From: Nitrosopumilus sp.
Lineage (GTDB): Archaea; Thermoproteota; Nitrososphaeria; Nitrososphaerales; Nitrosopumilaceae
Length of the DNA: 64,000 nucleotides
Assembly (NCBI GenBank): GCA_963662625.1
Contig: OY759726.1
Span: 1 to 64,000, forward strand
Reading direction: 5' to 3'
This document shows, one piece after another, positions 1 to 64,000 of this stretch. The position numbers and the translations under genes are program-made. Position 1 is the stretch's first letter. The number at the start of each line of letters is the position of its first letter. Below the pieces are notes generated by a model that was given only the letters and a program-made list of their open reading frames with translations, did no database searches and was not told where the DNA came from.

Positions 1-3
1 GTC

Positions 4-630
4 GTGGCGTACCTGGCTGCGAGGTGGGCAAGGGACGGGGGGCACCGGGGGATCGTCACCGGGGACGGCGCAGACGAGCTGTTCGCCGGGTACGGCTTCC
101 TGCTGGCCAAGCCCCCCGGTGAGCTCGAGGCGGAGCTTGCCAGGATACGCGGGATCATGCACTTCCCGTCGCACGCCATAGGGAGGAGCCTCGGCGTGGC
201 CGTGGAGTCGCCGTTCCTGGACGCCGGGGTCGCGGAGTTCGCGGCCGGCCTGCCCGCGGGGCTCATGGTCAGGGAGGAGGGCGGCAGGAGGCACGGCAAG
301 TGGGTCCTGCGGAAGGCCTTCGAGGGGCGCATCCCGGGGCGGATCGCGTGGAGGGCAAAGTCGCCCATGCAGGACGGCGCCGGGACGGCGGGGCTCACGG
401 GGCTCTTCGAGTCGGTTATCCCCGACGGCGACTTCGGGGAGAGGCGGCGGAGGATCCTCGACGGGGACGGCGTGTCCGTGCGGACCAAGGAGTCGCTGCA
501 CTACTACGAGGCGTACAGGAGGATCCACGGGCCGGCCCCGGGCGCAGGGTCGGGCGGCGGCTGCCCGCAGTGCGGGCACCCCGCCGGGGGCTCGAGGTTC
601 TGCAGGATGTGCGGCGCGTTCCCGATCTAG
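4..630 (+). CDS. Asparagine synthase C-terminal domain protein with C-terminal zinc ribbon (5'-truncated by window)
   Basis: TGDGADELFAGY, SPFLD, GKWVLRKAF and RAKSPMQDG motifs; CxxC...CxxC at C-terminus. Confidence 0.85.
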   Translation: MAYLAARWARDGGHRGIVTGDGADELFAGYGFLLAKPPGELEAELARIRGIMHFPSHAIGRSLGVAVESPFLDAGVAEFAAGLPAGLMVREEGGRRHGKWVLRKAFEGRIPGRIAWRAKSPMQDGAGTAGLTGLFESVIPDGDFGERRRRILDGDGVSVRTKESLHYYEAYRRIHGPAPGAGSGGGCPQCGHPAGGSRFCRMCGAFPI

Positions 631-770
631 CGGTTCTTGTACTTGCGGGGCTTTTTGATGAATATCACCCTGCAGCCGTTGCAGCAAAAGTAGAACTTCT
701 CGCCGCCGTGCTCGTGCTCCAGGGCCAGGTCAGCGTCAAGTTCTATTCCGCACACAGGATCCACCGGCAC
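627..770 (-). CDS. YHS/TRASH domain small protein
   Basis: VDPVCG...FYFCCNGC motif; GTG start at 770 preferred over 818 because a TATA-like TATAAATA lies about 25-30 bp upstream. Confidence 0.85.
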   Translation of the reverse strand: MPVDPVCGIELDADLALEHEHGGEKFYFCCNGCRVIFIKKPRKYKNR

Positions 771-822
771 GGATCTCACAGGCAGCGGATTATATTTATA
801 GATACAGTTTCCGGCCACGGGC

Positions 823-1188
823 CTACGCGCCTATTATCTCCATGACCCTCTTGGGCAGCGCGCCGTAGTCGGCGTCGGGCTCGGCCACCACGTACAGGAT
901 CTCCTCGTTGACCAGGAAGCTCATCGCCAGGGCCCGCTGCCTGGAGGCCAGCGCGAAGTTCACCCGGCCCAGCTGCCGGTCGAACTCCTTGCGCATCTTC
1001 ACGCGCAGCGCGAGCTCCATGAACATCATCTCGTCGTCCTTCTGGTTCTCCAGCGGCTCCACGTTCTCCTTCATGCCGCCGGCCACCAGCCTGCCGCGCT
1101 CGTTGATCACGCCGGCGAACCTGATCTTGCCGTCCAGCTTCATGACCTCCGCGCAAATCTTGGAATAGTCAAAGATCTTCGACGACAA
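823..1188 (-). CDS. Conserved thaumarchaeal roadblock/profilin-like protein (DUF6659-like)
   Basis: IRFAGVINERGRLVAGG...ELALRVKMRKEFDRQLG pattern typical of this family; TTG start at 1188 inferred (ORF track extends to 1215). Confidence 0.7.
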   Translation of the reverse strand: MSSKIFDYSKICAEVMKLDGKIRFAGVINERGRLVAGGMKENVEPLENQKDDEMMFMELALRVKMRKEFDRQLGRVNFALASRQRALAMSFLVNEEILYVVAEPDADYGALPKRVMEIIGA

Positions 1189-1242
1189 ACGTGGTTGCCT
1201 GGGTCGTTCCCACATATTATCCTTTTACGCGGGACCAGTGTA

Positions 1243-1378
1243 TGAGGTCACCACCCCTACACTGTCTTGGATGCCCAGCCTGACAGGGATTTCCCGTGCC
1301 CCCCACGTGATCATGCACGCCATGGGGTGGGACCGCCTGTCCCTCCAGGGCTTCCCGACCTTGATCTGGCCGCTTGTA
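1243..1378 (-). mobile_element. ISH3-like element end fragment
   Basis: Closely similar to 5696-5830 (tgaggtcaccacccctacactgtcttggatgccc...). Confidence 0.7.
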
Positions 1379-1599
1379 TGTATGAGGTCACGTGTGCTGA
1401 CCCTTTAACCAGCAAGGCGCGATCATGCCGATCCCTATGGCAGGAGGTGCCAGTACGTGCGTGGCAAGGCGCAGAACGACCAGGCAGCCGGGGGGCCTGC
1501 TGGCACGAGCGCCCGGCGATGTCGACTCGATCAAGTCAAAATACGAGGAGGCGATGGCAATGAACAAGGAGGCGATGGCAGATAACAAGATGCTCCAGG

Positions 1600-2093
1600 C
1601 CCGCCTTGTTGACGTGGACGCGCTGCGGCGCCTTGGGGGACAGGCCGATGTTCCCCATGATCTTCCTGACCGACGTGACATGGTACACCGCGCCCAGCGT
1701 TCTCCGTATGTCGTCGCAGAGCCTCTCCGGGGCGGCGGTGCCGCCAGTGCCGTCCAGCATGCCTTGGATCTCCTCAATCTTGGCCTTTGGCGGTCTACCG
1801 CTCTTGGGAAGATCCCGGAGGGCGCCGGTGCCGCCCTCCCTGAAGCGTCCCACCCAAGACGACACCCAGTTGGGGCACTGCATGAGGGAGTCTGCCATGT
1901 GTTGGATGCTTTCACTGTTCATGCACGCCATGCTCGCCGCGGCCATCCTGATCTTGACCCTTGGGTCCTTCTCTTTTTTGTACGCCTCCCCGGGATCTTC
2001 CTGCGTCGTTGCGGCCATGGCTTGCGTGGGATGCCACGATCAAAATGTGTTTTGGTCTGATAAATTGATCTCATGAACTTATGCGCGTTGCTA
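1600..2093 (-). mobile_element. IS630-family remnant (left end plus HTH ORF 1536-2018)
   Basis: HTH-like WVGRFREGGTGALRDLPKSGRPPK; end TAgcaacgcgcat(a/g)agttc shared with copies at 9868 and 24856. Confidence 0.75.
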
Positions 2094-2111
2094 TACCCAT
2101 AACTGGAGCGA

Positions 2112-2653
2112 GTGGGCGTGGGTGCGGCTGAACGGCGGAAAAATTACGCGATCCTGCGCGCCATAGACGAGTTCGTCGAGGTCACGGGAAAGCCCTCCAA
2201 AAGATACTTTATTTTACAAACCTGAAAACCCGGATTTTTTCATACCAGTGGAATACGTACGGGCCGTACTCGGAGGAGGTCAAATACCAGCTAGACGACC
2301 TGGCACTGGAAGGACAGATCGACGTCAAGCCAGTCCAGCTGGGAACCAAAGGCATGACCCAGTACAACATGACGTTGACAGAAGAGGGCAAATCCATCCT
2401 GGACCCTACGGCAAGCCCAGAGGTTGGCTCTAGCGTAAAATCCGTTCACGAATTCCTGAACGGCAAGCCCCCACGGGAGATGGAACTGCCCGCCTCTGTC
2501 CATTACATCGCCAGCTACGATGATGGCAAGCATTCCGGCAGGGTCCATGAAATCATCACCCACCTGAAACCCGGGGCTGGGTTTTCCAAACCCGATGTCG
2601 ATCGCGCGATGGGCGAACTCAAGTCACGCAGCCTGCTTGACGCCGCCGCATGA
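2112..2653 (+). pseudogene. YwgA/Panacea (DUF4065)-like protein with apparent frameshift near 2187
   Basis: Joining frames gives ILRAIDEFVEVTG-KALQKILYF...FSYQWNTYGPYSEEV (LQKxxYF and YGPYS motifs); downstream frame has no start before 2354. Confidence 0.55.
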
Positions 2654-2849
2654 TTCATGCGTGACCAGTTACGCGAAAGGCCCGCCGATCAGCCGCCTCT
2701 TGCAGCTCCAGACAGATCGGCGGGGGCCCGGGCTCGTACCACAGCCACATAGACTCAGGCGTTACGCGGGCGGCGGTCACGCGATGCGGCCGGCGCCGCC
2801 GCTGACATGACGGTTGGCCTGCTGCCGAACCCCCGGAAGACGGGTGATC

Positions 2850-3335
2850 CACGGGTTCAATGCGCGCGGGGAGGGCGCGAGGGAGGCGTCGGAGAACGGC
2901 GTGTCGGCGCTCGGTAGGGCGACCGGCAGGCCCGGCACGCCCACCGCCGCGCTCTCCGGCAACGGCCCGTGCTTCGGGTAAGGGCGGCCGCGGGAAGACC
3001 CCTTCCGGATCCTGGAAGTCCGCGGCGTTCGGGGGGGGGAGCTGCCGGGCCGTGGGATCGGGCCCGTGAGCTCCAGGCCGCGCTGACCCCGGATCGGCGG
3101 GAAGCCCGGGAGGTTCCGCGGGAGCGCGGGGGGCGGGGCATGGCACCGCGGGGGCATTCCCGGACACGCGGGGCACCGCAGCAAGGGGGCCGCATCGATC
3201 ACCGGACACAGGCGACTGCCAGATCCCGCTGGGGGCCTTCCACGACAAGGATGCCGTAAAGGCGATCAGGTAAAGCGACTAAAGTGGATGGAGGTGGACA
3301 CGGACGGCTAGCGGACCGACTTTTCATACGCTACA
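2850..3335 (+). mobile_element. Decayed IS481-family (rve integrase) 3' part with right terminal repeat
   Basis: Translates to SENGVSALGRATGRPGTPTAALSGNGPCF, matching the 31746 ORF; ends ctagcggaccgacttttcatacgctaca as at 32432-32459. Confidence 0.7.
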
Positions 3336-3350
3336 ATTATGCTATTCGCC

Positions 3351-4496
3351 TCTCTAGTCCGGAAAGTAGTTCACCCCTTGTCCGAGTATGTAAAGTCGGT
3401 AAGGGACAGGCGCGCCAGCCTGTCCGTCCCGGGCGGCAGGGGGGCGTGGGCACGGGGCAGAAGGCTAGGGAAATACGTGAGCCTGGACCACCCAAACAAC
3501 ATGAAGCTGAACGGCTCGAAGGCAAGACGGATCGTGAGGGAGAAGAGGAAGGGGCACCCCACGGACGCCGGGACCGCGTCCGCCATGGGGGTGTCCGTGC
3601 GGTGGGCCCGGAAGCTCCGCGCCAGGCACATGGCCCGCGACGTGGCGGACATATCCCACCCTGCCCCCATGGGCAGGCCGGAGGCCGGGCTGCCCGGGCG
3701 CAGGGAGCACTCCGCGGTGGTGTCCGCCGGGCAGGTGTGGCACGCCGGGGCCGCCGCCCTGCAGGCGCGCATAAGGGCCGACACCGGCATTAATGTCCCG
3801 CACGGCGCCATGCACGGGACACCCATGGACGAGGGCATGGCAGGGATGCACCCCAAGAAGGGCGGGAGGCGCAAGTGGGTGCGCCACGGGCGCGGGCACC
3901 CCGACTCGCCGTGGCACACCGACTGGAAGCAGGTACGGGGCGGGACGCGCGACGGGCGGCGGTTCCCGTGCCACGGGGACGACGCCCCCGGGTTCGTCAC
4001 CGGGTACGGCATGTCCGACGGGGCCACCACCGCGAACGCCCCCGGGGTGCCGGAGGGGGCCATCGGGAGGCACGGGAAGCCCGCGGCCGCCATGGCCGAC
4101 CACGGCTCCCAGTCCTGCGCCAACGAGAAGGGGGCCCGGGAGAGGGGCGCGGGCCTGTCCGGGAGGGAGCCCGCGGGGCCGGGGATGCGCCAGGTCCTGG
4201 CCGGCGTCGGGCACCCCCAGACCAACGGCAAGCCGGAGGGGCCCCGCGGGGAGACCCGGCGCAAGCTGCACGGGTCCGGGGAGACAATGACGGGGAAGAG
4301 CGACCCGACCGGCCTGTTCATGGAGTGGCACGACAACCAGCGGCCCCACATGTCGCTGGACTGGGAGGGGCAGGAGACACCAGCGCAGGCGTTCGCCAGG
4401 AAGATGCCCGAGCCGGGGGAGACCACCACGGACGGGCAGACGGGGGAGGAATATAATGCCGCATGAGGGGGGGCGAACTACTTTCTGGATCCCACA
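3351..4496 (+). mobile_element. IS481-family element, decayed transposase (ORF 3339-4466)
   Basis: WHTDWK, DDA, DHGSQ, HPQTNGK motifs; inverted repeats tccggaaagtagttcacccc / ggggcgaactactttctgga; 13-bp flanking direct repeat ttatgctattcgc at 3337-3349 and 4497-4509. Confidence 0.8.
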
Positions 4497-4548
4497 TTAT
4501 GCTATTCGCTCCAAAAAGGTTATAGCCCAGCATGTTGTTTACTATGCA

Positions 4549-5425
4549 ATGACGTTGAAAGACACAAAGTCACTTCTGTTTTCTGGTATTTTGACTGTAG
4601 TGATCTTCTCATTTGGTATAGCCAATTATGTGCAAGCAGAAACAAATGAAAATATATCGGACTCCAATCTTACTGCATATGAAGAACTGATAATTACATC
4701 AACTTCTAGTCTAAAGGATGCATAGATCTAATCTAATTGGATATGAGAATGTGGTTTTTCTGAAATTAGATGAACTTGCAGATGCAACAAAGGCAATAAA
4801 TCAAGCAAAAGATAATGGCGCAGATGATCGAATGATAAAAGAACTAAAACTTAAAGAGTCTTTAAAATTCTTTGAGTTAGAAGAGTTGGGACTCACTACA
4901 TCTGACAGGTATAATGCCAACCCATCTTATTGGAATGAGAAAGCATTTAAAGCAAAACAGGCCATTGAAAATCCCAAATCTCAGCCTGTCGTTGGTTTTG
5001 AATCAAATGATGATCTACATTATGTACATCAAACTGACTTAGCTTTGAAGCGAACTGCTATTCTTACAGTTCCAGTCTGGAATGTGGGGGGCATAACAGT
5101 ACCATTGCCAATTGTTAGCACAGGATGGAATGCAGGAACTTCTACAGCAAGCTGGCCATTTGTCCCAACTGATGGGGATGTTACATTTGATAGCAAAGTC
5201 TGCTTAGCTGAACCAACTCATCACTCCAGCGTGGACTTTGATATGCAAGTAGTGCGAGAGATAAAATATTTCTGGGGAACAATTCTTTATAGCTTTGATA
5301 ATACATACGATGAAAATCACGATAGTCAAGGTGATTGCACGCCAGATAGATTTGAGAAAAGATCTATAAAGGCTGGGAGTAGTGCAAAGGCAGAGACAGG
5401 AATAAGCAACATCTCTTTAAACTGA
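4549..5425 (+). CDS. AT-rich secreted hypothetical protein, split by an apparent frameshift near 4720
   Basis: Signal-peptide-like MTLKDTKSLLFSGILTVVIFSFGIANYVQA at 4549, overlapping 235-aa ORF 4718-5425; much lower GC than flanks. Confidence 0.55.
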
Positions 5426-5451
5426 GGCTAGCATCCATTTTTTTCATAGAC

Positions 5452-5670
5452 GTGAATCCAAATGTTCTTCGAATAACCGCAATTTTGCTGACAGGCGCAG
5501 GAGTTGGGTCTGTCATTTCTGTTATAGTCACAAGTCTGGAAAACACAGAACCAAATGAGAACCCACTCATAACCTTAACAGGTGTTGTAATCAGCAGCGT
5601 GTATTCATCAATTCTGTTTTTTATTCCTGCTTGGTGGGTTTATAGAAAATACAAAAAGGCAAAAGCATAG
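5452..5670 (+). CDS. Small two-TM membrane protein
   Basis: Two hydrophobic segments and basic C-terminus; directly follows the secreted protein gene. Confidence 0.6.
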   Translation: MNPNVLRITAILLTGAGVGSVISVIVTSLENTEPNENPLITLTGVVISSVYSSILFFIPAWWVYRKYKKAKA

Positions 5671-5695
5671 TGTATCCTATGCCATGTAATGAGTA

Positions 5696-8525
5696 TGAGG
5701 TCACCACCCCTACACTGTCTTGGATGCCCCGCCTGACAGGGATTTCCCGTGCCTCCCACACGTGATCATGCACGCCAGGAAGTAGGACCGCCTGTCCCTC
5801 CAGGGCTTCCCGCCCTTGATCCGGCCGCCTGTCTTTCGGGACACCGCCACGTGCCGCAGGCCGCGCCCGGGGGCGCTGTCCGTGGGCCCCGCCCCCCCCC
5901 CCGTGCCCCGGGAACGCAGACCGGCGGGGCAGCGGCGCCTGCAGCCTGCCCGCCAGGGGGGCAGGCGCGGTGCCCCCGGCGTCCCCGTGCCCGAACGGCA
6001 GCCTGCGCATCCCAGACCCAGTACTTGAAAATGTACTAGCCGGCAGACGCCTGGTTGGGCCAGGCCCGGCCGCCATACGCCGCGCACGCGGCCAGCCTCA
6101 CCATGTACTCCAGCATGATCGCCAGCCGGACCGGGGCGGTGTCGCGCCTCCCGTACCACCCGGCGGACCATTCCACCGAGATCATCCACGGGTCGTGCAT
6201 GACCAGCGCCATGAAGAACATGAACGTCCTGACTGGGGGGTTCGTGCTGGTGGTCCTGGGCCTGGCCTTCTCGGCGTCCCCGTGCCCCGTCCCTGTCCCC
6301 CACCTCTTCCTGTGCTCGTCGGGGACGTCGGCGGCTCGGATCGCCCTGCCGGCGCCGGCGTTGGTGGCGTACGCCAGGTACCTCTCCTGCGCGTCCTCCG
6401 AGTCCCACCCGTCCTCGCCCTCCTTCGGGACCATCGCCAGGGCGGACGGCTCCCTGGCCCTCCCGTCCCGGGGCGCCGGGCGTGCGGGGACGCCGCGGCC
6501 CTCTCCCCGCGCGCGTGCTCCCCCACGGCCCCCTTCGCGCCGGCCGTCCGCGACGCGGGCATGATGAGCCCGTGGCCCGATCTGGACAGCTCCCCGACGA
6601 CCCCTGCCGAGAAGAAGCCCCGGCCCGGCAGGACCAGCCCCGGGCGGACGCCCGCGCCAGCGCAGTCACGCAGCAGTTCACGCACGGTCTCGGCCCCCGT
6701 GCTCCCCTTCTTGGGCCTGCACGCCAGGTTCAGCCCCGGCCCGTCCACCATCTGGGCGGTGGCGTACCCCCCGGAGCGCGACGTCCCGTTCCCGTGCCTC
6801 GCGCGCACCAGCTGCTCCCCCCCGGTGGCGGGGTTCCTGCCGTGCCTGGGCATCGGGCGGCAGGCCGGGGCCACGGCGTGGGACGCCCCCCTGATGATCC
6901 CGGCGCGACGGGCCCCGCGCACCGTGGAGCGCAGGGCGTCCCTGCACCTGCCCTCCATGGTGCCGGGATCCCGGCACGCCCCCCCTATCCTGGACAGGAA
7001 CCACGCCGACGACGGCACGCGGCGGGGCCCGTGGCGCACGGCGAGCGCCCCGGTGGCGCCCGACGCGCACGAGCGGTCCCTGCACACCGGTACCAACACG
7101 CGCACGAAGTCGGCCATGCCGCACGCGGCGTTGTGCCGGCCCGAGAACCTGATGCCCGCCTTCCCAAGCAGCCGTTAGTCTGTTGCACAACTCGGCACGA
7201 TCCCCGGGCCGTGGCCAGGCCGTGCCGCTTGGAGTCCCTACGCCCCCGCCTCCCCCGCCCACCGGTTGTACTGGGCCACCCTGAGCCTTACCTCCTGCAC
7301 GATGTTCTCCCACCTGCGCGAGTGCACGTGGTCCCCGAACATCCTCTTGAACGCCGATATGATTATCTCGATCAGCCACCTCCTGCCGTACCCCTTCCTG
7401 GCCTTCCAGTACCGGGCGTTCTCCTCCCTCTCCCTCGTGCCCATCCTGCCGGCGCGCGCCTCCGGGCCGCCCCCCAGCTGGTCCCGCACCGCCTCGCCCC
7501 ACGCGCCGCCGGCGCCCTTGCCCCTGGCGGTGGACGCTACCTTTACCGGGATGATAGGCCCCACGCCCATGTCGCGGCACCTCCGCATATTGTCCCGCGA
7601 CGCGTACGCCCCGTCGGCGATCAGGCGCGCACCGTGGGAGCCGGGCGGCTGGCCGCACTGCAGCGCGAGCGGCGCCACGCCGCTCGCGAGGAGGTTGGGC
7701 GGGGGCGAGTCCACGCGCGGCAGGGGATCCCCCGCCGCGGCTGCCTTCCCGCGGATCAGCGCCATGCGCCTGTCCTGCTTCCCGCCCTGCTTCCCCGCCG
7801 GCTTCCCGTCCGGCTTCCCGTCCGGCTTCCCGCCCGGCTTCCCGCCACGCGGCCCCGCCACGGTTCCCAGGAGCTCCTTCAGCATGGGGGAGTCGCCCGT
7901 CCTGTCGTCGGTCACCACCGCCGCGAGTATCTTCTTCGTGTCGGCGTCGGCCAGCAGGTGCAGCTTGACGAACCCGCGCTTCACCTTCCACTTCTTCCGT
8001 ATCCACTCGCCCCGGTTGCACTGCTTCAGGCCCGTGGCGTCGGCCAGCAGGGTCATGGGCTGGCCGCCGCCGGAGACGCGGACGACTCCCCCGCCGATGT
8101 CCACGTCGAGGCGCGCCATCCTCCTGGCCAGCACCGAGTAGTGCGGCGCGCCGTGCCCCCCCAGCATCCCCGCGAGGAGCCCGGACAGCTGCCTGTACTG
8201 GACCCCGAGCGAGGTCCTCACCGCGGCGGCGGCCATGACCAGCGCCCCGGCGTACCTGAACGGGGCGCCCTCCTTGCCGGCGTTGGCCTCCCTCAGGTCG
8301 TCCTCCCAGCCGGGGTCATACGACACAGCCAGGCCCCTCCCGCGCCTGACGTATTTCTCGTTGTCGGTCGCAGCCAACGGGGACGGTGCGCGGCCGTGAT
8401 CCAAGGCCTTTTCGGTTTGACATGGTTGGGCCGGGGGTTCAACTGTTTAGACCCGGCAATTTCTGGCAGTTGTGCAACAAGCTAGCAGCCGTGGCAACGT
8501 TTTAAACGCCTTGCCCACCACCTCA
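5696..8525 (-). mobile_element. Decayed ISH3-family element, interrupted at its 5' end by IS5 copy 1
   Basis: YATN...HRKRWG...RPRTTSTNPPVRTFMFF resembles the ISH3 C-terminal signature; removing the IS5 restores MPRLLGKAGIRFSG; TGAGGT at both ends. Confidence 0.7.
7176..8484 (-). mobile_element. IS5-family element copy 1 (transposase 7238-8404)
   Basis: DDE motifs ADATG, IADGAY, RWLIE; TIR TAGTCTGTTGCACAACT; 8-bp TSD gcagccgt (7168-7175, 8485-8492). Confidence 0.92.
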
Positions 8526-8659
8526 AGCCGGCGCCCCCGTGGTTCGTTTTGGTGGTACACGATGGATGACAGGGGCGCCTGATCCATTGGTTTTTCTGTC
8601 CAAAACGTTCACGGATCGTGTCAAAACATGCTGGCCGGCGCCCCGCGGGGGTACATTTT

Positions 8660-9480
8660 CAACTACTGAGACCCGGAGGCGCGGCGCAGGCGCGCCGAGT
8701 GCCTGCCCGAGGCTGCGGCCGCCAGCGCCCCGGCGCACGCGCCGGACGCCCGCCGGCGCGGCACCCCGGCGCGCGGCGCCGCCCCCTTCCTCTCCGCCGC
8801 GCGCCGCAGCTCCCGCAGCCCGCGGGACCGGCACGGCCGGTGGCGCCCTCCCGGGCCGGACCTCCCGTACGCGGAGGGCCTGCCGGACGTGACGATCCCG
8901 CGGTACCCGCCCGCGTGCCTGCCTGGCACCCGCGGCCCCCTGCTCCGGCCGTGCACGATCACGGCGTTCCTGCCGGACCGGGTGACCCGCGCCCGCCCGC
9001 CCTCTCCCGCCAGGTTGGCGCGCGTCTCGTCGGCCCCGGCCCTCTTGAACCTCCTGGCGCGGCCCACGATGTCCCGGAACTGCCCGCGCATCGCGCCGCG
9101 GGCGCGCCCCGTCACGTTTATGGCCGTAGATTTCGCGATCCTCGCCCCGGTGATCTCCCGCACGGCACCCGCCATCTTCCCGAAAGGGACGGCCGCGTGG
9201 CGCAGCGCTGCCACCGCGGCCACCGTGTTCCTGCCGCAGCTCCCGCGCGCCGGGAGGCCGCTTGGCGCCACGTGCCCCCGGCCGCACTTGGGGCACGCGG
9301 CGGTCTGGACGGCGTGGCGCGTCTCCGTCACGGTAACCTCGAAGCCCGGGATGTCCCGCGTGACGGGCCTGCCCGGCACGGTCCCGCGGCCGCACCGGCC
9401 GCATTCTGGCGGGACGCCCCCATCGAACCCGTGGCACACCGTGCGTCCCGGCGCGTGCCTGCGGGACGCCCCGCGGTGCC
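8660..9480 (-). mobile_element. Decayed IS66-family transposase
   Basis: Zn-finger CPECG...CPKCG, GSCGRN and ADET motifs in ORF 8663-9655. Confidence 0.65.
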
Positions 9481-9868
9481 CCGGCTGCCCGCCGGGCCTC
9501 CCCGCGGGGCGGCGGTGCCGCCCGTGCCGCCCGGCATGCCCTGGATCCCCCGAGCCTGGCCTTTGGAGGCCTCCCGCCCTTGGGAAGGCTCCCGGAGGGC
9601 GCCGGTGCCGCCCTCCCCGGAGCGTCCCGCCCAGGACGACACCCGGTCGGGGCACCGCATGGTGGAGTCTGCCGCGTGTCGGATACTTTCATCGTTCATG
9701 CACGCCATGCCCGCCGCAACCATCCTCCTGATCACCATCGGGTCCTCTTTTTTGTGCGCCTTCCCGGGATCTTCCGGCGTGGTTGCGGCCACGGCCTGCG
9801 TGGGACGCCGCGATCAAAGCGTGTTGCGGTCTGATAAAATTGGCCTCAAGAACTCATGCGCGTCGCTA
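9480..9868 (-). mobile_element. IS630-family remnant (left end plus HTH)
   Basis: Paralogous to 1600-2093 (MAATTPEDPGKAHKKEDP...); TA terminus at 9867-9868. Confidence 0.7.
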
Positions 9869-9913
9869 CAGTACAGATCCAAGGCTAAGTTTTTGCGCAT
9901 GAGTGATCTTGCA

Positions 9914-10419
9914 TTACAGCTTGCACGCATCCAGCAGCGTACCATGAAGAATCTCACATCCGTCAAAAGACTGCTGAAATTCCTTGTTGATTGACGAGCC
10001 TGGAAAATAGGCTATCTTGACCTTCACGCCAGCTTCCTGAGCCTTTTCCACGGCGTATAGGAAATCACTATCGCCTGTGATTAGGACTGCGGTATCAAAG
10101 TCCTTTTTCATGCTCATTTGAACCAGATCAACCCCTAGCCTCATGTCAACCCCCTTTTGCGTTGGCCTGCCACGCCCGTCATACTGCAGTCTTCCAAGGC
10201 GTACCTCACACTTGTCCAGTTTGGATATGCTGCTGTGAAACCTTTGCGTGTTTGAATACCTGCGGGTTCCAAACTTTGGCAGCGCATCATAAAATATCGT
10301 CTTCCCCCCGAGTCTTCTGCAAGGGCCTTGGATAGTTTTACAAGATCAACCCTCTTGCTTTTTTTGCGAGTCACTGCAATTAGGTACCCGGCATCAACAA
10401 AGATCGTGGCCTTGCCCAT
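9914..10419 (-). pseudogene. NYN-domain (LabA/DUF88, PIN-like) protein with frameshift in a G6 run near 10305
   Basis: IFVDAGY, then shifted frame KTIFYDA...QKGVDMRLGVD...LITGDSDF. Confidence 0.8.
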
Positions 10420-11010
10420 GACCGACCCTGGAAATGACCTGTTAAAAGTGTCAGCTTCGCTACCCAAAGATCGCGTTTGACCTAGCAGGCCGAGCCGCAC
10501 TGAAAATACCATAAGTGCCAGCCTTGCTACCCTGCTTCAGACCAAAGTCCTGCAGGACAATGCTGGCCCTACAATAAGAAATCACAAAAGCTCGTTAATA
10601 AACGCAGGGATCACAATAGTCGTACATGCTCAGGTCCAGCTCAGGCAAATTTACGCAAACAATCCACAAACCTAGATCGCTACGCTTTGATCCTGCCCCT
10701 CCCAAACCATACCAATGGCGTATTCCGGGGCCACTGTCCTGCGGAGGGAGGTTGCCAGGTTGCATGCCAAGGTTACGGCGCCGGAAGGGAAGATCGCACG
10801 CTGGAAGGGGAGAACGCCACGCTGAAGGGCAAGGAGACCATCCCACGAGAGCCCCGACATGCCCGGGCCCCCGCCGTGCAACGGCGCCGGGAAGGGGTTC
10901 GGGGAGAGGATCCCGGGCGGGGCCCCGGGGACGTTGTGGCACCACCCTCCTGGCACCCCGATCCCCGGTTGCAGGGCGCCGTCCCGCGGCCGGGGGCGGC
11001 GGCGCGGGGC

Positions 11011-12111
11011 CTACGACGTGAGCTTCCCCACGAGCTCCGCGAACTCGCCCTCCGGGATTGGATCCACTCCCATTATCCCCAGGTTCTCCCCGACGTGCGC
11101 CGGCGACTTGTGCCCTACCAGCGGGGCCAGCACCCCCGGCGCGGAGCGTATGAACTGCAGGGCGCGCAGCGGCGGCGCCAGGTCGCCGAACTCGGGCATG
11201 GCGCCGGGCTGGAGCAGCCTGCCCTGCATCAGCGGGACGCTGGCAAAGACGCCGACGCCGAGGGCCCGCGCGCACTCCAGCGCGGAGACGTCCCTGCCGC
11301 CGAGCCGCTGGTGTTTTTTCAGCAGCGCCTGGTCGTAGTACATGTTGAACGGGAGCTGGACGAAGCGGAACCCGTGCCCGTCCCCGCCGGCCTGCCTTGC
11401 CAGCCCCACCGCCTCCTCCAGGGAGAGGTGCAGCGGGCTGTCCGCGGGGACGCGGAAGCACTCCCAGGTGGCCATCCCGTAGAACCGGATCTTGCCCTCG
11501 GCCCGCTTCCTCTCGTAGAGCTCGAATGCCCCGAGGAGGCCCTCCAGGAACCCCTCCCGCGTGACGTCCTTTGCCTGGCCCTCGACGGCGTTGTGCAGGT
11601 ACATCAGGTCGACGCAGTCCATGCCGAGGTTCGCCAGGCTGCGCTCGAGCTGGTCGGAGAGGTACGGGGCAGTCATGCAGTGGTAGCCCGAGGAGATGTC
11701 GCCGGGCCCCACCACGCCCCTGGAGGTCAGCTGCTCCCTGACGTACTCCCAGAACTCCTGCCCCGTGTCGGCGTCGTTGGTCACGTAGCCGTTCTTCGTG
11801 CTTACGAACACCTGCTCCCTGGCGGCCTCGCCGGCGGCGATCATCCGCGACAGCGCCCTCCCGACGGAGCGCTCCGCCTTCTGGGAGCGGTAGTTGATCG
11901 CCGTGTCGATCACGTTGACCCCGGAGAGCACGGACCGCCTCACGGCGTCCTCCACCAGCCCGTCGGTCGCCGGGTCGGCCTCCCCGAGGTAAGTCCCCAT
12001 CCCCACGTTCGACAGAGTCAGGCCGCCGAACTCCCTGAAGTTGGAGGGCCTGGCCCCGGACGCCGCCGCAAAGCCGGCGGTCCCCTCAGGGGTGGCGTGG
12101 CCGCTTATCAT
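11011..12111 (-). CDS. Aldo/keto reductase
   Basis: GMGTYLG, NVIDTAINY, VSTKNG, DLMYLHN motifs. Confidence 0.9.
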   Translation of the reverse strand: MISGHATPEGTAGFAAASGARPSNFREFGGLTLSNVGMGTYLGEADPATDGLVEDAVRRSVLSGVNVIDTAINYRSQKAERSVGRALSRMIAAGEAAREQVFVSTKNGYVTNDADTGQEFWEYVREQLTSRGVVGPGDISSGYHCMTAPYLSDQLERSLANLGMDCVDLMYLHNAVEGQAKDVTREGFLEGLLGAFELYERKRAEGKIRFYGMATWECFRVPADSPLHLSLEEAVGLARQAGGDGHGFRFVQLPFNMYYDQALLKKHQRLGGRDVSALECARALGVGVFASVPLMQGRLLQPGAMPEFGDLAPPLRALQFIRSAPGVLAPLVGHKSPAHVGENLGIMGVDPIPEGEFAELVGKLTS

Positions 12112-12146
12112 GCAGCCCCTCGGCGGGGCCCGAATTTATTTCTAGA

Positions 12147-13031
12147 TCACCCGGGCGCCAGGAAGCTGAGCGCCAGGATCCCCCCCGCGACGCGGCCGAA
12201 CAGCAGCGTCGACGACATGTAGGGCACCAGCTCGTCGACCCTGTCGTAGTTCCGCCTCAGCCCGATCCCCGACCTCACGGCCAGCGGGAGGGCTAGCAGG
12301 GCGGCCAGCGACGCGGCCGGGAACAGGCCGGCCGCCACGCAGAGGGCTATGATCCCGCAGGACGCGGCCGGGAACGCCCAGAAGATCGACGCGGCCCTGC
12401 GCCTCCCCGCCACTATCACCAGCGTCCTCCTGCCCCGGGACTTGTCCGCCTCGTAGTCGGGGAACGAGGCGATGAACAGCACGAGCGAGGAGAGCGCCCC
12501 CACCGCGACCCCGGCCAGCACGGCCTCGGCGGCCAGGTACCCCGCCTGTATGTAGAACGTCCCGAGGACGATCATCGTCCCCTTGGCGGCCACGAATACC
12601 TCCGCCAGGCCCGAGTCGACGATCTTGGTGGAGTAAAAGTAGATCGACAGGACCGCGAACCCCAGGATCGCGGCGACCACGGCCCCGTCGGTGGCCACAA
12701 AGTACGCGCCGGCCGCGGAGCCGAGCGCGAGGAACGCCATCCCCGCCCGGTACACGGACCTGGGCTCCAGCAGCCCCCCGGGGAGGACGCCGGTGCCCCC
12801 GCTCATCTTGGTCCGACGGGTGGCGGTGTCTATGCCGCGCTTGTAGTCCCAGAAGTCGTTGAGCAGGTCCACGCTAGCGTGCAGCGCGGCCACGCCGGCC
12901 GCCGTAAGGAGCGCGTCGAGGGCGTCCACCGTCCCGGTCAGCCGCCAGTCCAGCGCGAGGCCGACGGACACCGCGATGACGGAGGCCAGCAGGAATCGCA
13001 CCCTGATTACTCGGAGCCAGGCAGACAGCAT
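12147..13031 (-). CDS. menA: UbiA-family prenyltransferase (MenA-like)
   Basis: NDFWDYKRGID and PDYEADKSRGRRTL motifs; multiple TM helices. Confidence 0.85.
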   Translation of the reverse strand: MLSAWLRVIRVRFLLASVIAVSVGLALDWRLTGTVDALDALLTAAGVAALHASVDLLNDFWDYKRGIDTATRRTKMSGGTGVLPGGLLEPRSVYRAGMAFLALGSAAGAYFVATDGAVVAAILGFAVLSIYFYSTKIVDSGLAEVFVAAKGTMIVLGTFYIQAGYLAAEAVLAGVAVGALSSLVLFIASFPDYEADKSRGRRTLVIVAGRRRAASIFWAFPAASCGIIALCVAAGLFPAASLAALLALPLAVRSGIGLRRNYDRVDELVPYMSSTLLFGRVAGGILALSFLAPG

Positions 13032-13083
13032 CGGTTACCAGATCCGGGCGGGCGCCAGTTAAATTTCATCCCCCGGGGCGCGC

Positions 13084-13479
13084 TCACACCAGGGACGCGT
13101 CGCTTACCTCGATCGGCTTCCGGCCCATGAACCCGGAGTCCTTCTCGTGCCAGAACTTGATCTCCGTCTCGCCGCGCTTCCAGCAGAGCCACACGTCCTC
13201 GCCGAACCTCCTCGACGGGAAGTCGAGCAGCCCCTGGTCGATGCTCTTCACGACGACCCCCGTCCCCTCCAGCACCTCGACTGCGTGGTAGAACCTGGTC
13301 ACCGCGGAGTTCAGCCTCTGCTTGAGGGCGACGTACTCCCCGAGGGGCTTTGCGGCCGAGGCGCTGAGCTGCTGCTGCAGCCTCGATACCTCGTCCCTCC
13401 TGTCCAGCACGTACTCGAACTTTTTTACCACGTCGGGCAGCGCCCTGCCGGCCTCGGCGGTGGTGAAGAGCTGCGGCAT
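13084..13479 (-). CDS. DUF2203 family protein
   Basis: FTTAEA...LP start and GLLDFPS...VWLCWKRGE...FWHEKDSGFMGRKP; ORF extension to 13989 runs through IS sequence. Confidence 0.85.
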   Translation of the reverse strand: MPQLFTTAEAGRALPDVVKKFEYVLDRRDEVSRLQQQLSASAAKPLGEYVALKQRLNSAVTRFYHAVEVLEGTGVVVKSIDQGLLDFPSRRFGEDVWLCWKRGETEIKFWHEKDSGFMGRKPIEVSDASLV

Positions 13480-13531
13480 GGCATGTATGGCGGGAACCAT
13501 GATTAAAAATCTTGGGTGCATGTTTATTGCC

Positions 13532-13700
13532 TCAATTGTACGGAAAGTCGGTCCGCGCCGGATCAGGGGGGCGGTAGCCGGCTGTTTTGGGCCGTCCCGG
13601 TCACGGAAGGCCATGACAGGGAGACTTGCTGGGGGATCCCGGAAGTGCCCGGTCAGGCAGCGAGAGAAGGGCGCGCCGGTCGCCCGGGTGGCGACGCCCA
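13532..13700 (+). mobile_element. IS481-family left-end fragment
   Basis: tcaattgtacggaaagtcggtccgc end shared with 30138 and 62318. Confidence 0.75.
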
Positions 13701-13888
13701 TGGCGAATGTGACCTCCATGCTGCCCCGCCCCTTCTTGCTGATGGCGGCGGTCTTTCCGGAATCACCTGCGGCGTAGCCGAGGAAAAACCGGTTGGGGGT
13801 CTTTTGAGGTGTCAGGAACGGTGAACCAAGAGGCCCACGATGGCTCTCCCATGCCCATTCGACGGCAAACCAGAACCCATCACCGTGC

Positions 13889-14518
13889 TCAGTTCTCAGC
13901 CTCTTTCTTTCTGATGTTGGCCAGCTCTTGAAGCAACCGGAGTATTTCCCTATTCTGTCGCATGATCTGGGTGGTGTTAAAAAACACATCCTGGACGTTG
14001 CTAAACATCACTGTCTTGCGCTGGTAGTCCTGATGGATTGAAATTTGGTTGATTAGGGCATCTGTCTTAGTTTTGGACATGTGCCGGACGTAGTCTTTTG
14101 CAAGATTCTCCTTTGTTGTGATGCCGCGTGACAGGCCATTCAGCGCATCCCCGGTCAAATCAATGATGCACTTGGCCCTCTCCTTCATAATCCCGTATTT
14201 TTCCGACAATGCGTCATCCCCATCTCCGTTGATCCAGATGTCCCTCATCATGTCGGGCAGCTTGTCGCAGAAATCCCCGTCCTGAATCTTGCTGATCTGG
14301 TTCAGCTGGTACTCGACTGTCGGGGCGTGGGCCTTCACATTGGAGACGAACAGCCTCGCATATGTCTCGTCCAGGCCATACTCCATCAGCTTATTCCCTA
14401 TCTCAATAGCGTCGTGCTTGGAGATGTCGTTCTGGATCTTGGACAGGAGCGGAAACAGCGGCTTGTATTGCTGCCTCTGTTGGAATATGAACGGGTTGAG
14501 ATCAGACACGATCCTCAC
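13889..14518 (-). CDS. Hypothetical protein (lower GC); 14593-14784 may be a separated upstream part
   Basis: 209-aa ORF with ordinary amino-acid composition; no motif recognised. Confidence 0.55.
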   Translation of the reverse strand: MRIVSDLNPFIFQQRQQYKPLFPLLSKIQNDISKHDAIEIGNKLMEYGLDETYARLFVSNVKAHAPTVEYQLNQISKIQDGDFCDKLPDMMRDIWINGDGDDALSEKYGIMKERAKCIIDLTGDALNGLSRGITTKENLAKDYVRHMSKTKTDALINQISIHQDYQRKTVMFSNVQDVFFNTTQIMRQNREILRLLQELANIRKKEAEN

Positions 14519-14818
14519 CTTTTCCTAGTTGGGTAGTTGGTTGAAAAACAGTATTGACGCTTTCACGTCTTCATCGTCCTTGTCAAAAATGCTCATATCT
14601 TCAGTGCCTGCTCTATCCTGAAACTTATGCTGTCCAACTGCTCCATGACCGTATCCGGCTCACCATACCTTGTGTTTTTCCTGACCACGCCTGAGCGTGT
14701 CAGTGAATACGGTAGGGAACGCCAGTTGCGGCGCATGCTTCTCCTGTCCACGGCGGCAGAGTCCATGGTTGCCCATGGTAACATTGCAATTTATACGTTA
14801 AGGGCGTTCGCCAGGCAC

Positions 14819-14890
14819 TGTAGTATATGAAAAGTCGGTCCGCTAGCCATCAGCCTCCGCCCCCATCCATCCCGGGTCACTCTCCCTGAT
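14819..14890 (-). mobile_element. IS481-family right-end fragment
   Basis: tgtagtatatgaaaagtcggtccgctag is the reverse complement of 32432-32459. Confidence 0.75.
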
Positions 14891-15947
14891 CGCGGCAAGC
14901 CTGACACTGCACATGAAAGACACTGCCATGCCAACAGGGAGGGGGTTCCTTCCCAAGACTGGGGCGGGGCACCTCGGGAAGATCCACAGGACGGAGACGG
15001 ATCCGAAGGCACACGCGCGGCTGCTCGCGTACGTCATGCGCAAGGAGGGCGCGCCCATGCGCCAGATAGGCGGGGCGCTGAACCGGCCCTATTCCACGGT
15101 GCGCGGGTGGCTCATGCGCGCCATGCAGATGGGAACCCGCGGCAGGCACGACGAGAGGAGGCCCGGCGCCCCGCCGAAGCTGGACGGGCCGCAGCTGGGG
15201 CAGCTCAAGAAAGACCTCCTCGCGGGCTCGCAGGGGTTCGGGTCGGGCCTGTGGACCGCCCGTCTCCTAGCGGTCCACATAGAGAGGAGGTTCGGTGTGC
15301 GGTACGGCACCTCCGGGATATACGAGATGCTGCACAGGATCGGCTTCTCCAGGCAGACCCCCCGGCCCAGGCACCCCAAGCCAGCCTCGGAATCCGAGCG
15401 GAGGGAGTTTAAAAAAAGCAAGGCGCGCCGTCTCGTACTACTCGAGGGGGTACGCCGTCGTCGCCCAGGACGAGGTGTCCCACATAATCGGGCTGGTGCA
15501 GAAGAAGACGTGGGCACCACGGGGCGCCGGGGCCACGGCCCCGTCCACGCTGTCGAGGCAGAGGTTCTGCTCGTTTGGCGCGCTGCACCGGGACGGGTTC
15601 TGCCTCTCGTTCTATTACAGGGCAAACGGGGACAGCTTCACGGGCTTTCTCGACAGGCTCCGCAGGAAGTTCGGGAAGGTGCTCGTCCTTGCGGACAACG
15701 CGGGCTCCACAAGTCACGCAAGGTGATGAAAGCCGTCGGGGGCCACGGTGGGGACGTCGTGCTCAGGCACTTTCCCGCCTACACGCCAGACCCCAGCCCG
15801 GCAGGGGGGCAGTGGCGCAACATGAGGTTGCACACTGCCAACAGGCTGTACGGGTCGGCCGACTAGATGAAGGAATCAATAGGGACGATGCTATGCACGG
15901 GGGAGATCAAGGTCGCCAAGATGAGCGATTATCTAATGTGATCACTA
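14888..15947 (+). mobile_element. IS630-family element with frameshifted transposase; left end deleted
   Basis: HTH ORF, slippery TTTAAAAAAA at about 15408, then QDE, DNA and PAYTPD motifs; right TIR tgagcgattatctaatgtgatcacTA pairs with the left end preserved at 25029. Confidence 0.85.
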
Positions 15948-16031
15948 CCCCACTCATGCGCAAGGGCGCCAGGCCCACACCGTACAAGGGGTCGGTCCAT
16001 CGTGGCAACTGCACCTGGGTGGTTATCATGT
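15948..16031 (-). mobile_element. IS110-family end fragment (copy B)
   Basis: Aligns with 18631-18714 including the sub-terminal inverted repeat and CATGT junction. Confidence 0.75.
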
Positions 16032-16071
16032 GTTCATGCATGTTTATTAGCCGGGGGCTGGCACCAAGCGC

Positions 16072-16353
16072 ATGGGCTTCGACGAGCAGCTGGAGGAGCT
16101 GATTGCCCAGACGATCAACGGGGCGGCCGCCACGATCCCGGCGTACATGGAGGACATCAGCCGGAACAGGGACGCCCTGGGGGTTGAGGACCCGAGGGAG
16201 TTCGTCTACGGGATGGTGATGGGGATGGCCCTCGGGATGGGCGGCGCCGTGCTCAGCGCGCAGAAGGAGGCCCCCACCGAGGAGGACCAGATGAAGGTCA
16301 GGGACATCGTGTACAGGAGCATCCCGCAGGTAAGGGAGCGGATATTCAAGTAG
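16072..16353 (+). CDS. Conserved hypothetical protein
   Basis: Host-like codon usage; EFVYGMVMG helical motif; TATA-like tttatta upstream. Confidence 0.75.
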   Translation: MGFDEQLEELIAQTINGAAATIPAYMEDISRNRDALGVEDPREFVYGMVMGMALGMGGAVLSAQKEAPTEEDQMKVRDIVYRSIPQVRERIFK

Positions 16354-16587
16354 GCGCGCCGGCTCCCGCGCCGGGAACCTGCGGGCGGCCCGCGTGGAAT
16401 GCCCACGCCTCATGGCAGCGGACGTTCCGTGGTGGCGCCGGGGCCGCCGGCAGCGGAGGCCGTGGCGGGCATCTACGTGGCCGCCCCGGTACTCGCGGCA
16501 TGCCTGGCGGCGGGGGCCGCCAGGGGGCGGTCCCGCCGCGGCGCGTGATACAAAGGTATATCATGACTGGGGCCCCACCCAGGTCAT

Positions 16588-16866
16588 ATGCCCAACAAGA
16601 TAAAGTGCTCCCACGTACTGGTGGAGAGGCAGGGACAGGCCCTAGAGGTGCTCGAGCGGCTCAAGGGCGGCGACAAGTTCGGCAGGATCGCCAGGGAGGT
16701 CTCGATCGACTCGGGCAGCGCGAAGAAAGACGGGAACCTGGGGTACTTTGGCAGGGGTAAGATGGTGAAGCAGTTCGAGGAGGCCGCCTTCAGGCTGCAG
16801 GTGGGCGAGGTCTCCGGGCCCGTGAAGACGCAGTACGGGTACCACGTCATCAAGAGGTTCGGGTGA
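16588..16866 (+). CDS. pinA: Parvulin-type peptidyl-prolyl isomerase
   Basis: IKCSHVLV, GNLGYFGRGKMVKQFEEAAF, VKTQYGYHVIK. Confidence 0.95.
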   Translation: MPNKIKCSHVLVERQGQALEVLERLKGGDKFGRIAREVSIDSGSAKKDGNLGYFGRGKMVKQFEEAAFRLQVGEVSGPVKTQYGYHVIKRFG

Positions 16867-17309
16867 CCGCCCCCTCCCGGGCCGGCGCGGATCCCGTCGA
16901 GGATTGTGGCGCGCGCGTCTTTCATGGCGCGGGCCCGACGGGCAACCCCGGAAGACGCGGGCGGGTTTGCCGCAGCAACGTCCCGTTTCTGGGCATGGCG
17001 ATTCTGGGTACGCGGGCGCGCCCAGGCCCCGGCGCGCAGGGACGGGCCGTACGGATCTTGATCGCGCAATGCCACCTCCCCTTCGGATAAATCCTATGCG
17101 CGGAGGCGCGGATCGATGGACTTACTTGCCGCACCATGTCGCGTTTTCGGGCATAAAAAGCCTGCGCTTGTTTTCGGGCCGTGCCTTAAATAGACCCGCC
17201 GCTGGGCCGCCCGCGCTCGCGCAAGCGGGGGCGAGCTCCGGTGACAACGGACGACGCGGAGCAGCGCTGGGAAATAAGGATGGCGGGATACCTGCGTCGA
17301 CACCGCACC

Positions 17310-18714
17310 CATGTTAACCACCCAGGTGCAGTTGCCGCAACGCATCCCGCGGTTTTTCCGATCCGTGACTGGGTTGCACGGCATGGGATTCATGGCCGGC
17401 GCCGGCAAGACGGTCCGGGATGCGGGCAGCGCGGGGGGCCGCCCCCGGCGCGCCTTCCCCGTCCCGGCCGGCCTGCGCCTGCACGGCCCCCCGCTGCGGG
17501 ACCCGTGGGGCGTCCTGGCGGCCGGCATGTGCCGCATCATGGTGACCATCTTGTGGGCCACCACCATGGTTGCCGGCCCATGCCTGTCCGCGTGCCTCCG
17601 GCGCGCGGACGCGTACGCGGCCTCCGTCCCGGCGTCGTGCCGCACGGCGGCGTCCGCGGCCCCGCGCATGGCCCGGCTGGCCAGGCTGCCGGGGCCGGTC
17701 TTCTTGATCCTCCCCGCGTGCGGCCGGTTCCCCGGCCGGCAGGCCGCCGGGCACGGCCCGGCCCACGACGCCGCCTGCCTTGGCCCCCTGGACCCCGGGG
17801 GCGTCCCCATCCCGGGGGCCGTCGGCACCGCGGCGAGCGCGCCGGCGCCGGCCGTGCCGGCCGGCAGCCTCGCGTCGCCGTTGTGGGCGGCCCCCGTCCC
17901 GGGGAGCCCCCCCCCCCCCCGTCACGGAGATCTCCCCCGCCAGGTGCCCCGCCTGCCGGGCGCGCCGGCCCGGGACCGACCCGTCGTGCCCGGGGCCCGG
18001 CCCCGCGGACTCCGGCTGCCCCAGGGCCCTTTCGGGGTGCATGGCGGGGGCGCCCGTTTGGATGCCGTGGCGGCCCGGGAGGCTGCGGGCGCGGCTTGCC
18101 GCGCGCGCCCTGTCCCGGGCCGGCCCCGCCCCCTGCCCGGCCACCGCGCGCATCCCCCCGGCGTGGCCCGGGGGGACGCAGCGCCCCGGCACCATGCCCG
18201 TCCCCGGCACCTGCGCCATCTTCCCTGCGCCAATCCTGTCGGTCTTCTTGGCGGTCCTGGCCATCAGGGCCGTCCTGTGCGTGTTGGCCAGTCTGGTGCC
18301 GGTCCCGGCCGCCCCGGAGGCGCCAGGCGCCCTGTCCCGCATGCTGCCAGTCGTCCCGCGGGCGGCCCGGCAGGGGCCGCCGCCCAGGCACCTGCGCGCC
18401 ATCGCCCCAGCGAACTTCGCCGCGCCGTCCCGGGCGTCGGGGTACCGCCCCCTCCCGGGAACCTTCCCGTTCCCGCCCGCCACGCACGCGCCGCGCTTTC
18501 CCTTCACCATGCCTGTCCCCATGCCTGTCTTTCCCGTCCTTTCCTGTCGCCTCCTTCCGGATGCCTGGCGGATCGGAAGCCGCGCACGCCCATCAGGGCG
18601 CGAAGCCCAGTGACGCGGCGGCCCGGGTTGCCCCATTCAACAGAAAGGGCGCCAGGCCCACGCGCTACCGGGGGCCGGTCCATCGGGGCAACTACGCCTG
18701 GGTGGTTATCATGT
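17310..18714 (-). mobile_element. Decayed IS110-family element (copy A) with sub-terminal inverted repeats
   Basis: KKTDRIGA (KTDxxDA-like) and GRIKKTG...VVAHKM motifs; 22-bp IRs taaccacccaggtgcagttgcc (17315-17336) / ggcaactacgcctgggtggtta (18687-18708); CATGT at both junctions. Confidence 0.8.
18600..18686 (-). ncRNA. Candidate bridge/seek-type guide RNA (target-binding loop) of the IS110 element
   Basis: Stem GCCC/GGGC encloses a 9-mer identical to one target flank, a UGGG-GCAA-CCCG hairpin, and a 9-mer complementary (3 wobbles) to the other flank; RNA boundaries unknown. Confidence 0.6.
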
Positions 18715-18995
18715 GTTCAACAGACTAACCAGCAGGTTAAAGTTTTAAAAGCTGAAAAACTTGCAGGCCGCGTTCTGCGTCTCAGTGATACGAGCCTGTT
18801 GCGCTTATGGCACAAGGCATGCAGTCTCCGCCGCAGCCCCATGCGGCCGAATGCCTGCTTTCGCGGCCCCGCGGGCCGCCGGGACGGCGCCGGCCCCCAT
18901 GTTCCGCCCCCTCCGGGCGGCTTGCGCGTCCCACCTTGCCTCGCCGGGCCCCGCGCCGGCGCGCGGTTCCGGGCGGCCGGATCCCGCCCCGCGGC

Positions 18996-21900
18996 CTACG
19001 GGGCGGGCCCCAGGCCGATTTCCATGGGGTGCGTGGAGCCCGGCTCGGGGGCGATCGCCAGGAACGTCCCGCGCACGCCGGTGGCGGGGTCGGGCGGGGA
19101 CGTGGCCGCGTAGCCGGCGGGCACCGCCACCTGCGCGAGCCAGTCGGCGGGGACCAGGCCCGCCATGGTCGCGGTGCCGCCGGGCCCGGTCACCGCCGCC
19201 TCGAGCTCCGCGGTCGTGTACGTGTAGGTGTGGACGGTCACCCCCGGGAACGGCGGCTCCCCGGGATCCCGTTCCCCGTCGGAGTCGTCGTCGCGGTACG
19301 CGGAGACCTCGAGCGTCACGGCCTCTTCCGGGGGCACCTGGCGGAACCCGACGTCCCACGCCGAGGTGGCGCCCAGCTCCGGGCCCAGGTACGCGTAAGG
19401 GCTGCCGGTGGTGAGGGTGTGGTCGAACGGGAAGTAGTGCGTCTGGACCAGGGTGGCGTGCGGGTGCGGGGTGACGGCGCCAAACGCGTATATCCCGTCG
19501 GGGCCGGTCACGGCGGTCCGGGCCTCCCCGGTGGACACGTCCACCGCGACCATCGCATAGCCCGGGATCGCCCCCTCCCCCGAGTCCCGGACGCCGTTCC
19601 CGTTGGCATCTGAGAACACCGTCCCGCGTATGGACGCGTCGGCCCTTGACACCGACACGGAGGAGCCGTCGGTGGCGGCGGTCGCGCGCGGCCCGGCGTT
19701 GCCCGCGGCGTCCTCGAAGTCGATCCCAAACTCCACGGGGCCCGCGGGATCCGTGCCGTCGACGGCCCTAGCGGCGCTCCACGAGCCGCCTCCCGCGCTC
19801 ACCGGCTCGGAGTGGTTCCCGTTGATGGCCACCGACACGCCCGCTATCCCCTCGGACGCCGTGAACTCCAGGGTGACCGCGTCTCCCGCCCGGGCGGTTC
19901 CCGGGACGGCGCCTGACGATGCCACCGAGACCGCGGTCAGCGAGGGGGCCTGGCCGTCGCCCACCGGGACGGTGAGCGGTCCCGCGACGGCGTTCCCGTC
20001 GCCGTCCACGATTCCCGTCCCCACGTACATCGCCCCGGCCGCGTCCGGCGGTGCAGGCGGGCCCGCAAACCCAAGCGTGACGGTATCGGTGCCGGATCCG
20101 GAGATTCCCGTGAACTTCCTGACCGCGGCCTCGCCGGACATAGTGATGTCGACAAAGTCGCCCAGCGCGGCGGCGACTGGCTTTGAGAACTCCACGGTGG
20201 CCTGGTTGGGGCCGGTGACGGCGGCCGAGGAGATCGCGGGCCACGCGTACTCCCCCGTGCCGGCGACCACCCGCCCCGTGGCCCAGGAATGCAGGGCGTC
20301 AGAGTACCCGAACGTGCCGTCCCCGTCGAACGTCACGGAGTACGGCGCCCCCCTGGAAAGCAGGCCGCTGGCAAACTGCTTGCCGCCAGACGGGTCGCCG
20401 GCGACGGACACGGCCGAGTTTCCGGCGTTGACCCAGGTCACCGTGTCCCCGGGCGAGACTTCCAGCGTTTCCGGGAAGAAGCAGGGGTCGCAGCCCGGGT
20501 CGGCGTTGTCCAGCGCCAGTATGTCGGAGCCGGCAAGCATGGAGACGTCGACCCTGCCCGTCCCGTCCCGGTCGGACTTTGCGTGGCGGGACTCCACCGT
20601 GGACTCCAGCAGGGCCTGGATCTCGCCTGCCGTGGCGCCGGGGTGCTTTTCCATGGCCAGCGCGGCGGCGCCGGCGGCGTGCGGGGCGGCCGCCGACGTG
20701 CCGCAGTACGCGTCGTATGCGTAGGCCGTGGTGCTGACGCAGGTGGGCGCCGTGACGTCGGGCTTGGCCCTGCCGTCCAGCGTGGGGCCTTGGGAGCTGT
20801 AGGGCTCCAGGGCGTCCGTCCTCCAGTACTTTGCCCCCACGCTCAGGGAGCCGGGCGAGTCCGCGGGGATGACGACGCTGGAGCGCGCCACCGCGTACTC
20901 GCTCAGGTCGTGGCGGATCGTGAACAGCTGAAAGTCCGCGTCCCCGGCGGCCGAGCGCCCGTCTATCGACACGTGGACGGTGGCGTCGCTCCGGAAGGCG
21001 CGCTCGACCTTCTCGAACGGGCGGTACCCCGGCTGGGCGTTGGCCGAGAGATCCAGCAGGTTCGAGTCCCCGTCTGCCAGGCGGAGGTCGTAGTCCTGCG
21101 AGGGGGAGCCCCACCAGCTGAGGATCACCGTCAGCGTTTCCCCGGCGCCCACGTCGATGTCGATCGACTCGTCGTGGCCCCGGAAGTTGTGCCAGCCGTC
21201 GCCGTCGGGATCCGAGAACCGGCCCTGCCAGTGCTTGTCCGCGGAGTTTCCCGCGGAATTGACCCACAGTATCCCGCTTTCCCTCGCCTCGCCCACCTTT
21301 TGGGATATCACGCTCGTGCCGTCTGCGGGTCCCGGGCTGTTGAACCACGCAAGGGACATTGAGACTATGTCGATGTCTCCCCGGGAGATGATGTGGTCGA
21401 CCAGGTTCAGAAACTCGATCCTGGTGCCAAAGTTGTAAAGGTACAGCTCGACGTCCGGGGCGACGTCCACTATGACCTCGGCCGAGGCCGTGCCGTGGCG
21501 GCTGTTGCCGCCCGCGATGCCAGAAGAGGAGTCAAAGGACGCGTGCCCGGCGACGTTCCCCGCGATCTCCGGGTTGTGGATGTCAAATCCGGTGTCGATC
21601 ACCGCCACCTTGACCCCCTTGCCGGTGTGCCCCGCAGAGTTGGCGGCGTCGGAGCCCATCACCCCGGCGCCCTCGGTCACCGTCGTGCCGCTGGAAAGCC
21701 AGACGCTCGCGCGCGTCGCGTCGAAGCCCGACGCCCCGGCGGCCGCCGTCCCGTATCCCTGGCCCGCGGGCCCGCCCGCGTGGGCCGGCAGGATCACCGG
21801 GGCCGGCTTGGCCGGGAGCGCGACGAGCCTGACGTTCTCGTCTGCCGCCACGGCCCCCAGGCTCCCCACGGGGGCCGCCGCCTGCACCAGCTCCCCGTAC

Positions 21901-22178
21901 TGCGTCTCCACCGCCATCCCCAGGCCGCCCGGGACGGGCGCCCCCTCCCGGGCCATCTCCAGCGCCACCCGGACCGTCCGGCCGTCGGCGCCCTCCCGGG
22001 CGGCCGCGTTCTGCGCGGGCCGGTCTCCCGCCGCCGACCCGTAGAGGGCCGCGAGCCGGGAGTCCATGTTGTGGAACTTTTTTTCGGCGCCCGCCGCGGG
22101 GGGCGGGTCCTGGGCGTGGGCCGCCGGGGCCAGCGCCGCGAAGGCCAGGACCAGCGAGAACGCGAGCAGGCGATTCAC
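18996..22178 (-). CDS. Secreted S8 subtilisin-like protease with cupredoxin-like, Ig-like and SdrD-B-like domains
   Basis: Signal peptide; triad VIDTG / HGTASA / GTSAAAPH; VFSDANGNGVRDSGE repeats; GTG start 22178 about 25 bp after TTTATAA. Confidence 0.9.
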   Translation of the reverse strand: MNRLLAFSLVLAFAALAPAAHAQDPPPAAGAEKKFHNMDSRLAALYGSAAGDRPAQNAAAREGADGRTVRVALEMAREGAPVPGGLGMAVETQYGELVQAAAPVGSLGAVAADENVRLVALPAKPAPVILPAHAGGPAGQGYGTAAAGASGFDATRASVWLSSGTTVTEGAGVMGSDAANSAGHTGKGVKVAVIDTGFDIHNPEIAGNVAGHASFDSSSGIAGGNSRHGTASAEVIVDVAPDVELYLYNFGTRIEFLNLVDHIISRGDIDIVSMSLAWFNSPGPADGTSVISQKVGEARESGILWVNSAGNSADKHWQGRFSDPDGDGWHNFRGHDESIDIDVGAGETLTVILSWWGSPSQDYDLRLADGDSNLLDLSANAQPGYRPFEKVERAFRSDATVHVSIDGRSAAGDADFQLFTIRHDLSEYAVARSSVVIPADSPGSLSVGAKYWRTDALEPYSSQGPTLDGRAKPDVTAPTCVSTTAYAYDAYCGTSAAAPHAAGAAALAMEKHPGATAGEIQALLESTVESRHAKSDRDGTGRVDVSMLAGSDILALDNADPGCDPCFFPETLEVSPGDTVTWVNAGNSAVSVAGDPSGGKQFASGLLSRGAPYSVTFDGDGTFGYSDALHSWATGRVVAGTGEYAWPAISSAAVTGPNQATVEFSKPVAAALGDFVDITMSGEAAVRKFTGISGSGTDTVTLGFAGPPAPPDAAGAMYVGTGIVDGDGNAVAGPLTVPVGDGQAPSLTAVSVASSGAVPGTARAGDAVTLEFTASEGIAGVSVAINGNHSEPVSAGGGSWSAARAVDGTDPAGPVEFGIDFEDAAGNAGPRATAATDGSSVSVSRADASIRGTVFSDANGNGVRDSGEGAIPGYAMVAVDVSTGEARTAVTGPDGIYAFGAVTPHPHATLVQTHYFPFDHTLTTGSPYAYLGPELGATSAWDVGFRQVPPEEAVTLEVSAYRDDDSDGERDPGEPPFPGVTVHTYTYTTAELEAAVTGPGGTATMAGLVPADWLAQVAVPAGYAATSPPDPATGVRGTFLAIAPEPGSTHPMEIGLGPAP

Positions 22179-22595
22179 GCGACGTGTTCCTTCCGCGCGC
22201 GTTATAAATCGAAGGGGCGCGTGCAACATTCCCAGAAGTGCCTCAAGAGCCCGCCGCAGTCACGCGTGTTTGGTTGCGGGGCGCCGCCGGGGCCCCCGCC
22301 TCCGGCGCATCCGCAGGGCACTCCTGGGAAGACTGCATGCTGACGCCGGCCATAAACCTCAACCACGTAACCCGGGCACGGATCGAGAAGCCGCTGGATG
22401 CATTACAGCAACTACTGGGCGGTTGACACAGGTGCGGTCTCGGGGTATTTCAGAACGCGCCCGATCAGGCTTGACGCCTGCAAGTTCCCGTACCGGCCCA
22501 TCTAAGTGGAAATTTTCAATACTCGTCATCACAGAGTTAAAGTTTACGTAACTCTTACTCATTCTTTTTATTAACTCAATTTTGATAAACAGGGC

Positions 22596-24155
22596 ATGGA
22601 AGCTCTGAATAAAGGTAAGCCTCTAAACGTCAATCTGCTTCAGACTTTGGATAATCTGTTAAAATCATACGTGGAAACGGATCATTTGGACATTCTGGTA
22701 AATGAGGTCATAGCTAATGGATACGATGCATTCAGGGAAAACAGCGTTAAAAACGGCATAATTTCCATCAAGCTAAAAAACATTGGGTCTGAATACTGTA
22801 TTGAGTTTCATAACAATGCGCCACCCATGGGCGAGGACCAATTTATCAAAAAATATCACACCCTTTCAGAGTCTACAAAAACGTTAGGAGATGGGATAGG
22901 CTATGCAGGTGTGGGGGCCAAATTATTTACAGCCTCAAAATACGATGGGGAGATCGTAACCATCACAGGAACAGGAGGGGATGACTTTCTGGCATCCAAA
23001 ATGTATGTTGAAGACTCCAATGTCTTGCATAAAACCTCACAGGATAGCCAACTAAAAGAAATTTTGGACGATCCAAATTATGTTCACAAATATGGAACGG
23101 CCTACAGGGCAAAGTTGACACTTCTTGCATACATGGAATTAAGGGAAAAACTGCCCAAAATCATCCAAACGTGGTGGAATTATTGCCTTTTAACAAAACA
23201 ATTCATGGTTACGGTTAACGGGAAAAAACTATCACCGTGGGAACCCAAGGGTGCTCAAAGATTCAAGCGCACGTTCACTTGGAGAGGCAAGAAAATCCCA
23301 GCAATATGCTATATTTCCAAGAATGCAGTTCCAGAAGATATGCGCCACATAGTCTTGACAGTATATGGAAAGCGGATAGAAAACAACCTGTTGGAAAACC
23401 CGGTTGAGATAAAAGAAGGCTATTCCGACCGGGTTTTCTGCATGGCAGACGTTACGTTTCTTGGCAAGCATTTGAGACTGAATAAAGAATCCTTTGCAAA
23501 AAATCCAGAGACAAGCAAATGCAGAAACAAAATCAAGGAGGGCTTTTGGAAATTTCTGGAAGAGAGGGGATTACTAGCTAAAGATGTCAAGCGAAACACC
23601 GATGCAAACGTAGTGGTCAATGAGCTGACAAAACGACTGGATATCTTGCTGAACAAAAAGGAGTTCATAGATCTGAATCCGTTTTTAAACCCACGTAAGC
23701 GAGATATTCCTGCAAAAGACAGTAATGGAACAATTACCGTTTCAGAGACTTTTGGGGAGGGAACATATTCTGGCACTGGTGGTTCTGGAAGTGGCAGCAG
23801 GGAGGAAACCAATACGATAGACAGTGAAACAAACACGAATGTTGTTCAAGATGATTCTGGAAGGGAGTCAGGTTCAACAAAAAATAAAAGATCAAAAGGT
23901 TTGCAGATCATTCCTGCATTCGATATTAAAACCCATAGTGATGAGGCGTTTGTAGACTTGCTCAGGGGAGGGGTGGTGGTTGACATGGCCCATCCTTTTT
24001 TCATTTTGTGCAACAAAAATCCAACGTTACGGGATTTTAACCTGAATCGAATTTTGATTGAGGCATTAATTAAATTCAAGAACGGGGAGGTTGACTGGGA
24101 TGCGACGCAGACACTGAACAAGTTTAGAGACCTTTTGCACGCGTGTTGGAAATGA
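22596..24155 (+). CDS. GHKL (MORC/MutL-like) ATPase
   Basis: NEVIANGYDA (motif I), HNNAPPM, IGYAGVGAK; low-complexity G/S/T linker before C-terminal domain; AT-rich. Confidence 0.8.
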   Translation: MEALNKGKPLNVNLLQTLDNLLKSYVETDHLDILVNEVIANGYDAFRENSVKNGIISIKLKNIGSEYCIEFHNNAPPMGEDQFIKKYHTLSESTKTLGDGIGYAGVGAKLFTASKYDGEIVTITGTGGDDFLASKMYVEDSNVLHKTSQDSQLKEILDDPNYVHKYGTAYRAKLTLLAYMELREKLPKIIQTWWNYCLLTKQFMVTVNGKKLSPWEPKGAQRFKRTFTWRGKKIPAICYISKNAVPEDMRHIVLTVYGKRIENNLLENPVEIKEGYSDRVFCMADVTFLGKHLRLNKESFAKNPETSKCRNKIKEGFWKFLEERGLLAKDVKRNTDANVVVNELTKRLDILLNKKEFIDLNPFLNPRKRDIPAKDSNGTITVSETFGEGTYSGTGGSGSGSREETNTIDSETNTNVVQDDSGRESGSTKNKRSKGLQIIPAFDIKTHSDEAFVDLLRGGVVVDMAHPFFILCNKNPTLRDFNLNRILIEALIKFKNGEVDWDATQTLNKFRDLLHACWK

Positions 24156-24730
24156 AAATAAGCAAAATCCCCATAGCAATCGTCGAGATAACGACTCCCA
24201 GCGGTGAGACCATCAAGGAAATTATGATAGACGTGCACGATTACCACGAGGTGGACGGAAACCCGTCGGAAAAAATCCAAGATTTTAAGAAAAAATACTT
24301 TGCCATGATTGAAAGGATTAAGAAGTTATTTGGCCAGGATCACAACTGCCCAAGTTCATCATATTATAAAATCGGTGTCTTGTTGCAGAAGTTCAACAAC
24401 GAAATAAAGAATGAGTTTGAGATAAAAAACTACACCGAGGCTGTTTCCAGAGATTTTGGATTGAGCAGGGATTACATAAATGACATTTTGTTAATAGTAG
24501 AAGTCTTTAAGAAGAACCAAATAATCGATGAAATCCCATTTTCATACTATAGGGAGTTGAAAAGAAAGAGAACCGAGCTGAAGGGCATATTTGGAAAGGA
24601 AATTCTACGCCTCAACAAAATGGGAAAGGAAGGAAAACTTCCAGGAAGGGAAAGCTACAAAATGGAATTAATAGACATCATCGAAAACAAACGCCTACAT
24701 CCAAAGACCGGGCTCGACTGTTTTATGTAA
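24152..24730 (+). CDS. Hypothetical protein resembling DUF1016 (YhcG) N-terminal domain
   Basis: ATGA overlap with ATPase stop; YYKIG...VSRDFGLSRDYI...IPFSYYREL resembles YWxIG...LSxDL..GFS...LSWSHY. Confidence 0.55.
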   Translation: MKISKIPIAIVEITTPSGETIKEIMIDVHDYHEVDGNPSEKIQDFKKKYFAMIERIKKLFGQDHNCPSSSYYKIGVLLQKFNNEIKNEFEIKNYTEAVSRDFGLSRDYINDILLIVEVFKKNQIIDEIPFSYYRELKRKRTELKGIFGKEILRLNKMGKEGKLPGRESYKMELIDIIENKRLHPKTGLDCFM

Positions 24731-24855
24731 CGGTGCTGCCCAATGATCTTGGCAGGAATTATTTGAATTCATCATACTGGCTTGATTTTAAATATCTGCT
24801 GTTCATTGGTGGTGGTCGGCTATTGCCTCAACTTACCGAATCAGAAAGAATTACA

Positions 24856-25290
24856 TAGCAACGCGCATGAGTTCATGAGACCAATTTATCAGACCAAAGC
24901 ACACTTTGATCGCTACGTTCCACGCAAGCTATGGCCACAACCACGCCGGAAGATCCCGGGAAGGCATACAAAAAAAGAGGACCCAGTGGCGATCAAGAGG
25001 ATGCCGCGGCGAGCATGGTGTGCAACCGTAGTAATCCCAACTAATAATCGCTCACAAAACAACCAACAATATCAGGCCGAAAGGTCCAGATCGTGGCAAG
25101 CCTGACACTGCACATGAAAGACATCATCATGCCAACAGGAAGGGAGTTCCTTCCCAATACTGGGGCGGGGCACCTCGGGAAGACCCGCAGGACGGAGACG
25201 GATCCGAAGGCACACGCGCGGCTGCTTGCGCATGTCATGCGCAAGGAGGGCACGTCCATACGCCAGATAGGGGGGCGCTGAACAGGCCCT
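24856..25290 (+). mobile_element. Two adjacent IS630-family left-end remnants (24856-25028 and 25029-25290)
   Basis: First matches the ends at 2093/9868; second matches 14890-15095 and keeps the left TIR. Confidence 0.7.
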
Positions 25291-25646
25291 ACCCGGCAGT
25301 ACATGGGTGACCCGTAGTCAACGCATTACCGATCCGTTCATTTTGGGCGTAACTGGTTACTTTTTGAGCATGATGGTGGGCGTGGATTCGCCCACAATGC
25401 GTGTTTTGGCGGCTCATTGTTAAACGATTTCATAAGGCGTTGACTACAGACGAGCCGGGGCCTCCGCCTCCGGCGCACACCATGATGATCGGCATGGTGG
25501 AAGCAGGTGGTGCCGGCGATGCTGGCAAAAACACGGGCCGGCGATCTCCCACAGGACAGCATGTCCATTACCTACAGACATCCCGTCCGACCTACATTAA
25601 GCAAGACAGTACGTATTTTGCGTTCCAGCATGTGGCGGTATCCAAC

Positions 25647-27870
25647 CTACCGGTTAGACGGCATTTTTTTAGCTATTCTGCATTTGATGAACTTCATGGC
25701 CTCTACGATCTCTGCTGGTATTTCTCCAGCAAGCAGCAATTCGTTAATCCTGTCCAAATCAGCGCGGGGCTTGCTGTCTTTTGGAGTGACTTTGGTCCGC
25801 ATTACGTCCTCGATGTCCTTGGTAAAGACATACATGCCGTGCTTTAATGCGATTTTGCGCAATATCTCGACACATCTTGGCTCATACCAAGACTGCCCGG
25901 TGCCGGCGCTTTGCGCATTTTCGCTTGTGTGGGAGATTGATTTTGCCATGTCCTGAATGTCTGCTTTCTCAGAGTCAGACAGCCCCTCGGTCTGCTCCAC
26001 GTATCGGACTACGGGCGATGTCCTGACCTCGGTGCCGTCGATATCTATCTTGGCAGTGCACTCCATGAGGGCATCGTGGTCGAGAATGGCGGCGTGCGGA
26101 ATGCCCAGCCCCTTGGCAAGATTGATCATGAGCGGCATGGAGTCCTTTCCCCCAACGTCTAGAACCGCCCACTCGTTTTCCTCCATGTTCGGGGCGTTTG
26201 GATCAGCATTGTCCGTCATATGCCGATCCGTTTTTTCCAAGACGATCCTATCTGATGGGCCCTCTACCAGGACAACCCCGCGCTGGAATAGGATGCCCCG
26301 CACCTCAGTGTCGTAAAATCTTCTGGTCATTTGCTTGCTTTGCCGCATGGGCCGGATCGCGGCATGAAGGTTGATTGCCCGGGTGTCGCCCCCTGCGGCC
26401 GAAAGCCTCCACGTGCTTTCAAAATTTTCAGAGTTTACGAGAAACGGGGAGTGTGTGATCATTACGACCTGGTTGCAGTTTTTCTGCACCGCCCTGCAGA
26501 CAATATCCATCACGTGTCTTTGCATGATTGGGTGGAGGTTTGACGCGGGCTCGTCTAGCAGGATGATCTTGTTTTGCTGCCCTACCAGTGCAGTCAGCAA
26601 GACCAGCAGTTCTATTGTTCCCGCAGACGCAAACCCGGCCGGGATAGGCATCCCTTTTTTTATAACCTGGATCCCGAGTTCCTGCCTTACGATCCTTTCC
26701 GTTTTATTTTCCATGCCCGAGGGTTGGATGCCGCCGGATCCCTCGCCCCAGTACACAGCCGGCTCTGCAGTAGGTCTGTAGGGGAGCTTGACTTGCTTTG
26801 GGCGAACGATGACGTCCACTTCCATGCGGGTGATTTTCTTGAACTGCGACACGATCTCTTTGAACCTGCCTTTTGTCGGAGGATCGTCGCTTTGGTTTAG
26901 GGAGTGTAAAATCTTGGGCAGGTTTTCCCCCGACACGTTCATCATCTCTTTTTCGTACAGGAGGTCTTCGGGATCCAAGATCGCCTTTGGCCCGGAGCGG
27001 AGGTCTGCTGTCTTGACAATGGACGTCCTAAGTGACATGGCGACCAGCCTCACAAATGTCGCCTGGCGCTCTTCGGGATCGGTTCTGCTGACAAAGTCAC
27101 GAAGGCTCATGAACTCCGGCACCAATTCTCCATTTGCCTCGTATTCGTCTAGTTGGAATCCGCCAGGATCGACAAGGTACTCTTCATCGGTGGCGTCGCA
27201 GACAGAGTCGAATAGCGAAAAAGAAAAGTTACGCAGATCAGGCACTCTACCCTTGTTGCGTGCGAGGAACTCTTTTAGTTCAGGGAACTGCTCCTTTGCC
27301 TCGTGTAAAATGATGGTTTGGAGGTTCCTCACAGAATCGCTGTTCCGCCTTGAGCGTGTTTTCGTGAAATAAGATTCTTGGTAAAAGAGTGTTTTCCCGC
27401 CTTTTGTAATCTTGAAATGGTACTCTGGGCGATGCCTCGTTCTCCCGCTGGCGGTTATTACCACAGTCAGGCTTTCCCCAAAATCCGAAAAGATCTTTTC
27501 GACGTTACCTGACAGTACCTTTCTGACTATTTTTTCTGCCGCCTCTGGGAGCTCCTCCCTGTTGAACGCCAGGCCGCCCATAAAGGCACGAACAGGCAAA
27601 CAGGTTCATCAACGCCTCCCTTTCCTCGCCGTCAAAATCCAGATCCAGTTCAATCCGAATAGGCCGCTCAAAATTTTTGTTGTGGTAGTATGGCTCGGAC
27701 GGCGTGTTCTGCCCGCTCAGCAGGTTTGCTGCCAGTTCGATGGCCCTGAATACGTTGGTTTTTCCAGAGTTGTTGGCGCCGACAATCGTGTTCAGTTTTG
27801 AAAGTTCCAGCTCCTGTACGGCGTTTCCAAACGAAAGGAAGTTCCGTAACCGTATTTTTCTAATCTTCAT
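25647..27870 (-). CDS. OLD-family ATP-dependent nuclease (ABC ATPase plus TOPRIM), apparent frameshift near 27575
   Basis: Walker A GANNSGKT (ORF 27505-27870); LLDEPASNLHP, ITHSP, VEGPSD and LDHD in ORF 25647-27599. Confidence 0.85.
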
Positions 27871-27931
27871 CTCTAATCTGCCGTGTGGCTGTTATTCGAG
27901 TGTCTCAGTGCTTAAAGATTTTGCTTGCTAG

Positions 27932-28160
27932 TAATCTGTCGCATGACTCGGCACGATTCGCCAGGGTCATGACCTGACCGCGCCGTCCGGCGCCCCCATA
28001 CTCCTGCCGCCTCAGCCCACCCGCCGTACTGGGCTCCCCTGAGTCTTATCTCCTGCGCCGCGTGTTCCCACTTGCGCGTGCGCACGCGGCCCGCGAACAT
28101 CCTCTTGAACGCCGACGTGGCTATCCCGGTCAGCCGCCCCCGCCGTACCCGACCGGGCTT
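27932..28160 (-). mobile_element. Decayed IS5-family 3' end fragment
   Basis: SAFKRMFAGRVRTRKWEHAAQEIRLRGAQY matches the IS5 C-terminus; diverged right end. Confidence 0.7.
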
Positions 28161-28384
28161 CGTCCCAGAAGTACAAGGATCTACTTTCGTTCCGCGTATT
28201 TGGCCGCATGGCATACCGGAATCCTTGCCCCGGCGTATCCGCGAGATGCCAGGGAGAGCGAAATGGCGGAATTGTTTTTGTGGTGGATTTTCTACGGTGA
28301 AACGATTTAGCAAGACTGCTGGCAATCCCGAATTCCTCGATACTCTGAAGCGGCAACGTTTTATTCCCATACAGGCACAGTGCG

Positions 28385-29242
28385 GTGTTGGAGCCCAAAC
28401 CCCACCAGTATAGAAAGAACCCGGAGTTCAAGGGGCTAGAGGCATTTGTCTGGGAGTACCTAAACCAGATAGGCAGCACCATACCGCAGATAGAAAAGGG
28501 CAAGGACAGAACGCATGGCGGGGATCCGGGGCAGCGGAAGTCCGGAAACGAGCCGATCTGGCACACCAAGGCAGGCCTGGACGAGTTTGTGGCAAGATCG
28601 CTGAACCTGAGGCTGGAAGACTACGGCGCGGACAAGAGTGCAAATCCGCTATACAAGGCAATAGCAAACGAGATATCCAACCTGCGAAAAAACGACATCC
28701 TCATAGATTGGAAAAAAGTCAAGAAGAGCAATACGGGCATGGGGGTGTGGCGGCTAGACAAGACCAGGATTGAGGAATATGCGCGTGATCGCGTTGAGGA
28801 GGAGATGGGGAGCAGGAACTACTATTCCGTGGGCCTCTCACACATAATATTCGTAAGGCAGAAACAGAACGCATTCCGGGCAGAGCTTTTAAGAGAATAC
28901 TACAGGTGCGTGTTTTGCGCATTCAAACTGGCGGATTACCTGATAGGCGCGCATATTGTGCCATACTCGGTAATGAGAAAGGAGGATGCGGAAAATTCCA
29001 TGAACCCCGCAAACGGGTTGCTGCTGTGCAGGATGTGCGATGCCGCATTTGAGCTCGGTTCCATAACAGTAAACGAGGATCTCAGCATCGAGGTGTCAGA
29101 GTACCTGAAGGAGCAGACCGCCTGTTACGCAAAGTCCTGGATCAGGTCTATCGGCACGGAGATAACCCTGAAAAAGAACCCGCGGCATCAGCCGGATCCC
29201 AAGTACCTCAAATGGAAGAAGGAATTGATACGAGGGGTCTAA
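28385..29242 (+). CDS. HNH endonuclease with helical (possibly winged-helix) N-terminal domain
   Basis: RQKQNAFR...CVFC...GAHIVPY...NGLLLCRMCDAAFE (HNH_2-like). Confidence 0.85.
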   Translation: MLEPKPHQYRKNPEFKGLEAFVWEYLNQIGSTIPQIEKGKDRTHGGDPGQRKSGNEPIWHTKAGLDEFVARSLNLRLEDYGADKSANPLYKAIANEISNLRKNDILIDWKKVKKSNTGMGVWRLDKTRIEEYARDRVEEEMGSRNYYSVGLSHIIFVRQKQNAFRAELLREYYRCVFCAFKLADYLIGAHIVPYSVMRKEDAENSMNPANGLLLCRMCDAAFELGSITVNEDLSIEVSEYLKEQTACYAKSWIRSIGTEITLKKNPRHQPDPKYLKWKKELIRGV

Positions 29243-29708
29243 TTGGTTTAAGAGCTAAAACGCGTTCTGGCTCCCGGATCGACGTCTTTTTGCGCAGCAA
29301 CCATTTCTCCGGGGTTTTAGGCGGCTTGCGGGCGGCCGCGCCAGGCCGTGCCGATCAGCGAGGCGGGCGAGAGCCAGCCCTGCGGGACGGCATGTCAAGT
29401 GTGCCGTAGCCCGGTGCCGGAAGTGCAGGCATCCCGCAGGTATCGCATCGGGGCCGGGCGCAGTCAGTGAACGCATGCATGGCCAGCACATTGTGGAATC
29501 GCCCAACAGGAGATCCCCGGCCCCAAGAACTTTTAATCTCCACCACAACCATGCCCGTCACCATGACGCTGGGCATCACAGCGTGGTCAAGGGAACGATC
29601 GCACGTTACGGGGAACTGCCGACTCCGTGCAGATGCTGGCCATTCCAAGAATGGCGGCTACGACGTGTTTCTGGCAGTAGCCCGTTTCCAGGAATCTGGC
29701 ATGCCTGC

Positions 29709-29876
29709 TCATCCTGCAATCTTTGCAAGCTTTTTGAGCTCTTCCTTGTCCAGCGTAAGCCGGAACAGGACGGCGTCTGGGTTCTTGGCGCCCTCCGACA
29801 TCGGGTAAAAGCTGATCACGAATCTAGAGCCGTCCTTCCTGACCTCGTACGGGCGGCCTCCCAGGGTTTCTCGCAT
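29709..29876 (-). CDS. 55-aa hypothetical protein, absent from the ORF track
   Basis: MRETLGGRPYEVRKDGSRFVISFYPMSEGAKNPDAVLFRLTLDKEELKKLAKIAG; TATA-like CTATAAG about 25-30 bp upstream. Confidence 0.6.
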   Translation of the reverse strand: MRETLGGRPYEVRKDGSRFVISFYPMSEGAKNPDAVLFRLTLDKEELKKLAKIAG

Positions 29877-29920
29877 GCTTCCTGTTTCTGGCAGGGAGCT
29901 TATAGAGTTATTGGAGCCAA

Positions 29921-30130
29921 TAGCTTGTTACGCAACTGCCAGAAATTACCAAGTCTAAACAGTTGAGCCGCCGGCCTAACCACGCCAAATCTAAAATGCC
30001 TTGGATCACGGCCGTGCGCCATACCCGTTGGCTACAACCAACAACTAGAAACACGTCAGGTGCAGGTGGCACTCCAAGCGGCACGGCCATGATATGGCCC
30101 GTGGATCGTGCCGAGTTATGCAACAAGTTA
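29921..30130 (+). mobile_element. MITE-like internal-deletion derivative of the IS5 element (210 bp)
   Basis: Diverged IS5 left about 150 bp joined to right about 60 bp; both TIRs recognisable. Confidence 0.75.
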
Positions 30131-30137
30131 CCCATAC

Positions 30138-32459
30138 TCAATTGTACGGAAAGTCGGTCCGCATCGGATCAAGAGGACGGTAGCCGACTATTTTAGGCTG
30201 TACCGATCACGGAAGGCCATGACAGGAAGACTTACTGAGGGGTCCCGGAAGTACCTGGTCAGACAGCGAGAGAAGGGCGTGCCGTCATCCCAAGTGGCGC
30301 GGGATCTGGGAATCACCGCCAGGCACGTGCGGAGGCTGTGGGCGAGGTTCCTGGAGACCGGAACGACGGCGGCGGGGATGGGCAGGCCGCGCACCTGCAT
30401 GACCGCCGCCATGATACGGCTGGTCACCGGCGCCCACGGGAGGCGCCCTGCGGGCGCGGTGCGCACCGCGAGGCGCCCCAGGAGGTAGTCTGTTGCACAA
30501 CTGCCAGAAATTGCCGAGTCTAAACAGTTGAACCCCCGGCCCAACCATGTCAAACCGAAAAGGCCTTGGATCACGGCCGCGCACCGTCCCCGTTGGCTGC
30601 GACCGACAACGAGAAATACGTCAGGCGCGGGAGGGGCCTGGCTGTGTCGTATGACCCCGGCTGGGAGGACGACCTGAGGGAGGCCAACGCCGGCAAGGAG
30701 GGCGCCCCGTTCAGGTACGCCGGGGCGCTGGTCATGGCCGCCGCCGCGGTGAGGACCTCGCTCGGGGTCCAGTACAGGCAGCTGTCCGGGCTCCTCGCGG
30801 GGATGCTGGGGGGGCACGGCGCGCCGCACTACTCGGTGCTGGCCAGGAGGATGGCGCGCCTCGACGTGGACATCGGCGGGGGAGTCGTCCGCGTCTCCGG
30901 CGGCGGCCAGCCCATGACCCTGCTGGCCGACGCCACGGGCCTGAAGCAGTGCAACCGGGGCGAGCGGGTACGGAAGAAGCGGGAGGCGAGGCGCGGGTTC
31001 GCCAGGCTGCACCTGCTGGCCGACGCCGACACGAAGAAGATGCCCGCGGCGGTGGTGACCGACGACAGGACGGGCGACTCCCCCATGCTGAAGGAGCTCC
31101 TGGGAACCGTGGCGGGGCCGCGTGGCGGGAAGCCGGACGGGAAGCCGGCGGGGAAGCAGGACAGGCGCATGGCGCTGATCCGCGGGAAGGCAGCCGCGGC
31201 GGGGGATCCCCTGCCGCGCGTGGGCTCGCCCCCGCCCAACCTCCTCGCGAGCGGCGTGGCGCCGCTCGCGCTGCAGTGCGGCCAGCCGCCCGGCTCCCAC
31301 GGGGCGCGCCTGATCGCCGACGGGGCGTACGCGTCGCGGGACAACATGCGGAGGTGCCGCGACATGGGCGTGGGGCCTATCATCCCGGTCAAGGTGGCGT
31401 CCACCGCCAGGGGCAAGGGCGCCGGCGGCGCGTGGGGCGAGGCGGTGCGGGACCAGCTGGGGGGCGGCCCGGAGGCGCGCGTCGACAGGATGGGCACGAG
31501 GGAGAGGGAGGAGAACGTCCGGTACCGGGAGGCCAGGAAGGGGTACGGCAGGAGGTGGCTGATCGAGATAATCATATCGGCGTTCAAGAGGATGTTCGGG
31601 GACCACGCGCGCTCGCGCAGGTGGGAGAACATCGTGCAGGAGGTAAGGCTCAGGGTGGCCCAGTACAACCGGTGGGCGGGGGAGGCGGGGGCGTAGGGAC
31701 TCCAAGCGGCACGGCCTGGCCACGGCCCGGGGATCGTGCCGAGTTGTGCAACAGACTACCAGGAGGGACCATTATATAAGCTACTGCTCCGCATGCCGGA
31801 TATTGAAGAAGGCCGGGGCGGTGGCCGCGTCTGCCGCAAAATCGAGGAGGCGCAAGTGGGTGCGCCACGGGCGCAAATGCCCGGACGCCATGTGGCACGT
31901 CGACTGGCACGGGACGAAGGACCCCCGGTTCAGGGGCCTCCAGCTGGTCGCGTACCTGGACGACGCCTCGCGGTGCGCGGTGGCCGCGCGCGTGTTCACG
32001 CAGGCCACGTCGGAGAACGCCGTGCTGGCGCTCAGGGACGCGATCGGGCGGTTCGGCACGCCGGCCACCGTGCTCTCCGACAACGGCCCGTGCTTCGTGG
32101 GCCGGAACGGCCGCAGGAAGGCCCCTCCCCGGCCGTGGAAGCCCACCGCGTCCGGGGCGGAGCTGCTGGGCCTCGGGATCGAGCTCATAAACTCCAGGCC
32201 GCACCACCCCCAGACCAACGGGAAGGCCGGGAGGTTCTTCCGGAGCGCGGGGGACGGGACATGGCACTACGAGAGCATGTCCGAGTACATGGCGTACTAC
32301 AACGAGGACAGGCCGCGCTTCTCCCTGGACATCGACAACTACCAGACCCCGCTGAAGGCCTTCCATGACAAGGAGGCCGTGGCAGCGATCAGGGAGAGCA
32401 ACCCGGGATGGATGGAGGCGGAGGCGGATGACTAGCGGACCGACTTTTCATATACTACA
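30138..32459 (+). mobile_element. IS481-family element interrupted by IS5 copy 2
   Basis: WHVDW, YLDDASR, SDNG, HPQTNGK motifs; IR core aaagtcggtccgc; perfect 15-bp TSD acaagttacccatac (30123-30137, 32460-32474). Confidence 0.9.
30486..31758 (+). mobile_element. IS5-family element copy 2 (transposase 30566-31696)
   Basis: Perfect TIRs; 8-bp TSD ccaggagg (30478-30485, 31759-31766). Confidence 0.92.
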
Positions 32460-32510
32460 ACAAGTTACCCATACAGCAAGTCTTTTATTTCACTGCCCAT
32501 TTTTTCCATT

Positions 32511-33332
32511 ATGGATTTATTGCCAGATCATACTACCCACATCCCGTTATCAGAAATAACCATGGGAAAGAGCCAGGCTCGGCAAAGGAATACCAAGGTG
32601 GATGAAGATGACGACTTGGTTCATAGCATACGTAAGGATGGCCTACACAACCCAATCGTTGTAAAAAAAACTGACGAACACCAATTTGAATTGCTGAGCG
32701 GCCAACGAAGGTTTAGAGTGCATGAAATGCTTCAGAAGCCCACAATCAAGGCATATGTGGTGGAAAAGGATATTGACGAATTTGAGGCAAAAAAAATCTC
32801 GTTTGTGGAAAATGCCGCACGCAGGGATATGAAACATGCAGACTATGTTGACACCATACAGATTTTCATGAACAAGTATAACAACACCAGGACTGTTGCA
32901 GAAGAGCTCGGCATGAGCGTCAACACTGTGAGAAAATACCTGACCATCGGGAGGCTGCCAGAGGCAGTTCAGGCTCAAGTCCAAAATAAAAAAATCACCG
33001 CGGACAACGCGATTAAAGCGCTGGACGCTCTTGGCGGTGACGAAACCAATGTAGATGAAGCGGTCTTACTTGAGACTGCGCAAGAGATGCAAAAACTTGC
33101 ACCGCAATCGAGGAAGAAGATGATCAAGATAAAACAAAATGAACCAAACTTAAGTGCGGCCGATGCTGCCAACAAAGCAAAGAAAAGCACCCAACTTAAC
33201 AGGTTTACTATTGAAGTCCCCTATGAGCAATTGACACGAATAGACAGATTCAAACAAATAAAGGAAATTAGCAAAACCGAAGAGGCAGCAATTGAGCTGA
33301 TTGATCGGGGTCTTGATTCTGCAGAAGCATAA
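32511..33332 (+). CDS. ParB/Spo0J-family protein
   Basis: SIRKDGLHNPIVV...LSGQRRFR (GxRR), ENAARRD, HTH TRTVAEELGMSVNTVRKYL. Confidence 0.9.
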   Translation: MDLLPDHTTHIPLSEITMGKSQARQRNTKVDEDDDLVHSIRKDGLHNPIVVKKTDEHQFELLSGQRRFRVHEMLQKPTIKAYVVEKDIDEFEAKKISFVENAARRDMKHADYVDTIQIFMNKYNNTRTVAEELGMSVNTVRKYLTIGRLPEAVQAQVQNKKITADNAIKALDALGGDETNVDEAVLLETAQEMQKLAPQSRKKMIKIKQNEPNLSAADAANKAKKSTQLNRFTIEVPYEQLTRIDRFKQIKEISKTEEAAIELIDRGLDSAEA

Positions 33333-34090
33333 TGTCCATTCTACAAAGCCCGAAGCGCTTAGCTAAACTACTTGCCAGTATCAACGTATCATATTCTGAA
33401 AGACCAATATCTCCTATACAGGTTGCAGAAGAAATTGGCGAGCTATTAAAAGAGTTAAACGGTGACAAAAACGAACTCAAAAAACGGCTACCGCTATCTC
33501 AGGGCATCATTGATGGGTTTCTGCGTTTGTTAAACCTGCCGGGGAAAATCCAGGACATTATAGTGTGGGGGGAATCCAATAAGAATACGGGCGAGATTTC
33601 TTTTAGTGCCGCAAGCTATATTTGCAAATTAGAAAACAGCGAGGATGTCTTGAAGCTTGTGGGGGCAATGCATGATCTTGACAGGCCCATCACAAAAGAA
33701 GAGATCAAGGACATAATCAGCCTTAAAAAACACAATTCAGGAAAGCCAATCGAAAACTGCATCAATGAAGTGCTTGGCGTGACGAGGCCCACAGTGATCC
33801 AGCATTTTCTTTTTATCAGCGGCATCGACCCTTCAATTGTGAATGAACTAAAGGCAGAATCGCAAAAAAATAACATGAAATTGGATGATTGTGGAATTAA
33901 TGTTCTTTCCAAACTATTTCCCTCGGGTTCATTAAAAGGGGTCAAAATACACGATGACTATTTACAGCTGCATCTGTCCGAAGACGGAAGAAATTTCATG
34001 CGAAGGTATGGCGATTCCAACAACATATCTCGCAAGGATATAATCAACCACATGTTTGAGAAGGGAGCCACTGGAAATGAACAACAATGA
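33332..34090 (+). CDS. ParB-like HTH protein lacking the N-terminal ParB domain
   Basis: RPISPIQVAEEI...ELKKRLPLSQGII..FLRLLNLPGKIQ...ISFSAA mirrors the ParB central HTH region; 1-bp overlap with previous stop. Confidence 0.65.
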   Translation: MSILQSPKRLAKLLASINVSYSERPISPIQVAEEIGELLKELNGDKNELKKRLPLSQGIIDGFLRLLNLPGKIQDIIVWGESNKNTGEISFSAASYICKLENSEDVLKLVGAMHDLDRPITKEEIKDIISLKKHNSGKPIENCINEVLGVTRPTVIQHFLFISGIDPSIVNELKAESQKNNMKLDDCGINVLSKLFPSGSLKGVKIHDDYLQLHLSEDGRNFMRRYGDSNNISRKDIINHMFEKGATGNEQQ

Positions 34091-35126
34091 ACTTTTTTCT
34101 AAAGTCAAAATTACGGAACGCGGTGCAGTTTGTTTAGGAAAATCCCTTGTATGTGACGGGTTTGAACCCGACTACCATGCTGCGGCGTTTACTCATATCC
34201 ACTCTGATCATGTTTCTGACAGTTTCGAAACATGTATGCACCAATACAATGTATACGCCTCAAAAATCACCGGAGACCTGCTGGAGGCCATCACTGAGGA
34301 TACCTATTCTGGAAGAACCCAGTTTAAGCGAATCGATTATGGCGCCCCACAATTGATAAAATTTAATGATCATGGAGATTACTTGGAGCTTTTGGAATCC
34401 AAGCACATGCTGGGCTCAAGCCAGGTATTGCTGCATACCCATGATCAGCTGAAATTGCTTTATTCAGGTGATATCTCTCCAGATGATCATCCTCCCAAAT
34501 GCGATGTCTTAGTTATTGATTCTACTCACGGAGATCCCAGATTTGACAAAATCATCGATAGCGATAGCCTTGAGAGGCGGTTGTTGGACATAGTAGTAGA
34601 ATCAATCGATACCAAAAAACCTGTCTGCATACATGCTCACAGGGGGCAGTTACAAGACATAATGCATATTCTGTCTAACGATTCAAGGATTCTGCCGGAA
34701 GTTAAATTTCTAACCTCAAGCACCGATTTACAGATTGCCGAGGTTTATTGCCGTAACGGCGTTGAAATCAAGAGTTTGATAGATTTGCAATCTTATGAGG
34801 GGGAAACCATAACCAGCAACGGCTACCCATGGGTCGAATTTAGGCCAACTCTTCAGTTTACAAGACCAGAAGATCGAGGCCAAATGACTGGCATTCATGT
34901 ATGCGGTGGTTTTGGCAATGCTACCATAAGGGCCGATGGCAACAAGCACTGGATTGCCAGTGATAGCCACGCGGAGTTTTCTGATTTGTTGCGCTACGTC
35001 AGAGAGGCGGATCCCCAGGTAGTAGTCGTAGACAACCGCAGATCATCTTTAGGAAAAACGCTTGCCGAAAAAATCAACGAGATCGGCTACGAATCTAAGG
35101 CCATGCCCGTATTAGAAAATGACTAA
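34077..35126 (+). CDS. Metallo-beta-lactamase / beta-CASP nuclease
   Basis: THIHSDH, HMLGS, YSGD, IDSTHG and SHAEF motifs. Confidence 0.88.
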   Translation: MNNNELFSKVKITERGAVCLGKSLVCDGFEPDYHAAAFTHIHSDHVSDSFETCMHQYNVYASKITGDLLEAITEDTYSGRTQFKRIDYGAPQLIKFNDHGDYLELLESKHMLGSSQVLLHTHDQLKLLYSGDISPDDHPPKCDVLVIDSTHGDPRFDKIIDSDSLERRLLDIVVESIDTKKPVCIHAHRGQLQDIMHILSNDSRILPEVKFLTSSTDLQIAEVYCRNGVEIKSLIDLQSYEGETITSNGYPWVEFRPTLQFTRPEDRGQMTGIHVCGGFGNATIRADGNKHWIASDSHAEFSDLLRYVREADPQVVVVDNRRSSLGKTLAEKINEIGYESKAMPVLEND

Positions 35127-36480
35127 ATCAAGACAGCATTTTAAACAGTATTTGAAGGCGTTTATCCAACGGGCCCTGTCTGCATGCAAGGAGGAATACC
35201 TGAAAAATAAGCAGAAATATGAGGGCAGAGTCCCCATGGCAGATTTTTCGGGCCGAACACTGTCAATAACGCACAGGGATACGATAGATTACAAAAAACT
35301 GAGTCTCGCGTTAAAGACCTCTATTAAAAAATACCCGGAAGCCAATTCGCTTTTTAAGATCATAAGAAATATCCTAAAGTCCAAGATCAATCAAACCGAA
35401 TCAAAAAACACCAATAAGACGGATGTCGATTACAATGGATTGGATTCCCAGTTATTTTATTGCATATTCCATTATTTAAAAAATTACGGGTTTGAATTCG
35501 ATGAGTCCAACTTTAATGAAACCTTTTCAGCTTTTGATCAATATCTGCACCTGGGTTTTGACAATTACTGCTATCTTACTCCCTTGTATAATTTTGATGG
35601 TGATTTTGAGCACTGCCAGATATCATCCTGCTTGTGGATACAAAAAATCCCAATTAGTTTTTACAGTAAAATCATAAACTTGAATCTGGGCATCCGTGAG
35701 ATTCCGTCTTATCAAAGACAGCTCAAATACGCACTATTTTGTAGTGTTGGGACTAAGACTTCCCCCAGTCCCCCATCTACCGCCCTTAAAAATTTTGAAA
35801 ATACTCTCAATGCACTGAAACTATTTGAACGGGGAGATCCGAGCTTCGGAGATGTGTTTGGAATTCTCTCCAAAGATTGGCCTGGTTACAGTTTGAGCAT
35901 TATAGAGCGCGGTCACGAAAGATCACCTTACTCCTCCAGAAAATACCGCCTAGACGAGAAAAAAGCAAAAGATTTTGCGCATTTTCACGAGAAGTTATTC
36001 GGCAAAATATCCAAGCTAGACAGGAAATCTGGCTTCTTAGAATCTTCAATTCGTCGTTTTGGAATGGCATTTCATCATAGGGAGCCGGTAGATAAGATCG
36101 TGGACCATGTTATCTGCTTGGAGTCTTTGCTGGTTCCAAACGTGGGGGATGCCACCCTCAAACTATCCCATAGAATGTCTTCCCTGTTAGGTGACAACGA
36201 CGCCGAACGTGTATGGATATGGAAGTTTGCAAAGGAGGCCTATAAATTCAGAAGTGGGTACCTACACAAGTCCAAAGAGCGGCCAATTAAAATCGACTCT
36301 CATAATTTAGAATTAGACGAGGTATCTGCTAAATTGGAATGTCTTTCTCAGCTTGCCATCATGCGAGTAATCCAACTATTGCACAAATATGATTCCCAAG
36401 ATCAAATTGTTGATGAACTTGATCAATCGATGTATGACCGCGGTAAATTGAAAAAACTTCAAAGGGTTTGGAAACACTAA
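35119..36480 (+). CDS. ApeA-like HEPN domain protein
   Basis: VICLESLL...LSHRMSSLL...AYKFRSGYLH with an intact RxxxxH motif. Confidence 0.8.
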   Translation: MTKSRQHFKQYLKAFIQRALSACKEEYLKNKQKYEGRVPMADFSGRTLSITHRDTIDYKKLSLALKTSIKKYPEANSLFKIIRNILKSKINQTESKNTNKTDVDYNGLDSQLFYCIFHYLKNYGFEFDESNFNETFSAFDQYLHLGFDNYCYLTPLYNFDGDFEHCQISSCLWIQKIPISFYSKIINLNLGIREIPSYQRQLKYALFCSVGTKTSPSPPSTALKNFENTLNALKLFERGDPSFGDVFGILSKDWPGYSLSIIERGHERSPYSSRKYRLDEKKAKDFAHFHEKLFGKISKLDRKSGFLESSIRRFGMAFHHREPVDKIVDHVICLESLLVPNVGDATLKLSHRMSSLLGDNDAERVWIWKFAKEAYKFRSGYLHKSKERPIKIDSHNLELDEVSAKLECLSQLAIMRVIQLLHKYDSQDQIVDELDQSMYDRGKLKKLQRVWKH

Positions 36481-36578
36481 AGTGGCGATGATTGTGAATT
36501 TCACCGTAGATGCGGCGATGCAGAAACCTGCAGGTGCCCAGCTGATCGTGTACGCCCCGAGTTACTCTGAGACACACT

Positions 36579-37754
36579 TCAGGAGCCGTTAATTTTTGAG
36601 ATCTGTTTTACGGCTTCCGCTATCTTCCGGGCTGAAAACTCCACCCCGTGATCCGGCTGGTCGCTAAAGCGCCCTATCCCAACACGGATTGACGAGAAAG
36701 CCCGGTCCTCGCCGAACCCCAATGCCATGATCACGTGTGATGGCTCCACGCTTTGGGTGGTGCACGCTGATCCTGTAGATATCGCAACGTGGTCCGAGAC
36801 CGAGTTGATTATGGCCTTGCCTTCCACGCCTGGAAAGTAGAGGTTGAGGTTGCCTGGCAGCCGATCGTCCTTGGGGCCATTGAGTGCCACATCCGCCTGT
36901 CCACGTATGAGATCAAACATCGTGGAAGACAGGCTCCTGAGTATCGTGGCCTCCGAGTGCATCTCCTTGTGTGCGATTTCTGCCGCTTTGCCAAACCCGA
37001 CTATCGCCGGCACGTTTAGGGTTCCAGAGCGCATTCCGTGCTCCTGTCCGCCCCCGTAGACCAGGGGCGATACCCGGACTCGTGGGTGCATGCCCCGAAC
37101 ATATAGCGCGCCTATTCCCTTGGGACCGTACATCTTGTGCGCCGAAAACGACATCAGGTCGATGTTCATGTCTTCGGTGCTGACCGGTATGTGGCCTACT
37201 GCCTGCGCCGCGTCGGTGTGGAACAGTACCCCCTTCTCGTGGGCCATCTTTCCTATGCTTGCGACGTCCTGTATCGTGCCGATCTCGTTGTTTGCGGCCA
37301 TTATGGATATCAGAACCGTCCTGTCCGTTACGGCATCCTCGAGTTCGCCCATGTCGACGAAGCCATGCTCGTCTACCGGCACGTACGTCACTTTTTTCCC
37401 CATGGCCTCCATATGCCTTGCCACGCTTAGCACGGATTCGTGCTCGGTAACGCATGTGATCATGTGATCGCCGGCATCCTCGTACGCATTCATGACGCCG
37501 GATATTGCGAGGTTGTTCGACTCTGTGGCCCCGCTTGTAAAGACAATCTCGTTTTCTTTTGCGCCGATTGTGGCTGCAATGTCTTTTCTTGAAGACGAGA
37601 CTGCCTCGGCGGCCTTGCTGCCGTACACATGATCCGTGCTTGATGCGTTTCCAAAGGAATCCGCAAAGTAGGGCATCATGGCATCAAGCACTCTGGCATC
37701 GAGCGGCGTCGTGGCGTTGTTGTCAAGGTACACGATGTCTTCTAGTTGAGGCAA
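36579..37754 (-). CDS. dndA: Cysteine desulfurase DndA/IscS
   Basis: YLDNNATT, HTDAAQA, SAHKMYGPKG, STGSAC; last gene of the dnd operon. Confidence 0.9.
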   Translation of the reverse strand: MPQLEDIVYLDNNATTPLDARVLDAMMPYFADSFGNASSTDHVYGSKAAEAVSSSRKDIAATIGAKENEIVFTSGATESNNLAISGVMNAYEDAGDHMITCVTEHESVLSVARHMEAMGKKVTYVPVDEHGFVDMGELEDAVTDRTVLISIMAANNEIGTIQDVASIGKMAHEKGVLFHTDAAQAVGHIPVSTEDMNIDLMSFSAHKMYGPKGIGALYVRGMHPRVRVSPLVYGGGQEHGMRSGTLNVPAIVGFGKAAEIAHKEMHSEATILRSLSSTMFDLIRGQADVALNGPKDDRLPGNLNLYFPGVEGKAIINSVSDHVAISTGSACTTQSVEPSHVIMALGFGEDRAFSSIRVGIGRFSDQPDHGVEFSARKIAEAVKQISKINGS

Positions 37755-38125
37755 TTCTCCCGCTCCTGTAGTATGACGCGCTCAAAGTCGGACATGTCGT
37801 GTATGCGGGCAAACAGCGCTATGGTTCCGCGGTTAAAATGCGCACGCACCATCCTGTTCATCCACATGTTGGGGTTGAACCCGTCCCTCCTCAGTCGCTG
37901 GATCATCAGCGCCATGAACATGTCCTCGTAGTCTCCGAACAGCACGGATGGGTGTATCTCCGATCCCTTCTCGTCGAACTCGTCCGGGTTTGGGGGGGAG
38001 GGGTCGTTTAGCGACATGCATATTGCGAACCTCCCCATTATGTTGGGGGCCAGGCCTGTCCTCGACTTTAGCTGCGCAAGCAGGTTCTGCGAGCGCGAAC
38101 TCATCCTAAGCCTAGCGAACCGCAA
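37742..38125 (-). CDS. dndE: DNA phosphorothioation protein DndE
   Basis: LKSRTGLAPNIMGRFAICMSL...RAHFNRG; position after dndD; TTG start inferred. Confidence 0.88.
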   Translation of the reverse strand: MRFARLRMSSRSQNLLAQLKSRTGLAPNIMGRFAICMSLNDPSPPNPDEFDEKGSEIHPSVLFGDYEDMFMALMIQRLRRDGFNPNMWMNRMVRAHFNRGTIALFARIHDMSDFERVILQERENCLN

Positions 38126-40157
38126 CAACCCGGCGTCCCCCCTCGTTCCAGAAGTAGCTATCGTGCTTCTTCGTAGATCCCTTGCTATCAACATATTCCA
38201 AGGCATATGACCGCATCAGGTGGGGCTTCAGTTTTTTGTAGTCCCGGTATTCAATCTCCTTGTCGGTGGAGAAGATTAAGATCTGGTGCGATGCTTTGGG
38301 AAGGAACTTGGCCATGATGTTTGTTCTGTGCTTCCCGTCAAGCCGTGCCAGCGGGGTATCTATGACAAACGGCAGTGGCCTGCCGGAGGTCTTTGCCAGT
38401 GACCACAGGACAGACATTGCAAACATCTGCTTCTCGCCCTCGGACAGGATATCTTTTTGTAGCGTGGAGCCGTTTTCCCTAAACAAAGTTATCTCAAACG
38501 TGTCAGGGTTGACCACGACCTTCTCGACCAGGTTTTTCTTATGCATGAGCAGTTTGAGATAGCCCAGCACATAGCCCTCCAAGAGCCGAATTTTTTTGTG
38601 TTTTAGTTTCTCGGCAAACTCCTCCAAGGCGCTCTGGACCTTCTGGGTTAGTTCTACACGGATTTCAGCCTTTTCGTTATCGTATATCTCAGATGTCAGG
38701 GCTTGTATCTTGTTGTCAAGATGCCGCTTCAGGGACGTCTCGCTCGCTATTTTTTCCTTCATGTGTGAGAACCGTACTGACAGTTCGCCCTTTTGCGACT
38801 GGGCATTTCCAATATCTGAAACCAGCGAGCTGATCTCGTCATCACGGGGGGCGCTTTCGATGGACACCTCCAGCCTGTTCATCTCCTCTGCCACCTTGAC
38901 GAGGGTTTTCGTGTGTTTTCTGAGTGCCGAGATGGCATCGGTGTTGGCTTCGTCAATTATGGACATCATCCTGGATGCCTGGGAGGCCGAAAAATCAAAC
39001 ACGGGCTTGGGGACCGCTTTGGCGCGGGTCTTTTCCTTCCGGAGCATGGAGGACATGGCGGATACGGCCGCATCAATGTGACGCCTCTCGAGCCCGGACT
39101 CTTTCCAGAATTGCGCGGTCTTGATCTTGGAAGCGATATGGCTTAGCTTGGAGTCTACCAGATTGTCGCCGGCCAGTTGCTGCTGTATTGATTCATCCTC
39201 CTTGATCTGTTCAGATAACCTCACGAGGTCGTCTGGGATCATTGCAAAGGGCAGGGTTCCAGAGCAGAGCTCTGCCACGTCTTGTCGGACATGCTCATAC
39301 ACTGCCTTTTTTGCCGCAAGCTTCCCCCTGGCAGCATCACGTCCACTGGCAAACGTGCCCCCGATGCCAGAAATCTTGCCTTCCAGGACCTCGATCTCCT
39401 GATCTAGCCGATCCATGTCGTTTTGCAGGGCGGCGGACTTTTCTTCCAGGTTGGCAATCGTGCGCATTGCATCGGCTTTCTCCTTTTCGTATCTGTCGCA
39501 GTCCTGCCTCAGGTGGTCGCTTTTCTTGGTGAGGTTCCTCGCAAGGTTGATCCTCAGGTCGGTGCGGAGCTGCTCTACAAGATCTATGCCCAGAAGGGAT
39601 TTGAAGGATTCCTTGATCGCTATGTCCTCGGTTCCTTCCTTGGCAATCTCCACTATCTTTTCGCCGTCGAAAAAGAACAGGTTTGCTATCCCCTTTGGAA
39701 TCAAGCCCTCTACGAACGACTGCCAGTGGGACTTTTCTATGTCTTCCAATGGGGCGAACTCGGCATCATCCGACGTGCGTTTTTTGACGTCAAGCGTCTC
39801 CTCTATGGAGCCCTCTTCTTTTTTCCAGAAGCGCTCCACCCGGTATTCGGCGACCTTACCGTCGTGAAAGAACTTGAATTGCACGGTGATCGACGCGTGG
39901 TCGGCAGGGGTTAGGCTCTTGGCGTACCGGTGAATCTTGCGTGCGAGGAACTTTCTGTATTCTTTTTTGGACACCCGTCTGCCCAGGGCAGATATGCCGT
40001 AAAGGCATATGGTCATGGATTCAAAGAGGGTGGTCTTCCCGGCCCCGTTTGTTCCGCCAATCAGTATAATGGGCTTTTGGGCGGTACATGTAAAGTCAAA
40101 CTCGTTTTTCCCCCTATATACGCCGTAATCCTGCAACACGATGCGCGTGACTATCAA
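38112..40157 (-). CDS. dndD: DNA phosphorothioation SMC-like ATPase DndD
   Basis: GGTNGAGKTT, FFFDGEKI, LSEGEKQ, VIDTPLARLD, FSTDKEI. Confidence 0.95.
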   Translation of the reverse strand: MIVTRIVLQDYGVYRGKNEFDFTCTAQKPIILIGGTNGAGKTTLFESMTICLYGISALGRRVSKKEYRKFLARKIHRYAKSLTPADHASITVQFKFFHDGKVAEYRVERFWKKEEGSIEETLDVKKRTSDDAEFAPLEDIEKSHWQSFVEGLIPKGIANLFFFDGEKIVEIAKEGTEDIAIKESFKSLLGIDLVEQLRTDLRINLARNLTKKSDHLRQDCDRYEKEKADAMRTIANLEEKSAALQNDMDRLDQEIEVLEGKISGIGGTFASGRDAARGKLAAKKAVYEHVRQDVAELCSGTLPFAMIPDDLVRLSEQIKEDESIQQQLAGDNLVDSKLSHIASKIKTAQFWKESGLERRHIDAAVSAMSSMLRKEKTRAKAVPKPVFDFSASQASRMMSIIDEANTDAISALRKHTKTLVKVAEEMNRLEVSIESAPRDDEISSLVSDIGNAQSQKGELSVRFSHMKEKIASETSLKRHLDNKIQALTSEIYDNEKAEIRVELTQKVQSALEEFAEKLKHKKIRLLEGYVLGYLKLLMHKKNLVEKVVVNPDTFEITLFRENGSTLQKDILSEGEKQMFAMSVLWSLAKTSGRPLPFVIDTPLARLDGKHRTNIMAKFLPKASHQILIFSTDKEIEYRDYKKLKPHLMRSYALEYVDSKGSTKKHDSYFWNEGGRRVVAVR

Positions 40158-41659
40158 CGGTTGTTCACCAGGCTGCGTTTTGAGTGATTTCGTGATTCCA
40201 AATCACGGATGATCTCTGGCATGTCATCCCTCCATTCCTCTGCGAGTATCTTGTTGATCTTGGGGTATATCTTGGAATGCTGCACCATGCCTTGTGATTC
40301 GTGTTCTGCATTGAGCAGTTTAGACACCAAAAGGGCAGGAACGTCGTTTTGTTGGCAAATTTCCTCCAGCAGGTCCTGCTCCACCACGCCGAATACTCCA
40401 AGATCCTCCTGGGGCGGGACGAGTTTTTCGCCCATGATCTTTTCGTAGATCTGGTATGCCGTATTCTTCCAGTCGCCCCTCTCCATCCTCCATATCCTTT
40501 GGATCTCATGGATCTCATCCTCCAAGATTAGCATCATGTACGGGTCTGGCCCGTCCTGCCTGATTTTTTTCTGGGCTTTTAGTAGTTTCTTTAGAAATTC
40601 CTTGCAAAAGTCCATCGTGTATGGGCCAGGAACCAGTCTGTTGTGCGGATCGTCGTAGTCAATGCCCTCTGGCTCTTTTACGGATTCGAGCATCTTCTTG
40701 TCAAACCCCTTCCTGCGTCCGTCGTCGATGAGCTTCATCTGCCCGGTCCTGCGCTTGAACGAGCGCACCTCCTTCCTCTTGGCAGGCTCTTGCGTGGCCT
40801 TGAGATCCTCGCGCAGTTCAAGCAGGGGCTCCATCCAGCCCTCACCGTTTTCGATCGTGTTGCGCAGGGACGAGTCATCGTTGACCACGGTGCACGTCCA
40901 GCATCCGAACCTGCTGTTTCCACAGGACGGAGTGCTGGCATCCACCACCAGTGGGCATTCCGAGGCGTTTGCGTTCTGGTACATTGCCAGCAGATCCCTG
41001 TTGTTGGAGCCCCACGGGTTTTTTTTCTGCAGCAGGTAATTCCACACATCCTTGGACGTGAAATCACGCAGGGGCGTATACACATAGGTCTGGGCAAACT
41101 TCGAGTGCCGCGAGAGCAGGCTTCCCTCAATCTCATAGAGGTTCATTAGCTGTTGTCGGGAACCGCTCTCGTCCTTCCTGGTTCCCAGAACCACAATTGC
41201 CTCGCCATATTCCGATACCCTGTCCTGTATGAACCTGTCCGCATTACGTATCTTGAGCCTCTCCGTGCACCACCTGAACAGGTTGCTTGGGGCCGGGAAT
41301 CCCTTTCCAAGGAGGCACACCCAGAAAGTATCCTCCATTAGAGGACGGACCAGGTTTGTTGATATCGGAAGGCGTGATTTTTTGGATGCTTTTTCCATCA
41401 TGTCGAGTGTGCTGGTGATTTGCTCCACAACCTTGGGAGACTCTACCAGCGTGTCAGACGATATTATGAAGATCCGCTTGTGTAGTTTTTTTGCGGGTAG
41501 TTCGGACAACGCCTCCCAGATAAGCTGGACCATGCATGTGGAGTCCTTGCCTCCGCTGAATCCGAGAATCCACGGTCTGTTGTCTGAAAGATATACCTGC
41601 CGGATCTCCTCATAGATGTCCCTCACCTTGCGGGTTTTAAATATAGATTCTGTGGGCAT
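40154..41659 (-). CDS. dndC: DNA phosphorothioation sulfurtransferase DndC
   Basis: WILGFSGGKDST, FRWCTERLKI, ECPLVVD...SCGNSRFGCWTCTVV. Confidence 0.95.
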   Translation of the reverse strand: MPTESIFKTRKVRDIYEEIRQVYLSDNRPWILGFSGGKDSTCMVQLIWEALSELPAKKLHKRIFIISSDTLVESPKVVEQITSTLDMMEKASKKSRLPISTNLVRPLMEDTFWVCLLGKGFPAPSNLFRWCTERLKIRNADRFIQDRVSEYGEAIVVLGTRKDESGSRQQLMNLYEIEGSLLSRHSKFAQTYVYTPLRDFTSKDVWNYLLQKKNPWGSNNRDLLAMYQNANASECPLVVDASTPSCGNSRFGCWTCTVVNDDSSLRNTIENGEGWMEPLLELREDLKATQEPAKRKEVRSFKRRTGQMKLIDDGRRKGFDKKMLESVKEPEGIDYDDPHNRLVPGPYTMDFCKEFLKKLLKAQKKIRQDGPDPYMMLILEDEIHEIQRIWRMERGDWKNTAYQIYEKIMGEKLVPPQEDLGVFGVVEQDLLEEICQQNDVPALLVSKLLNAEHESQGMVQHSKIYPKINKILAEEWRDDMPEIIRDLESRNHSKRSLVNNR

Positions 41660-42745
41660 TCAGGCGTCCATCCCTATGGTTTCAGGCAATCCAAGGCCGA
41701 CTAATATTTCATTGGCTGCCCTCTTGATCCCCAGCCGGTTCTTGATCAGTTTGCCGTCCATGACTACCTTGTCCTGCCAGATCGGGCTGTTTCGCATCCA
41801 GTCGATCTTCTGTAGCCCTCTGATCCGATCTTTCCAGTCAGATCGCTGGACCAGCACATGGCCCACCAGCCCTAGCGCGTTGAGGATGTTTGTGTGTGCA
41901 TGGACGTAGTCCTTCCTCAGGTCATAAGGAGTGAGCTTTTTCTGCACCAGAAGGTTCCACTCGGGTATATTTGATGCCACAGCGTCCCAGTACTCCACTG
42001 CTAGTTTTTGTTTTTCAGCAGAGATCGATTTTGTTGTGGGTTTGAGGCTTAAAAGATACCTTGTCGCATCTGCCACCCCGTTCAAAGTCACAAACTTGGT
42101 TGAGCGGTTGGAGATGTTTGTGCGCTCCATCTCCGTACGCCCGCAAAACACCTCAACGTCATTGACCAGATTGACGATGAATCTTGCAAACGTGTCCCGG
42201 TGGTCATACAGCAGTCCCAGTGACTTGGTTGGCTTGACCGCATGTTTGTTGAGGTCAGCAAACATCTGCTGGCTTCGCTCCAGCCCCCTGTCCTCAAACA
42301 CGACTACAGCCATGCGTTCCATGCCAATGCGTTCGTCGTCCTCGTATGCAGACCGGATTGCGGCGCACCGGTGCTGTCCATCATTGACTAGGATTCTTGC
42401 ACTGCTTGGTATCCTGATCTTTCCCACCTTGCTCTCCGAATTGTTACGTGGAGTAGGCTCAAAGTCTATCTTTTGGTCTACAGAGACCGTAATCGCTGAA
42501 AAGACATAGTTGTCAAGGTTGTCCAGTATGTAAGATGCTATCCTGGGCACGCGTGATTCCCTAATCTTGCGCTGGGCCCTCAAGTGTGCAGGAATTCCGG
42601 AATCCTTGTCAAACTTGAAGTGGTTGCTTATGGTGGCAAAATCAGACATCATGATATAAAACACGCGTCCAGCCTGAATGCCCTTTGTGGCGTCGAACGT
42701 CAGGGAGCTGGCAGCCTCGGCCTCGACATACTGTTGCCTGCTCAT
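41660..42745 (-). CDS. dndB: DndB regulator (DGQHR domain)
   Basis: GIQAGR, RAQRK, NDGQHR, QQMFADLN, LYDHRD. Confidence 0.95.
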   Translation of the reverse strand: MSRQQYVEAEAASSLTFDATKGIQAGRVFYIMMSDFATISNHFKFDKDSGIPAHLRAQRKIRESRVPRIASYILDNLDNYVFSAITVSVDQKIDFEPTPRNNSESKVGKIRIPSSARILVNDGQHRCAAIRSAYEDDERIGMERMAVVVFEDRGLERSQQMFADLNKHAVKPTKSLGLLYDHRDTFARFIVNLVNDVEVFCGRTEMERTNISNRSTKFVTLNGVADATRYLLSLKPTTKSISAEKQKLAVEYWDAVASNIPEWNLLVQKKLTPYDLRKDYVHAHTNILNALGLVGHVLVQRSDWKDRIRGLQKIDWMRNSPIWQDKVVMDGKLIKNRLGIKRAANEILVGLGLPETIGMDA

Positions 42746-42759
42746 TCATGACGCACCTG

Positions 42760-42990
42760 GAAGCATGTTGTAATTTTAATTTGCACGCGCGGTACTCGTG
42801 TTTTCCACTTTTGAGAGGGTTTGTGGCTAGGTGTTGACCTAGACGTTAATTCGTTTTAGCTAACATATGCAATTGATGTAAAGCGCAAAAAGAAAATTTC
42901 AAATTAAAATAAGGGCGGGATTGAAATCTCCGTTACAAATACTGTTAACATATTACTAATATAGTAAACACATAAAATAATTGTTCATTT
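42760..42990 (-). promoter_or_regulatory. AT-rich upstream region of the dnd operon with TATA-like element and palindromes
   Basis: ATTAAAATTA about 26-35 bp before dndB; palindromes tgttaaca (42943-42950) and ttacta-ata-tagtaa (42953-42967). Confidence 0.45.
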
Positions 42991-43278
42991 TGGCCGGAAC
43001 TATCTCCGGGTTCATCGTGCCCCATATTGACCCAGTGGGTTCTACGGCGTCACCGCACAGGCGGCTACCTAGATAGTTCGTCACCACCCCATAGTCAGCG
43101 CATTATCTATTCGCTCATTTTGGTCCAGGGGGGATTCTTTTTGCGCATGGTGGCAAGCGTGGATCCGCCATATTGCATGTGTCAGTAGCACGTTGCTAGT
43201 CGATTTCATAATGCGTTGAGTACAGAATACGGGCCCCGCGCCGCGCAGGAAATGATGCGGCACCATAGGCACCGGCGG

Positions 43279-44778
43279 TCACGTGAACGCGTCGAGGCCT
43301 GTCTTGCCCGCGGCCTGGTTTTTCTTCAGCTCCCGCTCCATCCTGTCGCCCATGGACCTTGCCGCCGTCATCTTCCGCCGCCCTATCCAGTAGTACGTCT
43401 CGTCGATGGTCCCCCTGGCGATGAGGACGGTCAGCCTGCCGGCGTCCTTCCGCCCCGTCCTCCCGCGCCGCTGGACGAACCGGATCGAGCTGGGCACGTT
43501 GTCGTAGAACACGACCTGGTTCACCTCGGAGATGTCCAGCCCCTCCTCGCCGACTCGGGTGGCCACCAGCGCCCTGATCTGGCCGTCGCGGAACTTCCGC
43601 ACGACCTCGACCTGCTTCTTCTGCTTCAGCCCCGACTCGCCGGCCTTGCCGATCAGTATGCCCGCCGGGATCCCCATCTCGGCCAGGCTGTCGCGTATGA
43701 CGTCGACGGAGTCGCGGTAGCTGGAGAAGACCAGCACCTTGCCTGGGACGGACTCTATTATCTCCCTGAGCTTCGGGATCTTCGAGTGCTCGATCCCCTT
43801 GGCCTTGGCCTCGTTTGCCAGCCGGACTGCCCTGGTGAAGTTGGGGTCCTCCTCGAAGAGCTCCCTGACCCCGGCCCCCTTCTTTGCGCGGGCCCGCTCG
43901 CAGAACTTCAGGAACGGCGTGATCCCGTGCGCCTCCAGGATGTTCAGCGCGTAGTGGATCCTGATCGCCGTGAACAGCGGCTTCGCGGAGCGCCTGTCCC
44001 GGCCCAGGACGTGCGGCCGCAGCCGCAGCAGCGCCGAGAGCGACCGGTTGTCGCCCACGCCCACCCCGTTCCTGCGCAGGGTGGCGTACCTCTCGTCGAG
44101 CGCCAGCTTTACCAGCTTCTGGATCGCCCTCATCTCCGGCGGCAGGTCCACCTTGACCCACCGCGTGTCGGTCCGCTGGACGTAGGGCCTGACGTCGGGG
44201 CTCTCCTCGGTCCTCTCGGCCACGCTGGCTATCCGCAGCCTGGTCAGGATCTCGGTGGCCTTCTCCCTCTCGCTGGGCAGGGTGGCGGTCATGCCCAGGA
44301 TCCTGGCCCCCGTGCCCTCGAGGCGCCGGGCGATCCCGGAGTACGCATAGTCCCCCACCGCCCTGTGCACCTCGTCGAACACCACCAGCGAGAACTGCGA
44401 CGGGGAGACGAGCCCCCTGTCCAGGTCGTTCTTGGCGATCTCCGGCGTGGCGCACACCACGCTGCCGCCCCACGCGCGGGCCCGCCTCTTGATCGGGTCC
44501 TCGCCGGTGACAAGCGAGACGTCCTCCAGCGTGAGGCTGTCCCCGAGGAACCCGTGGTGCTGTGCCGCCAGCACGCGGGTCGGCGCCAGGAACAGCACGC
44601 CGCCCTCCCCCCGGGAGAGGAACTCGGACATCACGTGCAGCGCCACGGCGGTCTTGCCGAGCCCCGTGGGCAGCACCACGATGCAGTTCTCCGCGGCCGC
44701 CTGCGCGGCCAGGTTCTCCTGGTAGTCCCGCCTCTCGACGGCGTCCCTCCTGATGTACCTCTTTTCCACGTATTCCAC
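43279..44778 (-). CDS. Hef/FANCM-like DEAH helicase (helicase part only)
   Basis: LPTGLGKT, DEVHR, MTAT, EEGLDI, QRRGRTGR. Confidence 0.9.
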   Translation of the reverse strand: MEYVEKRYIRRDAVERRDYQENLAAQAAAENCIVVLPTGLGKTAVALHVMSEFLSRGEGGVLFLAPTRVLAAQHHGFLGDSLTLEDVSLVTGEDPIKRRARAWGGSVVCATPEIAKNDLDRGLVSPSQFSLVVFDEVHRAVGDYAYSGIARRLEGTGARILGMTATLPSEREKATEILTRLRIASVAERTEESPDVRPYVQRTDTRWVKVDLPPEMRAIQKLVKLALDERYATLRRNGVGVGDNRSLSALLRLRPHVLGRDRRSAKPLFTAIRIHYALNILEAHGITPFLKFCERARAKKGAGVRELFEEDPNFTRAVRLANEAKAKGIEHSKIPKLREIIESVPGKVLVFSSYRDSVDVIRDSLAEMGIPAGILIGKAGESGLKQKKQVEVVRKFRDGQIRALVATRVGEEGLDISEVNQVVFYDNVPSSIRFVQRRGRTGRKDAGRLTVLIARGTIDETYYWIGRRKMTAARSMGDRMERELKKNQAAGKTGLDAFT

Positions 44779-44851
44779 GGCAGGCGCCCGATCCGGGGCC
44801 GCGCCATGGGGATTTTATGCTTTCGGGTGGCCGGGCGCGACCCGTCGCCCG

Positions 44852-46148
44852 TAGTCTGTTGCACAACTCGGCACGATCCCCGGGCCGTGGCCAGGCCGTG
44901 CCGCTTGGAGTCCCTACGCCCCCGCCTCCCCCGCCCACCGGTTGTACTGGGCCACCCTGAGCCTTACCTCCTGCACGATGTTCTCCCACCTGCGCGAGTG
45001 CACGTGGTCCCCGAACATCCTCTTGAACGCCGATATGATTATCTCGATCAGCCACCTCCTGCCGTACCCCTTCCTGGCCTTCCAGTACCGGACGTTCTCC
45101 TCCCTCTCCCTCGTGCCCATCCTGTCGACGCGCGCCTCCGGGCCGCCCCCCAGCTGGTCCCGCACCGCCTCGCCCCACGCGCCGCCGGCGCCCTTGCCCC
45201 TGGCGGTGGACGCCACCTTGACCGGGATGATAGGCCCCACGCCCATGTCGCGGCACCTCCGCATGTTGTCCCGCGACGCGTACGCCCCGTCCGCGATCAG
45301 GCGCGCCCCGTGGGAGCCGGGCGGCTGGCCGCACTGCAGCGCGAGCGGCGCCACGCCGCTCGCGAGGAGGTTGGGCGGGGGCGAGCCCACGCGCGGCAGG
45401 GGATCCCCCGCCGCGGCTGCCTTCCCGCGGATCAGCGCCATGCGCCTGTCCTGCTTCCCCGCCGGCTTCCCGTCCGGCTTCCCGTCCGGCTTCCCGTCCG
45501 GCTTCCCGCCACGCGGCTCCACCACGGTTCCCAGGAGCTCCTTCAGCATGGGGGAGTCGCCCGTCCTGTCGTCGGTCACCACCGCCGCGAGTATCTTCTT
45601 CGTGTCGGCGTCGGCCAGCAGGTGCAGCTTGACGAACCCGCGCTTCACCTTCCACTTCTTCCGTATCCACTCGCCCCGGTTGCACTGCTTCAGGCCCGTG
45701 GCGTCGGCCAGCAGGGTCATGGGCTGGCCGCCGCCGGAGACGCGGACGACTCCCCCGCCGATGTCCACGTCGAGGCGCGCCATCCTCCTGGCCAGCACCG
45801 AGTAGTGCGGCGCGCCGTGCCCCCCCAGCATCCCCGCGAGGAGCCCGGACAGCTGCCTGTACTGTACCCCGAGCGAGGTCCTCACCGCGGCGGCGGCCAT
45901 GACCAGCGCCCCGGCGTACCTGAACGGGGCGCCCTCCTTGCCGGCGTTGGCCTCCCTCAGGTCGTCCTCCCAGCCGGGGTCATACGACACAGCCAGGCCC
46001 CTCCCGCGCCTGACGTATTTCTCGTTGTCGGTCGCAGCCAACGGGGACGGTGCGCGGCCGTGATCCAAGGCCTTTTCGGTTTGACATGGTTGGGCCGGGG
46101 GTTCAACTGTTTAGACCCGGCAATTTCTGGCAGTTGTGCAACAGACTA
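44852..46148 (-). mobile_element. IS5-family element copy 3 (transposase 44914-46068)
   Basis: Perfect TIRs; 8-bp TSD gtcgcccg (44844-44851, 46149-46156). Confidence 0.92.
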
Positions 46149-46167
46149 GTCGCCCGAATATCCATAT

Positions 46168-46719
46168 ATGGCACGGGTTGGCATGAAGGGCGTGAGCGGC
46201 TCATTCGAGAGGCCCAGCTGGGACGAGTACTTTATGCTCCAGGCGGAGCTTGCCAAGCTGCGCTCGAACTGCGTGGCCCGGCAGGTCGGGGCGGTCATAG
46301 TGCGGGGCCACAGGCAGCTGGCCACGGGGTACAACGGGACCCCTCCCGGGGTGAAGAACTGCTTCGAGGGGGGGTGCGAGAGGTGCCAGGCGAGGCTGGA
46401 CGGCAGCGTGGTGTCCGGCGAGGCGCTCGAGAGGTGCATGTGCAGCCACGCCGAGGCCAACGCCATAATGCACTGCGCGATACTCGGGATAGGCGCGGGA
46501 ACCGACGGCGCGGTCCTGTACACCACGCTGGCCCCGTGCCTGGAATGCACGAAGATGGCGGTGACCATAGGGATAAGGAGGTTCGTCTGCCTCGACCCCT
46601 ACCCGGAGGCCGTCCACGGGCTGCTCGAGGAGGCCGGCGTCGAGCTGGTGCGGATGGACAGGGGCAGGATCGCGAGGTGGATCGGGGAGCTGTCCGGCGC
46701 GCGCGGGGCGGCCCGGTGA
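46168..46719 (+). CDS. dCMP deaminase
   Basis: RPSWDEYFM, TGYNGTP, HAEANAI, PCLEC. Confidence 0.92.
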   Translation: MARVGMKGVSGSFERPSWDEYFMLQAELAKLRSNCVARQVGAVIVRGHRQLATGYNGTPPGVKNCFEGGCERCQARLDGSVVSGEALERCMCSHAEANAIMHCAILGIGAGTDGAVLYTTLAPCLECTKMAVTIGIRRFVCLDPYPEAVHGLLEEAGVELVRMDRGRIARWIGELSGARGAAR

Positions 46720-46725
46720 GGGCGG

Positions 46726-49278
46726 ATGCTGCCGGCAGACCACGAGAACCCCGAGTCCATGCCCCCGGCGATGCTGGTGTCGGCCACGTACGACAGCCCC
46801 ACCAAGTCGGCCGTGCTCAAGTTCTACGAGCCCGAGTCCGAGGAGCTCTTCCTGTGGAGGGACGAGACGGGGCACAGGCCCTACTGCTACTCCAGGCTGC
46901 CGCCCGACGAGCTGGACTTCCTGCGGGAGAGGGACGACGTGCTGGAGATAAGGCAGGTGGCCCGCAACGACCTGGCTGGGGACAGGGAGATCCCCATGTC
47001 GAAGATAATAGTGGCCGACCCGCTGGCGATAGGCGGCACGGCCGGGGAGAAGAGCATCAGGAACACCATGGAGACGTGGGAGTCGGACATAAAGTACTAC
47101 GAGAACTACCTGTACGACAGGTCGCTCATAGTCGGGAGGTACTACAGGGCCGAGGGCGGGAAGCTGGTCCCGCACGAGGCGGAGATCCCCGCCGGGGTGA
47201 GGGAGGCGCTCAGGGGCCTGCTGTGGGACAGGGACGACGGCGGGAACGTGGTGGACGCCGGCGAGTTCAGGGAGTTCACGGAGGAGTGGGCCGACCTGCT
47301 GAACCAGCCCATACCCAGCATCAGGCGCCTCAGCGTGGACATCGAGGTGGAGGCCGAGCCCGGCAGGGTCCCCGACCCCAAGAGGGCCGAGGGGAAGGTC
47401 ACCGCCATAGGGTTCAAGGGGGGAGGCGGGCTCGACCTGGTACTCGTCCTGAGAACCGAGGGGGCCGCCGAGGGCGCCAACGAGCTGGGGCCCGGCGTCG
47501 AGGCGAGGTTCTACGGCCCGGGCGCGGAGAAGGAGATGATAGCCGACGCCTTCGGGGTGATCTCCGGGTTCCCGTTCCTGGTCACGTACAACGGGGACGA
47601 GTTCGACCTGCCCTACCTCTACAACAGGGCCGAACGGCTCGGGATCCCCAGGGACGACAACCCGCTGTACATGATGAGGGACTCTGCCACCCTCAAGCGC
47701 GGGGTCCACCTGGACCTGTACAGGACGCTCTCCAACCGCTCGTTCCAGATCTACGCGTTCAGCCAGAGCTACACCGACTTTTCCCTCAACAGCGTCTCAA
47801 AGGCGCTGATCGGCAAGGAGAAGATCGACTACGGCGTCGCCCTCGGCGACCTGGAGCTGTACCAGACGGCCAACTACTGCTACAACGACGCCATGCTCAC
47901 CTACGAGCTGACGAGCTTCAACGGCGACCTGCTGATGAACCTGCTCGTCATCATCGCCAGGATCGGCCGCATGCCGGTGGACGACATCGCCAGGATGGGG
48001 GTGTCGCAGTGGATAAGGAGCCTCCTGTACTACGAGCACAGGAAGCGCAACGCCCTGATCCCGAGGAGGGACGAGCTGCAGAAGAGGTCCGAGGGGGTCA
48101 TGTCCGACGCCGTGATCAAGGACAAAAAGTACCGCGGGGGGCTGGTGGTGGACCCCAAGGAGGGGATCCACTTCAACGTCACCGTGATGGACTTTGCCAG
48201 CCTGTACCCGAGCATAATCAAGGTGAGGAACCTGTCGTACGAGACCGTGAGGTGCCCCCACAAGGAATGCGCGGAGAACAGGATCCCGCAGACGAACCAC
48301 TGGGCGTGCTCCAGGAAGAACGGCATGACCTCGACGATAATAGGCTCGCTGAGGGACCTGAGGGTGAACTACTACAAGAGCCTCTCGAGGGAGGAGTCGC
48401 TGTCGGACCAGCAGAGGCAGCAGTACGGCGTGGTCAGCCAGGCGCTCAAGGTCATACTCAACGCGAGCTACGGCGTGATGGGCGCCGAGATATTCCCGCT
48501 GTACTTCCTGCCCGTGGCCGAGGCGACCACGGCGATAGGGAGGCACACGATCCTGGAGACCATCAAGAAGTGCGAGGCGACCGGCATCGAGGTCCTGTAC
48601 GGCGACACCGACTCGCTGTTCATCCTGGACCCGACCGACGAGCAGGTGCGGCGCGTCATCTCCGACGCCAAGGAGGACCACGGGGTCGACCTGGAGGTGG
48701 ACAAGGAGTACCGCTACTGCGTGCTCAGCAACAGGAAGAAGAACTACCTCGGCGTCACGAGGTCCGGGAAGGTCGACGTCAAGGGGCTGACGGGCAAAAA
48801 GTCCCACACGCCGCCGTTCATCAGGGACCTGTTCTACGAGCTGCTCGACGTGCTGGCCGGCGTGCAGAACAGGGAGGACTTTGACAGGGCCAAGCGGGAG
48901 ATCTCGGGCAAGATCGCCGAGTGCGGGAGGAGGGTGGAGTCCAGGGAGATACCGCTGAAGGACCTCACGTTCAACGTGATGATCAGCAAGGCGCCGTCGG
49001 AGTACACGAAGACCATACCCCAGCACATCCGGGCCGCGAAGCTGCTGGAGTCCACCAGGGAGCTGAAGAAGGGGGACAGGATATCCTACGTGAAGGTGAC
49101 GAGCAGGATCGGCGTCAAGCCGGTGGAGCTGGCCAGGAGCGACGAGATCGACTCGAAGAAGTACATGGAGTTCATGGAGTCCACGCTGGAGCAGATCACG
49201 TCGTCGATGGACCTGGACTTTGACGACATGCTGGGCAAGCCAAAGCAGACCGGGCTCGACGAGTACTTTTGGAAGTAG
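46726..49278 (+). CDS. polB: Family B DNA polymerase (PolB1-type)
   Basis: DIEV, YNGDEFD, DFASLYPSII, KVILNASYG, YGDTDS. Confidence 0.97.
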   Translation: MLPADHENPESMPPAMLVSATYDSPTKSAVLKFYEPESEELFLWRDETGHRPYCYSRLPPDELDFLRERDDVLEIRQVARNDLAGDREIPMSKIIVADPLAIGGTAGEKSIRNTMETWESDIKYYENYLYDRSLIVGRYYRAEGGKLVPHEAEIPAGVREALRGLLWDRDDGGNVVDAGEFREFTEEWADLLNQPIPSIRRLSVDIEVEAEPGRVPDPKRAEGKVTAIGFKGGGGLDLVLVLRTEGAAEGANELGPGVEARFYGPGAEKEMIADAFGVISGFPFLVTYNGDEFDLPYLYNRAERLGIPRDDNPLYMMRDSATLKRGVHLDLYRTLSNRSFQIYAFSQSYTDFSLNSVSKALIGKEKIDYGVALGDLELYQTANYCYNDAMLTYELTSFNGDLLMNLLVIIARIGRMPVDDIARMGVSQWIRSLLYYEHRKRNALIPRRDELQKRSEGVMSDAVIKDKKYRGGLVVDPKEGIHFNVTVMDFASLYPSIIKVRNLSYETVRCPHKECAENRIPQTNHWACSRKNGMTSTIIGSLRDLRVNYYKSLSREESLSDQQRQQYGVVSQALKVILNASYGVMGAEIFPLYFLPVAEATTAIGRHTILETIKKCEATGIEVLYGDTDSLFILDPTDEQVRRVISDAKEDHGVDLEVDKEYRYCVLSNRKKNYLGVTRSGKVDVKGLTGKKSHTPPFIRDLFYELLDVLAGVQNREDFDRAKREISGKIAECGRRVESREIPLKDLTFNVMISKAPSEYTKTIPQHIRAAKLLESTRELKKGDRISYVKVTSRIGVKPVELARSDEIDSKKYMEFMESTLEQITSSMDLDFDDMLGKPKQTGLDEYFWK

Positions 49279-49287
49279 GGCCGGGGC

Positions 49288-49566
49288 ATGGAGGACATAC
49301 CGCTGACGATCCTGGGCACGGTGGCAGGGATCCTCATCCTGTCCGGGTGGGTCCAGCAGATAATCAAGGGGCACAGGACGAAGAGCCTCAAGGACCTCTC
49401 GACGTACCTGACCATATTCATCTCGGCCGGCGCCATACTCTGGCTGGTCTACGGGATCATAATCTCCGACGTCTTCATAATAGGGACCAACATCGCGGCG
49501 GTCGTCCTGATGATGACGGTCCTCACCATGAAGAAGAAGTACGACGGGGCAGCGCGCGGGGCGTAG
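49288..49566 (+). CDS. SemiSWEET / PQ-loop family transporter
   Basis: Three TM helices; QIIKGHRTKSLKDLS and LWLVYG pattern. Confidence 0.8.
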   Translation: MEDIPLTILGTVAGILILSGWVQQIIKGHRTKSLKDLSTYLTIFISAGAILWLVYGIIISDVFIIGTNIAAVVLMMTVLTMKKKYDGAARGA

Positions 49567-49691
49567 GGCGGGGCGGGGCTGGCACGGGCCCGGCGCGGGC
49601 ATTCTCCAACCGCGGGCGGGTTCGGCACTGACCCGGGGTTTGCAGTGGGCGTTGCGCAAAGCCTAATAGCGCGCATGCGCCACATGACTGC

Positions 49692-50447
49692 ATGAAACGC
49701 GCAATCCTGACGGTCTCAGGGGAGGTCCAGGGGGTGGGCTTCCGCGACATAGCCAGGCGGGCCGCGAGGAAATGCTCCATCGCGGGTACCGTCGAGAACA
49801 TGGACGACGGGACGGTGCGCATATCGTGCGAGGGGGAAGAGGACGACATCGGGAAGTTCACCGCCGCGCTGCGCCGCGCGGAATTCCCTGCGGAGGTGGA
49901 CGACATACGGGCAGAGTACTCCGAGCCCACCGGGGAATACAGGCGGTTTGCCATAATCCGCGGGGAGGACGGCAGGGAAGACAGGGAGTCGATGAACACC
50001 GGAATAGCCATCCTCCACCAGATGAACGAAAAGCAGGACGCCATGCTCGAAAAGCAGGACGCCATGCTCGAAAAGCAGGACGCCATGCTCGAAAAGCAGG
50101 ACGCCATGCTCGAAAAGCAGGACGCCACCATAGACGGGATCCGCCAGATGAACGAAAAGCAGGACGCCATGCTCGAAAAGCAGGACGCCACCATAGACGG
50201 GATCCGCCAGATGAACGAAAAGCAGGACGCCATGCTCGAAAAGCAGGACGCCACCATAGACGGGATCCGCCAGATGAACGAAAAGCAGGACGCCATGCTC
50301 GAAAAGCAGGACGCCATGCTCGAAAAGCAGGACGCCACCGTAGACGGGATCCGCCAGATCTCATCTGATATCCGCGTCGTGGTGGACGCGCGCCTGCGGC
50401 GCGTGGAGGAAGACGTCGCAAAGATAAAGACAAGGTTGTCGATATGA
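49692..50447 (+). CDS. Acylphosphatase-domain protein with repeat-built coiled coil
   Basis: VSGEVQGVGFR and GTVENMDDGTV motifs followed by heptad repeats. Confidence 0.85.
   Translation: MKRAILTVSGEVQGVGFRDIARRAARKCSIAGTVENMDDGTVRISCEGEEDDIGKFTAALRRAEFPAEVDDIRAEYSEPTGEYRRFAIIRGEDGREDRESMNTGIAILHQMNEKQDAMLEKQDAMLEKQDAMLEKQDAMLEKQDATIDGIRQMNEKQDAMLEKQDATIDGIRQMNEKQDAMLEKQDATIDGIRQMNEKQDAMLEKQDAMLEKQDATVDGIRQISSDIRVVVDARLRRVEEDVAKIKTRLSI
50028..50363 (+). repeat. In-frame 21-bp tandem array (16 heptads of three unit types)
   Basis: Units EKQDAML (A), EKQDATI/V (B), DGIRQMN/IS (C) in order AAAABC-ABC-ABC-AABC. Confidence 0.95.
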
Positions 50448-50568
50448 CCGCGTTGCCACGCCGGCTGCCCCGCGGTTTTTTCGGACGTGGCCGCGGGTGG
50501 CCTCTTTTCCATGATCCGCTTGGCCCGTCCCGCTTCCCGCGGGCAGCCATCGGACGGCACTGCCTTCC

Positions 50569-50755
50569 GGGACATGGCGCCGCCACTGCGTGTCCAGCAA
50601 CAGGAAGAAGAACCATCCGGCGTCACGGGGTCCGCGAAGGTCGGCATCAAGGGGCTGGCGGGCAAAAAGTCCACGCGGTGCCGCTCATCAGGAAGCCACC
50701 CTGCGCGCTGGCCGGCGTGCAGGACGGGGATGGCTTTGACAGGGCCATATGCGGG
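50569..50755 (+). pseudogene. Decayed partial duplicate of polB
   Basis: cagcaacaggaagaagaac...aaggggctg.cgggcaaaaagtcc...gctggccggcgtgcag...tttgacagggcca aligns with polB about 48699-48898. Confidence 0.8.
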
Positions 50756-51024
50756 ACGGGGGCGCGGCATGGCATCGGGCGCCCCGCCTGCACGCTCGGG
50801 GCGCCGCGATCAAAGCCCGCCTCTGCCCGGCAGCGCTGATCCCGCGGGCGTTTGCCGGGTGCCGAAGCGGGATCCGATCTGCATCGCATGGCATTCACCT
50901 GGAGCTGTCGGCACCGCCGTTTTACTCCGACTGCCTCCCGAGTTATGCCGTTACGGCATCCCTCGCTTCGGGCTGCAGGTCCCTGGCGTCGTCTTGGGCG
51001 GAGCGCTCCAGGGCGCTTTGTTGC

Positions 51025-54000
51025 CTACGGCGCAGGCACTAGGCCGACCTCCATGGGGACGGTCGAGCCGGGTGCCGGGGCGCTTGCAAGGAGCGTGCCG
51101 TAAAAGCTCACGCCGCCCGCGACGTGGACGGGTGACGTCGGGACTACGCCGTACCCCTGCGGTACTGCGGCCACCCACGCCAGAAAGTCCGCCGGGACGA
51201 GGCCCTCCTTGCCCGCGGTGCCGTCGGTCCCCGTGGTGATGCCCTGCAGCTGGTTGGTGGTGTACGTGTAGACGTGCACGGTGACTCCCGGGACGGCCGC
51301 CTCCCCGGCATCCCGCGCCCCGTTGCCGTTGTTGTCCTGGTATGCCGTTATGCCGAGCGTCACCGCCTCCGACTGTTCCACCGGGCGGAACCCCACGTCA
51401 AACGTCACCGGGGTCCCCCCGGCCGGGTGCGCGTACCTGAAGAACTGCCCCGTGGTGATGGTGTGGTCGAACGGGAAGTAGGTCGCCTGGACCACCACCG
51501 TCTCTGACGCGTCAAGCCCCGCAAACTCGTACGCGCCGTCCGCCCCGGTGACCGCCTCCAGGACCGTCTCCGGGTCTGCCAGGTCAATGGCGTACATAGA
51601 GTAGCCCGGAATTCCCGGCTCCCCGGCGTCCCGCGTCCCGTCCCCGTCGGCGTCGGTGAACACCGTGCCCGTGACCGTTGGGGTACTGCCTCCGGTGTCG
51701 CCCCCCACGGTTATCGTCAGGTCCCTTGAGTTGGGCGACGCAAAGCCCCCGGTGGACACTATGGTGACGTCGTAGGAGGGCTTTGCGTATGTCGCGGACT
51801 TGGACTGCAGCGCGCCCCCTAGCATCTCAAACAGGTCCCCGTCGCCCCCCGGGGCCACGGCGTATGCCGGGGCCTGGGCCGCCAGGAAGGCGTTCTGCGC
51901 CGCGATGGTGGCCACCGTGGTGTCGCCGTCGTTGACCGCAGTGTCGCTTGGCACTATGTACCAGTCGCCGAGGTTCTGGTCGAAGGACCTGGCGGCGTAG
52001 AACATGTCGGACATGTTGATGACAGACGAGACGTCCCAGGAGCCGAGGGGCTGGTTGAATGAGAAGGCAGCGCTGAACATCTCGTCCATGTAGGCCACCG
52101 ACGAGACGTCCCAGGAGCCGAGGGGCTGGTCGAAGGACCGGGCATGCCTGAACATCTCGTCCATGTATAGCACCGACGAGACGTCCCAGGAGCCGAGGGG
52201 CTGGTTGAATGAGAAGGCAGCGCTGAACATGCCTCCCATGTATGCTACCGACGAGACGTCCCAAGAGTCCAAGGGCTGGTCGAAGGAGGTGGCATAGGCG
52301 AACGTCTCGCTCATGTTGGTGGTGTTGGAGACATCCCATCTGGAGATGTCGCCGTTGAAGGCGTCGGCGTCGTAGAACATACGGGACATGTCCGTGACGC
52401 CTGAGAGGTCGGGGGCGTCCGCCGCGCTGTACGTCATGTTGTCCGCATACGCGAACGCAGACTCCATCGTGGTCCAAGACGCCGTGCCCCACTGCGCTAT
52501 GGAGCGGATCTTGGCGGCGTTCCCGGGATCCCCGCCCAGATAGATCCTGGTAAAGTCGCCGTATATCTGTACCATGTGGGCCCCAGGGACGGCGTACACG
52601 TGAGTGGCGTCCCCCGTGTGAGTGGTGGCGCTGCCGTCGCCCCAGTCCACCGTGTAGGTGCCGGCGGCGCCGCCTACCGGGATGGTTATGGCCTCGCCTG
52701 CCGCGGTCGTCTCCCATAACGTTATGAACGCGTCGGGGGAGGGGATCGACACGCCGGAGCTGTCAGTGGTGTTTGTCGCCCGCGTCCCCGTGTTTCCCGC
52801 GACGTCCCCAAAGTCGATGGTAAACGTCACGGGGCCCACGCCGTCCGTGCCGTCGATCGTCCTGGCCGCGCTCCAGTTATCGCCTCCGTTGCTGGCAGGT
52901 GCGGCCTGGCCTCCGTTGATCGTCACGCTTGGAGTGGTTATTTCCTCCGAGGCGGTGAAAGCCAGGGTCACCACGTCGCCCACCACGGCGATTCCAGGAC
53001 TGGCGTTTGAGGAGTCCATGGAGACCGCAGTCAGGCGTGGGGCCTGGCCGTCGGCCACCGGTGCGACGAACGGGCCTGTGACTGCATTCCCGTCGCCGTC
53101 CGTGATTCCCGTGCCGACGTACATCGATCCGGTGGCGTCGGTCGGCACCGGCGGGCCTGCAAACGCAAGCGTGACGGTACCGGTGCCGGAACCCGAGATT
53201 CCCGTGAACTTTCTGGCATCGGTCTCGCCCGATATGGTGATGTCAACAAAGTTGTCCAGCGTGGCGGTGACAGGCTTGGAGAATGCAATGGCGATCGAGT
53301 TTGGAGCGGCGATGCCGGCAGAGGAGAATATGGACGGCGGGGGCGACCCGGCGCCCGCCACCACCCGCCCCGCGGCCCACGGGTGCAGGGAATCAGAATA
53401 CGACACGGTGCTGTCATACATAAATGTCCTAGAGTATGTTTCCCCCCTCAAAAGGCCCCCACTGTCAAACCCGCCGCCGACTGAGGAATGACCGGTTATG
53501 CGTATCTCCTCTGTGTCCGCATTGATCCACGTTACGGTGTCGCCGACCGCAACGTCCAGCGTGTCCGGGAAGAAGCACGGGTTGCAGGCCGGGTTGGCGT
53601 TGTACAATGCCAGGACATCGGAGTTTGCAAGCATTGCCACATCTACCCTGCCAGTCCCGTCCTGGTTGGACTTTGGGTGGCGGGACTCCACCGTGGACTC
53701 CAGCAGGAGCTGCACCTCGTCGACTGTGGCATCTGGGTACTTTTGCATCACCAGCGCGGCGGCTCCGGCGACGTGCGGGGCGGCGGCCGAAGTTCCGCAA
53801 TAGGAGTCGTAAGTTGAGGTACTGACGCAGGTGGGACCCGCGATGTCCGGCTTGACCCTCCCGTCCAGCGTGGGGCCTTGGGAGCTGTAGTCCGCAAGTA
53901 TGTCATTCCACCAGTTACTCGCTCCCACGGCCATGGCGTCAGGTGAGTTTGCCGGGATTTCGATGCTGTGGCGGGCAACGGCATGCTCGTTAAAACTAGA

Positions 54001-55201
54001 CCAATATGAGAAAAGCTGAAAGTCCACGGCCTCGGTGGCAGAATGTCTTTCTATTACTATGTGGGCGGTAGTTTCGCTCTGAAAAGTATGCTCAACGTAT
54101 TCATACGGATCAAAGCCGGGTTGGTGGTTTTCGGAGGAAGCCAGCAGGTTAAAATCCTCGTCATACAGGTAAAGGTCATAGTCCTGCGAGGGCGAGTCCC
54201 ACCAGGTGAGAGTTGTGCTGAATGTATTGCCCGGGAATACGCTGACGTCAATCGTCTCATCATCACCTGAGAAGTTATGTAGGCCGTCGCCGTCAGGATC
54301 CGAGAACCGTCCTTCCCAGTGAGAGTTCCCCGAGTTGCCTGCACTGTTGACCCACAGGATCCCGCTGTCCCTCGCCTCGCTCACCTGTCGTTCCACCCGG
54401 TTCGTTCCGTCGGCGGGCCACGCGTTGCCAGCCCATGCCATAGACATCGACACGATGTCGATGTCGCCGCGGGCGATTATGTGGTCTACCATGTTGAGGT
54501 GCTCCACGTCGGTGCGAGAATTGTAGAGGTACAGATCCGCGTCCGGGGCGACGTCCGCTATGACCTCGGCGGAGGCTGTGCCGTGGTCGGTGTCGAAACC
54601 CGTGATTCCATCATGGGAGTCAAAAGACATGTACTCTAATGTTTGCCGCGATCTCTGGGTTGTAGATGTCAAATCCGGTGTCGAGCACCGCCACCCTGAC
54701 CCCCTTGCCGGTGTACCCCGCACTGTTCAGCGCGTCAGAGCCCATCACGCCGGCCCCCTCGGTCACCACCGTCCCGTATCCCTGTACCGCGGGCCCGTCT
54801 GCATGGGTGGGCTGGATCATTGCAGGGACCGGCCTTGCAGGAAGCTTGACGAGCCTGACGTTCTCGTCGGCCGCTATGGCCCCCAGGTTCCGCACCGGGA
54901 CCGTCGCCTGCACCAGCTCCCCGTACGACGCCTCCACTGATATCCCGAGTCCCTGCGGGACGGGCGCCCCCACCCGGGCCATCTCCAGCACCACCTGGAC
55001 CGTCCTGCCGCCCGCGCCCGTCTCGGCGGCATTCGACGTTGGCTGGCCGCCCGACGCCTGTTCGTAGAGGGCCGCGAGCCTGGAGTCCATGTTGTGGAAC
55101 TTTTTTTCTGCGCCTGCCGCCGGGGGCAGTTCCTGGGCATGGGCCGCCGGGACCAGCGCCGCGCAGGCAAGGATTAGCGAGAACGCGAGCAGGCAGTTCA
55201 C
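51025..55201 (-). CDS. Second secreted S8 protease paralogue with added DUF285 repeat module; apparent frameshift near 54637
   Basis: ORFs 54620-55414 and 51025-54723 join into signal peptide, VLDTG / HGTASA / GTSAAAPH, cupredoxin-like, Ig-like, WDVSSV repeats and SdrD-B-like domains. Confidence 0.85.
51960..52400 (-). repeat. DUF285-type 25-aa (75-bp) repeats
   Basis: About five to six F(N/D)QPLGSWDVSSVxxMxxMF units; alternate units are near-identical. Confidence 0.9.
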
Positions 55202-55419
55202 GCGACGGGTTATTTTCGGGCATTTTATAAGTGGAGCGTGCGCGCGCCGCGGTGAGCCCGGTGGCGGGCGGCCCCACGGCGGGCGGCCCTGCCCGGAAGG
55301 CGCCGGCAGCCCCGCCTGGTCTTGCGCAGGCGCGCGCCGCCGGGCCCGCGGGCGCGGGCCTGGGCGCGGACGGCTTCCCGGATCAAGGGTTAAATACGCC
55401 GCGCGGATCCCCAATTGGG

Positions 55420-56076
55420 ATGCTCGTGATAAACTGCAAGAACTACGGGGAGGTCGCCGGGGCCGGGATAACCAGGCTCGTGGGGGCGGCGGCGGCGGCC
55501 TCGGAGAGGTACGGGGTCAGGATCGCGGTGGCGCCCCCGCAGCACCTGGCGGGCCTGGCCGCCGGCGGCCCGGCGGAGATCCTCGCGCAGCACGCGGACT
55601 GCGCGGGGCCTGGCAGCACGACGGGGCACGTGGTGCCGGAGCTGCTCAAAAAGTCCGGGATCGCGGGATCGCTCATAAACCACAGCGAGCGCAGGATCCC
55701 GCCCGGCGAGATCCGGTGCCTGGTGGAGAGGCTGTCGGGGCTGGGGATGACCTCGATAGTCTGCGCGAGGGACGTCGGGGAGGCGAGGAGGTACGCGAGG
55801 CACGGCCCGGACTATGTCGCCATAGAGCCGCCCGACCTCATCGGCTCCGGGAGGTCGGTGTCCACGGAAAGGCCGGAGATCATCACCGCGGCGGCCGACG
55901 CCGTGCGGTCCGCGGGGAACGGGACGGGGCTCCTGTGCGGCGCCGGCATATCGTCCGGGCGGGACGTGGCGAGGGCCATGGAGCTCGGCTCCGACGGCGT
56001 CCTAGTGGCAAGCGGCATCGTCAAGGCGAGGGGGTGGCGCAGGGCGATCGCGGGGCTCGCCAAGTCAATGGTTTAA
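55420..56076 (+). CDS. tpiA: Triosephosphate isomerase (archaeal type)
   Basis: [32 protein letters not shown]; TTAAATA box at 55390. Confidence 0.95.
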
Positions 56077-56107
56077 TAACCCACCCCGGGAGTGGATTAT
56101 CACAAGA

Positions 56108-58759
56108 ATGAAGCGTGTCTATTTTTTCGACGAGGGCGACGGCGTCGGCAGGAAGGTCCTGGGCGGCAAGGGCGCCGGCCTCTGCGAGATGACGGGGCTG
56201 AAGCTGCCCGTCCCGCCGGGGTTCGTCATCACCACCGGCACCTGCAGGGAGTACTATGCCGGGGGCAGGAAGCTCCCGAGGGCCCTGATGGCAGAGGTGA
56301 AGAGGAACATCGCGAGGATAGAGGCCGCCACCGGGAAGGGGTGGAACTCCCGGAAGGACCCGCTGCTGGTGTCGGTCAGGTCGGGCGCGGCGCTCTCGAT
56401 GCCGGGGATGATGGACACGATACTCAACCTGGGGCTCAACGACGAGACGGCCGGCGGCCTGGCCGAGAAGAGCGGGAACCCCAGGTTCGCGTGGGACTCG
56501 TACAGGAGGTTCGTCCAGCTGTTCGGCAAGGTGGTCTTCGGCGTCGACGACGGGAAGTTCGACGCCGTGCTGGAGGCCGCGAAGGACAGGCAGGGGGCCA
56601 GCTCCGACGGCGACCTTGACGCCGGCTCGCTGAGGGGCGTGGTCGCGAAGTACAAGAAGATATGCGAGAGGCACTCCGGGAGGGCGTTCCCCTCGGACCC
56701 CACCGAGCAGCTGGAGCTGGCCATAAGGGCGGTGTTCGGCAGCTGGATGGGCGAGAGGGCGGTGGTGTACAGGGAGAAGAACGGCGTCACGAAGGACGTC
56801 GCCGACGGGACGGCCGTGAACGTGGTGGCCATGGCGTTTGGCAACATGGGGGACGACTCGGCCACGGGCGTGGTCTTCACCAGGAACCCCGGCGACGGCT
56901 CCAGGCACATCTACGGCGAGTACCTGGTGAACGCGCAGGGCGAGGACGTCGTGGCGGGCGTGAGGACCGGGAAGCAGGTCGGCCTGATGGAGGGCGAGAT
57001 GCCAGGGCCCTACAGGCAGCTGGCCGAGACGTGCGAGAGGCTCGAGAGGCACTACCGGGAGCCCCAGGACATAGAGTTCACCGTGGAGCAGGGCAGGTTC
57101 TACCTGCTGCAGACGCGCAGCGCCAAGATGAACGCCGCGGCCATGGTAAAGGCGTCGGTAGACATGGTGAGGGAGAGGCTGATAAGCAGGGACAGGGCCA
57201 TCGCCAGGCTGGACGCCGGGCAGCTCGAGCAGCTGCTCCACAGGACGATAGACTCGGGGGCGGCCGGGGGGCACCGCCTGCTGGCCACTGGGATCGCCGC
57301 GTCGCCGGGCGCCGCCAGCGGGGTCGCGGTGTTCGACGTGAAGAAGGCCGCGGCCATGGGCGAGGGCGGCGCCAAGGTGATACTGGTCCGGGAGGAGACA
57401 AAGCCGGAGGACGTCCCGGCGTTCTTCGAGTCGGCCGGCATCCTCACCAGCAGGGGCGGCAAGACGTCGCACGCCGCGGTGGTCGCCAGGGGCATGGGCA
57501 AGCCGTGCATCGTGGGGTGCCCGGGCATAGGGATCGACCACGCCGCGGGGAAGTTCACCGCGGGCGGCGCCACCGTGAGGGAGGGCGACACCATAACCAT
57601 AGACGGCGGCGGCGGCGCGGTGTACCTGGGCGACGTCCCGACCATCGAGCCCAAGATCACCGACGACTTCAGGACCGTCCTCGGGTGGGCGCAGAAGGCC
57701 AAGAGGATCGGCGTCAGGGCGAACGCAGACACCCCGGAGGGCGCGAGGCTCGCCAGGGAGGCCGGCGGCCGGGGGATAGGCCTGTGCAGGACGGAGAGGA
57801 TGTTCAACGGCAAGGACCGCATAGGGCTGTTCGTCAGCATGATAATGGCCGAGACGGCCGCGGAGAGGAAGATGGCGCTGGCCAGGCTGGGCAGGCTCCA
57901 GAAGAGCGACTTTGTGAAGATACTGAGGACCATGGAGGGGTACCCCGTGACCATACGGCTGCTGGACCCCCCGCTGCACGAGTTCCTGCCAAACCCCGAG
58001 GAGCTGGCGGGGAGCGTGCGCAGGCTGGAGTCGCGCGGGAAGAAGTCCGAGGCGGCCAAGGCCGCCGCGGTGCTCAAGAGGGCGAGGGAGCTGGCCGAGG
58101 TGAACCCCATGATGGGGCACAGGGGGGTGAGGGTCGGCATCACGCACCCGGAGATATACGAGATGCAGATGAGGGCCGTGTTCGACGCGGCCGCGGAGCT
58201 GGCCAAGAAGAAGATCAGGGCGCGCCCCCAGATAATGATCCCGCAGGTCAGCAGCGCCGCGGAGCTCGACCACGTCAAGGGGATATACGACTCCGTCAGG
58301 AGGGAGGCCGAGGCCCGGCACAAGGCCAGGATAAGGATCAGCTTCGGCACGATGATCGAGGTGGTCAGGGCCGCGGTCACCGCCGACGAGCTTGCCGGCA
58401 CCGCGGAGTTCTTCAGCTTCGGGACCAACGACCTCACCCAGGGGACGTTCAGCTTCAGCAGGGAGGACGTGGAGGGGAAGTTCCTCCCGGAGTACGTGGA
58501 GAAGGAGATCCTCGACAGGAACCCGTTCCAGTCCATCGACGTCGCCGGGGTCGGGAGCCTCATGAGGACCGGCATATCGCTGGGCAGGAAGGCGAGGCCG
58601 GGCATGGAGGTCGGCATCTGCGGCGAGCACGGCGGGGACCCGGGCTCCATCGCGTTCTGCCACGGCGCGGGCCTGAGCTACGTCAGCGCCTCGCCGCACA
58701 GGATCCCCATAGCCATAGTGGCCGCCGCCCAGGCCGCGATAGCGGGGGACGGCCAATAG
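56108..58759 (+). CDS. ppdK: Pyruvate, phosphate dikinase
   Basis: LGGKGA, SMPGMMDTILNLG, GGKTSHAAVVARG, GTNDLTQ, CGEHGG. Confidence 0.97.
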   Translation: MKRVYFFDEGDGVGRKVLGGKGAGLCEMTGLKLPVPPGFVITTGTCREYYAGGRKLPRALMAEVKRNIARIEAATGKGWNSRKDPLLVSVRSGAALSMPGMMDTILNLGLNDETAGGLAEKSGNPRFAWDSYRRFVQLFGKVVFGVDDGKFDAVLEAAKDRQGASSDGDLDAGSLRGVVAKYKKICERHSGRAFPSDPTEQLELAIRAVFGSWMGERAVVYREKNGVTKDVADGTAVNVVAMAFGNMGDDSATGVVFTRNPGDGSRHIYGEYLVNAQGEDVVAGVRTGKQVGLMEGEMPGPYRQLAETCERLERHYREPQDIEFTVEQGRFYLLQTRSAKMNAAAMVKASVDMVRERLISRDRAIARLDAGQLEQLLHRTIDSGAAGGHRLLATGIAASPGAASGVAVFDVKKAAAMGEGGAKVILVREETKPEDVPAFFESAGILTSRGGKTSHAAVVARGMGKPCIVGCPGIGIDHAAGKFTAGGATVREGDTITIDGGGGAVYLGDVPTIEPKITDDFRTVLGWAQKAKRIGVRANADTPEGARLAREAGGRGIGLCRTERMFNGKDRIGLFVSMIMAETAAERKMALARLGRLQKSDFVKILRTMEGYPVTIRLLDPPLHEFLPNPEELAGSVRRLESRGKKSEAAKAAAVLKRARELAEVNPMMGHRGVRVGITHPEIYEMQMRAVFDAAAELAKKKIRARPQIMIPQVSSAAELDHVKGIYDSVRREAEARHKARIRISFGTMIEVVRAAVTADELAGTAEFFSFGTNDLTQGTFSFSREDVEGKFLPEYVEKEILDRNPFQSIDVAGVGSLMRTGISLGRKARPGMEVGICGEHGGDPGSIAFCHGAGLSYVSASPHRIPIAIVAAAQAAIAGDGQ

Positions 58760-58793
58760 TCTTTAATGTGGCGCGGCCCACAACACCGCCGTA

Positions 58794-59351
58794 TTGCTCC
58801 CAAGGATCGACTCGATAAGGCAGATGAGGGCGAAGATCGGCGTCACGCAGAAGAAGCTGGCGTCCATGGCGGGGGTCAGCACGTCGATGATCAACCAGAT
58901 CGAGTCGGGCAGGAGCAGGCCTAGCTACGACACGGCCAAGAGGATCTTCGACAGCCTGGCGAGCCTGGAGGGGAGGTCGGCGTCACACAGCGCGGGGGAC
59001 TTTTGCAACAGGTCTGTGGTGAAGCTGGGCCCGTCGGACACGCTGCACGGCGCGATAAAGAAGATGCGGCAGATGTCGATCAGCCAGATCCCCGTGTTCG
59101 ACGGGCAGGAGCTGGTCGGCGTGGTGTCCGAGGACGGCATCATAAGGCACATCGCCGACGCCGGGGAGGCCGGGCTGAAGGACTCGGCCCTGGGGCAGGC
59201 CATGGACCCCGCCCCGCCCGTGGTGGACTATGACACCCCGGCCAACGTCCTGGTGCCCCTGATCAGGTACTCCAAGTGCATCCTGGTGTCGAAGAACGCG
59301 AAGATCGTGGGGATCATCACCGCGTCCGACACGCTGAGGATGATGGGGTAG
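58794..59351 (+). CDS. XRE-HTH plus CBS-domain transcriptional regulator
   Basis: TQKKLASMAGVSTSMINQIESG HTH; SQIPV and VGIIT CBS motifs. Confidence 0.9.
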   Translation: MLPRIDSIRQMRAKIGVTQKKLASMAGVSTSMINQIESGRSRPSYDTAKRIFDSLASLEGRSASHSAGDFCNRSVVKLGPSDTLHGAIKKMRQMSISQIPVFDGQELVGVVSEDGIIRHIADAGEAGLKDSALGQAMDPAPPVVDYDTPANVLVPLIRYSKCILVSKNAKIVGIITASDTLRMMG

Positions 59352-59359
59352 CCGGCGCC

Positions 59360-59752
59360 CTAGGGGCGCGAGCAGAGCTCCGCCAGGACGCCGCCCAGCG
59401 ACCTCGGGTGGACGAACGTGACCCTGCTGCCGCCGGAGCCGGGCCGCACCTCCCCCAGGAACCGTATGCCGCAGCCCCGCATCCTCGACACCTCGCCGTC
59501 GATGTCGTCGGTCTCGAGGGCCACGTGGTGGAGCCCCGGGCCCCTCTTCTCCAGGAACTTCTTGATCGGGCTGGAGTCGCCCGTCGGCTGCATCAGCTCG
59601 ATCCTGGCGTTCTCGAGCCGGATTATCGCCACCCTGACGCCCTCCGACTCCACCGTCTCGAACTCCACCTCGGCCGCGCCCAGCGCCTCCTTGTAGGCCC
59701 TGGCCGACTCCTCCACGTCGTCCACGGCGATCGCCACGTGGTCGATCCTCAC
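59360..59752 (-). CDS. mce: Methylmalonyl-CoA epimerase
   Basis: IDHVAIAV, IELMQP, GLHHVA, FVHPRSLGGVLAEL; adjacent to the mutase. Confidence 0.93.
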   Translation of the reverse strand: MRIDHVAIAVDDVEESARAYKEALGAAEVEFETVESEGVRVAIIRLENARIELMQPTGDSSPIKKFLEKRGPGLHHVALETDDIDGEVSRMRGCGIRFLGEVRPGSGGSRVTFVHPRSLGGVLAELCSRP

Positions 59753-61345
<1,593 letters not shown>

Positions 61346-61349
<4 letters not shown>

Positions 61350-62263
61350 CCCACCAGCCTCTTCGTTATCCGGTCGGCCGCGTCGTACGGGTCGATCTCC
61401 CTCGCCTGGAGCCTCCCCAAGTACCGCTTGAACGCCCGGTCAGAGTCTAGCATCTCGGAGATCCTGTCACGGGCGCCACTTAAAACGATATCCTTGAGCT
61501 CGGCCTCGAGGCGGGAGGCGTCGGCGTCCCCCTTGGAACCCCTCCTGTCGAGCATCATCCTCTTGAGCTCCCGGGCCAGGCCGGCGATCCCCTTGCCCTG
61601 CTTGGCCGAGGTCGTGAGCACCAGCGGCCTGTGCTCGGTCGTGCCGATAAAGTCCATCACGGCCACGTGCAGCTGGTTCGCGCCCGGGAGGTCGCTCTTG
61701 TTGACCAGGTATATGTCCCCGATCTCCGTCAGCCCCGCCTTGATGGTCTGTATGCTGTCGCCCGTGTGCGGGTTGAAGACCACCACGGTGATGTCGGCGA
61801 TGTTGGAGATCTCCACCTCGGTCTGCCCCGCCCCGACGCTCTCGATGATTATGGGGTCAAAGCCGGCGTATTCCAGCACGCGGACGCTGTTGCGGAGCGA
61901 GGCCGACACGGCCCCCGTGGCGCCCCTCGAGGCGATGCTTCGGATGTAGGTGCCGGAGTCGGACGACTCGGCCATGCGCACCCTGTCGCCCAGGATCGCG
62001 CCCCCGGTGACGTGGCTGGTGGGGTCGACTGCCAGCACCGCCGGCCTGGTGCGCAGCTTGCGCAGCTCCACGGCCGTCTTGTTGATGAGCGAGCTCTTCC
62101 CGGCCCCGGCCGGCCCGGTGACGCCGATCACCACGGAGCCGCCGGTGTCCCTGAATATCCTCTTCAGGATCCTCCTCGCCCCCCGCGGGTCGTTCTCCAT
62201 TATCGTGATCGCCCGGGCGATCGCCCCGCGCTTCCCCTTCCTCAGGTCCCCGACAAGGTCCAT
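61346..62263 (-). CDS. meaB: MeaB/ArgK GTPase chaperone
   Basis: GVTGPAGAGKS, AVDPTS, ILGDRVRM, ESVGAGQTE, VNKSD. Confidence 0.93.
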
Positions 62264-62317
62264 CACGGACAGGTGCCAGCGGGCGGCAATAAAGTCTTGC
62301 GCGCCGGCCTGGCACAG

Positions 62318-62625
62318 TCAATTGTACGGAAAGTCGGTCCGCGCCGGATCAAGAGGACGGTAGCCGGCCATTTTAGGCCGTACCGATCACGGAAGGCCAT
62401 GACAGGAAGACTTGGTGGGGGGTCCCGGAAGTGCCCGGCCAGGCAGCGAGAGAAGGGCGTGCCGTCATCCCAAGTGGCGCGGGATCTGGGAATCACCGCC
62501 AGGCACGTGCGGGGGCCGCGGGCGGGGTTCCTGGAGACCGGGGCGGCGCGGGCGGGGACGGGCAGGCCGCGGGCCCGCATGACCGCCGCCATGATGCGGC
62601 TGGTCACCGGCGCCCCCGGGCAGGC
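62318..62625 (+). mobile_element. IS481-family left-end remnant
   Basis: Aligns with 30138-30440. Confidence 0.8.
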
Positions 62626-62693
62626 CATCCGGCGATGGACGCGCGGTACCTTGCGCGCGCCGGCGCCCGGGCCGGCGGCTGGCGGCGCTCGGC

Positions 62694-63089
62694 CTAGGGG
62701 CGGGAGTAGATTACCCCTGGCGCCGGATCGCCTGCCTGGCGGATCTCGGTCTTCAGCTGCACGCGCCCCAGGTCCGGGTGGTCGACGTCGAGCACCACGG
62801 GGTGCGCCTTCCACCCGTTCTCCGGCACCCCGGGGAACGGGATCTCCTCCGTGAACTCGCTCGCGCGGATGGTCTTCTGGAACGACTCCCCCATCCCGAG
62901 CACCTCCAGCACGGCCGACCGGGTCTTGCCGGACTTGTCCAGGTAGGCCACCTCGACGTACCCGGACTCGTAGACCGCCCCGATCTCGAAGTTCTCCCGC
63001 AGCTCGGAGTCGTCGCCCTTCCCCGTGAGGAGTAGTATCGCGGCGACGGTGACCACCCCTAGGAGGATCGGGGACGCGAGCCTAGCCAT
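62694..63089 (-). CDS. Membrane-anchored hypothetical protein
   Basis: N-terminal hydrophobic helix; host-like codon usage; overlaps upstream gene stop. Confidence 0.7.
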   Translation of the reverse strand: MARLASPILLGVVTVAAILLLTGKGDDSELRENFEIGAVYESGYVEVAYLDKSGKTRSAVLEVLGMGESFQKTIRASEFTEEIPFPGVPENGWKAHPVVLDVDHPDLGRVQLKTEIRQAGDPAPGVIYSRP

Positions 63090-63999
63090 CGCCGAACTCC
63101 CGCCTCATCGACTCCAGGAAGCGTGAGTTTATCCTTATCCGCTCGAGCATCTGGGCCTGCGTGCGCTCCGTGCCGGGGGCGGGGTTCCTGTCGAAGAACT
63201 CCCTTATCTCCCCCTCCATGCCGGCGTCTGCCACCGACGAGATGCTCGCGACTATCCTGTTGAGCAGCGGGTTGCCGTGCCCCACCTTCCCGCTCAGGCC
63301 CTTCCAGTTCCTGCGGAGCCACGGCCACAGCACCTTCCTGCCGGAGGGGTTCGCCGCCACCTTCATCACGGGGAGCTGCATGTTCTGCGAGCGCACCTCG
63401 TCCGTCCGCGAAAAGTCCAGGGTCTTCCTCAGCAGCGGAGCGTCCCGGAAGCCGCACATGGCGCCGAGGAACCGGAGCTTCTCCTCCATGGTCCCCGCGC
63501 GCCGGTACAGCCCGGTCAGCTGGGAGTGCACCTCGCGGCCCCCGTTCCACGCCGCGACGGAGCACACGGGCTCCACCAGGTCCGCCGCGAGCGACCGCGG
63601 GGACCTCAGGAACCCCGCGTACCTCCTGGCGGCCTCGGCGGTCACCTGCCTGTCGCCCATCCTGCCCAGGGCCGACACCACGTACCCCCTGAGCAGCGCG
63701 TCGGTGTGCCTGTCGGACCCGCGCGGGTCCCACCCCAGGCGGCGCAGGAGGTGCCTGAGGTAGTGGAGCGGGTAGGTGAGTATCTCCTGCGCGAACTCCT
63801 CGCCGTACGCCCTGAAGTAGAGGGACGCGAGGTTGCCCGCGACGTTGACCGACGCCAGGTAGCTCTCCTCCCCGTAGTACGCGTCGGCAAAGTCGAGGTA
63901 GTTCCGGACGCGCTCGCGGCCCGACACGCACAGCGAGTAGAGGTCGTTCTGCACCGCCCACCTGTCGATGGCCGGGATCCTCCTCTGGTCGACCAGCAT
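63082..63999 (-). CDS. M1 aminopeptidase C-terminal (ERAP1-like) domain, 5'-truncated by window
   Basis: DRWAVQNDL, EVRSQN, LWPWLRRNW and QMLERIRIN helical pattern; catalytic domain is outside the window. Confidence 0.75.
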   Translation of the reverse strand: MLVDQRRIPAIDRWAVQNDLYSLCVSGRERVRNYLDFADAYYGEESYLASVNVAGNLASLYFRAYGEEFAQEILTYPLHYLRHLLRRLGWDPRGSDRHTDALLRGYVVSALGRMGDRQVTAEAARRYAGFLRSPRSLAADLVEPVCSVAAWNGGREVHSQLTGLYRRAGTMEEKLRFLGAMCGFRDAPLLRKTLDFSRTDEVRSQNMQLPVMKVAANPSGRKVLWPWLRRNWKGLSGKVGHGNPLLNRIVASISSVADAGMEGEIREFFDRNPAPGTERTQAQMLERIRINSRFLESMRREFGDG

Positions 64000-64000
64000 C

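Follow-up and report, generated by a model that had tools for sequence, protein, structure and literature searches.

A dead IS110-family insertion sequence in a Nitrosopumilus genome and the putative compact bridge RNA encoded in the left end of its family

RNA guidance of insertion sequences by bridge RNAs and seek RNAs was established in 2024, and NCBI already names the corresponding protein family "RNA-guided", so the principle considered here is not new. IS621 of the IS110 group has a recombinase of the DEDD plus Tnp-domain type, and its RNA is encoded upstream of the gene, within the left end (PMC11208160; PMC11208158). This RNA is 177 nt long, has a 5' stem-loop, and forms two loops, each built of a stem, a guide, a stem-loop and a guide, with the left guide preceding the right. 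Its left guides read like the top strand, so that their pairing partner would be the bottom strand; its right guides are complements of the top strand. A CT core dinucleotide, included in the guides, is duplicated at both junctions. The subterminal repeats of the IS621/IS110 group measure 2–3 bp. The IS1111 elements with seekRNAs (ISEc11, ISKpn4 and ISPa11) have long subterminal repeats that are extended asymmetrically by a few nucleotides (7 or 6 nt and 3 nt), a non-coding region downstream of the transposase gene, and an RNA in which the complement of the top strand lies 5' of the complement of the bottom strand (Siddiquee et al. 2024, PMC11187229). The same source mentions a few IS1111-family elements with an upstream non-coding region, and Durrant et al. 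2024 (PMC11208160) proposed that the RNA has moved between ends. A literature search on bridge RNAs of Thaumarchaeota found no paper on them, and the supplementary tables of the 2024 papers may already list such elements; the words "Thaumarchaeota" and "Nitroso" are absent from the preprint of Vaysset et al.

The element described here was found in a 64,000-nt stretch of a Nitrosopumilus sp. contig (OY759726.1, positions 1 to 64,000), referred to below as the window. It shares with IS621 the type of recombinase, the encoding of the RNA upstream of the gene in the left end, the plan of the two loops, the strand sense of the left and right guides, and a core dinucleotide that is duplicated at both junctions and included in the guides. 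It differs from IS621 in its archaeal host, in its core (TG, or AG in two elements), in the order of the guides (right guide first in both loops), in subterminal inverted repeats of 26–30 bp and in the length of the RNA (~118 nt between the strands of the closing helix). The bases that match the donor are also placed differently: here they are the two that follow the core in the left target guide, whereas the handshake bases of IS621 adjoin the right guides. With the IS1111 elements it shares the guide order, the short asymmetric extensions (left, 5 nt; right, 3 nt) and long subterminal repeats, although these exceed the 7–17 bp given for IS1111 (11–13 bp in Siddiquee et al., PMC11187229), and its non-coding region, unlike theirs, lies upstream of the transposase gene in all elements studied here. 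Taken broadly, the IS110 family accommodates the element by its domains, its DEDD/Ser residues, the covariation of its guides and its core dinucleotide; of the features of the narrower IS110 group it has the left-end RNA but neither the guide order nor the very short repeats. A plasmid protein search with the transposase placed it in neither group, the best match being a haloarchaeal IS110-family gene (33.9% identity), with rhizobial matches at ~30%. The architecture is mixed, IS110-like in the position of the RNA and IS1111-like in guide order and long subterminal repeats, which bears on how the IS110 and IS1111 groups diverged.

The window contains a dead copy (copy A) of a ~1.4-kb IS110-family insertion sequence from a Nitrosopumilaceae-type archaeon, an ammonia oxidiser (Table 1). 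Its boundaries were obtained by comparing occupied with uninterrupted IS5-type repeat sites. The inverted repeats reported in an earlier note on the window are present, with a conserved CGTAG-type motif inside, and that note was also right that the transposase is decayed. The copy A ORF had no Pfam match at E ≤ 1 because the gene has decayed, and three of its four invariant acidic positions carry substitutions (D9G, E61G and D103G; D100 is kept). An A occupies the position of the invariant S266, within a stretch that no longer aligns with the intact copy c8; the protein alignment of the two breaks down beyond about residue 215, and copy A carries 209 substitutions relative to c8. The genome holds eight full-length copies, copy A included, together with fragments, and c8, located elsewhere in the genome, is the only copy that encodes an intact IS110-family RNA-guided transposase. 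Its protein contains PF01548 (6e-28) and PF02371 (6.5e-22) and matches NF033542, "IS110 family RNA-guided transposase", at 242.9 bits (cut-off 140). Residues D9, E61, D100, D103 and S266 are invariant among 22 intact homologues and were assigned putative catalytic roles by analogy with the catalytic residues D11, E60, D102, D105 and S241 of IS621 (PMC11208160; PMC11208158). The non-coding ends of c8 measure 180 nt on the left and 134 nt on the right.

Table 1. Coordinates of copy A, copy B and their features in the window.
Feature	Position	Strand	Details
Copy A, IS110-family element, inactive	17308..18717	-	1410 bp; 85-94% identity to 7 other full-length copies
Element tips as proposed			AACAC... 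(left), ...ATAGG (right)
Core dinucleotide TG (CA on + strand), right-end junction	17306..17307	-	Seen in genome and relatives
Core dinucleotide TG, left-end junction	18718..18719	-	Comparison of occupied and uninterrupted sites
Left target, outer 8 nt of IS5-family terminal inverted repeat	18720..18727	-	TAGTCTGT on transposase strand
Subterminal inverted repeat, left arm	18687..18716	n/a	30 nt, 87% complementary to right arm
Subterminal inverted repeat, right arm	17307..17336	n/a	Partner of left arm, repeat I2
Transposase remnant of copy A	17442..18537 (approximate limits)	-	Start codon now ACG
Site of conserved right-end A/T box, destroyed in copy A	17388..17398	-	TAGCTATAAAT in c8
Putative bridge-RNA region (P0 closing helix, target loop, donor loop)	18562..18688	-	Covariance model R1: 86.6 bits, E 6e-24
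Right target guide + core complement	18661..18669	-	GGUAGCG-CG; 5' of left target guide
Left target guide + core	18636..18644	-	UCUGU + UG core + AA; AA matches first two element bases
Right donor guide, mutated	18612..18617	-	CGCGUC here, UGUGUC in c8; inside "guide 2" of earlier note
Left donor guide	18587..18593	-	AUGGG-CG here, AUAGG-UG in c8; matches right end + core
Copy B, left-end remnant	15948..16034	-	87 bp; cut off inside target loop; adjoins IS630-like element
Copy B left target guide	15953..15961	-	GCGCA-UG-AG; flank 16035-16041 reads ATGCA-TG

An uninterrupted site reads TAGTCTGT-TG-CACAACT and an occupied site reads TAGTCTGT-TG-(element)-TG-CACAACT, so the core TG is duplicated. 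TG follows directly after 9 of the 11 right ends in the genome, and the same holds in relatives. Sequences of the TAGTCTGT type had 24 matches in the genome at ≤1 mismatch, nine of which adjoin the element while 15 are uninterrupted IS5-type repeats. The IS5 assignment was made from a match to NF033579 (173.5 bits), and the IS5 copies that adjoin the element start at about its right boundary. The target family in this genome comprises an IS5-type insertion sequence as well as a related small element. Insertion is into the terminal inverted repeat of the IS5-family element, and the target consists of five variable nucleotides, the TG core and about seven further nucleotides. The terminal inverted repeat of another mobile element is reportedly a preferred target in a host of another domain as well. 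This geometry differs from the 9+6+9 target proposed earlier, whose presumed 6-nt spacer, CACATG, is element sequence. The 9-nt flank identity of copy A on which that proposal drew is real, but positions 18716–18717 of the flank are bases of the element and 18718–18719 are the duplicated core.

The putative left-end RNA of ~118 nt is conserved in relatives (24 loci from Nitrosopumilaceae and allied genomes) and lies upstream of the transposase gene in every locus examined. Of 151 genomes sampled from the class, 19 contain a match to the RNA model. One locus with a homologue of the transposase (L056, 41% identity) has no anchor motif upstream and no match to the model at E ≤ 0.01, and a search of Rfam with three copies (E ≤ 10) returned no family beyond chance-level matches. 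Both loops are built of an outer stem, a guide, a hairpin and a second guide, the target loop running 5' to 3' from right guide through hairpin to left guide, and both were recovered independently by RNAalifold. In an alignment of 62 distinct sequences, made with a model that did not include helix P0, 90.8% of cells are paired compared with at most 52.7% in slid controls, and 23 of 28 pairs show changes on both sides; the observed value was reached in 0/500 shuffles. The helices thus covary. The two halves of the GCCC...GGGC stem drawn earlier come from different hairpins. When c8 or copy A was folded singly, the result did not recover the comparative structure (the guides paired with each other, and the z-scores were ordinary at -1.66 and -1.13, respectively), and we therefore relied on the comparative structure. 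RNAalifold found no consensus 5' stem-loop between the left tip and P0. An extension of the outer stem (GAU/AUC) was paired in only 63.9% and was replaced by helix P0.

The 9-mer TTCAACAGA has only two matches in 64 kb, at 18636–18644 in the target loop and at 18716–18724 in the flank. Such an identity between slot and flank might arise by chance in GC-rich, repeat-rich DNA: the earlier note had only two copies, and its second pairing, GC-rich and with three wobbles, is of a chance-like kind. With 0.20 matches expected (the shuffle mean) and no permutation reaching the observed match, chance is refuted for this first guide, and its probability as an explanation is vanishingly small. Among 23 loci, the left target guide matches its own flank at 9/9 positions in 13, 8/9 in seven and 7/9 in three. 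Of 49 distinct left target guides, 35 match at 9/9 (19) or 8/9 (16), with eight at 7/9, five at 6/9 and one at 5/9; the mean against the flanks of other elements is 5.54, and the observed mean was reached in 0/2000 permutations, though the permutation counts given here overstate significance somewhat because related sequences are not independent. Positions 6–7 of the guide covary with the site, and the two relatives whose core is AG rather than TG have AG in guide and site alike. The right target guide pairs with the seven nucleotides after the right-end core (22 loci; mean 4.68/7 with its own partner and 1.88 with those of other loci, 0/20000 permutations); in c8 it forms only 4/7 pairs with the IS5 repeat, and one wobble in addition. 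The right donor guide pairs with the first six nucleotides of the left end (20 loci; mean 5.10/6 with its own left end and 4.01 with those of other loci, 0/20000 permutations), and no clear core complement was found 3' of it. In 22 of 24 loci, the left donor guide recurs as an exact 7-mer, in five variants, at the right end of its own element, with the core included. The second 9-mer, earlier taken as the guide for the other flank, is in fact the right donor guide, and its covariation is with the left tip of the element itself. With relatives added, sequence comparison strongly supports the view that this archaeal IS110-family element has, in a non-coding loop of its left end, a guide covarying with the site of insertion; the claim had been made before, with its anatomy misread.

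Natural differences between guides had also been proposed. Near-identical elements of one genome (L062 compared with L061 and L063) have different left guides, each matching its own distinct flank. In the present genome, the full-length copy c7 has a differing left guide and a standard flank, matching at best 5/9 and out of register, with 0/5 in the variable part. Two old fragments match their flanks in the variable part at 2/5 (f1533) and 0/5 (f695). Copy B adjoins an IS630-like element with HTH and DDE_3 domains in 14913–15866, and covariance model R1 gave a partial match to it (15918–16005, 33.8 bits). As reported before, the slot of copy B (CTCATGCGC, 15953–15961) agrees with its flank (TTCATGCAT, 16033–16041) at 6/9 positions and the three differences are all transitions; in the variable part the match is 3/5 and both mismatches are transitions. 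Non-standard guides within this genome alone are poor evidence.

The flank that matches the slot could instead be the tip of the element itself, in which case the loop would serve only donor recognition or self-complementarity and target choice would not be guided by RNA. The 12 nt adjoining the left end (TAGTCTGTTGAA) are identical or nearly so in nine family-1 copies, and copies A, c2 and c7 have an IS5-type left flank without IS5 sequence on the right. However, the same 10 nt run on into CACAACT in the 15 element-free IS5-type terminal repeats, and relatives with the same left tips differ completely in the five nucleotides before TG, which track the guide. The true tips are matched by a separate loop. 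We consider it extremely unlikely that the matching flank belongs to the element.

Similarly, the left-end structure could be an ordinary 5' leader acting in translation or stability of the transposase, with the protein reading the inverted repeats and the target. The length of the subterminal repeats (30 nt, 87%) and their conserved motif agree with this, as does a strong ribosome-binding motif (AAGGAGGTGA) located after the RNA structure. A leader, however, has no need of unpaired segments that track DNA outside the element and at its tips; three such segments pass permutation tests and the fourth is an exact match. Moreover, NF033542 carries an RNA-guided annotation, and this is how IS621 and the IS1111 elements work. 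We regard an ordinary leader as very improbable.

The explanation that we favour with high confidence is that copy A is a dead IS110-family copy and that the left end of its family encodes a compact bridge RNA of ~118 nt with target and donor guides. By analogy with IS621, this RNA would be made and bound by the DEDD/Ser transposase, and the complex would recombine the joint between right end and left end in a circular form of the element with the target at the TG core. In the target loop, the 5' guide is the complement of the top strand on the right-hand side of the insertion point, and the 3' guide is identical to the top strand on the left-hand side, comprising the five variable nucleotides, the TG core and the first two bases of the element. 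In the donor loop, the 5' guide pairs with the left tip and the 3' guide repeats the right tip plus TG. The target in this genome is the terminal inverted repeat of the IS5-family element.

A longer functional RNA might be produced only after excision, by transcription that starts at a promoter-like A/T box of the right end and crosses the circle junction, with a right-end segment competing with P0. The box, TAGC(T)ATAAA, lies 87–90 nt from the right end in 11/11 clade loci and occurs in 14 of 29 distinct elements, but elements with right ends of ~45–52 nt have the same RNA and not this box. A right-end segment of the ACGGATCGGAA type pairs with a left-end segment just past the donor loop (own -21.3 compared with -16.6 kcal/mol for others, 0/3000 permutations); the 3' segment, however, is explained in all clades by the left-end helix P0, and the non-Watson-Crick pairs of the duplex (7 G-U and 4 A-C, counted by eye) do not distinguish between an RNA helix and a DNA repeat. 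Four sequencing runs, consisting of DNA-type contigs from one study, were compared. They contain variants of the copies, a loose end consistent with an uninterrupted IS5-type site, and a single head-to-tail joint. In this joint, on a single contig of one of the four runs (X1), the right end rejoins the left end, going back 1408 nt, but it is 3 nt off the exact junction, and no right-end/left-end junction was found in the assembled genome. A longer RNA of this kind seems to us unlikely, if far from negligible, and the compact RNA closed by P0 is preferred.

The locus adds a worked archaeal example, with an assignment for each of the four guides and a covariance model. The ~118-nt RNA, together with natural re-targeting between near-identical elements, suggests a candidate compact recombinase system. 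It is possible, though somewhat doubtful, that the Nitrosopumilaceae clade represents a third class of bridge-RNA transposons, perhaps intermediate between IS110 and IS1111, in which a compact P0-closed left-end RNA occurs together with long subterminal repeats, a TG core and the guide order of IS1111. In such a class, expression might proceed from an archaeal right-end promoter across the circle junction, and dead copies might be mobilised in trans by the intact copy.

As a separate observation, dead insertion-sequence copies display paired TNNA-to-CNNG hypermutation. A literature search on this pattern returned nothing relevant among the matches listed, and it may merit separate study.

The window contains two IS110-family sequences: copy A, a decayed element on the minus strand, and copy B (15948-16034), a left-end remnant that can be aligned to the right-hand 87 bp of copy A. 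At its two ends, copy A carries an inverted repeat of 30 nt with 87% complementarity. An earlier note based on the sequence alone had placed the 9-mer TTCAACAGA both within copy A (18636-18644) and in its outside flank (18716-18724), and these proved to be its only two matches in the window (shuffle mean 0.20). The equivalent comparison for copy B also held, with agreement at 6/9 positions and three differences that are all transitions. The source genome has eight full-length copies (85% to 94% identity) in addition to fragments, and the only intact gene is that of c8 (locus L008/L031), which lies outside the window. The 363-aa c8 protein matches PF01548 (6e-28) and PF02371 (6.5e-22), and scores 242.9 bits on the NF033542 model "IS110 family RNA-guided transposase" (cut-off 140). 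Residues D9, E61, D100, D103, and S266 are invariant in 22 intact homologues. The copy A transposase is decayed, as had been proposed: a Pfam search with its 440-aa minus-strand frame returned no match at E<=1, the four acidic positions read G, G, D, and G, and the alignment with c8 is lost after about residue 215. The neighbouring genes of copy A are ordinary.

In transposase orientation, TAGTCTGTTG or a one-base variant lies directly before all copies of this family. With one mismatch allowed, TAGTCTGTTG has 24 occurrences in the genome, of which nine adjoin the IS110-family element and the other 15 continue unbroken as TAGTCTGTTGCACAACT..., the terminal inverted repeat of an approximately 1.27-kb element with an IS5 family transposase (PF01609; NF033579 at 173.5 bits, assigned from a copy outside the window). 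On the right side of c5, c6, and c8, TG-CACAACT is followed by the interior of the IS5-type element, and the right sides of copies A, c2, and c7 are without IS5 sequence. The empty site is TAGTCTGT-TG-CACAACT and the occupied site is TAGTCTGT-TG-[AACAC...ATAGG]-TG-CACAACT. TG is thus the core, and this comparison of unbroken with element-carrying IS5-type repeats sets the limits of copy A at 17308-18717. It also divides the 9-nt "flank" of the earlier note, of which five nucleotides are indeed target, but two belong to the core and two to the element itself.

Unoccupied target sites and neighbouring features in the window
Feature	Positions	Remarks
Unoccupied target sites (TAGTCTGT-TG-CACAACT)	7176-7187, 30486-30497, 31747-31758, 44852-44863, 46137-46148	Ends of three window IS5-family copies
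IS630-like element	14913-15940	Frameshifted; HTH_33/HTH_32 domains, DDE_3 over two frames; its end adjoins and truncates copy B
Neighbour gene	16588-16866	92-aa PPIC-type rotamase (PF00639, 1.3e-23)
Minus-strand ORF	18996-22229	1077 aa; surrounding DNA 70-75% G+C

Homologues of the c8 protein were detected at E<=1e-20 in 71/401 sampled genomes of the class, and the named records that bear them are Nitrosopumilaceae, Nitrosopumilus, and Thaumarchaeota MAGs. Upstream of 24 homologue genes (39% to 100% protein identity) is a conserved non-coding block, in which two stem/hairpin loops were recovered independently by RNAalifold. The proposed structure is 89.6% paired across the 24 loci, compared to at most 57.2% when slid, and nine pairs have changes on both sides, with a covariation score that none of 500 shuffles attained. 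A covariance model built from this structure, without the closing helix P0, matched 14 places in the source genome, including copy A (86.6 bits) and part of copy B, and had matches in 19/151 sampled genomes of the class. P0 was added afterwards on the 62 distinct matched sequences. The structure extended by P0 has 90.8% of its cells paired (slid controls give 52.7% at most) and changes on both sides in 23/28 pairs, and 0/500 shuffles reach the observed values; P0 by itself has such changes in 8/9 pairs. One row (L109) of the P0 alignment and of the larger left-guide set and one count in each of the 71/401 and 19/151 tallies come from genomes marked unpublished, and dropping them would not alter any conclusion.

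The left target guide is the 9-mer immediately 5' of the 3' strand of the target-loop stem. Its best match within 50 nt upstream of the element was 9/9 in 13, 8/9 in seven, and 7/9 in three of 23 loci (L045 was excluded, as its contig ends within the left end), and the match adjoins the left tip in nearly all of them. The cross-pair mean is 5.65 for the 23 loci and 5.54 for a larger set of 49 distinct guides (63 instances), of which 19, 16, 8, 5, and 1 match at 9, 8, 7, 6, and 5 positions. The covariation of guide and flank proposed for copies A and B extends to these elements, with the observed mean reached by 0/5000 permutations (23 loci) and 0/2000 permutations (49 guides), although related elements are not independent in these counts. 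Positions 6-7 of the guide are TG almost throughout, with AG in both guide and site of two elements, and positions 8-9 correspond to the first two bases of the element. The right target guide matches the 7 nt after the right-end core with a mean of 4.68/7 Watson-Crick pairs for own flanks and 1.88 for cross pairs (0/20000 permutations reach the own mean, n=22). As the right end was placed using the left donor guide, independently of the right target guide, the two guides agree on one boundary. Four near-identical copies in one Nitrosopumilaceae MAG record (L061-L064; 129-130 bits with the covariance model) have different left target guides, TTTTG or GGTCG, and matching flanks, ATTTG-TG for L062 and CGTCG-TG for L061, L063, and L034 (the same range as L064). 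These differences amount to natural re-targeting.

The left donor guide is found as an exact 7-mer downstream of the gene within 360 nt in 18/24 loci and farther away in four more; L038 and L060 lacked such a match. It occurs in five variants (ATAGGTG, ATAGATG, ATGGATG, ATGAGTG, and ACAGGTG). The right donor guide pairs with bases 1-6 of the left tip (own mean 5.10/6, cross mean 4.01; 0/20000 permutations reach the own mean, n=20), and a clear core complement after this guide was not seen in the 20 loci. All 11/11 clade loci have a TAGC(T)ATAAA box at a distance of 87-90 nt from the right end, and the box is present in 14/29 distinct elements. A right-end segment pairs with its own left-end segment after the donor loop at -21.3 kcal/mol, compared to -16.6 kcal/mol with those of others (0/3000). 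This left-end segment is accounted for by P0 in all clades. No right-end/left-end junction was found in the assembled genome. A single contig (depth about 21) of X1, one of four runs, carries a head-to-tail joint from L031 position 2726 to 1319; the joint leads from slightly beyond the right end back over 1408 nt to the left core, with a 3-nt offset relative to the exact expected junction.

Flank covariation identifies "guide 1" of the earlier note as a true guide, namely the left target guide. Other parts of that anatomy were not supported. The GCCC and GGGC assigned to one stem belong to two different hairpins, GCCC as the 3' half of that in the target loop and GGGC as the 5' half of that in the donor loop, and "guide 2" (CGCCGCGUC), proposed as a target guide, overlaps both the stem of the donor loop and the right donor guide (UGUGUC in c8). 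In copy A, the actual right target guide occupies 18661-18669 and pairs with the right flank (CGGTGTC) at only 4/7 positions, read by eye.

Other copies also fit imperfectly. In c8, the right target guide agrees with the IS5 repeat at 4/7 positions plus one wobble; compared by eye, its fit to the right flanks of c3 and c4 is closer (6/7). The 15 nt before the c8 left end (CCTAATAGTCTGTTG; L031 1290-1320) are present twice in tandem, which may be a trace of a previous event at this site. The full-length copy c7 (L084; G000 1699626-1701041) has the guide loops of another subtype: its left guide is CGCCA-UG-AA while its flank is the standard TCTGT-TG-AA, and its right flank has AG instead of TG, followed by CGCCA. 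c7 may be a recombinant: an exchange between copies within the first 40-60 nt, which they share, would account for the disagreement of guide and flank.

In the passages describing IS621, the RNA is ordered as stem, left target guide, stem-loop, and right target guide, the left guides have the bottom strand as their partner and the right guides the top strand, and the CT core is contained in each guide (PMC11208160, PMC11208158). The seekRNAs of IS1111 elements are described as having the top-strand complement first, whereas IS110 types are reversed, and IS1111 elements as having subterminal repeats and a non-coding region that is downstream, apart from a few upstream exceptions (Siddiquee et al., PMC11187229). 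The clade studied here has the strand logic common to both groups, resembles IS1111 in guide order and subterminal repeats, and resembles IS110 in RNA position. Vaysset et al. arrived at a total of 662 archaeal IS110 recombinases; the passages of that study examined here describe no archaeal RNA, and the words "Thaumarchaeota" and "Nitroso" are absent from its text.

Copies other than c8 differ from it almost solely by A>G and T>C changes (198/209 in copy A, 89/90 in c3, and 44/44 in c5, which is identical to c6). The direction of mutation is one-way, A:T>G:C, because the outgroup protein consensus sides with c8 in every case, against both c5 (18:0) and c3 (40:0). Changes are paired, T(i)>C with A(i+3)>G, converting 5'-TNNA-3' to 5'-CNNG-3', such that the two adenines lie 3 bp apart, one on each strand. 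c5 has 11 of these pairs (random mean 0.40; 0/2000 shuffles), and at the 46 TNNA motifs of c8, copy A has both bases changed in 29, T alone in two, and A alone in five. Changes unique to one copy are without this bias. Unrelated IS5-type copies have the same paired changes, including the window copy at 30486-31758 with seven pairs among 8+8 changes (random mean 0.06). G+C content per kb ranges from 0.40 to 0.75 across the window, and these swings may be tied to the A:T>G:C process.

Follow-up and report, generated by a model that had tools for sequence, protein, structure and literature searches.

Repeat-induced point mutation (RIP) in fungi introduces C>T/G>A transitions and thereby lowers GC; it acts in a dinucleotide context, has a RID-type C5 methyltransferase as its effector and is bound to the sexual cycle. 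The pattern that we describe here, in which both A:T pairs of a TNNA tetranucleotide become G:C (TNNA>CNNG), resembles RIP in that clustered tracts of transitions lie in repeated mobile DNA, reading frames are destroyed and base composition is shifted. It differs from RIP in its direction (outgroup polarity gives T>C/A>G in the repeats, not C>T/G>A), in its symmetric tetranucleotide target, and in changing both strands together. The process may be confined to duplicated DNA, as RIP is: 10 of 19 repeat families carry the pattern and functional paralogues do not, in a comparison that covered these two kinds of DNA. ADAR-like hyper-editing yields clusters of A>G on one strand per tract, with U or A preferred and G disfavoured 5' of the edited base; tracts in the present genome alternate T>C with A>G, and G or C lies 5' of the changed A at the hot motifs.

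Very-short-patch repair in E. coli turns T:G into C:G, giving T>C at Dcm-like sites and CTAG depletion. The likeness is that Vsr adjoins a C5 methyltransferase, in this genome too, and that short-patch repair of T:G to C:G gives a context-specific T:A>C:G drift. The E. coli system, however, makes a single T>C one step off a methylation site, whereas the change here is double and needs the A at +3, and hot spots of single T>C were not found. Human TDG offers a parallel to the fixation step that we propose below: according to one report, T opposite hypoxanthine is replaced by C, which converts A:T to G:C before replication in a context-dependent way (PMC4041421). That enzyme, a glycosylase, works on isolated sites within TpG, whereas our candidate is an endonuclease, Vsr, and the sites are paired. 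In bacteria deficient in mismatch repair, A:T>G:C transitions dominate as they do here, where MutS and NucS were not found, but the changes described in E. coli are single and have NAC/GTN as their hot context (10.1101/346874). Nanopore errors at modified bases are likewise reported to be of A>G type at short motifs on both strands (10.64898/2026.01.14.699587; PMC10687267); such errors recur with context and do not grow with copy age, whereas copies in identical context differ here. The paired T..A to C..G pattern appears to match no known process.

Paired transitions in an IS5-like element

The window (the whole stretch of 64,000 nucleotides that was analysed) contains three copies of an IS5-like element. 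The features of interest are:

7176-8484, minus strand: IS5-like copy 1, with C..G at the homologues of 31482/31485 and 31113/31116
30486-31759, plus strand: IS5-like copy 2, nested in an IS481-like element (DDE_Tnp_1, 3.4e-17; DDE_Tnp_1_5, 1.5e-09)
30965-31044, no strand assigned: clustered tract with 10 A:T>G:C changes in 80 bp, namely pairs at TGGA, TGGA, TGAA and TCAA plus ACT>GCC
31526-31529, no strand assigned: TGGA>CGGG pair, W-K > R-E, with C..G in 7 of 12 aligned copies
31608-31611, no strand assigned: TGCA>CGCG pair, V-H > A-R, with the half state C..A in the sister copy 1453346-1454618
44851-46148, minus strand: IS5-like copy 3, with an intact 384-aa transposase, the T..A-rich form

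The IS5-type assignment comes from matches to PF01609 (1.3e-21 for copy 3, 3.4e-17 for copy 2) and PF13737 (1.4e-09). There are eight full-length copies in the genome plus fragments, and the alignment of these dispersed copies stops sharply at either terminus, at conserved ends. Copy 3 is the same as the copy at 1672929-1674225 across all variable columns and is presumably the young form of the element.

In an alignment of the three copies, copy 2 differs from copies 1 and 3 by 14 T>C or A>G changes. Twelve of these form six TNNA>CNNG pairs (30965/30968, 30980/30983, 30987/30990, 31002/31005, 31526/31529 and 31608/31611), and the other two make up an ACT>GCC change (A>G at 31042, T>C at 31044). 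Two further TNNA/CNNG pairs separate copy 1 from copy 3, at 31113/31116 (T..A in copy 3) and 31482/31485 (C..G in copy 1). These counts agree with those of an earlier, sequence-only reading of the window. That reading also took all private changes of copy 2 to run in one direction, and here it overlooked a G>A at 30517, a little upstream of the interval that it described. Its view that the 14 changes are private is correct among the window's three copies and fails genome-wide, where most are common to the sister copy at 1453346-1454618, which shares the five changes of 30965-31044 plus those at 30517 and 31608.

All 14 changes alter an amino acid. The transposase ORF of copy 2 (30566-31696; GC3 of the IS5-like transposase ORF, 0.93) is open, with W>R, K>E, V>A, I>V, K>R, H>R, I>M and L>P replacements. 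T>C alternates with A>G along the clustered tract, where the remaining A/T positions are unaltered in the three-copy alignment and a TGCA at 31009-31012 is untouched. At the codons of 31526/31529, outgroup transposases have W in 9 of 10 cases and K in 10 of 10; because the sister copy 1453346-1454618 retains T..A there, this site was either hit repeatedly or converted. When 14 A/T sites were drawn at random 200,000 times from the 384 of the element, which has 34 TNNA sites, 191,735 draws gave no pair, 8,124 gave one, 141 gave two and none gave three or more, compared with six observed.

The paired signature across dispersed repeats

IS copies were aligned genome-wide and the spacing of their differences was examined, as the sequence-only reading had proposed; the excess at a spacing of 3 bp was found. 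TNNA>CNNG pairs are present in 10 of the 19 dispersed repeat families of the 1.86-Mb genome, among at least four transposase types. Across HSP pairs from the 19 families, 1,287 T..A/C..G differences at spacing 3 were in phase and 10 were out of phase. In HSPs of 96-100% identity, spacing 3 was counted 265 times (197 of them T..A/C..G), spacing 2 100 times and spacing 4 89 times; spacings of 2 and 4 thus also occur, more weakly. The orientation classes comprised 104 T..A, 21 A..T and 20 same-strand events, and the excess of T..A over A..T is compatible with a repair patch that extends 3' of a nicked T. The sequence-only reading had suggested a strand-symmetric process. The pairing is indeed genuine and strand-symmetric, and it exceeds chance by a wide margin.

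Conversion varied with motif, from 15.9% at TCGA and 11.9% at TCCA/TGGA through TAGA (5.6%), TCAA (4.6%), TGAA (3.9%) and TACA (3.7%) to TGCA (0.5%). At TCGA we found T>C at 43 of 264 positions, accompanied in 42 of the 43 by A>G at +3; at TCGG, T>C was found at 28 of 605 positions (4.6%) with no coupled event, which is background. T>C likewise reached only 2.8% at TCCG and 5.6% at TGGG, against 13-16% at TSSA. For TCGA, TCCA and TGGA together, 146 of 160 T>C events were coupled to A>G at +3, and pairs exceeded half events by 21 to 1 at TCGA and by 51 to 13 at TCCA/TGGA. The two changes are therefore concerted and motif-dependent. We rejected a scheme in which T>C comes first and a fast A>G step follows, T>C at TSSG being only background, as well as local templating by a quasi-palindrome or a repeat close by, since only 3 of 107 events have the derived 8-mer within 30 nt and only 7 of 107 within 100 nt.

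Conversions accumulate as copies age. Over classes of rising other divergence, converted TNNA sites numbered 12 of 520 (2.3%), 5 of 156, 28 of 202 and 44 of 171 (25.7%), and over 43 loci conversion was correlated with the other divergence of the copy (Spearman rho 0.66). Among eight copies otherwise equal to the consensus, seven, with 10 to 39 TNNA sites apiece, have no converted site. The events are also grouped in tracts, with adjacent hot sites both converted in 36 cases compared with an expected 20.3 +/- 2.9.

The non-IS duplications examined lack the paired signature; these are functional paralogues under selection, whose differences are transversion-rich and fall in variable regions only. 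Comparisons of genes with decayed fragments outside the IS families gave only four HSPs, the largest a functional paralogue, with no pairs at 76 TNNA sites, and so carry little information.

Direction of change and base composition

Because transposases of other genera hold T..A-state residues, C..G is the derived state and T..A the ancestral one, in keeping with the A:T>G:C polarity originally assigned. The IS5 ORF has 16 pair sites, and at none of them does the first codon's majority residue among outgroups match the C..G state; this majority is the T..A-state residue or a conservative relative at 15 sites and is ambiguous at one. Outgroup transposases hold W, K, V, I, Y or N at the changed codons, and their residues are T..A-like even at four sites where C..G predominates among the copies of this genome.

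The spectrum as a whole is biased without being one-way, a term of the sequence-only reading that proved overstated. Polarised by consensus, 822 private changes comprised 367 A:T>G:C transitions, 241 G:C>A:T transitions and 214 transversions. Per site, A:T>G:C affected 1.80% of A/T sites and G:C>A:T 0.49% of G/C sites, a bias of about 3.6-fold. Consensus polarisation also gave apparent reverse pairs, CNNG>TNNA, numbering 18 among private or 47 among minority changes; outgroup comparison marks some of these, though not necessarily all, as mis-polarised. The equilibrium GC calculated from the repeat spectrum is about 74%, compared with 94% at third codon positions.

That this lineage is unusually GC-rich is borne out by PPDK, whose GC3 is 0.94 here and 0.17-0.72 in 29 relatives. 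Genome-wide, TCGA and TCCA are not depleted (observed/expected 1.27 and 1.16), and the TCGA/TGCA ratio comes to 1.88 for coding DNA, 0.70 for non-coding DNA and 1.10 for repeats, so that these figures give no clear sign of a strong process acting throughout the genome. In a test for depletion of T..A codon pairs at synonymous third positions, all odds ratios were above 1 (2.8-6.2), also within GC3 strata, a result confounded by GC heterogeneity.

Relatives and repair genes

IS copies of five relatives lack the paired signal. Those of G008, G016 and G020 have neither a spacing-3 nor an in-phase excess, and those of the same-genus genomes G001 and G002 have in-phase and out-of-phase counts of 9 and 9, and of 16 and 14, again no excess. 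In the Vsr-positive genome G014, 10 of 11 IS copies belong to near-identical groups, which leaves little divergence to score. No close strain emerged: DNA identity reached at most 72% among 201 genomes of the family, and protein identity at most 75% among metagenome contigs.

Searches of this genome and of 10 relatives found neither MutS nor NucS. No MutS/MutL or NucS found and A:T>G:C dominant per site is a profile that fits loss of mismatch repair; NucS had been named beforehand as a gene to look for. As the sequence-only reading had argued, simple repair loss is insufficient to explain the pairing, since MutS and NucS were likewise not found in relatives whose IS copies show no pairs. That reading had also pointed to deaminase content, and here the sole deaminase-fold match was an ordinary-looking dCMP deaminase (46150-46719). 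EndoV was not found in this genome; it was found in 16 of 41 genomes and is missing from most low-GC relatives, so that its loss was rejected as a sufficient cause.

We found two Vsr ORFs (PF03852, 1.2e-19 and 2.9e-18), which score 103.1 and 89.8 bits against TIGR00632, the second being under the cut-off of 97.85. The interval 1508816-1511296 encodes, in order, a C5 methyltransferase (359 aa), an HNH protein, a small ORF and Vsr. Because the island in which the Vsr genes lie has a lower GC3 (0.57-0.73), they may be recent arrivals. Vsr turned up in 5 of the 41 genomes searched. A simple link between Vsr and GC was rejected: of the Vsr-positive genomes, four have a PPDK locus, two of them GC-rich (this genome and G014) and two GC-poor (G022, PPDK GC3 0.26; G023, 0.21). 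DNA methyltransferases are numerous in the genome and include five C5 methyltransferase ORFs and a single Eco57I-type methyltransferase adjoining a PstI/BsuBI-type endonuclease. No TaqI-type methyltransferase domain was identified in the genome, and no candidate for a symmetric adenine-directed enzyme was found there. Solved structures, consulted for methyltransferase specificity, gave generic HaeIII and HhaI matches only, over the catalytic domain.

Possible origins of the paired changes

We tentatively favour a genuine, lineage-specific mutational process, in which one event turns both A:T pairs of 5'-T-S-S-A-3' into G:C and TCGA and TCCA/TGGA are the main targets; we consider this a serious possibility that stops somewhat short of probable. 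On this reading the changes would arise in situ in IS copies free of selection, added to a spectrum that is itself biased towards A:T>G:C. A two-fold symmetric agent would first damage or deaminate both adenines, one on each strand, which face each other over the minor groove at a distance of 3 bp. The T opposite each damaged adenine would then be handled as though it were the mistaken partner in a T:G-like mispair, and short-patch repair would put in C. A T:G glycosylase is reported to remove T opposite hypoxanthine, after which C is inserted (PMC4041421). Vsr, of which the genome has two genes, is a candidate for the T-removing short-patch step, in which it would have to act on T opposite hypoxanthine or a similar lesion. 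Both base pairs would have to be fixed on both strands ahead of replication, because lesions on opposite strands would otherwise segregate and leave half-sites, which are rare. Finally, GC-directed patch repair of heteroduplexes between IS copies could spread the C..G states. This reading draws on the coupling of the two changes, their motif and phase dependence, the outgroup polarity, the rise with age, the tracts, the orientation classes, the rarity of nearby templates, the lack of signal in five relatives and the two Vsr genes. Against it count the want of a candidate adenine-directed enzyme, the uneven GC of Vsr-positive genomes, the lower GC3 around the Vsr genes, undepleted TCGA and the apparent reverse pairs.

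Alternatively, biased gene conversion alone could be responsible, such that rare C..G alleles arise stepwise, a Vsr-type patch in an IS heteroduplex carries both sites, and the pairs reflect transmission, not mutation. Homoplasy among the IS5 copies is strong (31482/85, 31526/29 and 31113/16, for example, fit no single tree), and so is the tract clustering (36 against 20.3), while the orientation classes (T..A 104, A..T 21) are as patch direction predicts. The genome has Vsr genes, the signal was seen in multi-copy families only, and the derived 20-mer is found elsewhere in the genome for 15 of 42 private pairs. We nevertheless regard this account as unlikely, if far from negligible. In 27 of the 42 private cases the derived 20-mer has no donor, and the pair at 30965/68 is confined to two sister copies. 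A stepwise origin moreover predicts many half-sites and a hot TSSG, whereas half events at TCGA number 1 against 21 pairs and TCGG is at its background of 4.6%.

It is also conceivable, though in our view doubtful, that prokaryotes have an analogue of RIP, a defence against repeated or IS sequences, which finds multi-copy or transposing DNA, edits adenines of both strands at TSSA and so disables transposases. Its difficulties are that no editing enzyme was identified in the genome, that young copies are unconverted, which implies a slow process, and that the non-IS duplicates, being functional paralogues under selection, are a poor control. The absence of the signature from those duplications would otherwise speak for it, as do its presence in 10 of 19 dispersed repeat families with four transposase types, the 14 of 14 non-synonymous changes in copy 2, and a rest of the genome that is not TCGA-depleted; nothing like it was found described for prokaryotes.

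If instead both errors were made in one new strand, by a low-fidelity repair or translesion polymerase or from a dCTP/dGTP-rich pool, C would be placed opposite A and G opposite T three bases on, with the S-S middle aiding extension of the mismatch. Joint inheritance would indeed require both changes to sit on one strand at some point, and the preference for S-S over S-W over W-W middles suits easier extension. MutS and NucS were not found, and one study reports that C is misinserted more often across from A and T when dCTP is raised, and that A:T>G:C is the dominant class where mismatch repair is missing (10.1101/346874). Such errors should give similar T>C rates at TSSB and TSSA, whereas we observed 4-6% against 13-16%; TGCA is cold (0.5%) despite its S-S middle, neighbouring A/T positions in the copy 2 tract are unchanged, and relatives equally without MutS and NucS show no pairs. 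Double misincorporation is thus a rather improbable source of the pairs.

An artefact of sequencing or polishing, in which a long-read base caller miscalls modified bases as A>G on each strand, seems to us very unlikely. DNA methyltransferases are many in the genome, and two reports record nanopore errors near methylation motifs that are mainly A>G/G>A and exceed 50% at some sites (10.64898/2026.01.14.699587), and nanopore-only genomes with thousands of modification-linked mismatches (PMC10687267). We disfavour miscalling because conversions rise with age and are absent from identical young copies (no converted site in seven of eight undiverged copies); error would not grow with other divergence. 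Copies that share local sequence also differ in state, and sister copies inherit derived states. One contig of run X4 has C..G at 30980/83, 30987/90, 31002/05 and 31113/16 and the change at 31042/44 too; it has T..A at 30965/68. X4 stems from a separate sample but, like the other three runs, from a single study, so that the independent support is weak. The contig of runs X1-X3 over 30692-31148 has the majority T..A form carried by other copies; contigs lose rare variants, and this one is hence silent on copy 2. Chance, or a side effect of the codon periodicity of GC-rich coding sequence, is refuted and has next to nothing left in its favour, for although A/T falls mainly at codon positions 1 and 2 (transposase ORF GC3 0.93) and enriches spacing 3, three or more pairs arose in 0 of 200,000 random draws against six observed, phase counts were 1,287 to 10, and IS ORFs of relatives have no such excess.

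Implications for GC-rich lineages

Multinucleotide signatures as clean as this one usually indicate one enzyme. If the changes do come from a lineage-specific mutational process, the enzyme responsible could have a mutagenic repair or editing activity that is new, perhaps the editing of adenine in double-stranded DNA. Prokaryotic mutation is generally held to be A:T-biased, and the origin of very GC-rich genomes is therefore an open question. Here, a lineage with a GC3 of 0.94, its closest sampled relatives being at 0.17-0.72, has a sharp, motif-specific and concerted A:T>G:C signature in neutral DNA. The paired process may help to account for the GC richness of the lineage, and could supply a concrete mechanism of rapid GC shifts. 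We would count it a long shot that symmetric TSSA to CSSG editing of multi-copy or transposing DNA, a GC-raising counterpart of RIP, both disables IS elements and, via leakage and patch repair, drove third positions to 94% GC. Paired changes breach the site independence of substitution models, and they could pass for sequencing errors and be polished out.

Other decayed sequences in the window

An IS481-like end and a polB fragment had also been cited as changing in the same direction; the features concerned are:

30133-30485, plus strand: left part of the IS481-like (rve) element that IS5 copy 2 interrupts (rve, 3.2e-11)
31760-32460, plus strand: right part of the IS481-like element, with an integrase-core ORF at 31746-32435
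50560-50756, plus strand: decayed polB fragment, with 81% identity to the intact gene at 48711-48899
62313-62625, plus strand: IS481-like end fragment, differing from the 30138 copy by G/C in place of A/T at 26 sites

The polB fragment bears this out in part: aligned to 48690-48920, it differs mostly by A>G or T>C, with no TNNA pair, and its single TCGA is now TCGG. For the IS481-like end, the 30138 copy has A/T and the 62318 copy G/C at all 26 sites that differ over 30135-30416, the reverse occurring at none; the differences have the composition that the claim requires, whichever the direction in which they arose. The six full-length IS481-like copies carry private changes of mixed direction. 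In contigs, 30478 is continued directly by 31760.

Paired transitions in an IS5-like copy

The genome is a single contig (1,858,698 bp, 63.4% GC), of which the window covers bases 1-64000; the archaeal SSU rRNA model matches it once at full length (1456 bits). BLAST returned eight full-length and several partial IS5-like copies genome-wide. Three copies lie in the window:

7176-8484, - strand, IS5-like copy 1
30486-31759, + strand, IS5-like copy 2, which includes 30960-31615 and has a 376-aa ORF matching DDE_Tnp_1
44851-46148, - strand, IS5-like copy 3

Copy 2 is inserted in an IS481-like (rve) element. In contigs from two public sequencing runs (X3 and X4), 30478 is joined directly to 31760, so those samples contain an IS481-like copy without IS5, at another locus or as an empty site.

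The sequence-only reading had described 14 substitutions in copy 2, mostly TNNA>CNNG pairs, as private to that copy and all T>C or A>G. In a three-way alignment, we found the same 14 T>C or A>G sites distinguishing copy 2 from both other window copies, including the six pairs (30965/68, 30980/83, 30987/90, 31002/05, 31526/29 and 31608/11) and an ACT>GCC change at 31042/44; a single change in the other direction (G>A at 30517) had been overlooked. The tract 30965-31044 is also carried by the copy at 1453346-1454618, so these changes are inherited and not private. All 14 alter amino acids (W>R, three; K>E, two; V>A, three; K>R, two; I>V, I>M, L>P and H>R, one each). When 14 hits were placed at random on the 384 A/T sites of the element, which has 34 TNNA sites, three or more TNNA pairs arose in none of 200,000 trials; six were observed. 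Separately, a 12-nt unit coding for G-K-P-D/A is repeated within the transposase (31113-31150 and homologous places in other copies); the number of units varies between copies, with 24- and 12-nt indels that preserve the frame.

Pairs across the repeats of the genome

In an alignment of 12 IS5 copies, about 20 sites flip between T..A and C..G as units, with distributions that fit no single tree. Whole-genome self-comparison gave 940 HSPs of at least 200 bp. Among those of 96-100% identity, adjacent mismatches numbered 265 at spacing 3, 100 at spacing 2 and 89 at spacing 4, and 197 of the 265 were in phase, with T..A in one copy and C..G in the other. Across 19 repeat families (minimum 500 bp, 85% identity), spacing-3 differences were in phase 1,287 times and out of phase (T..G/C..A) 10 times, counted over copy pairs, which are not independent events. 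The pairing noticed in copy 2 thus extends well beyond it. Ten families had at least three in-phase differences, and the affected families encode four types of transposase (DDE_Tnp_1, rve, IS66 and HTH_33/HTH_32). No in-phase pairs were found in duplications other than IS elements, among them the 6.9-kb pair 652423/681569; differences in these duplications are transversion-rich and limited to variable regions, as expected of functional paralogues. The small polB fragment, cited earlier as changing in the same direction, does show the A:T>G:C bias but contains no TNNA pair. Between the IS481-like ends at 30135-30416 and 62318-62600, all 26 transition differences have A/T in the 30138 copy and G/C in the 62318 copy; the closely spaced ones are mostly A..T or A..A, not T..A.

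Could base-calling errors at methylated motifs mimic such pairs? Two reports describe nanopore errors near methylated motifs as mainly A>G and G>A and as able to resemble SNPs (10.64898/2026.01.14.699587; PMC10687267), and this genome encodes many methyltransferases. However, locally identical copies carry different states, sister copies share derived states, and seven of eight copies otherwise matching the consensus have no conversions despite 10-39 TNNA sites each. The converted fraction also climbs with other divergence (12/520, 5/156, 28/202, 44/171; Spearman rho 0.66 over 43 non-independent loci). The region is present as contigs in four public runs of one study (X1-X4). The X1-X3 contig across the tract has the T..A form, as in most copies. 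One contig from X4, a different sample, spans 30568-31148 with two other letters and has C..G at 30980/83, 30987/90, 31002/05, 31042/44 and 31113/16 but T..A at 30965/68, an intermediate haplotype found in no assembly copy; its C..G states count as weak support. An artefact is very unlikely, as is chance, and the pattern is confirmed genome-wide.

Mutation spectrum and ancestral state

Positions were polarised wherever two or more homologous copies (at least 90% identity) agreed on the base; the 69,234 positions covered gave 822 private changes: 191 T>C, 176 A>G, 125 G>A, 116 C>T and 214 transversions. Per site, A:T>G:C transitions (367/20,419) exceed G:C>A:T transitions (241/48,815) 3.6-fold, and the equilibrium GC calculated from this repeat spectrum is about 74%. 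Mutation had been called one-way, which is too strong given the 241 opposing transitions and this equilibrium; the A:T>G:C bias is unusual all the same.

To polarise the pairs we used transposase homologues of other genera (loci L002-L012, 26-49% identity). These outgroups retain W, I, K, V, Y and N where copy 2 and the decayed copies carry R, V, E, A, H and D. We then compared first-codon residues at 16 pair sites of the ORF: the majority among outgroups never matched the C..G state, and at 15 sites it was the T..A-state residue or a conservative relative, with one site ambiguous. The same polarity holds at four sites where C..G is now commoner among the genome's copies. By these outgroup residues, T..A is the ancestral state. 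Polarising by majority gives some events the wrong label, and at least part of the apparent reverse pairs (18 private, 47 minority) stem from this. Pairing, strand symmetry and direction toward G:C are all borne out, and the initial interpretation is correct on essentials, with one-wayness and privacy overstated.

A concerted, motif-dependent double change

Conversion depends on the inner bases, TCGA being followed by its one-mismatch and then its two-mismatch variants:

Conversion of both ends, by motif
TCGA: 21/132, 15.9%
TCCA/TGGA: 51/428, 11.9%
TAGA/TCTA: 3/54, 5.6%
TCAA/TTGA: 9/195, 4.6%
TGAA/TTCA: 8/207, 3.9%
TACA/TGTA: 7/189, 3.7%
TGCA: 1/194, 0.5%

These rates resemble those of an enzyme that prefers TCGA and reads the inner bases in a relaxed manner. 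No flanking-base preference was found around converted sites. Half events are rare (1 versus 21 pairs at TCGA; 13 versus 51 at TCCA/TGGA). The pairing recurs more weakly at spacings of 2 (16 events, all TCA/TGA) and 4 (25 events). Its mirror image, A..T>G..C, was seen about one-fifth as often as T..A (21 versus 104).

Copying from nearby sequence was rejected, as just 7 of 107 events had the derived 8-mer within 100 nt. Also excluded is a rapid second step following an initial single change, because, with each strand counted, T>C at TCGA (43/264 positions) was accompanied by A>G at +3 in 42 of 43 cases, whereas T>C at TCGG (28/605) was coupled in none.

Lineage and base composition

The spacing-3 peak and phase bias were absent from IS copies of five related genomes. 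In same-genus genomes G001 and G002, in-phase and out-of-phase counts were 9 and 9, and 16 and 14. IS copies of G008 had 11 of 263 mismatches at spacing 3, those of G016 and G020 had 3 and 6 such mismatches, and T..A/C..G was not among the commonest classes in these three. Neither MutS nor NucS was found in the genome or in any of 10 relatives, so simple repair loss is insufficient, as had been argued.

Within its family, the genome is extreme in GC content. GC3 of PPDK (window 56006-58759) is 0.94, versus 0.17-0.72 in 29 relatives (loci L052-L098) and 0.24-0.32 in those of 75-76% protein identity; first and second positions are also raised (0.61 and 0.49 versus about 0.50 and 0.36). On whether the process is restricted to repeats, TCGA is not depleted genome-wide (observed/expected 1.27), and the TCGA/TGCA ratio is 1.88 in coding sequence, 0.70 in non-coding sequence and 1.10 in repeats; GC heterogeneity confounded a codon-pair test. 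No close strain for single-copy comparison was found among 201 genomes of the family and metagenome contigs. Keyword searches of full-text open-access papers and preprints found no description of this pattern under paired or multinucleotide transitions, and nothing matching under VSP-driven GC bias, natural dsDNA adenine deaminases or prokaryotic RIP-like processes.

Window 32000-43000 has low GC (45-53%, GC3 0.4-0.7, versus 63% for the genome), and its closest DNA match among the 201 genomes reaches just 70-72% identity; the stretch has probably been acquired, its composition still being short of the host's. Tandem repeats of 21-nt and 75-nt units lie at 49959-50400 and 51958-52332, the 75-nt array within a large ORF (51025-54726; subtilase, DUF285 and SdrD_B domains) with a 72-86% identical paralogue at 18996-22259.

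Repair and modification genes

Besides NucS, deaminase content had been proposed as a check; the sole deaminase-fold match is a dCMP-deaminase-like ORF (46150-46719). EndoV was not found in this genome and was found in only 16 of 41. Two ORFs match Vsr:

1510859-1511296, Vsr ORF 1, after a C5 methyltransferase and an HNH protein, adjoining a Type ISP enzyme
1520905-1521519, Vsr ORF 2

Of 41 genomes searched, 5 have a Vsr match; G001, G002, G003, G008, G016 and G020 yielded none, and G022 and G023 are Vsr-positive yet GC-poor. This genome also encodes five C5 and several N6/N4 methyltransferases, and an Eco57I-type adenine methyltransferase accompanies a PstI/BsuBI-type endonuclease.

Three regions outside the window drew our attention. 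A defence-type island of lower GC3 (1502249-1521519) contains the Type ISP restriction-modification enzyme (1663 aa), an IS copy, the C5 methyltransferase, the HNH protein and Vsr, with the second Vsr, about 10 kb further along, fused to a DUF559/MTES_1575-like end. Region 150000-228000, which may be an integrated element, is crowded with genes for modification and defence. It encodes the PstI/BsuBI-type endonuclease with its adenine methyltransferase and four C5 methyltransferase ORFs (one split); also present are HerA-like and TIR-domain proteins, a Holliday-resolvase-like nuclease, a D5-type primase-helicase and a second family-B polymerase, which shares 41% identity with the window's. An N6/N4 methyltransferase family match at 635603-636544 has two in-frame TAG codons, which could reflect a pseudogene or read-through; TAG also occurs in such matches of several relatives.

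A possible mechanism

Lesions on opposite strands would pass to different daughter duplexes and leave half-sites, which are rare here, suggesting that both base pairs are changed on both strands before replication. The two adenines of T-S-S-A (S, G or C) would face each other across the minor groove, where a two-fold symmetric agent could damage or deaminate both. Each opposing T might then be treated as the incorrect partner in a T:G-like pair and exchanged for C; one report describes human TDG as doing this opposite hypoxanthine (PMC4041421). Vsr is a candidate for this replacement step, and a very short patch running 3' from the nicked T would couple T..A while leaving A..T rare (104 versus 21). 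Short-patch heteroduplex repair could spread C..G states among copies, producing homoplasy and tract clustering; adjacent hot sites were both converted 36 times, versus 20.3 +/- 2.9 expected.

Follow-up and report, generated by a model that had tools for sequence, protein, structure and literature searches.

The window analyzed here, a stretch of 64,000 nucleotides from Nitrosopumilus sp., carries on the plus strand at positions 32511-36480 a cassette of four intact, full-length, overlapping genes, all with open reading frames, and beside it the dndBCDEA genes for DNA phosphorothioation (PT), as follows.

32511..33332, + strand: ParB1, full-length ParB/Noc-type protein, 273 aa
33332..34090, + strand: ParB2, truncated ParB paralogue, 252 aa
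34077..35126, + strand: putative beta-CASP metallo-beta-lactamase (MBL) nuclease, 349 aa from the ATG at 34077
35119..36480, + strand: predicted HEPN-fold protein (protein 4), 453 aa
36579..37754, - strand: dndA, cysteine desulfurase (Pfam Aminotran_5, 7.4e-85), convergent with the cassette
37742..38206, - strand: dndE (Pfam DndE, 1.3e-21)
38112..40157, - strand: dndD, ABC/SMC-like ATPase (Pfam AAA_23 and SMC_N; PADLOC DndD, 4.5e-184)
40154..41659, - strand: dndC, PAPS-reductase-like (Pfam PAPS_reduct, 7.5e-12; Sp-DndD, 2.2e-6)
41660..42745, - strand: dndB, ParB-superfamily regulator of dnd (Pfam DndB, 3.8e-111; PADLOC DndB, 6.1e-122)

An earlier note on this DNA had described four intact genes with overlapping junctions, the last stop codon lying 98 bp from that of dndA, next to dndBCDEA, and had called the ParB GxRR, MBL HxHxDH and HEPN RxxxxH motifs intact; all of this holds, the motifs being present as GQRR, HIHSDH and RSGYLH and conserved in homologues, and the five dnd genes being confirmed by Pfam. 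The ParB1 stop and the ParB2 start share the sequence TAATG, the nuclease ATG at 34077 overlaps the end of ParB2 by 14 nt, and the ATG of the HEPN protein at 35119 overlaps the end of the nuclease gene by 8 nt; 98 bp separate the stop of the HEPN gene (36480) from the dndA stop codon, which starts at 36579. These three overlapping junctions suggest that the four genes form one operon, a claim that we count as part of the overall reading given below. A TTG at 34056 offers an alternative, also open, start for the nuclease, and the ATG form is the likelier because homologues align only from the eighth residue of the TTG version onward. Five sequencing runs from two studies are listed for this DNA, none of them RNA. 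Scanning the window with Rfam models and for tRNAs gave no matches, and a bacterial promoter/terminator scan, which is ill-suited to archaea, and an inverted-repeat search gave nothing above chance.

In ParB1, an NTP-binding ParB/Srx domain at the N-terminus is followed by an HTH domain and then by a C-terminal region. It matches Pfam ParB_N (1.4e-14) and HTH_ParB (1e-5), scores 80 bits against TIGR00180, which is over the cut-off of that model, and as a profile aligns with the solved structures of Noc (7ol9, 4e-24), ParB (7bnk), Spo0J and KorB. In 20 sequences, R24, the GxRR motif (G64-Q65-R66-R67), S97 and D111 are invariant, and E100 is found in at least 90%. The protein shows the features of a ParB/Srx NTPase clamp, namely a Box I Arg, a Box II GxRR and a Box III E-N followed by the HTH, the box names being those of the ParB literature. 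The NTP bound by ParB folds can be CTP, ATP or GTP (PMC12704722). ParB2 matches Pfam HTH_ParB only (1.7e-6); its sequence sets in at the Box III/HTH region, with the NTP-binding boxes I and II missing, and carries an additional segment at the C-terminus. A profile-profile comparison aligns ParB1 103-268 with ParB2 22-196 at a probability of 95.5% (E 1.4e-8), and ParB2 also aligns with residues 99-179 of Spo0J 6sdk (1.2e-4). At E<=1e-3, its family comprises 777 representative clusters out of the 1.84 billion searched. Both C-termini may be ribbon-helix-helix motifs, judging from the sequence and from a match to ParG at E 0.3.

The third protein has no Pfam match, and its profile aligns with the solved structures of aCPSF1 (3af5, 6e-25), FttA (4e-20) and Cas14 (8yhd, 4e-19, covering positions 34-338), as well as with CPSF-73, SNM1A, Apollo, Artemis and RNase J. 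The alignment with Cas14 and aCPSF1 would place its residues in MBL motifs 1-4 (D, HxHxDH, H, D) and in beta-CASP motifs A (D/E) and B (H); among 30 sequences, H40 of the HIHSDH motif is invariant, H42, D44 and H45 occur in at least 90%, and D27, H110, D132, D148 and H298 are also conserved. At motif C, RNA-acting members of this family carry His and DNA-acting members Val; here the column aligned to the aCPSF1 His is occupied by Asn (VVVVDN), which is neither. In the nuclease tree, the cassette proteins form a clade of their own beside housekeeping archaeal paralogues, and these closest relatives outside the cassette lie in an RNA-related neighborhood. Given these relatives and the motif C Asn, DNA is a candidate substrate only. 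The closest named NCBIfam model is TIGR04122 (ligase-associated DNA-damage exonuclease), at 1e-9 and far under its cut-off. Fused, longer relatives were not found among proteins of 612-2000 aa, which is weak evidence, and an apparent ParB2-nuclease fusion (L040) was rejected, since a stop codon lies between the two genes.

An AlphaFold2 model of protein 4 (pLDDT 85.9, pTM 0.82) shows a helical domain at the N-terminus, a mixed domain in the middle and, at about residues 295-425, a HEPN fold at the C-terminus. In VIA-align, this last part resembles HEPN structures moderately (Z 8.3-6.8): HEPN-domain proteins fill 12 of the 13 best rows, the exception being 2jpu, which bears no HEPN label, and the Z scores include 8.3 for 4nqf_B, 8.0 for 8xdj_A, 7.7 for Csm6 and 7.2 for a HEPN-MNT toxin. 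The modeled four-helix up-and-down core with its Rx4-6H motif is consistent with the HEPN superfamily; R378 and H383 of RSGYLH are invariant in all 20 homologues, as are G244, R313, L334, E335, R352 and Y375. Foldseek returned nothing from the PDB at E<=0.001 for the model, the sequence profile found nothing meaningful there, and residues 1-290 have no convincing structural relative. The label "ApeA-like" in the earlier note finds no support in the sequence: no Pfam, NCBIfam or PADLOC family matched protein 4, and Pfam was blank at E<=1 for 20/20 homologues. ApeA models are presumably present in both the Pfam and PADLOC libraries. Two ORFs considered as relatives of protein 4, one of 488 aa after the nuclease in L048 and one of 504 aa after ParB2 in L080, bear no likeness to it.

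The cassette sits in a low-GC island (0.42-0.48 versus 0.65-0.74) together with transposases/IS elements and two further nucleases, one of the OLD family and one HNH, and neither of the two genomes from the same genus yielded the cassette nuclease. The ParB proteins, the adjoining transposases and the low GC, which indicates horizontal transfer, could together be taken as signs of a ParB-based partition or addiction module that maintains a mobile element. We regard this as highly improbable, because no ParA-family gene lies within the window, no palindrome able to serve as a parS site was found, and the flanks vary between genomes with the exception of dnd; moreover, IMG/VR, the 72,556 plasmids of PLSDB and 50,697 phage records gave no match. 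The earlier note was right that the window has no parA: neither Pfam AAA_31 nor CbiA matches there, the nearest match lies at 284 kb, and the controls of this search matched in 14/14 genomes. As for dnd itself, the only DndE-family match in the genome is dndE of this cluster, neither TIGR03237 (dnd_assoc_2) nor TIGR03238 (dnd_assoc_3) matches in this genome or in 14 control genomes, and the PADLOC models of DndF, DndG and DndH match none of the four cassette proteins.

We surveyed 401 genomes of the same archaeal family, so that all counts come from kin. The nuclease is present in 22 of them, and the co-occurrence with dnd that the earlier note had raised was found: 21 of these 22 genomes contain dndC versus 63/401 overall, an odds ratio of 168 among relatives that are not independent. 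Profile A3, run over the phylum and with hits in 167/401 genomes, was unusable for counting the cassette, since 9 of 11 inspected loci held a housekeeping paralogue without ParB neighbors. At 24 loci from these 22 genomes we had context, the flanks fetched to either side reaching at most about 9.4 kb. The four-gene unit proposed in the earlier note stands in part: the order ParB1-ParB2-nuclease is kept in 22/24 loci, with nuclease identity falling from 67% to about 26%, and recurs in metagenome contigs (L004/L005), but the HEPN gene is found at only 14/24. In L053 and L057, one or both ParB positions hold only ORFs of fitting size. At 9/24 loci there is a SNF2 helicase (BrxHI, 4.7e-83; DrmD, 1.2e-75) with an uncharacterized 266-aa protein. 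The conserved core is thus ParB1-ParB2-nuclease, and HEPN is an accessory.

dndC/dndD lie inside the fetched flanks at 20 of the 24 loci, where the cassette is co-directional after dndA in 9, convergent in 8 and divergent in 3, and the orientation switches within three clades of the nuclease tree. The identities of DndC and of the nuclease to those of the window are uncorrelated (rho -0.32, 19 loci), which suggests that the pairing has been re-made between lineages. Adjacency to PT genes is not obligatory: two second copies (L058, L059) are distant from any dnd genes, one locus (L043) has only a dndB fragment alongside and dndC on another contig, and G539, a genome from another family that is 99% complete, carries ParB1-ParB2-nuclease but no dndC. 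In the latter genome, the core adjoins a ParB_N-N6_N4 methyltransferase, and the link of the cassette is therefore probably to DNA modification generally rather than to PT alone. Among dnd loci without the cassette, we fetched 16 and scanned 10 ORFs from 6. PADLOC identified PbeA in L083 (9e-184) and L094 (1.3e-167) and PbeC in L094 (6e-71), and L084 and L093 contain HEC-06/Orf5/SspE-like genes; these PbeA/PbeC or SspE-like genes occupy the slot that the cassette takes elsewhere.

These data bear on whether the cassette has anything to do with PT. It could be an independent defense system that is blind to PT and lies beside dnd only through common islands and joint transfer, as might be argued from the G539 core, the orphan copies L058 and L059, the OLD-family nuclease, HNH nuclease and IS elements of the window island, and the shuffled lineages of dnd and cassette. 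We consider this unlikely, given that dndC occurs in 21/22 positive genomes against a background of 63/401, that immediate adjacency to dnd survives at least three orientations and the switches within clades, that the slot is filled in sister loci by PbeA/PbeC or SspE-like genes, and that the neighbor in G539 is again a DNA-modification enzyme. Conversely, the tight linkage to dnd would suit a helper of the modification pathway instead of a weapon, such as a nuclease guided by ParB to process or repair DNA at PT sites or, by analogy with DndB, to tune the PT level; the similarity of the nuclease to TIGR04122 is in keeping with this, and ParB-fold proteins are described as dnd regulators in PMC10853773 and PMC12704722. 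Such a role is quite improbable in our view, because the window cluster, like most cassette-linked dnd clusters, has dndB, 42 of the 63 dndC-positive genomes manage without the cassette, G539 has it without dndC, and HEPN or SNF2 add-ons and replacement by Pbe or SspE-like genes are typical of effectors.

We therefore favor, with a probability of roughly 60%, the reading that the cassette is an undescribed modification-linked restriction/abortive-infection module, which here would be the effector arm of the dndBCDEA genes and would take the role played elsewhere by DndFGH, PbeABCD or SspE. Since it sits where related genomes carry known PT-dependent antiviral genes, the cassette is probably a new antiviral partner of the PT mark. 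The earlier note had proposed an unnamed system, either PT-linked effector or independent defense, and this proposal is supported by the conserved gene order and the co-occurrence with dnd. The putative beta-CASP nuclease, the predicted HEPN fold with its invariant RxxxxH and the defense-like SNF2 protein of sister versions point to a nuclease and defense character; the moderate HEPN match (Z 8.3), the blank Foldseek search and the lack of a matched HEPN sequence family count against the reading, as do the 42 of 63 dndC-positive genomes without the cassette, the copies away from PT genes, and the RNA-related setting of the nearest nuclease relatives together with the motif C Asn.

In this module, the ParB pair may gate the nucleases, as we infer in agreement with the earlier note. 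ParB1 would act as a ParB/Noc-type NTP-dependent clamp that loads on DNA and then spreads or slides, and ParB2, having no NTPase head, would be an adaptor that couples DNA-bound ParB1 to the beta-CASP nuclease. The nuclease would cut or processively degrade DNA without host PT marks, PT on host DNA blocking loading, sliding or cleavage, and the HEPN protein would be an accessory second effector of RNase type that stops the infected cell when the first line fails; in sister versions, a SNF2 translocase and the 266-aa protein would be added. Backbone sulfur confers chemical resistance to metal-dependent nucleases. We speculate further, as a doubtful possibility, that the nucleotide-switched ParB clamp scans for the backbone mark, that ParB1 and ParB2 load a processive nuclease which backbone sulfur stops, either at the enzyme or at the clamp, and that this core can be re-paired with methylation (as in G539) or upgraded with SNF2 or HEPN modules. 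If so, sparse, partial PT marking could protect a whole genome and still leave unmarked invader DNA to be broken down.

As a DNA mark, phosphorothioation is widespread, yet we know of only a few effector partners for it: DndFGH, PbeABCD, SspE/SspFGH and DndI. To our knowledge, a canonical ParB clamp, a headless ParB paralogue and a beta-CASP nuclease are unprecedented as parts of PT systems. Many dnd clusters, among them those reported from ammonia-oxidizing archaea (PMC6790972, PMC7848895), are not known to have a partner; for a group of marine archaea that is abundant, the cassette offers a clearly bounded candidate. Confirmation would establish a new type of PT effector, add immunity to the roles of ParB nucleotide switches, and provide a small system for asking how partial PT marking protects self DNA.

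PADLOC names no system for the four proteins although it names PbeA and PbeC in sister loci, in line with the earlier note, which did not recognize the combination as a named system. Taken singly, protein 4 shares with AbiV, HEPN-MNT toxins, Csm6 and ApeA a predicted C-terminal HEPN fold with RxxxxH, and with many Abi-type HEPN proteins a large N-terminal part ahead of it, but unlike known HEPN RNases it matches no sequence family, ApeA included. The nuclease shares MBL motifs 1-4 and beta-CASP motifs A and B with aCPSF1/FttA, Cas14 of type VII CRISPR, SNM1A/Apollo/Artemis and TIGR04122; in contrast to these relatives, it is minimal in size (349 aa) and lacks extra domains such as KH. ParB1 aligns with the CTP-dependent DNA clamps ParB, Noc and KorB over the N-terminal and HTH domains, but differs from them in having no ParA partner in the window and no recognized parS site, and in being paired with a headless paralogue and nucleases.

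As a whole, the cassette resembles in setting PbeABCD, an archaeal PT-dependent antiviral module (Xiong et al. 2019, PMC6459918). PbeABCD is likewise a four-gene cassette beside dndCDEA in archaea, holds the same position after dndA in sister genomes and, as PMC6459918 indicates, also occurs without dnd beside methyltransferases. PbeA is outlined in PMC10853773 as a fusion of an HKD nuclease with an SF2 helicase, PbeB as a small protein, PbeC as a CxC ABC ATPase and PbeD as DndE-like. Identity with PbeABCD was nevertheless rejected, since the two have no protein in common: the four proteins match no Pbe model, neither PbeA with its HKD-helicase fusion nor PbeC, although the same library finds PbeA in L083/L094, and the sole DndE-family gene is dndE rather than a PbeD. 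The PADLOC Dnd and Ssp models are likewise unmatched. With DndFGH and SspE/SspFGH/DndI, the cassette would share its proposed role, that of an effector sparing PT-marked self DNA. SspE couples a ParB-superfamily (DUF262) NTPase head to a nuclease, and in the cassette a ParB-superfamily protein would likewise work with a nuclease; the cassette differs from the DndFGH and Ssp systems in folds and architecture, using a canonical ParB/Noc-type protein with an HTH together with a separate beta-CASP nuclease.

The four-gene cassette facing dndBCDEA is real and, as far as the profile libraries and literature reached show, is not a described system. The window spans the first 64 kb of its genome, a single contig of 1.86 Mb for which the archaeal SSU rRNA model (1456 bits) outscored the bacterial one (1085 bits). 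G+C content is 63-74% over most of the window and 42-56% at about 22-44 kb, and the low-G+C stretch contains four plus-strand ORFs together with the following neighbours:

22596-24730, plus strand: two overlapping ORFs (519 and 195 aa) where the low-G+C island begins; no family match in Pfam or PADLOC
25647-27599, minus strand: OLD-family nuclease, ATPase plus TOPRIM (Pfam OLD-like_TOPRIM, 1.1e-13; PADLOC Old, 2.8e-21, and GajA, 5.3e-19); no obvious GajB-type partner adjoining
28385-29242, plus strand: HNH endonuclease in the low-G+C island (Pfam HNH_2, 3.4e-10; PADLOC HNH, 3.2e-23)
30566-32435, plus strand: DDE_Tnp_1 transposase and rve-integrase ORF in a high-G+C patch (0.69), directly 5' of ParB1
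32511-36480, plus strand: the cassette
 protein 1, ParB1, 273 aa: complete ParB (Pfam ParB_N and HTH_ParB; TIGR00180 above cut-off)
 protein 2, ParB2, 252 aa: HTH_ParB only in Pfam
 protein 3, nuclease, 349 aa: beta-CASP metallo-beta-lactamase, from a 30-sequence profile
 protein 4, 453 aa: HEPN protein
36579-42745, minus strand: dndBCDEA, the phosphorothioation (PT) genes

The cassette is a translationally coupled four-gene operon: genes 1 and 2 meet in an overlapping TAATG, genes 2 and 3 overlap by 14 nt, counting from the ATG at 34077, which was taken as the nuclease start because homologues begin aligning there, and genes 3 and 4 overlap by 8 nt. Its last stop codon lies 98 bp from the convergent dndA stop, and dndB, C, D, E and A were each recognised by both Pfam and PADLOC. 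No ParA-family gene was found in the 64-kb window, the closest CbiA/AAA_31 match lying at 284 kb, and the controls of this search gave signals in 14 of 14 genomes. The ORFs, overlaps, 98-bp gap, dnd genes and missing ParA recorded in the earlier note are thus all correct. The operon resides in a horizontally acquired island with OLD-family and HNH nucleases and IS elements. The transposases, low G+C and ParB genes would fit a cassette that serves the maintenance of a mobile element, and the absence of a ParA gene from the window speaks against it; we regard this reading as highly improbable.

Conservation was assessed in 401 genomes of the window's family, counting the nuclease at E<=1e-20 and dndC at E<=1e-40. 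The nuclease occurs in 22 of these genomes (8 of 27 genera, 25 places) and is absent from both other genomes of the window's genus. Genomic context was obtained for 24 places, the window included; the remaining one is on a contig of 2.5 kb. The earlier note had proposed looking for the gene order in other genomes and for co-occurrence with dnd, and both were found. In tblastn searches with the window proteins, ParB1, ParB2 and the nuclease stood in constant order wherever detected across the 24 loci; at L053 (both ParB positions) and L057 (the ParB1 position), ORFs of the right size fell below detection at E 1e-4. As for dndC, it is present in 63 of the 401 genomes and accompanies the nuclease in 21 of 22; the one nuclease-positive genome in which it was not found is a 140-contig assembly whose cassette lies at the end of a contig. 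Within this family, the cassette is therefore near-exclusive to dnd-carrying genomes, and the odds ratio of 168 comes from a test that overstates the association because the genomes are kin.

More telling than the co-occurrence count are the switches of orientation and the lack of correlation between DndC and nuclease divergence. The genes dndC/dndD were present within the fetched flanks of 20 of the 24 places; nine of these cassettes are co-directional behind dndA, eight are convergent, as in the window, and three are divergent from dndB. Two metagenome contigs (L004, L005) carry the co-directional nine-gene form. In a maximum-likelihood tree of 30 nuclease sequences, orientation relative to dnd changes within three separate clades. 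The identities of DndC and the nuclease to the window proteins are uncorrelated (rho -0.32, p 0.18, 19 loci), and the most window-like dnd clusters (DndC 75-79% identity) adjoin the most distant nucleases (26-28%). Cassette and dnd have therefore been paired anew on repeated occasions and not inherited together from a single event, and comparative support for a link between the cassette and phosphorothioation is unusually strong. We give a probability of roughly 0.6 to the reading that the cassette is a defence effector with a functional tie to the neighbouring modification system. Adjacency kept through the switches of orientation speaks against an independent defence system that only travels with dnd. 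Three places have no nearby dnd cluster: L043, with only a dndB fragment and its dndC on a separate contig, and L058 and L059, which are second copies and count in favour of independence. At the remaining place, L060, the contig breaks off. We consider such independence unlikely.

The reading of a PT-linked effector also draws support from what occupies the same position, behind dndA, where the cassette is absent. Of the 42 dndC-positive, cassette-negative genomes, 16 were fetched, and 10 ORFs from six loci were scanned in PADLOC. This slot holds PbeA in L083 (9e-184), PbeA and PbeC in L094 (1.3e-167 and 6e-71) and HEC-06/Orf5/SspE-like proteins in L084 and L093 (~1e-70); the ORFs of L092 gave weak helicase matches only, and the PADLOC scan returned nothing for the 756-aa ORF of L085 or the 801-aa ORF of L083. 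In tblastn searches, distant DndD-like paralogues were observed behind dndA in L083, L087, L089, L090 and L096, and these would fit PbeC-type ATPases. Since PbeA/PbeC or SspE-like genes take the slot elsewhere, the cassette alternates with known PT-linked effectors, PbeABCD and SspE-like genes, at one position. Next to this alternation, we hold it distinctly improbable that the cassette is a non-defence accessory of PT metabolism. Separately, several PADLOC PbeC models score the genuine DndD of the window at 1.9e-174 (against 4.5e-184 by DndD models), so PbeC calls from PADLOC need a ranking check.

The places compared are built on three conserved core genes, to which HEPN and SNF2 parts may be added. 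Fourteen of the 24 places have a HEPN gene after the nuclease; in L044 (6794-9388, minus strand) this gene is in two pieces, separated by ~1.3 kb with a same-strand ORF of 312 aa, probably an insertion. An SNF2 helicase (~587 aa; Pfam SNF2-rel_dom, 1.3e-36; PADLOC BrxHI, 4.7e-83, and DrmD, 1.2e-75) and a ~266-aa protein of no named family stand 5' of ParB1 in 9 of 24 places. Sister loci carry both where the window has its transposase, and on this basis we speculate that an insertion may have pushed them out or taken their place. In L054, the place of the helicase upstream of ParB1 is occupied by a GHKL-type ATPase (HATPase_c_3, 1.6e-16) fused to a PD-(D/E)XK nuclease domain (12593-14656, minus strand). 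One genome (G314:C1:1652000-1685100; loci L046 and L047) has two complete tandem dnd clusters, ~13 kb apart, each with its own cassette; the two cassettes differ in subtype, one with and one without the SNF2 and 266-aa genes. In G016, ParB1 and ParB2 are followed by unrelated ORFs of 504 and 191 aa, and dndC is 85 kb distant.

The profile of ParB1, built from 20 homologues, matches solved Noc, ParB, Spo0J and KorB structures (best 4e-24). Residues R24, G64-Q65-R66-R67, S97 and D111 are invariant among the homologues, at least 90% of which also have E100; we take these to be the nucleotide-binding boxes I-III of ParB clamps. Profile-profile comparison aligned ParB1 103-268 with ParB2 22-196 (probability 95.5%, E 1.4e-8), and the alignment of ParB2 to Spo0J runs from the Box III/HTH border onward; from these alignments, ParB2 is a ParB1 paralogue that has lost the NTPase head and gained ~55 C-terminal residues. 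The ParB2 profile found 777 representative clusters (E<=1e-3) among 1.84 billion, nearly all of 230-260 aa, and ParB2 was found in 4 of the 401 genomes of the phylum-wide sample, G539 and G016 among them.

The window nuclease itself has no Pfam match. At E<=0.01, its 30-sequence profile matched 42 distinct PDB sequences, each of them a beta-CASP or related metallo-beta-lactamase nuclease, including aCPSF1 (6e-25), FttA, CPSF-73, SNM1A, Apollo, Artemis and RNase J; the match to Cas14 of type VII CRISPR extends over almost the whole length. The metal-binding residues are conserved. In beta-CASP proteins, a motif C His marks RNA-acting and a Val DNA-acting enzymes; the column aligned to the aCPSF1 motif C histidine is Asn, so this rule assigns the nuclease to neither. 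Beyond its own cluster, the nuclease has 76 others. The closest non-cassette relatives are housekeeping beta-CASP genes (~340 aa), found in other families of the phylum in a conserved run of AAA_17, PF01877 RNA-binding, beta-CASP and HMG-CoA reductase genes (L069, L075) and present throughout whole families (e.g., 24/25, 16/16 and 15/15 genomes). In the window's family, the same search matched 1 of 56 genomes, and that match was a cassette nuclease rather than the housekeeping paralogue.

Protein 4 has no match among the families of Pfam, NCBIfam or PADLOC, which leaves the label "ApeA-like" in the earlier note unsupported, and none of 20 homologues matched a Pfam family even at E<=1. Its AlphaFold2 model (20-sequence alignment; pLDDT 85.9, pTM 0.82) returned nothing from Foldseek at E<=0.001; in exhaustive VIA-align comparisons, HEPN-domain proteins filled 12 of the 13 best rows (residues ~295-425, Z 8.3-6.5). 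Inside this region lies R378-x4-H383, which is invariant, as are E335 and R352. Because fold and motif agree, we accept protein 4 as HEPN; residues 1-290 have no convincing relative in these comparisons. The protein is rare: in a set of 5.8 billion proteins it has 8 further clusters.

We propose that the cassette would act as an effector arm telling PT-marked self DNA from unmarked DNA. ParB1 would be a nucleotide-switched clamp, ParB2 would couple it to the nuclease through putative binding, and the HEPN protein may serve as a back-up RNase.

The earlier note did not recognise the combination as a named system, and none has emerged. PADLOC assigned the four proteins to no Pbe, Dnd, Ssp or other system, the sole match being 27 residues of the ParB1 HTH to mad1. 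The ParB-ParB-beta-CASP cassette was not found by full-text searches or in the available parts of the 2024 reappraisal of Dnd neighbourhoods, of HEPN, ParB-fold and BREX surveys, of a ParA-immunity preprint or of papers on dnd of ammonia-oxidising archaea; supplementary tables may contain it. The window genome has one DndE-family gene, and DndFGH-associated TIGRFAMs found no match there in a weak search with silent controls. PbeABCD, the archaeal dnd partner named in the earlier note, comprises an HKD-SF2 helicase, a small protein, a CxC ABC ATPase and a DndE-like protein (PMC6459918, PMC10853773), none of which is in the cassette; this identity was ruled out, as none of the four proteins matches the Pbe models in PADLOC. 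In a genome of another family (G539, 99% complete), the ParB1-ParB2-nuclease core is present and dndC is absent, and facing the core is a 595-aa fusion of ParB_N and an N6_N4 methyltransferase (L081, 11406-13193, minus strand). Close by are another ParB, of 391 aa, and a second MBL/RMMBL protein, of 455 aa. The G539 locus suggests a core that works as a module linked to modification in general, as has likewise been argued for PbeABCD. Modification-coupled, restriction-like systems are already known; the components of this cassette are new among them.
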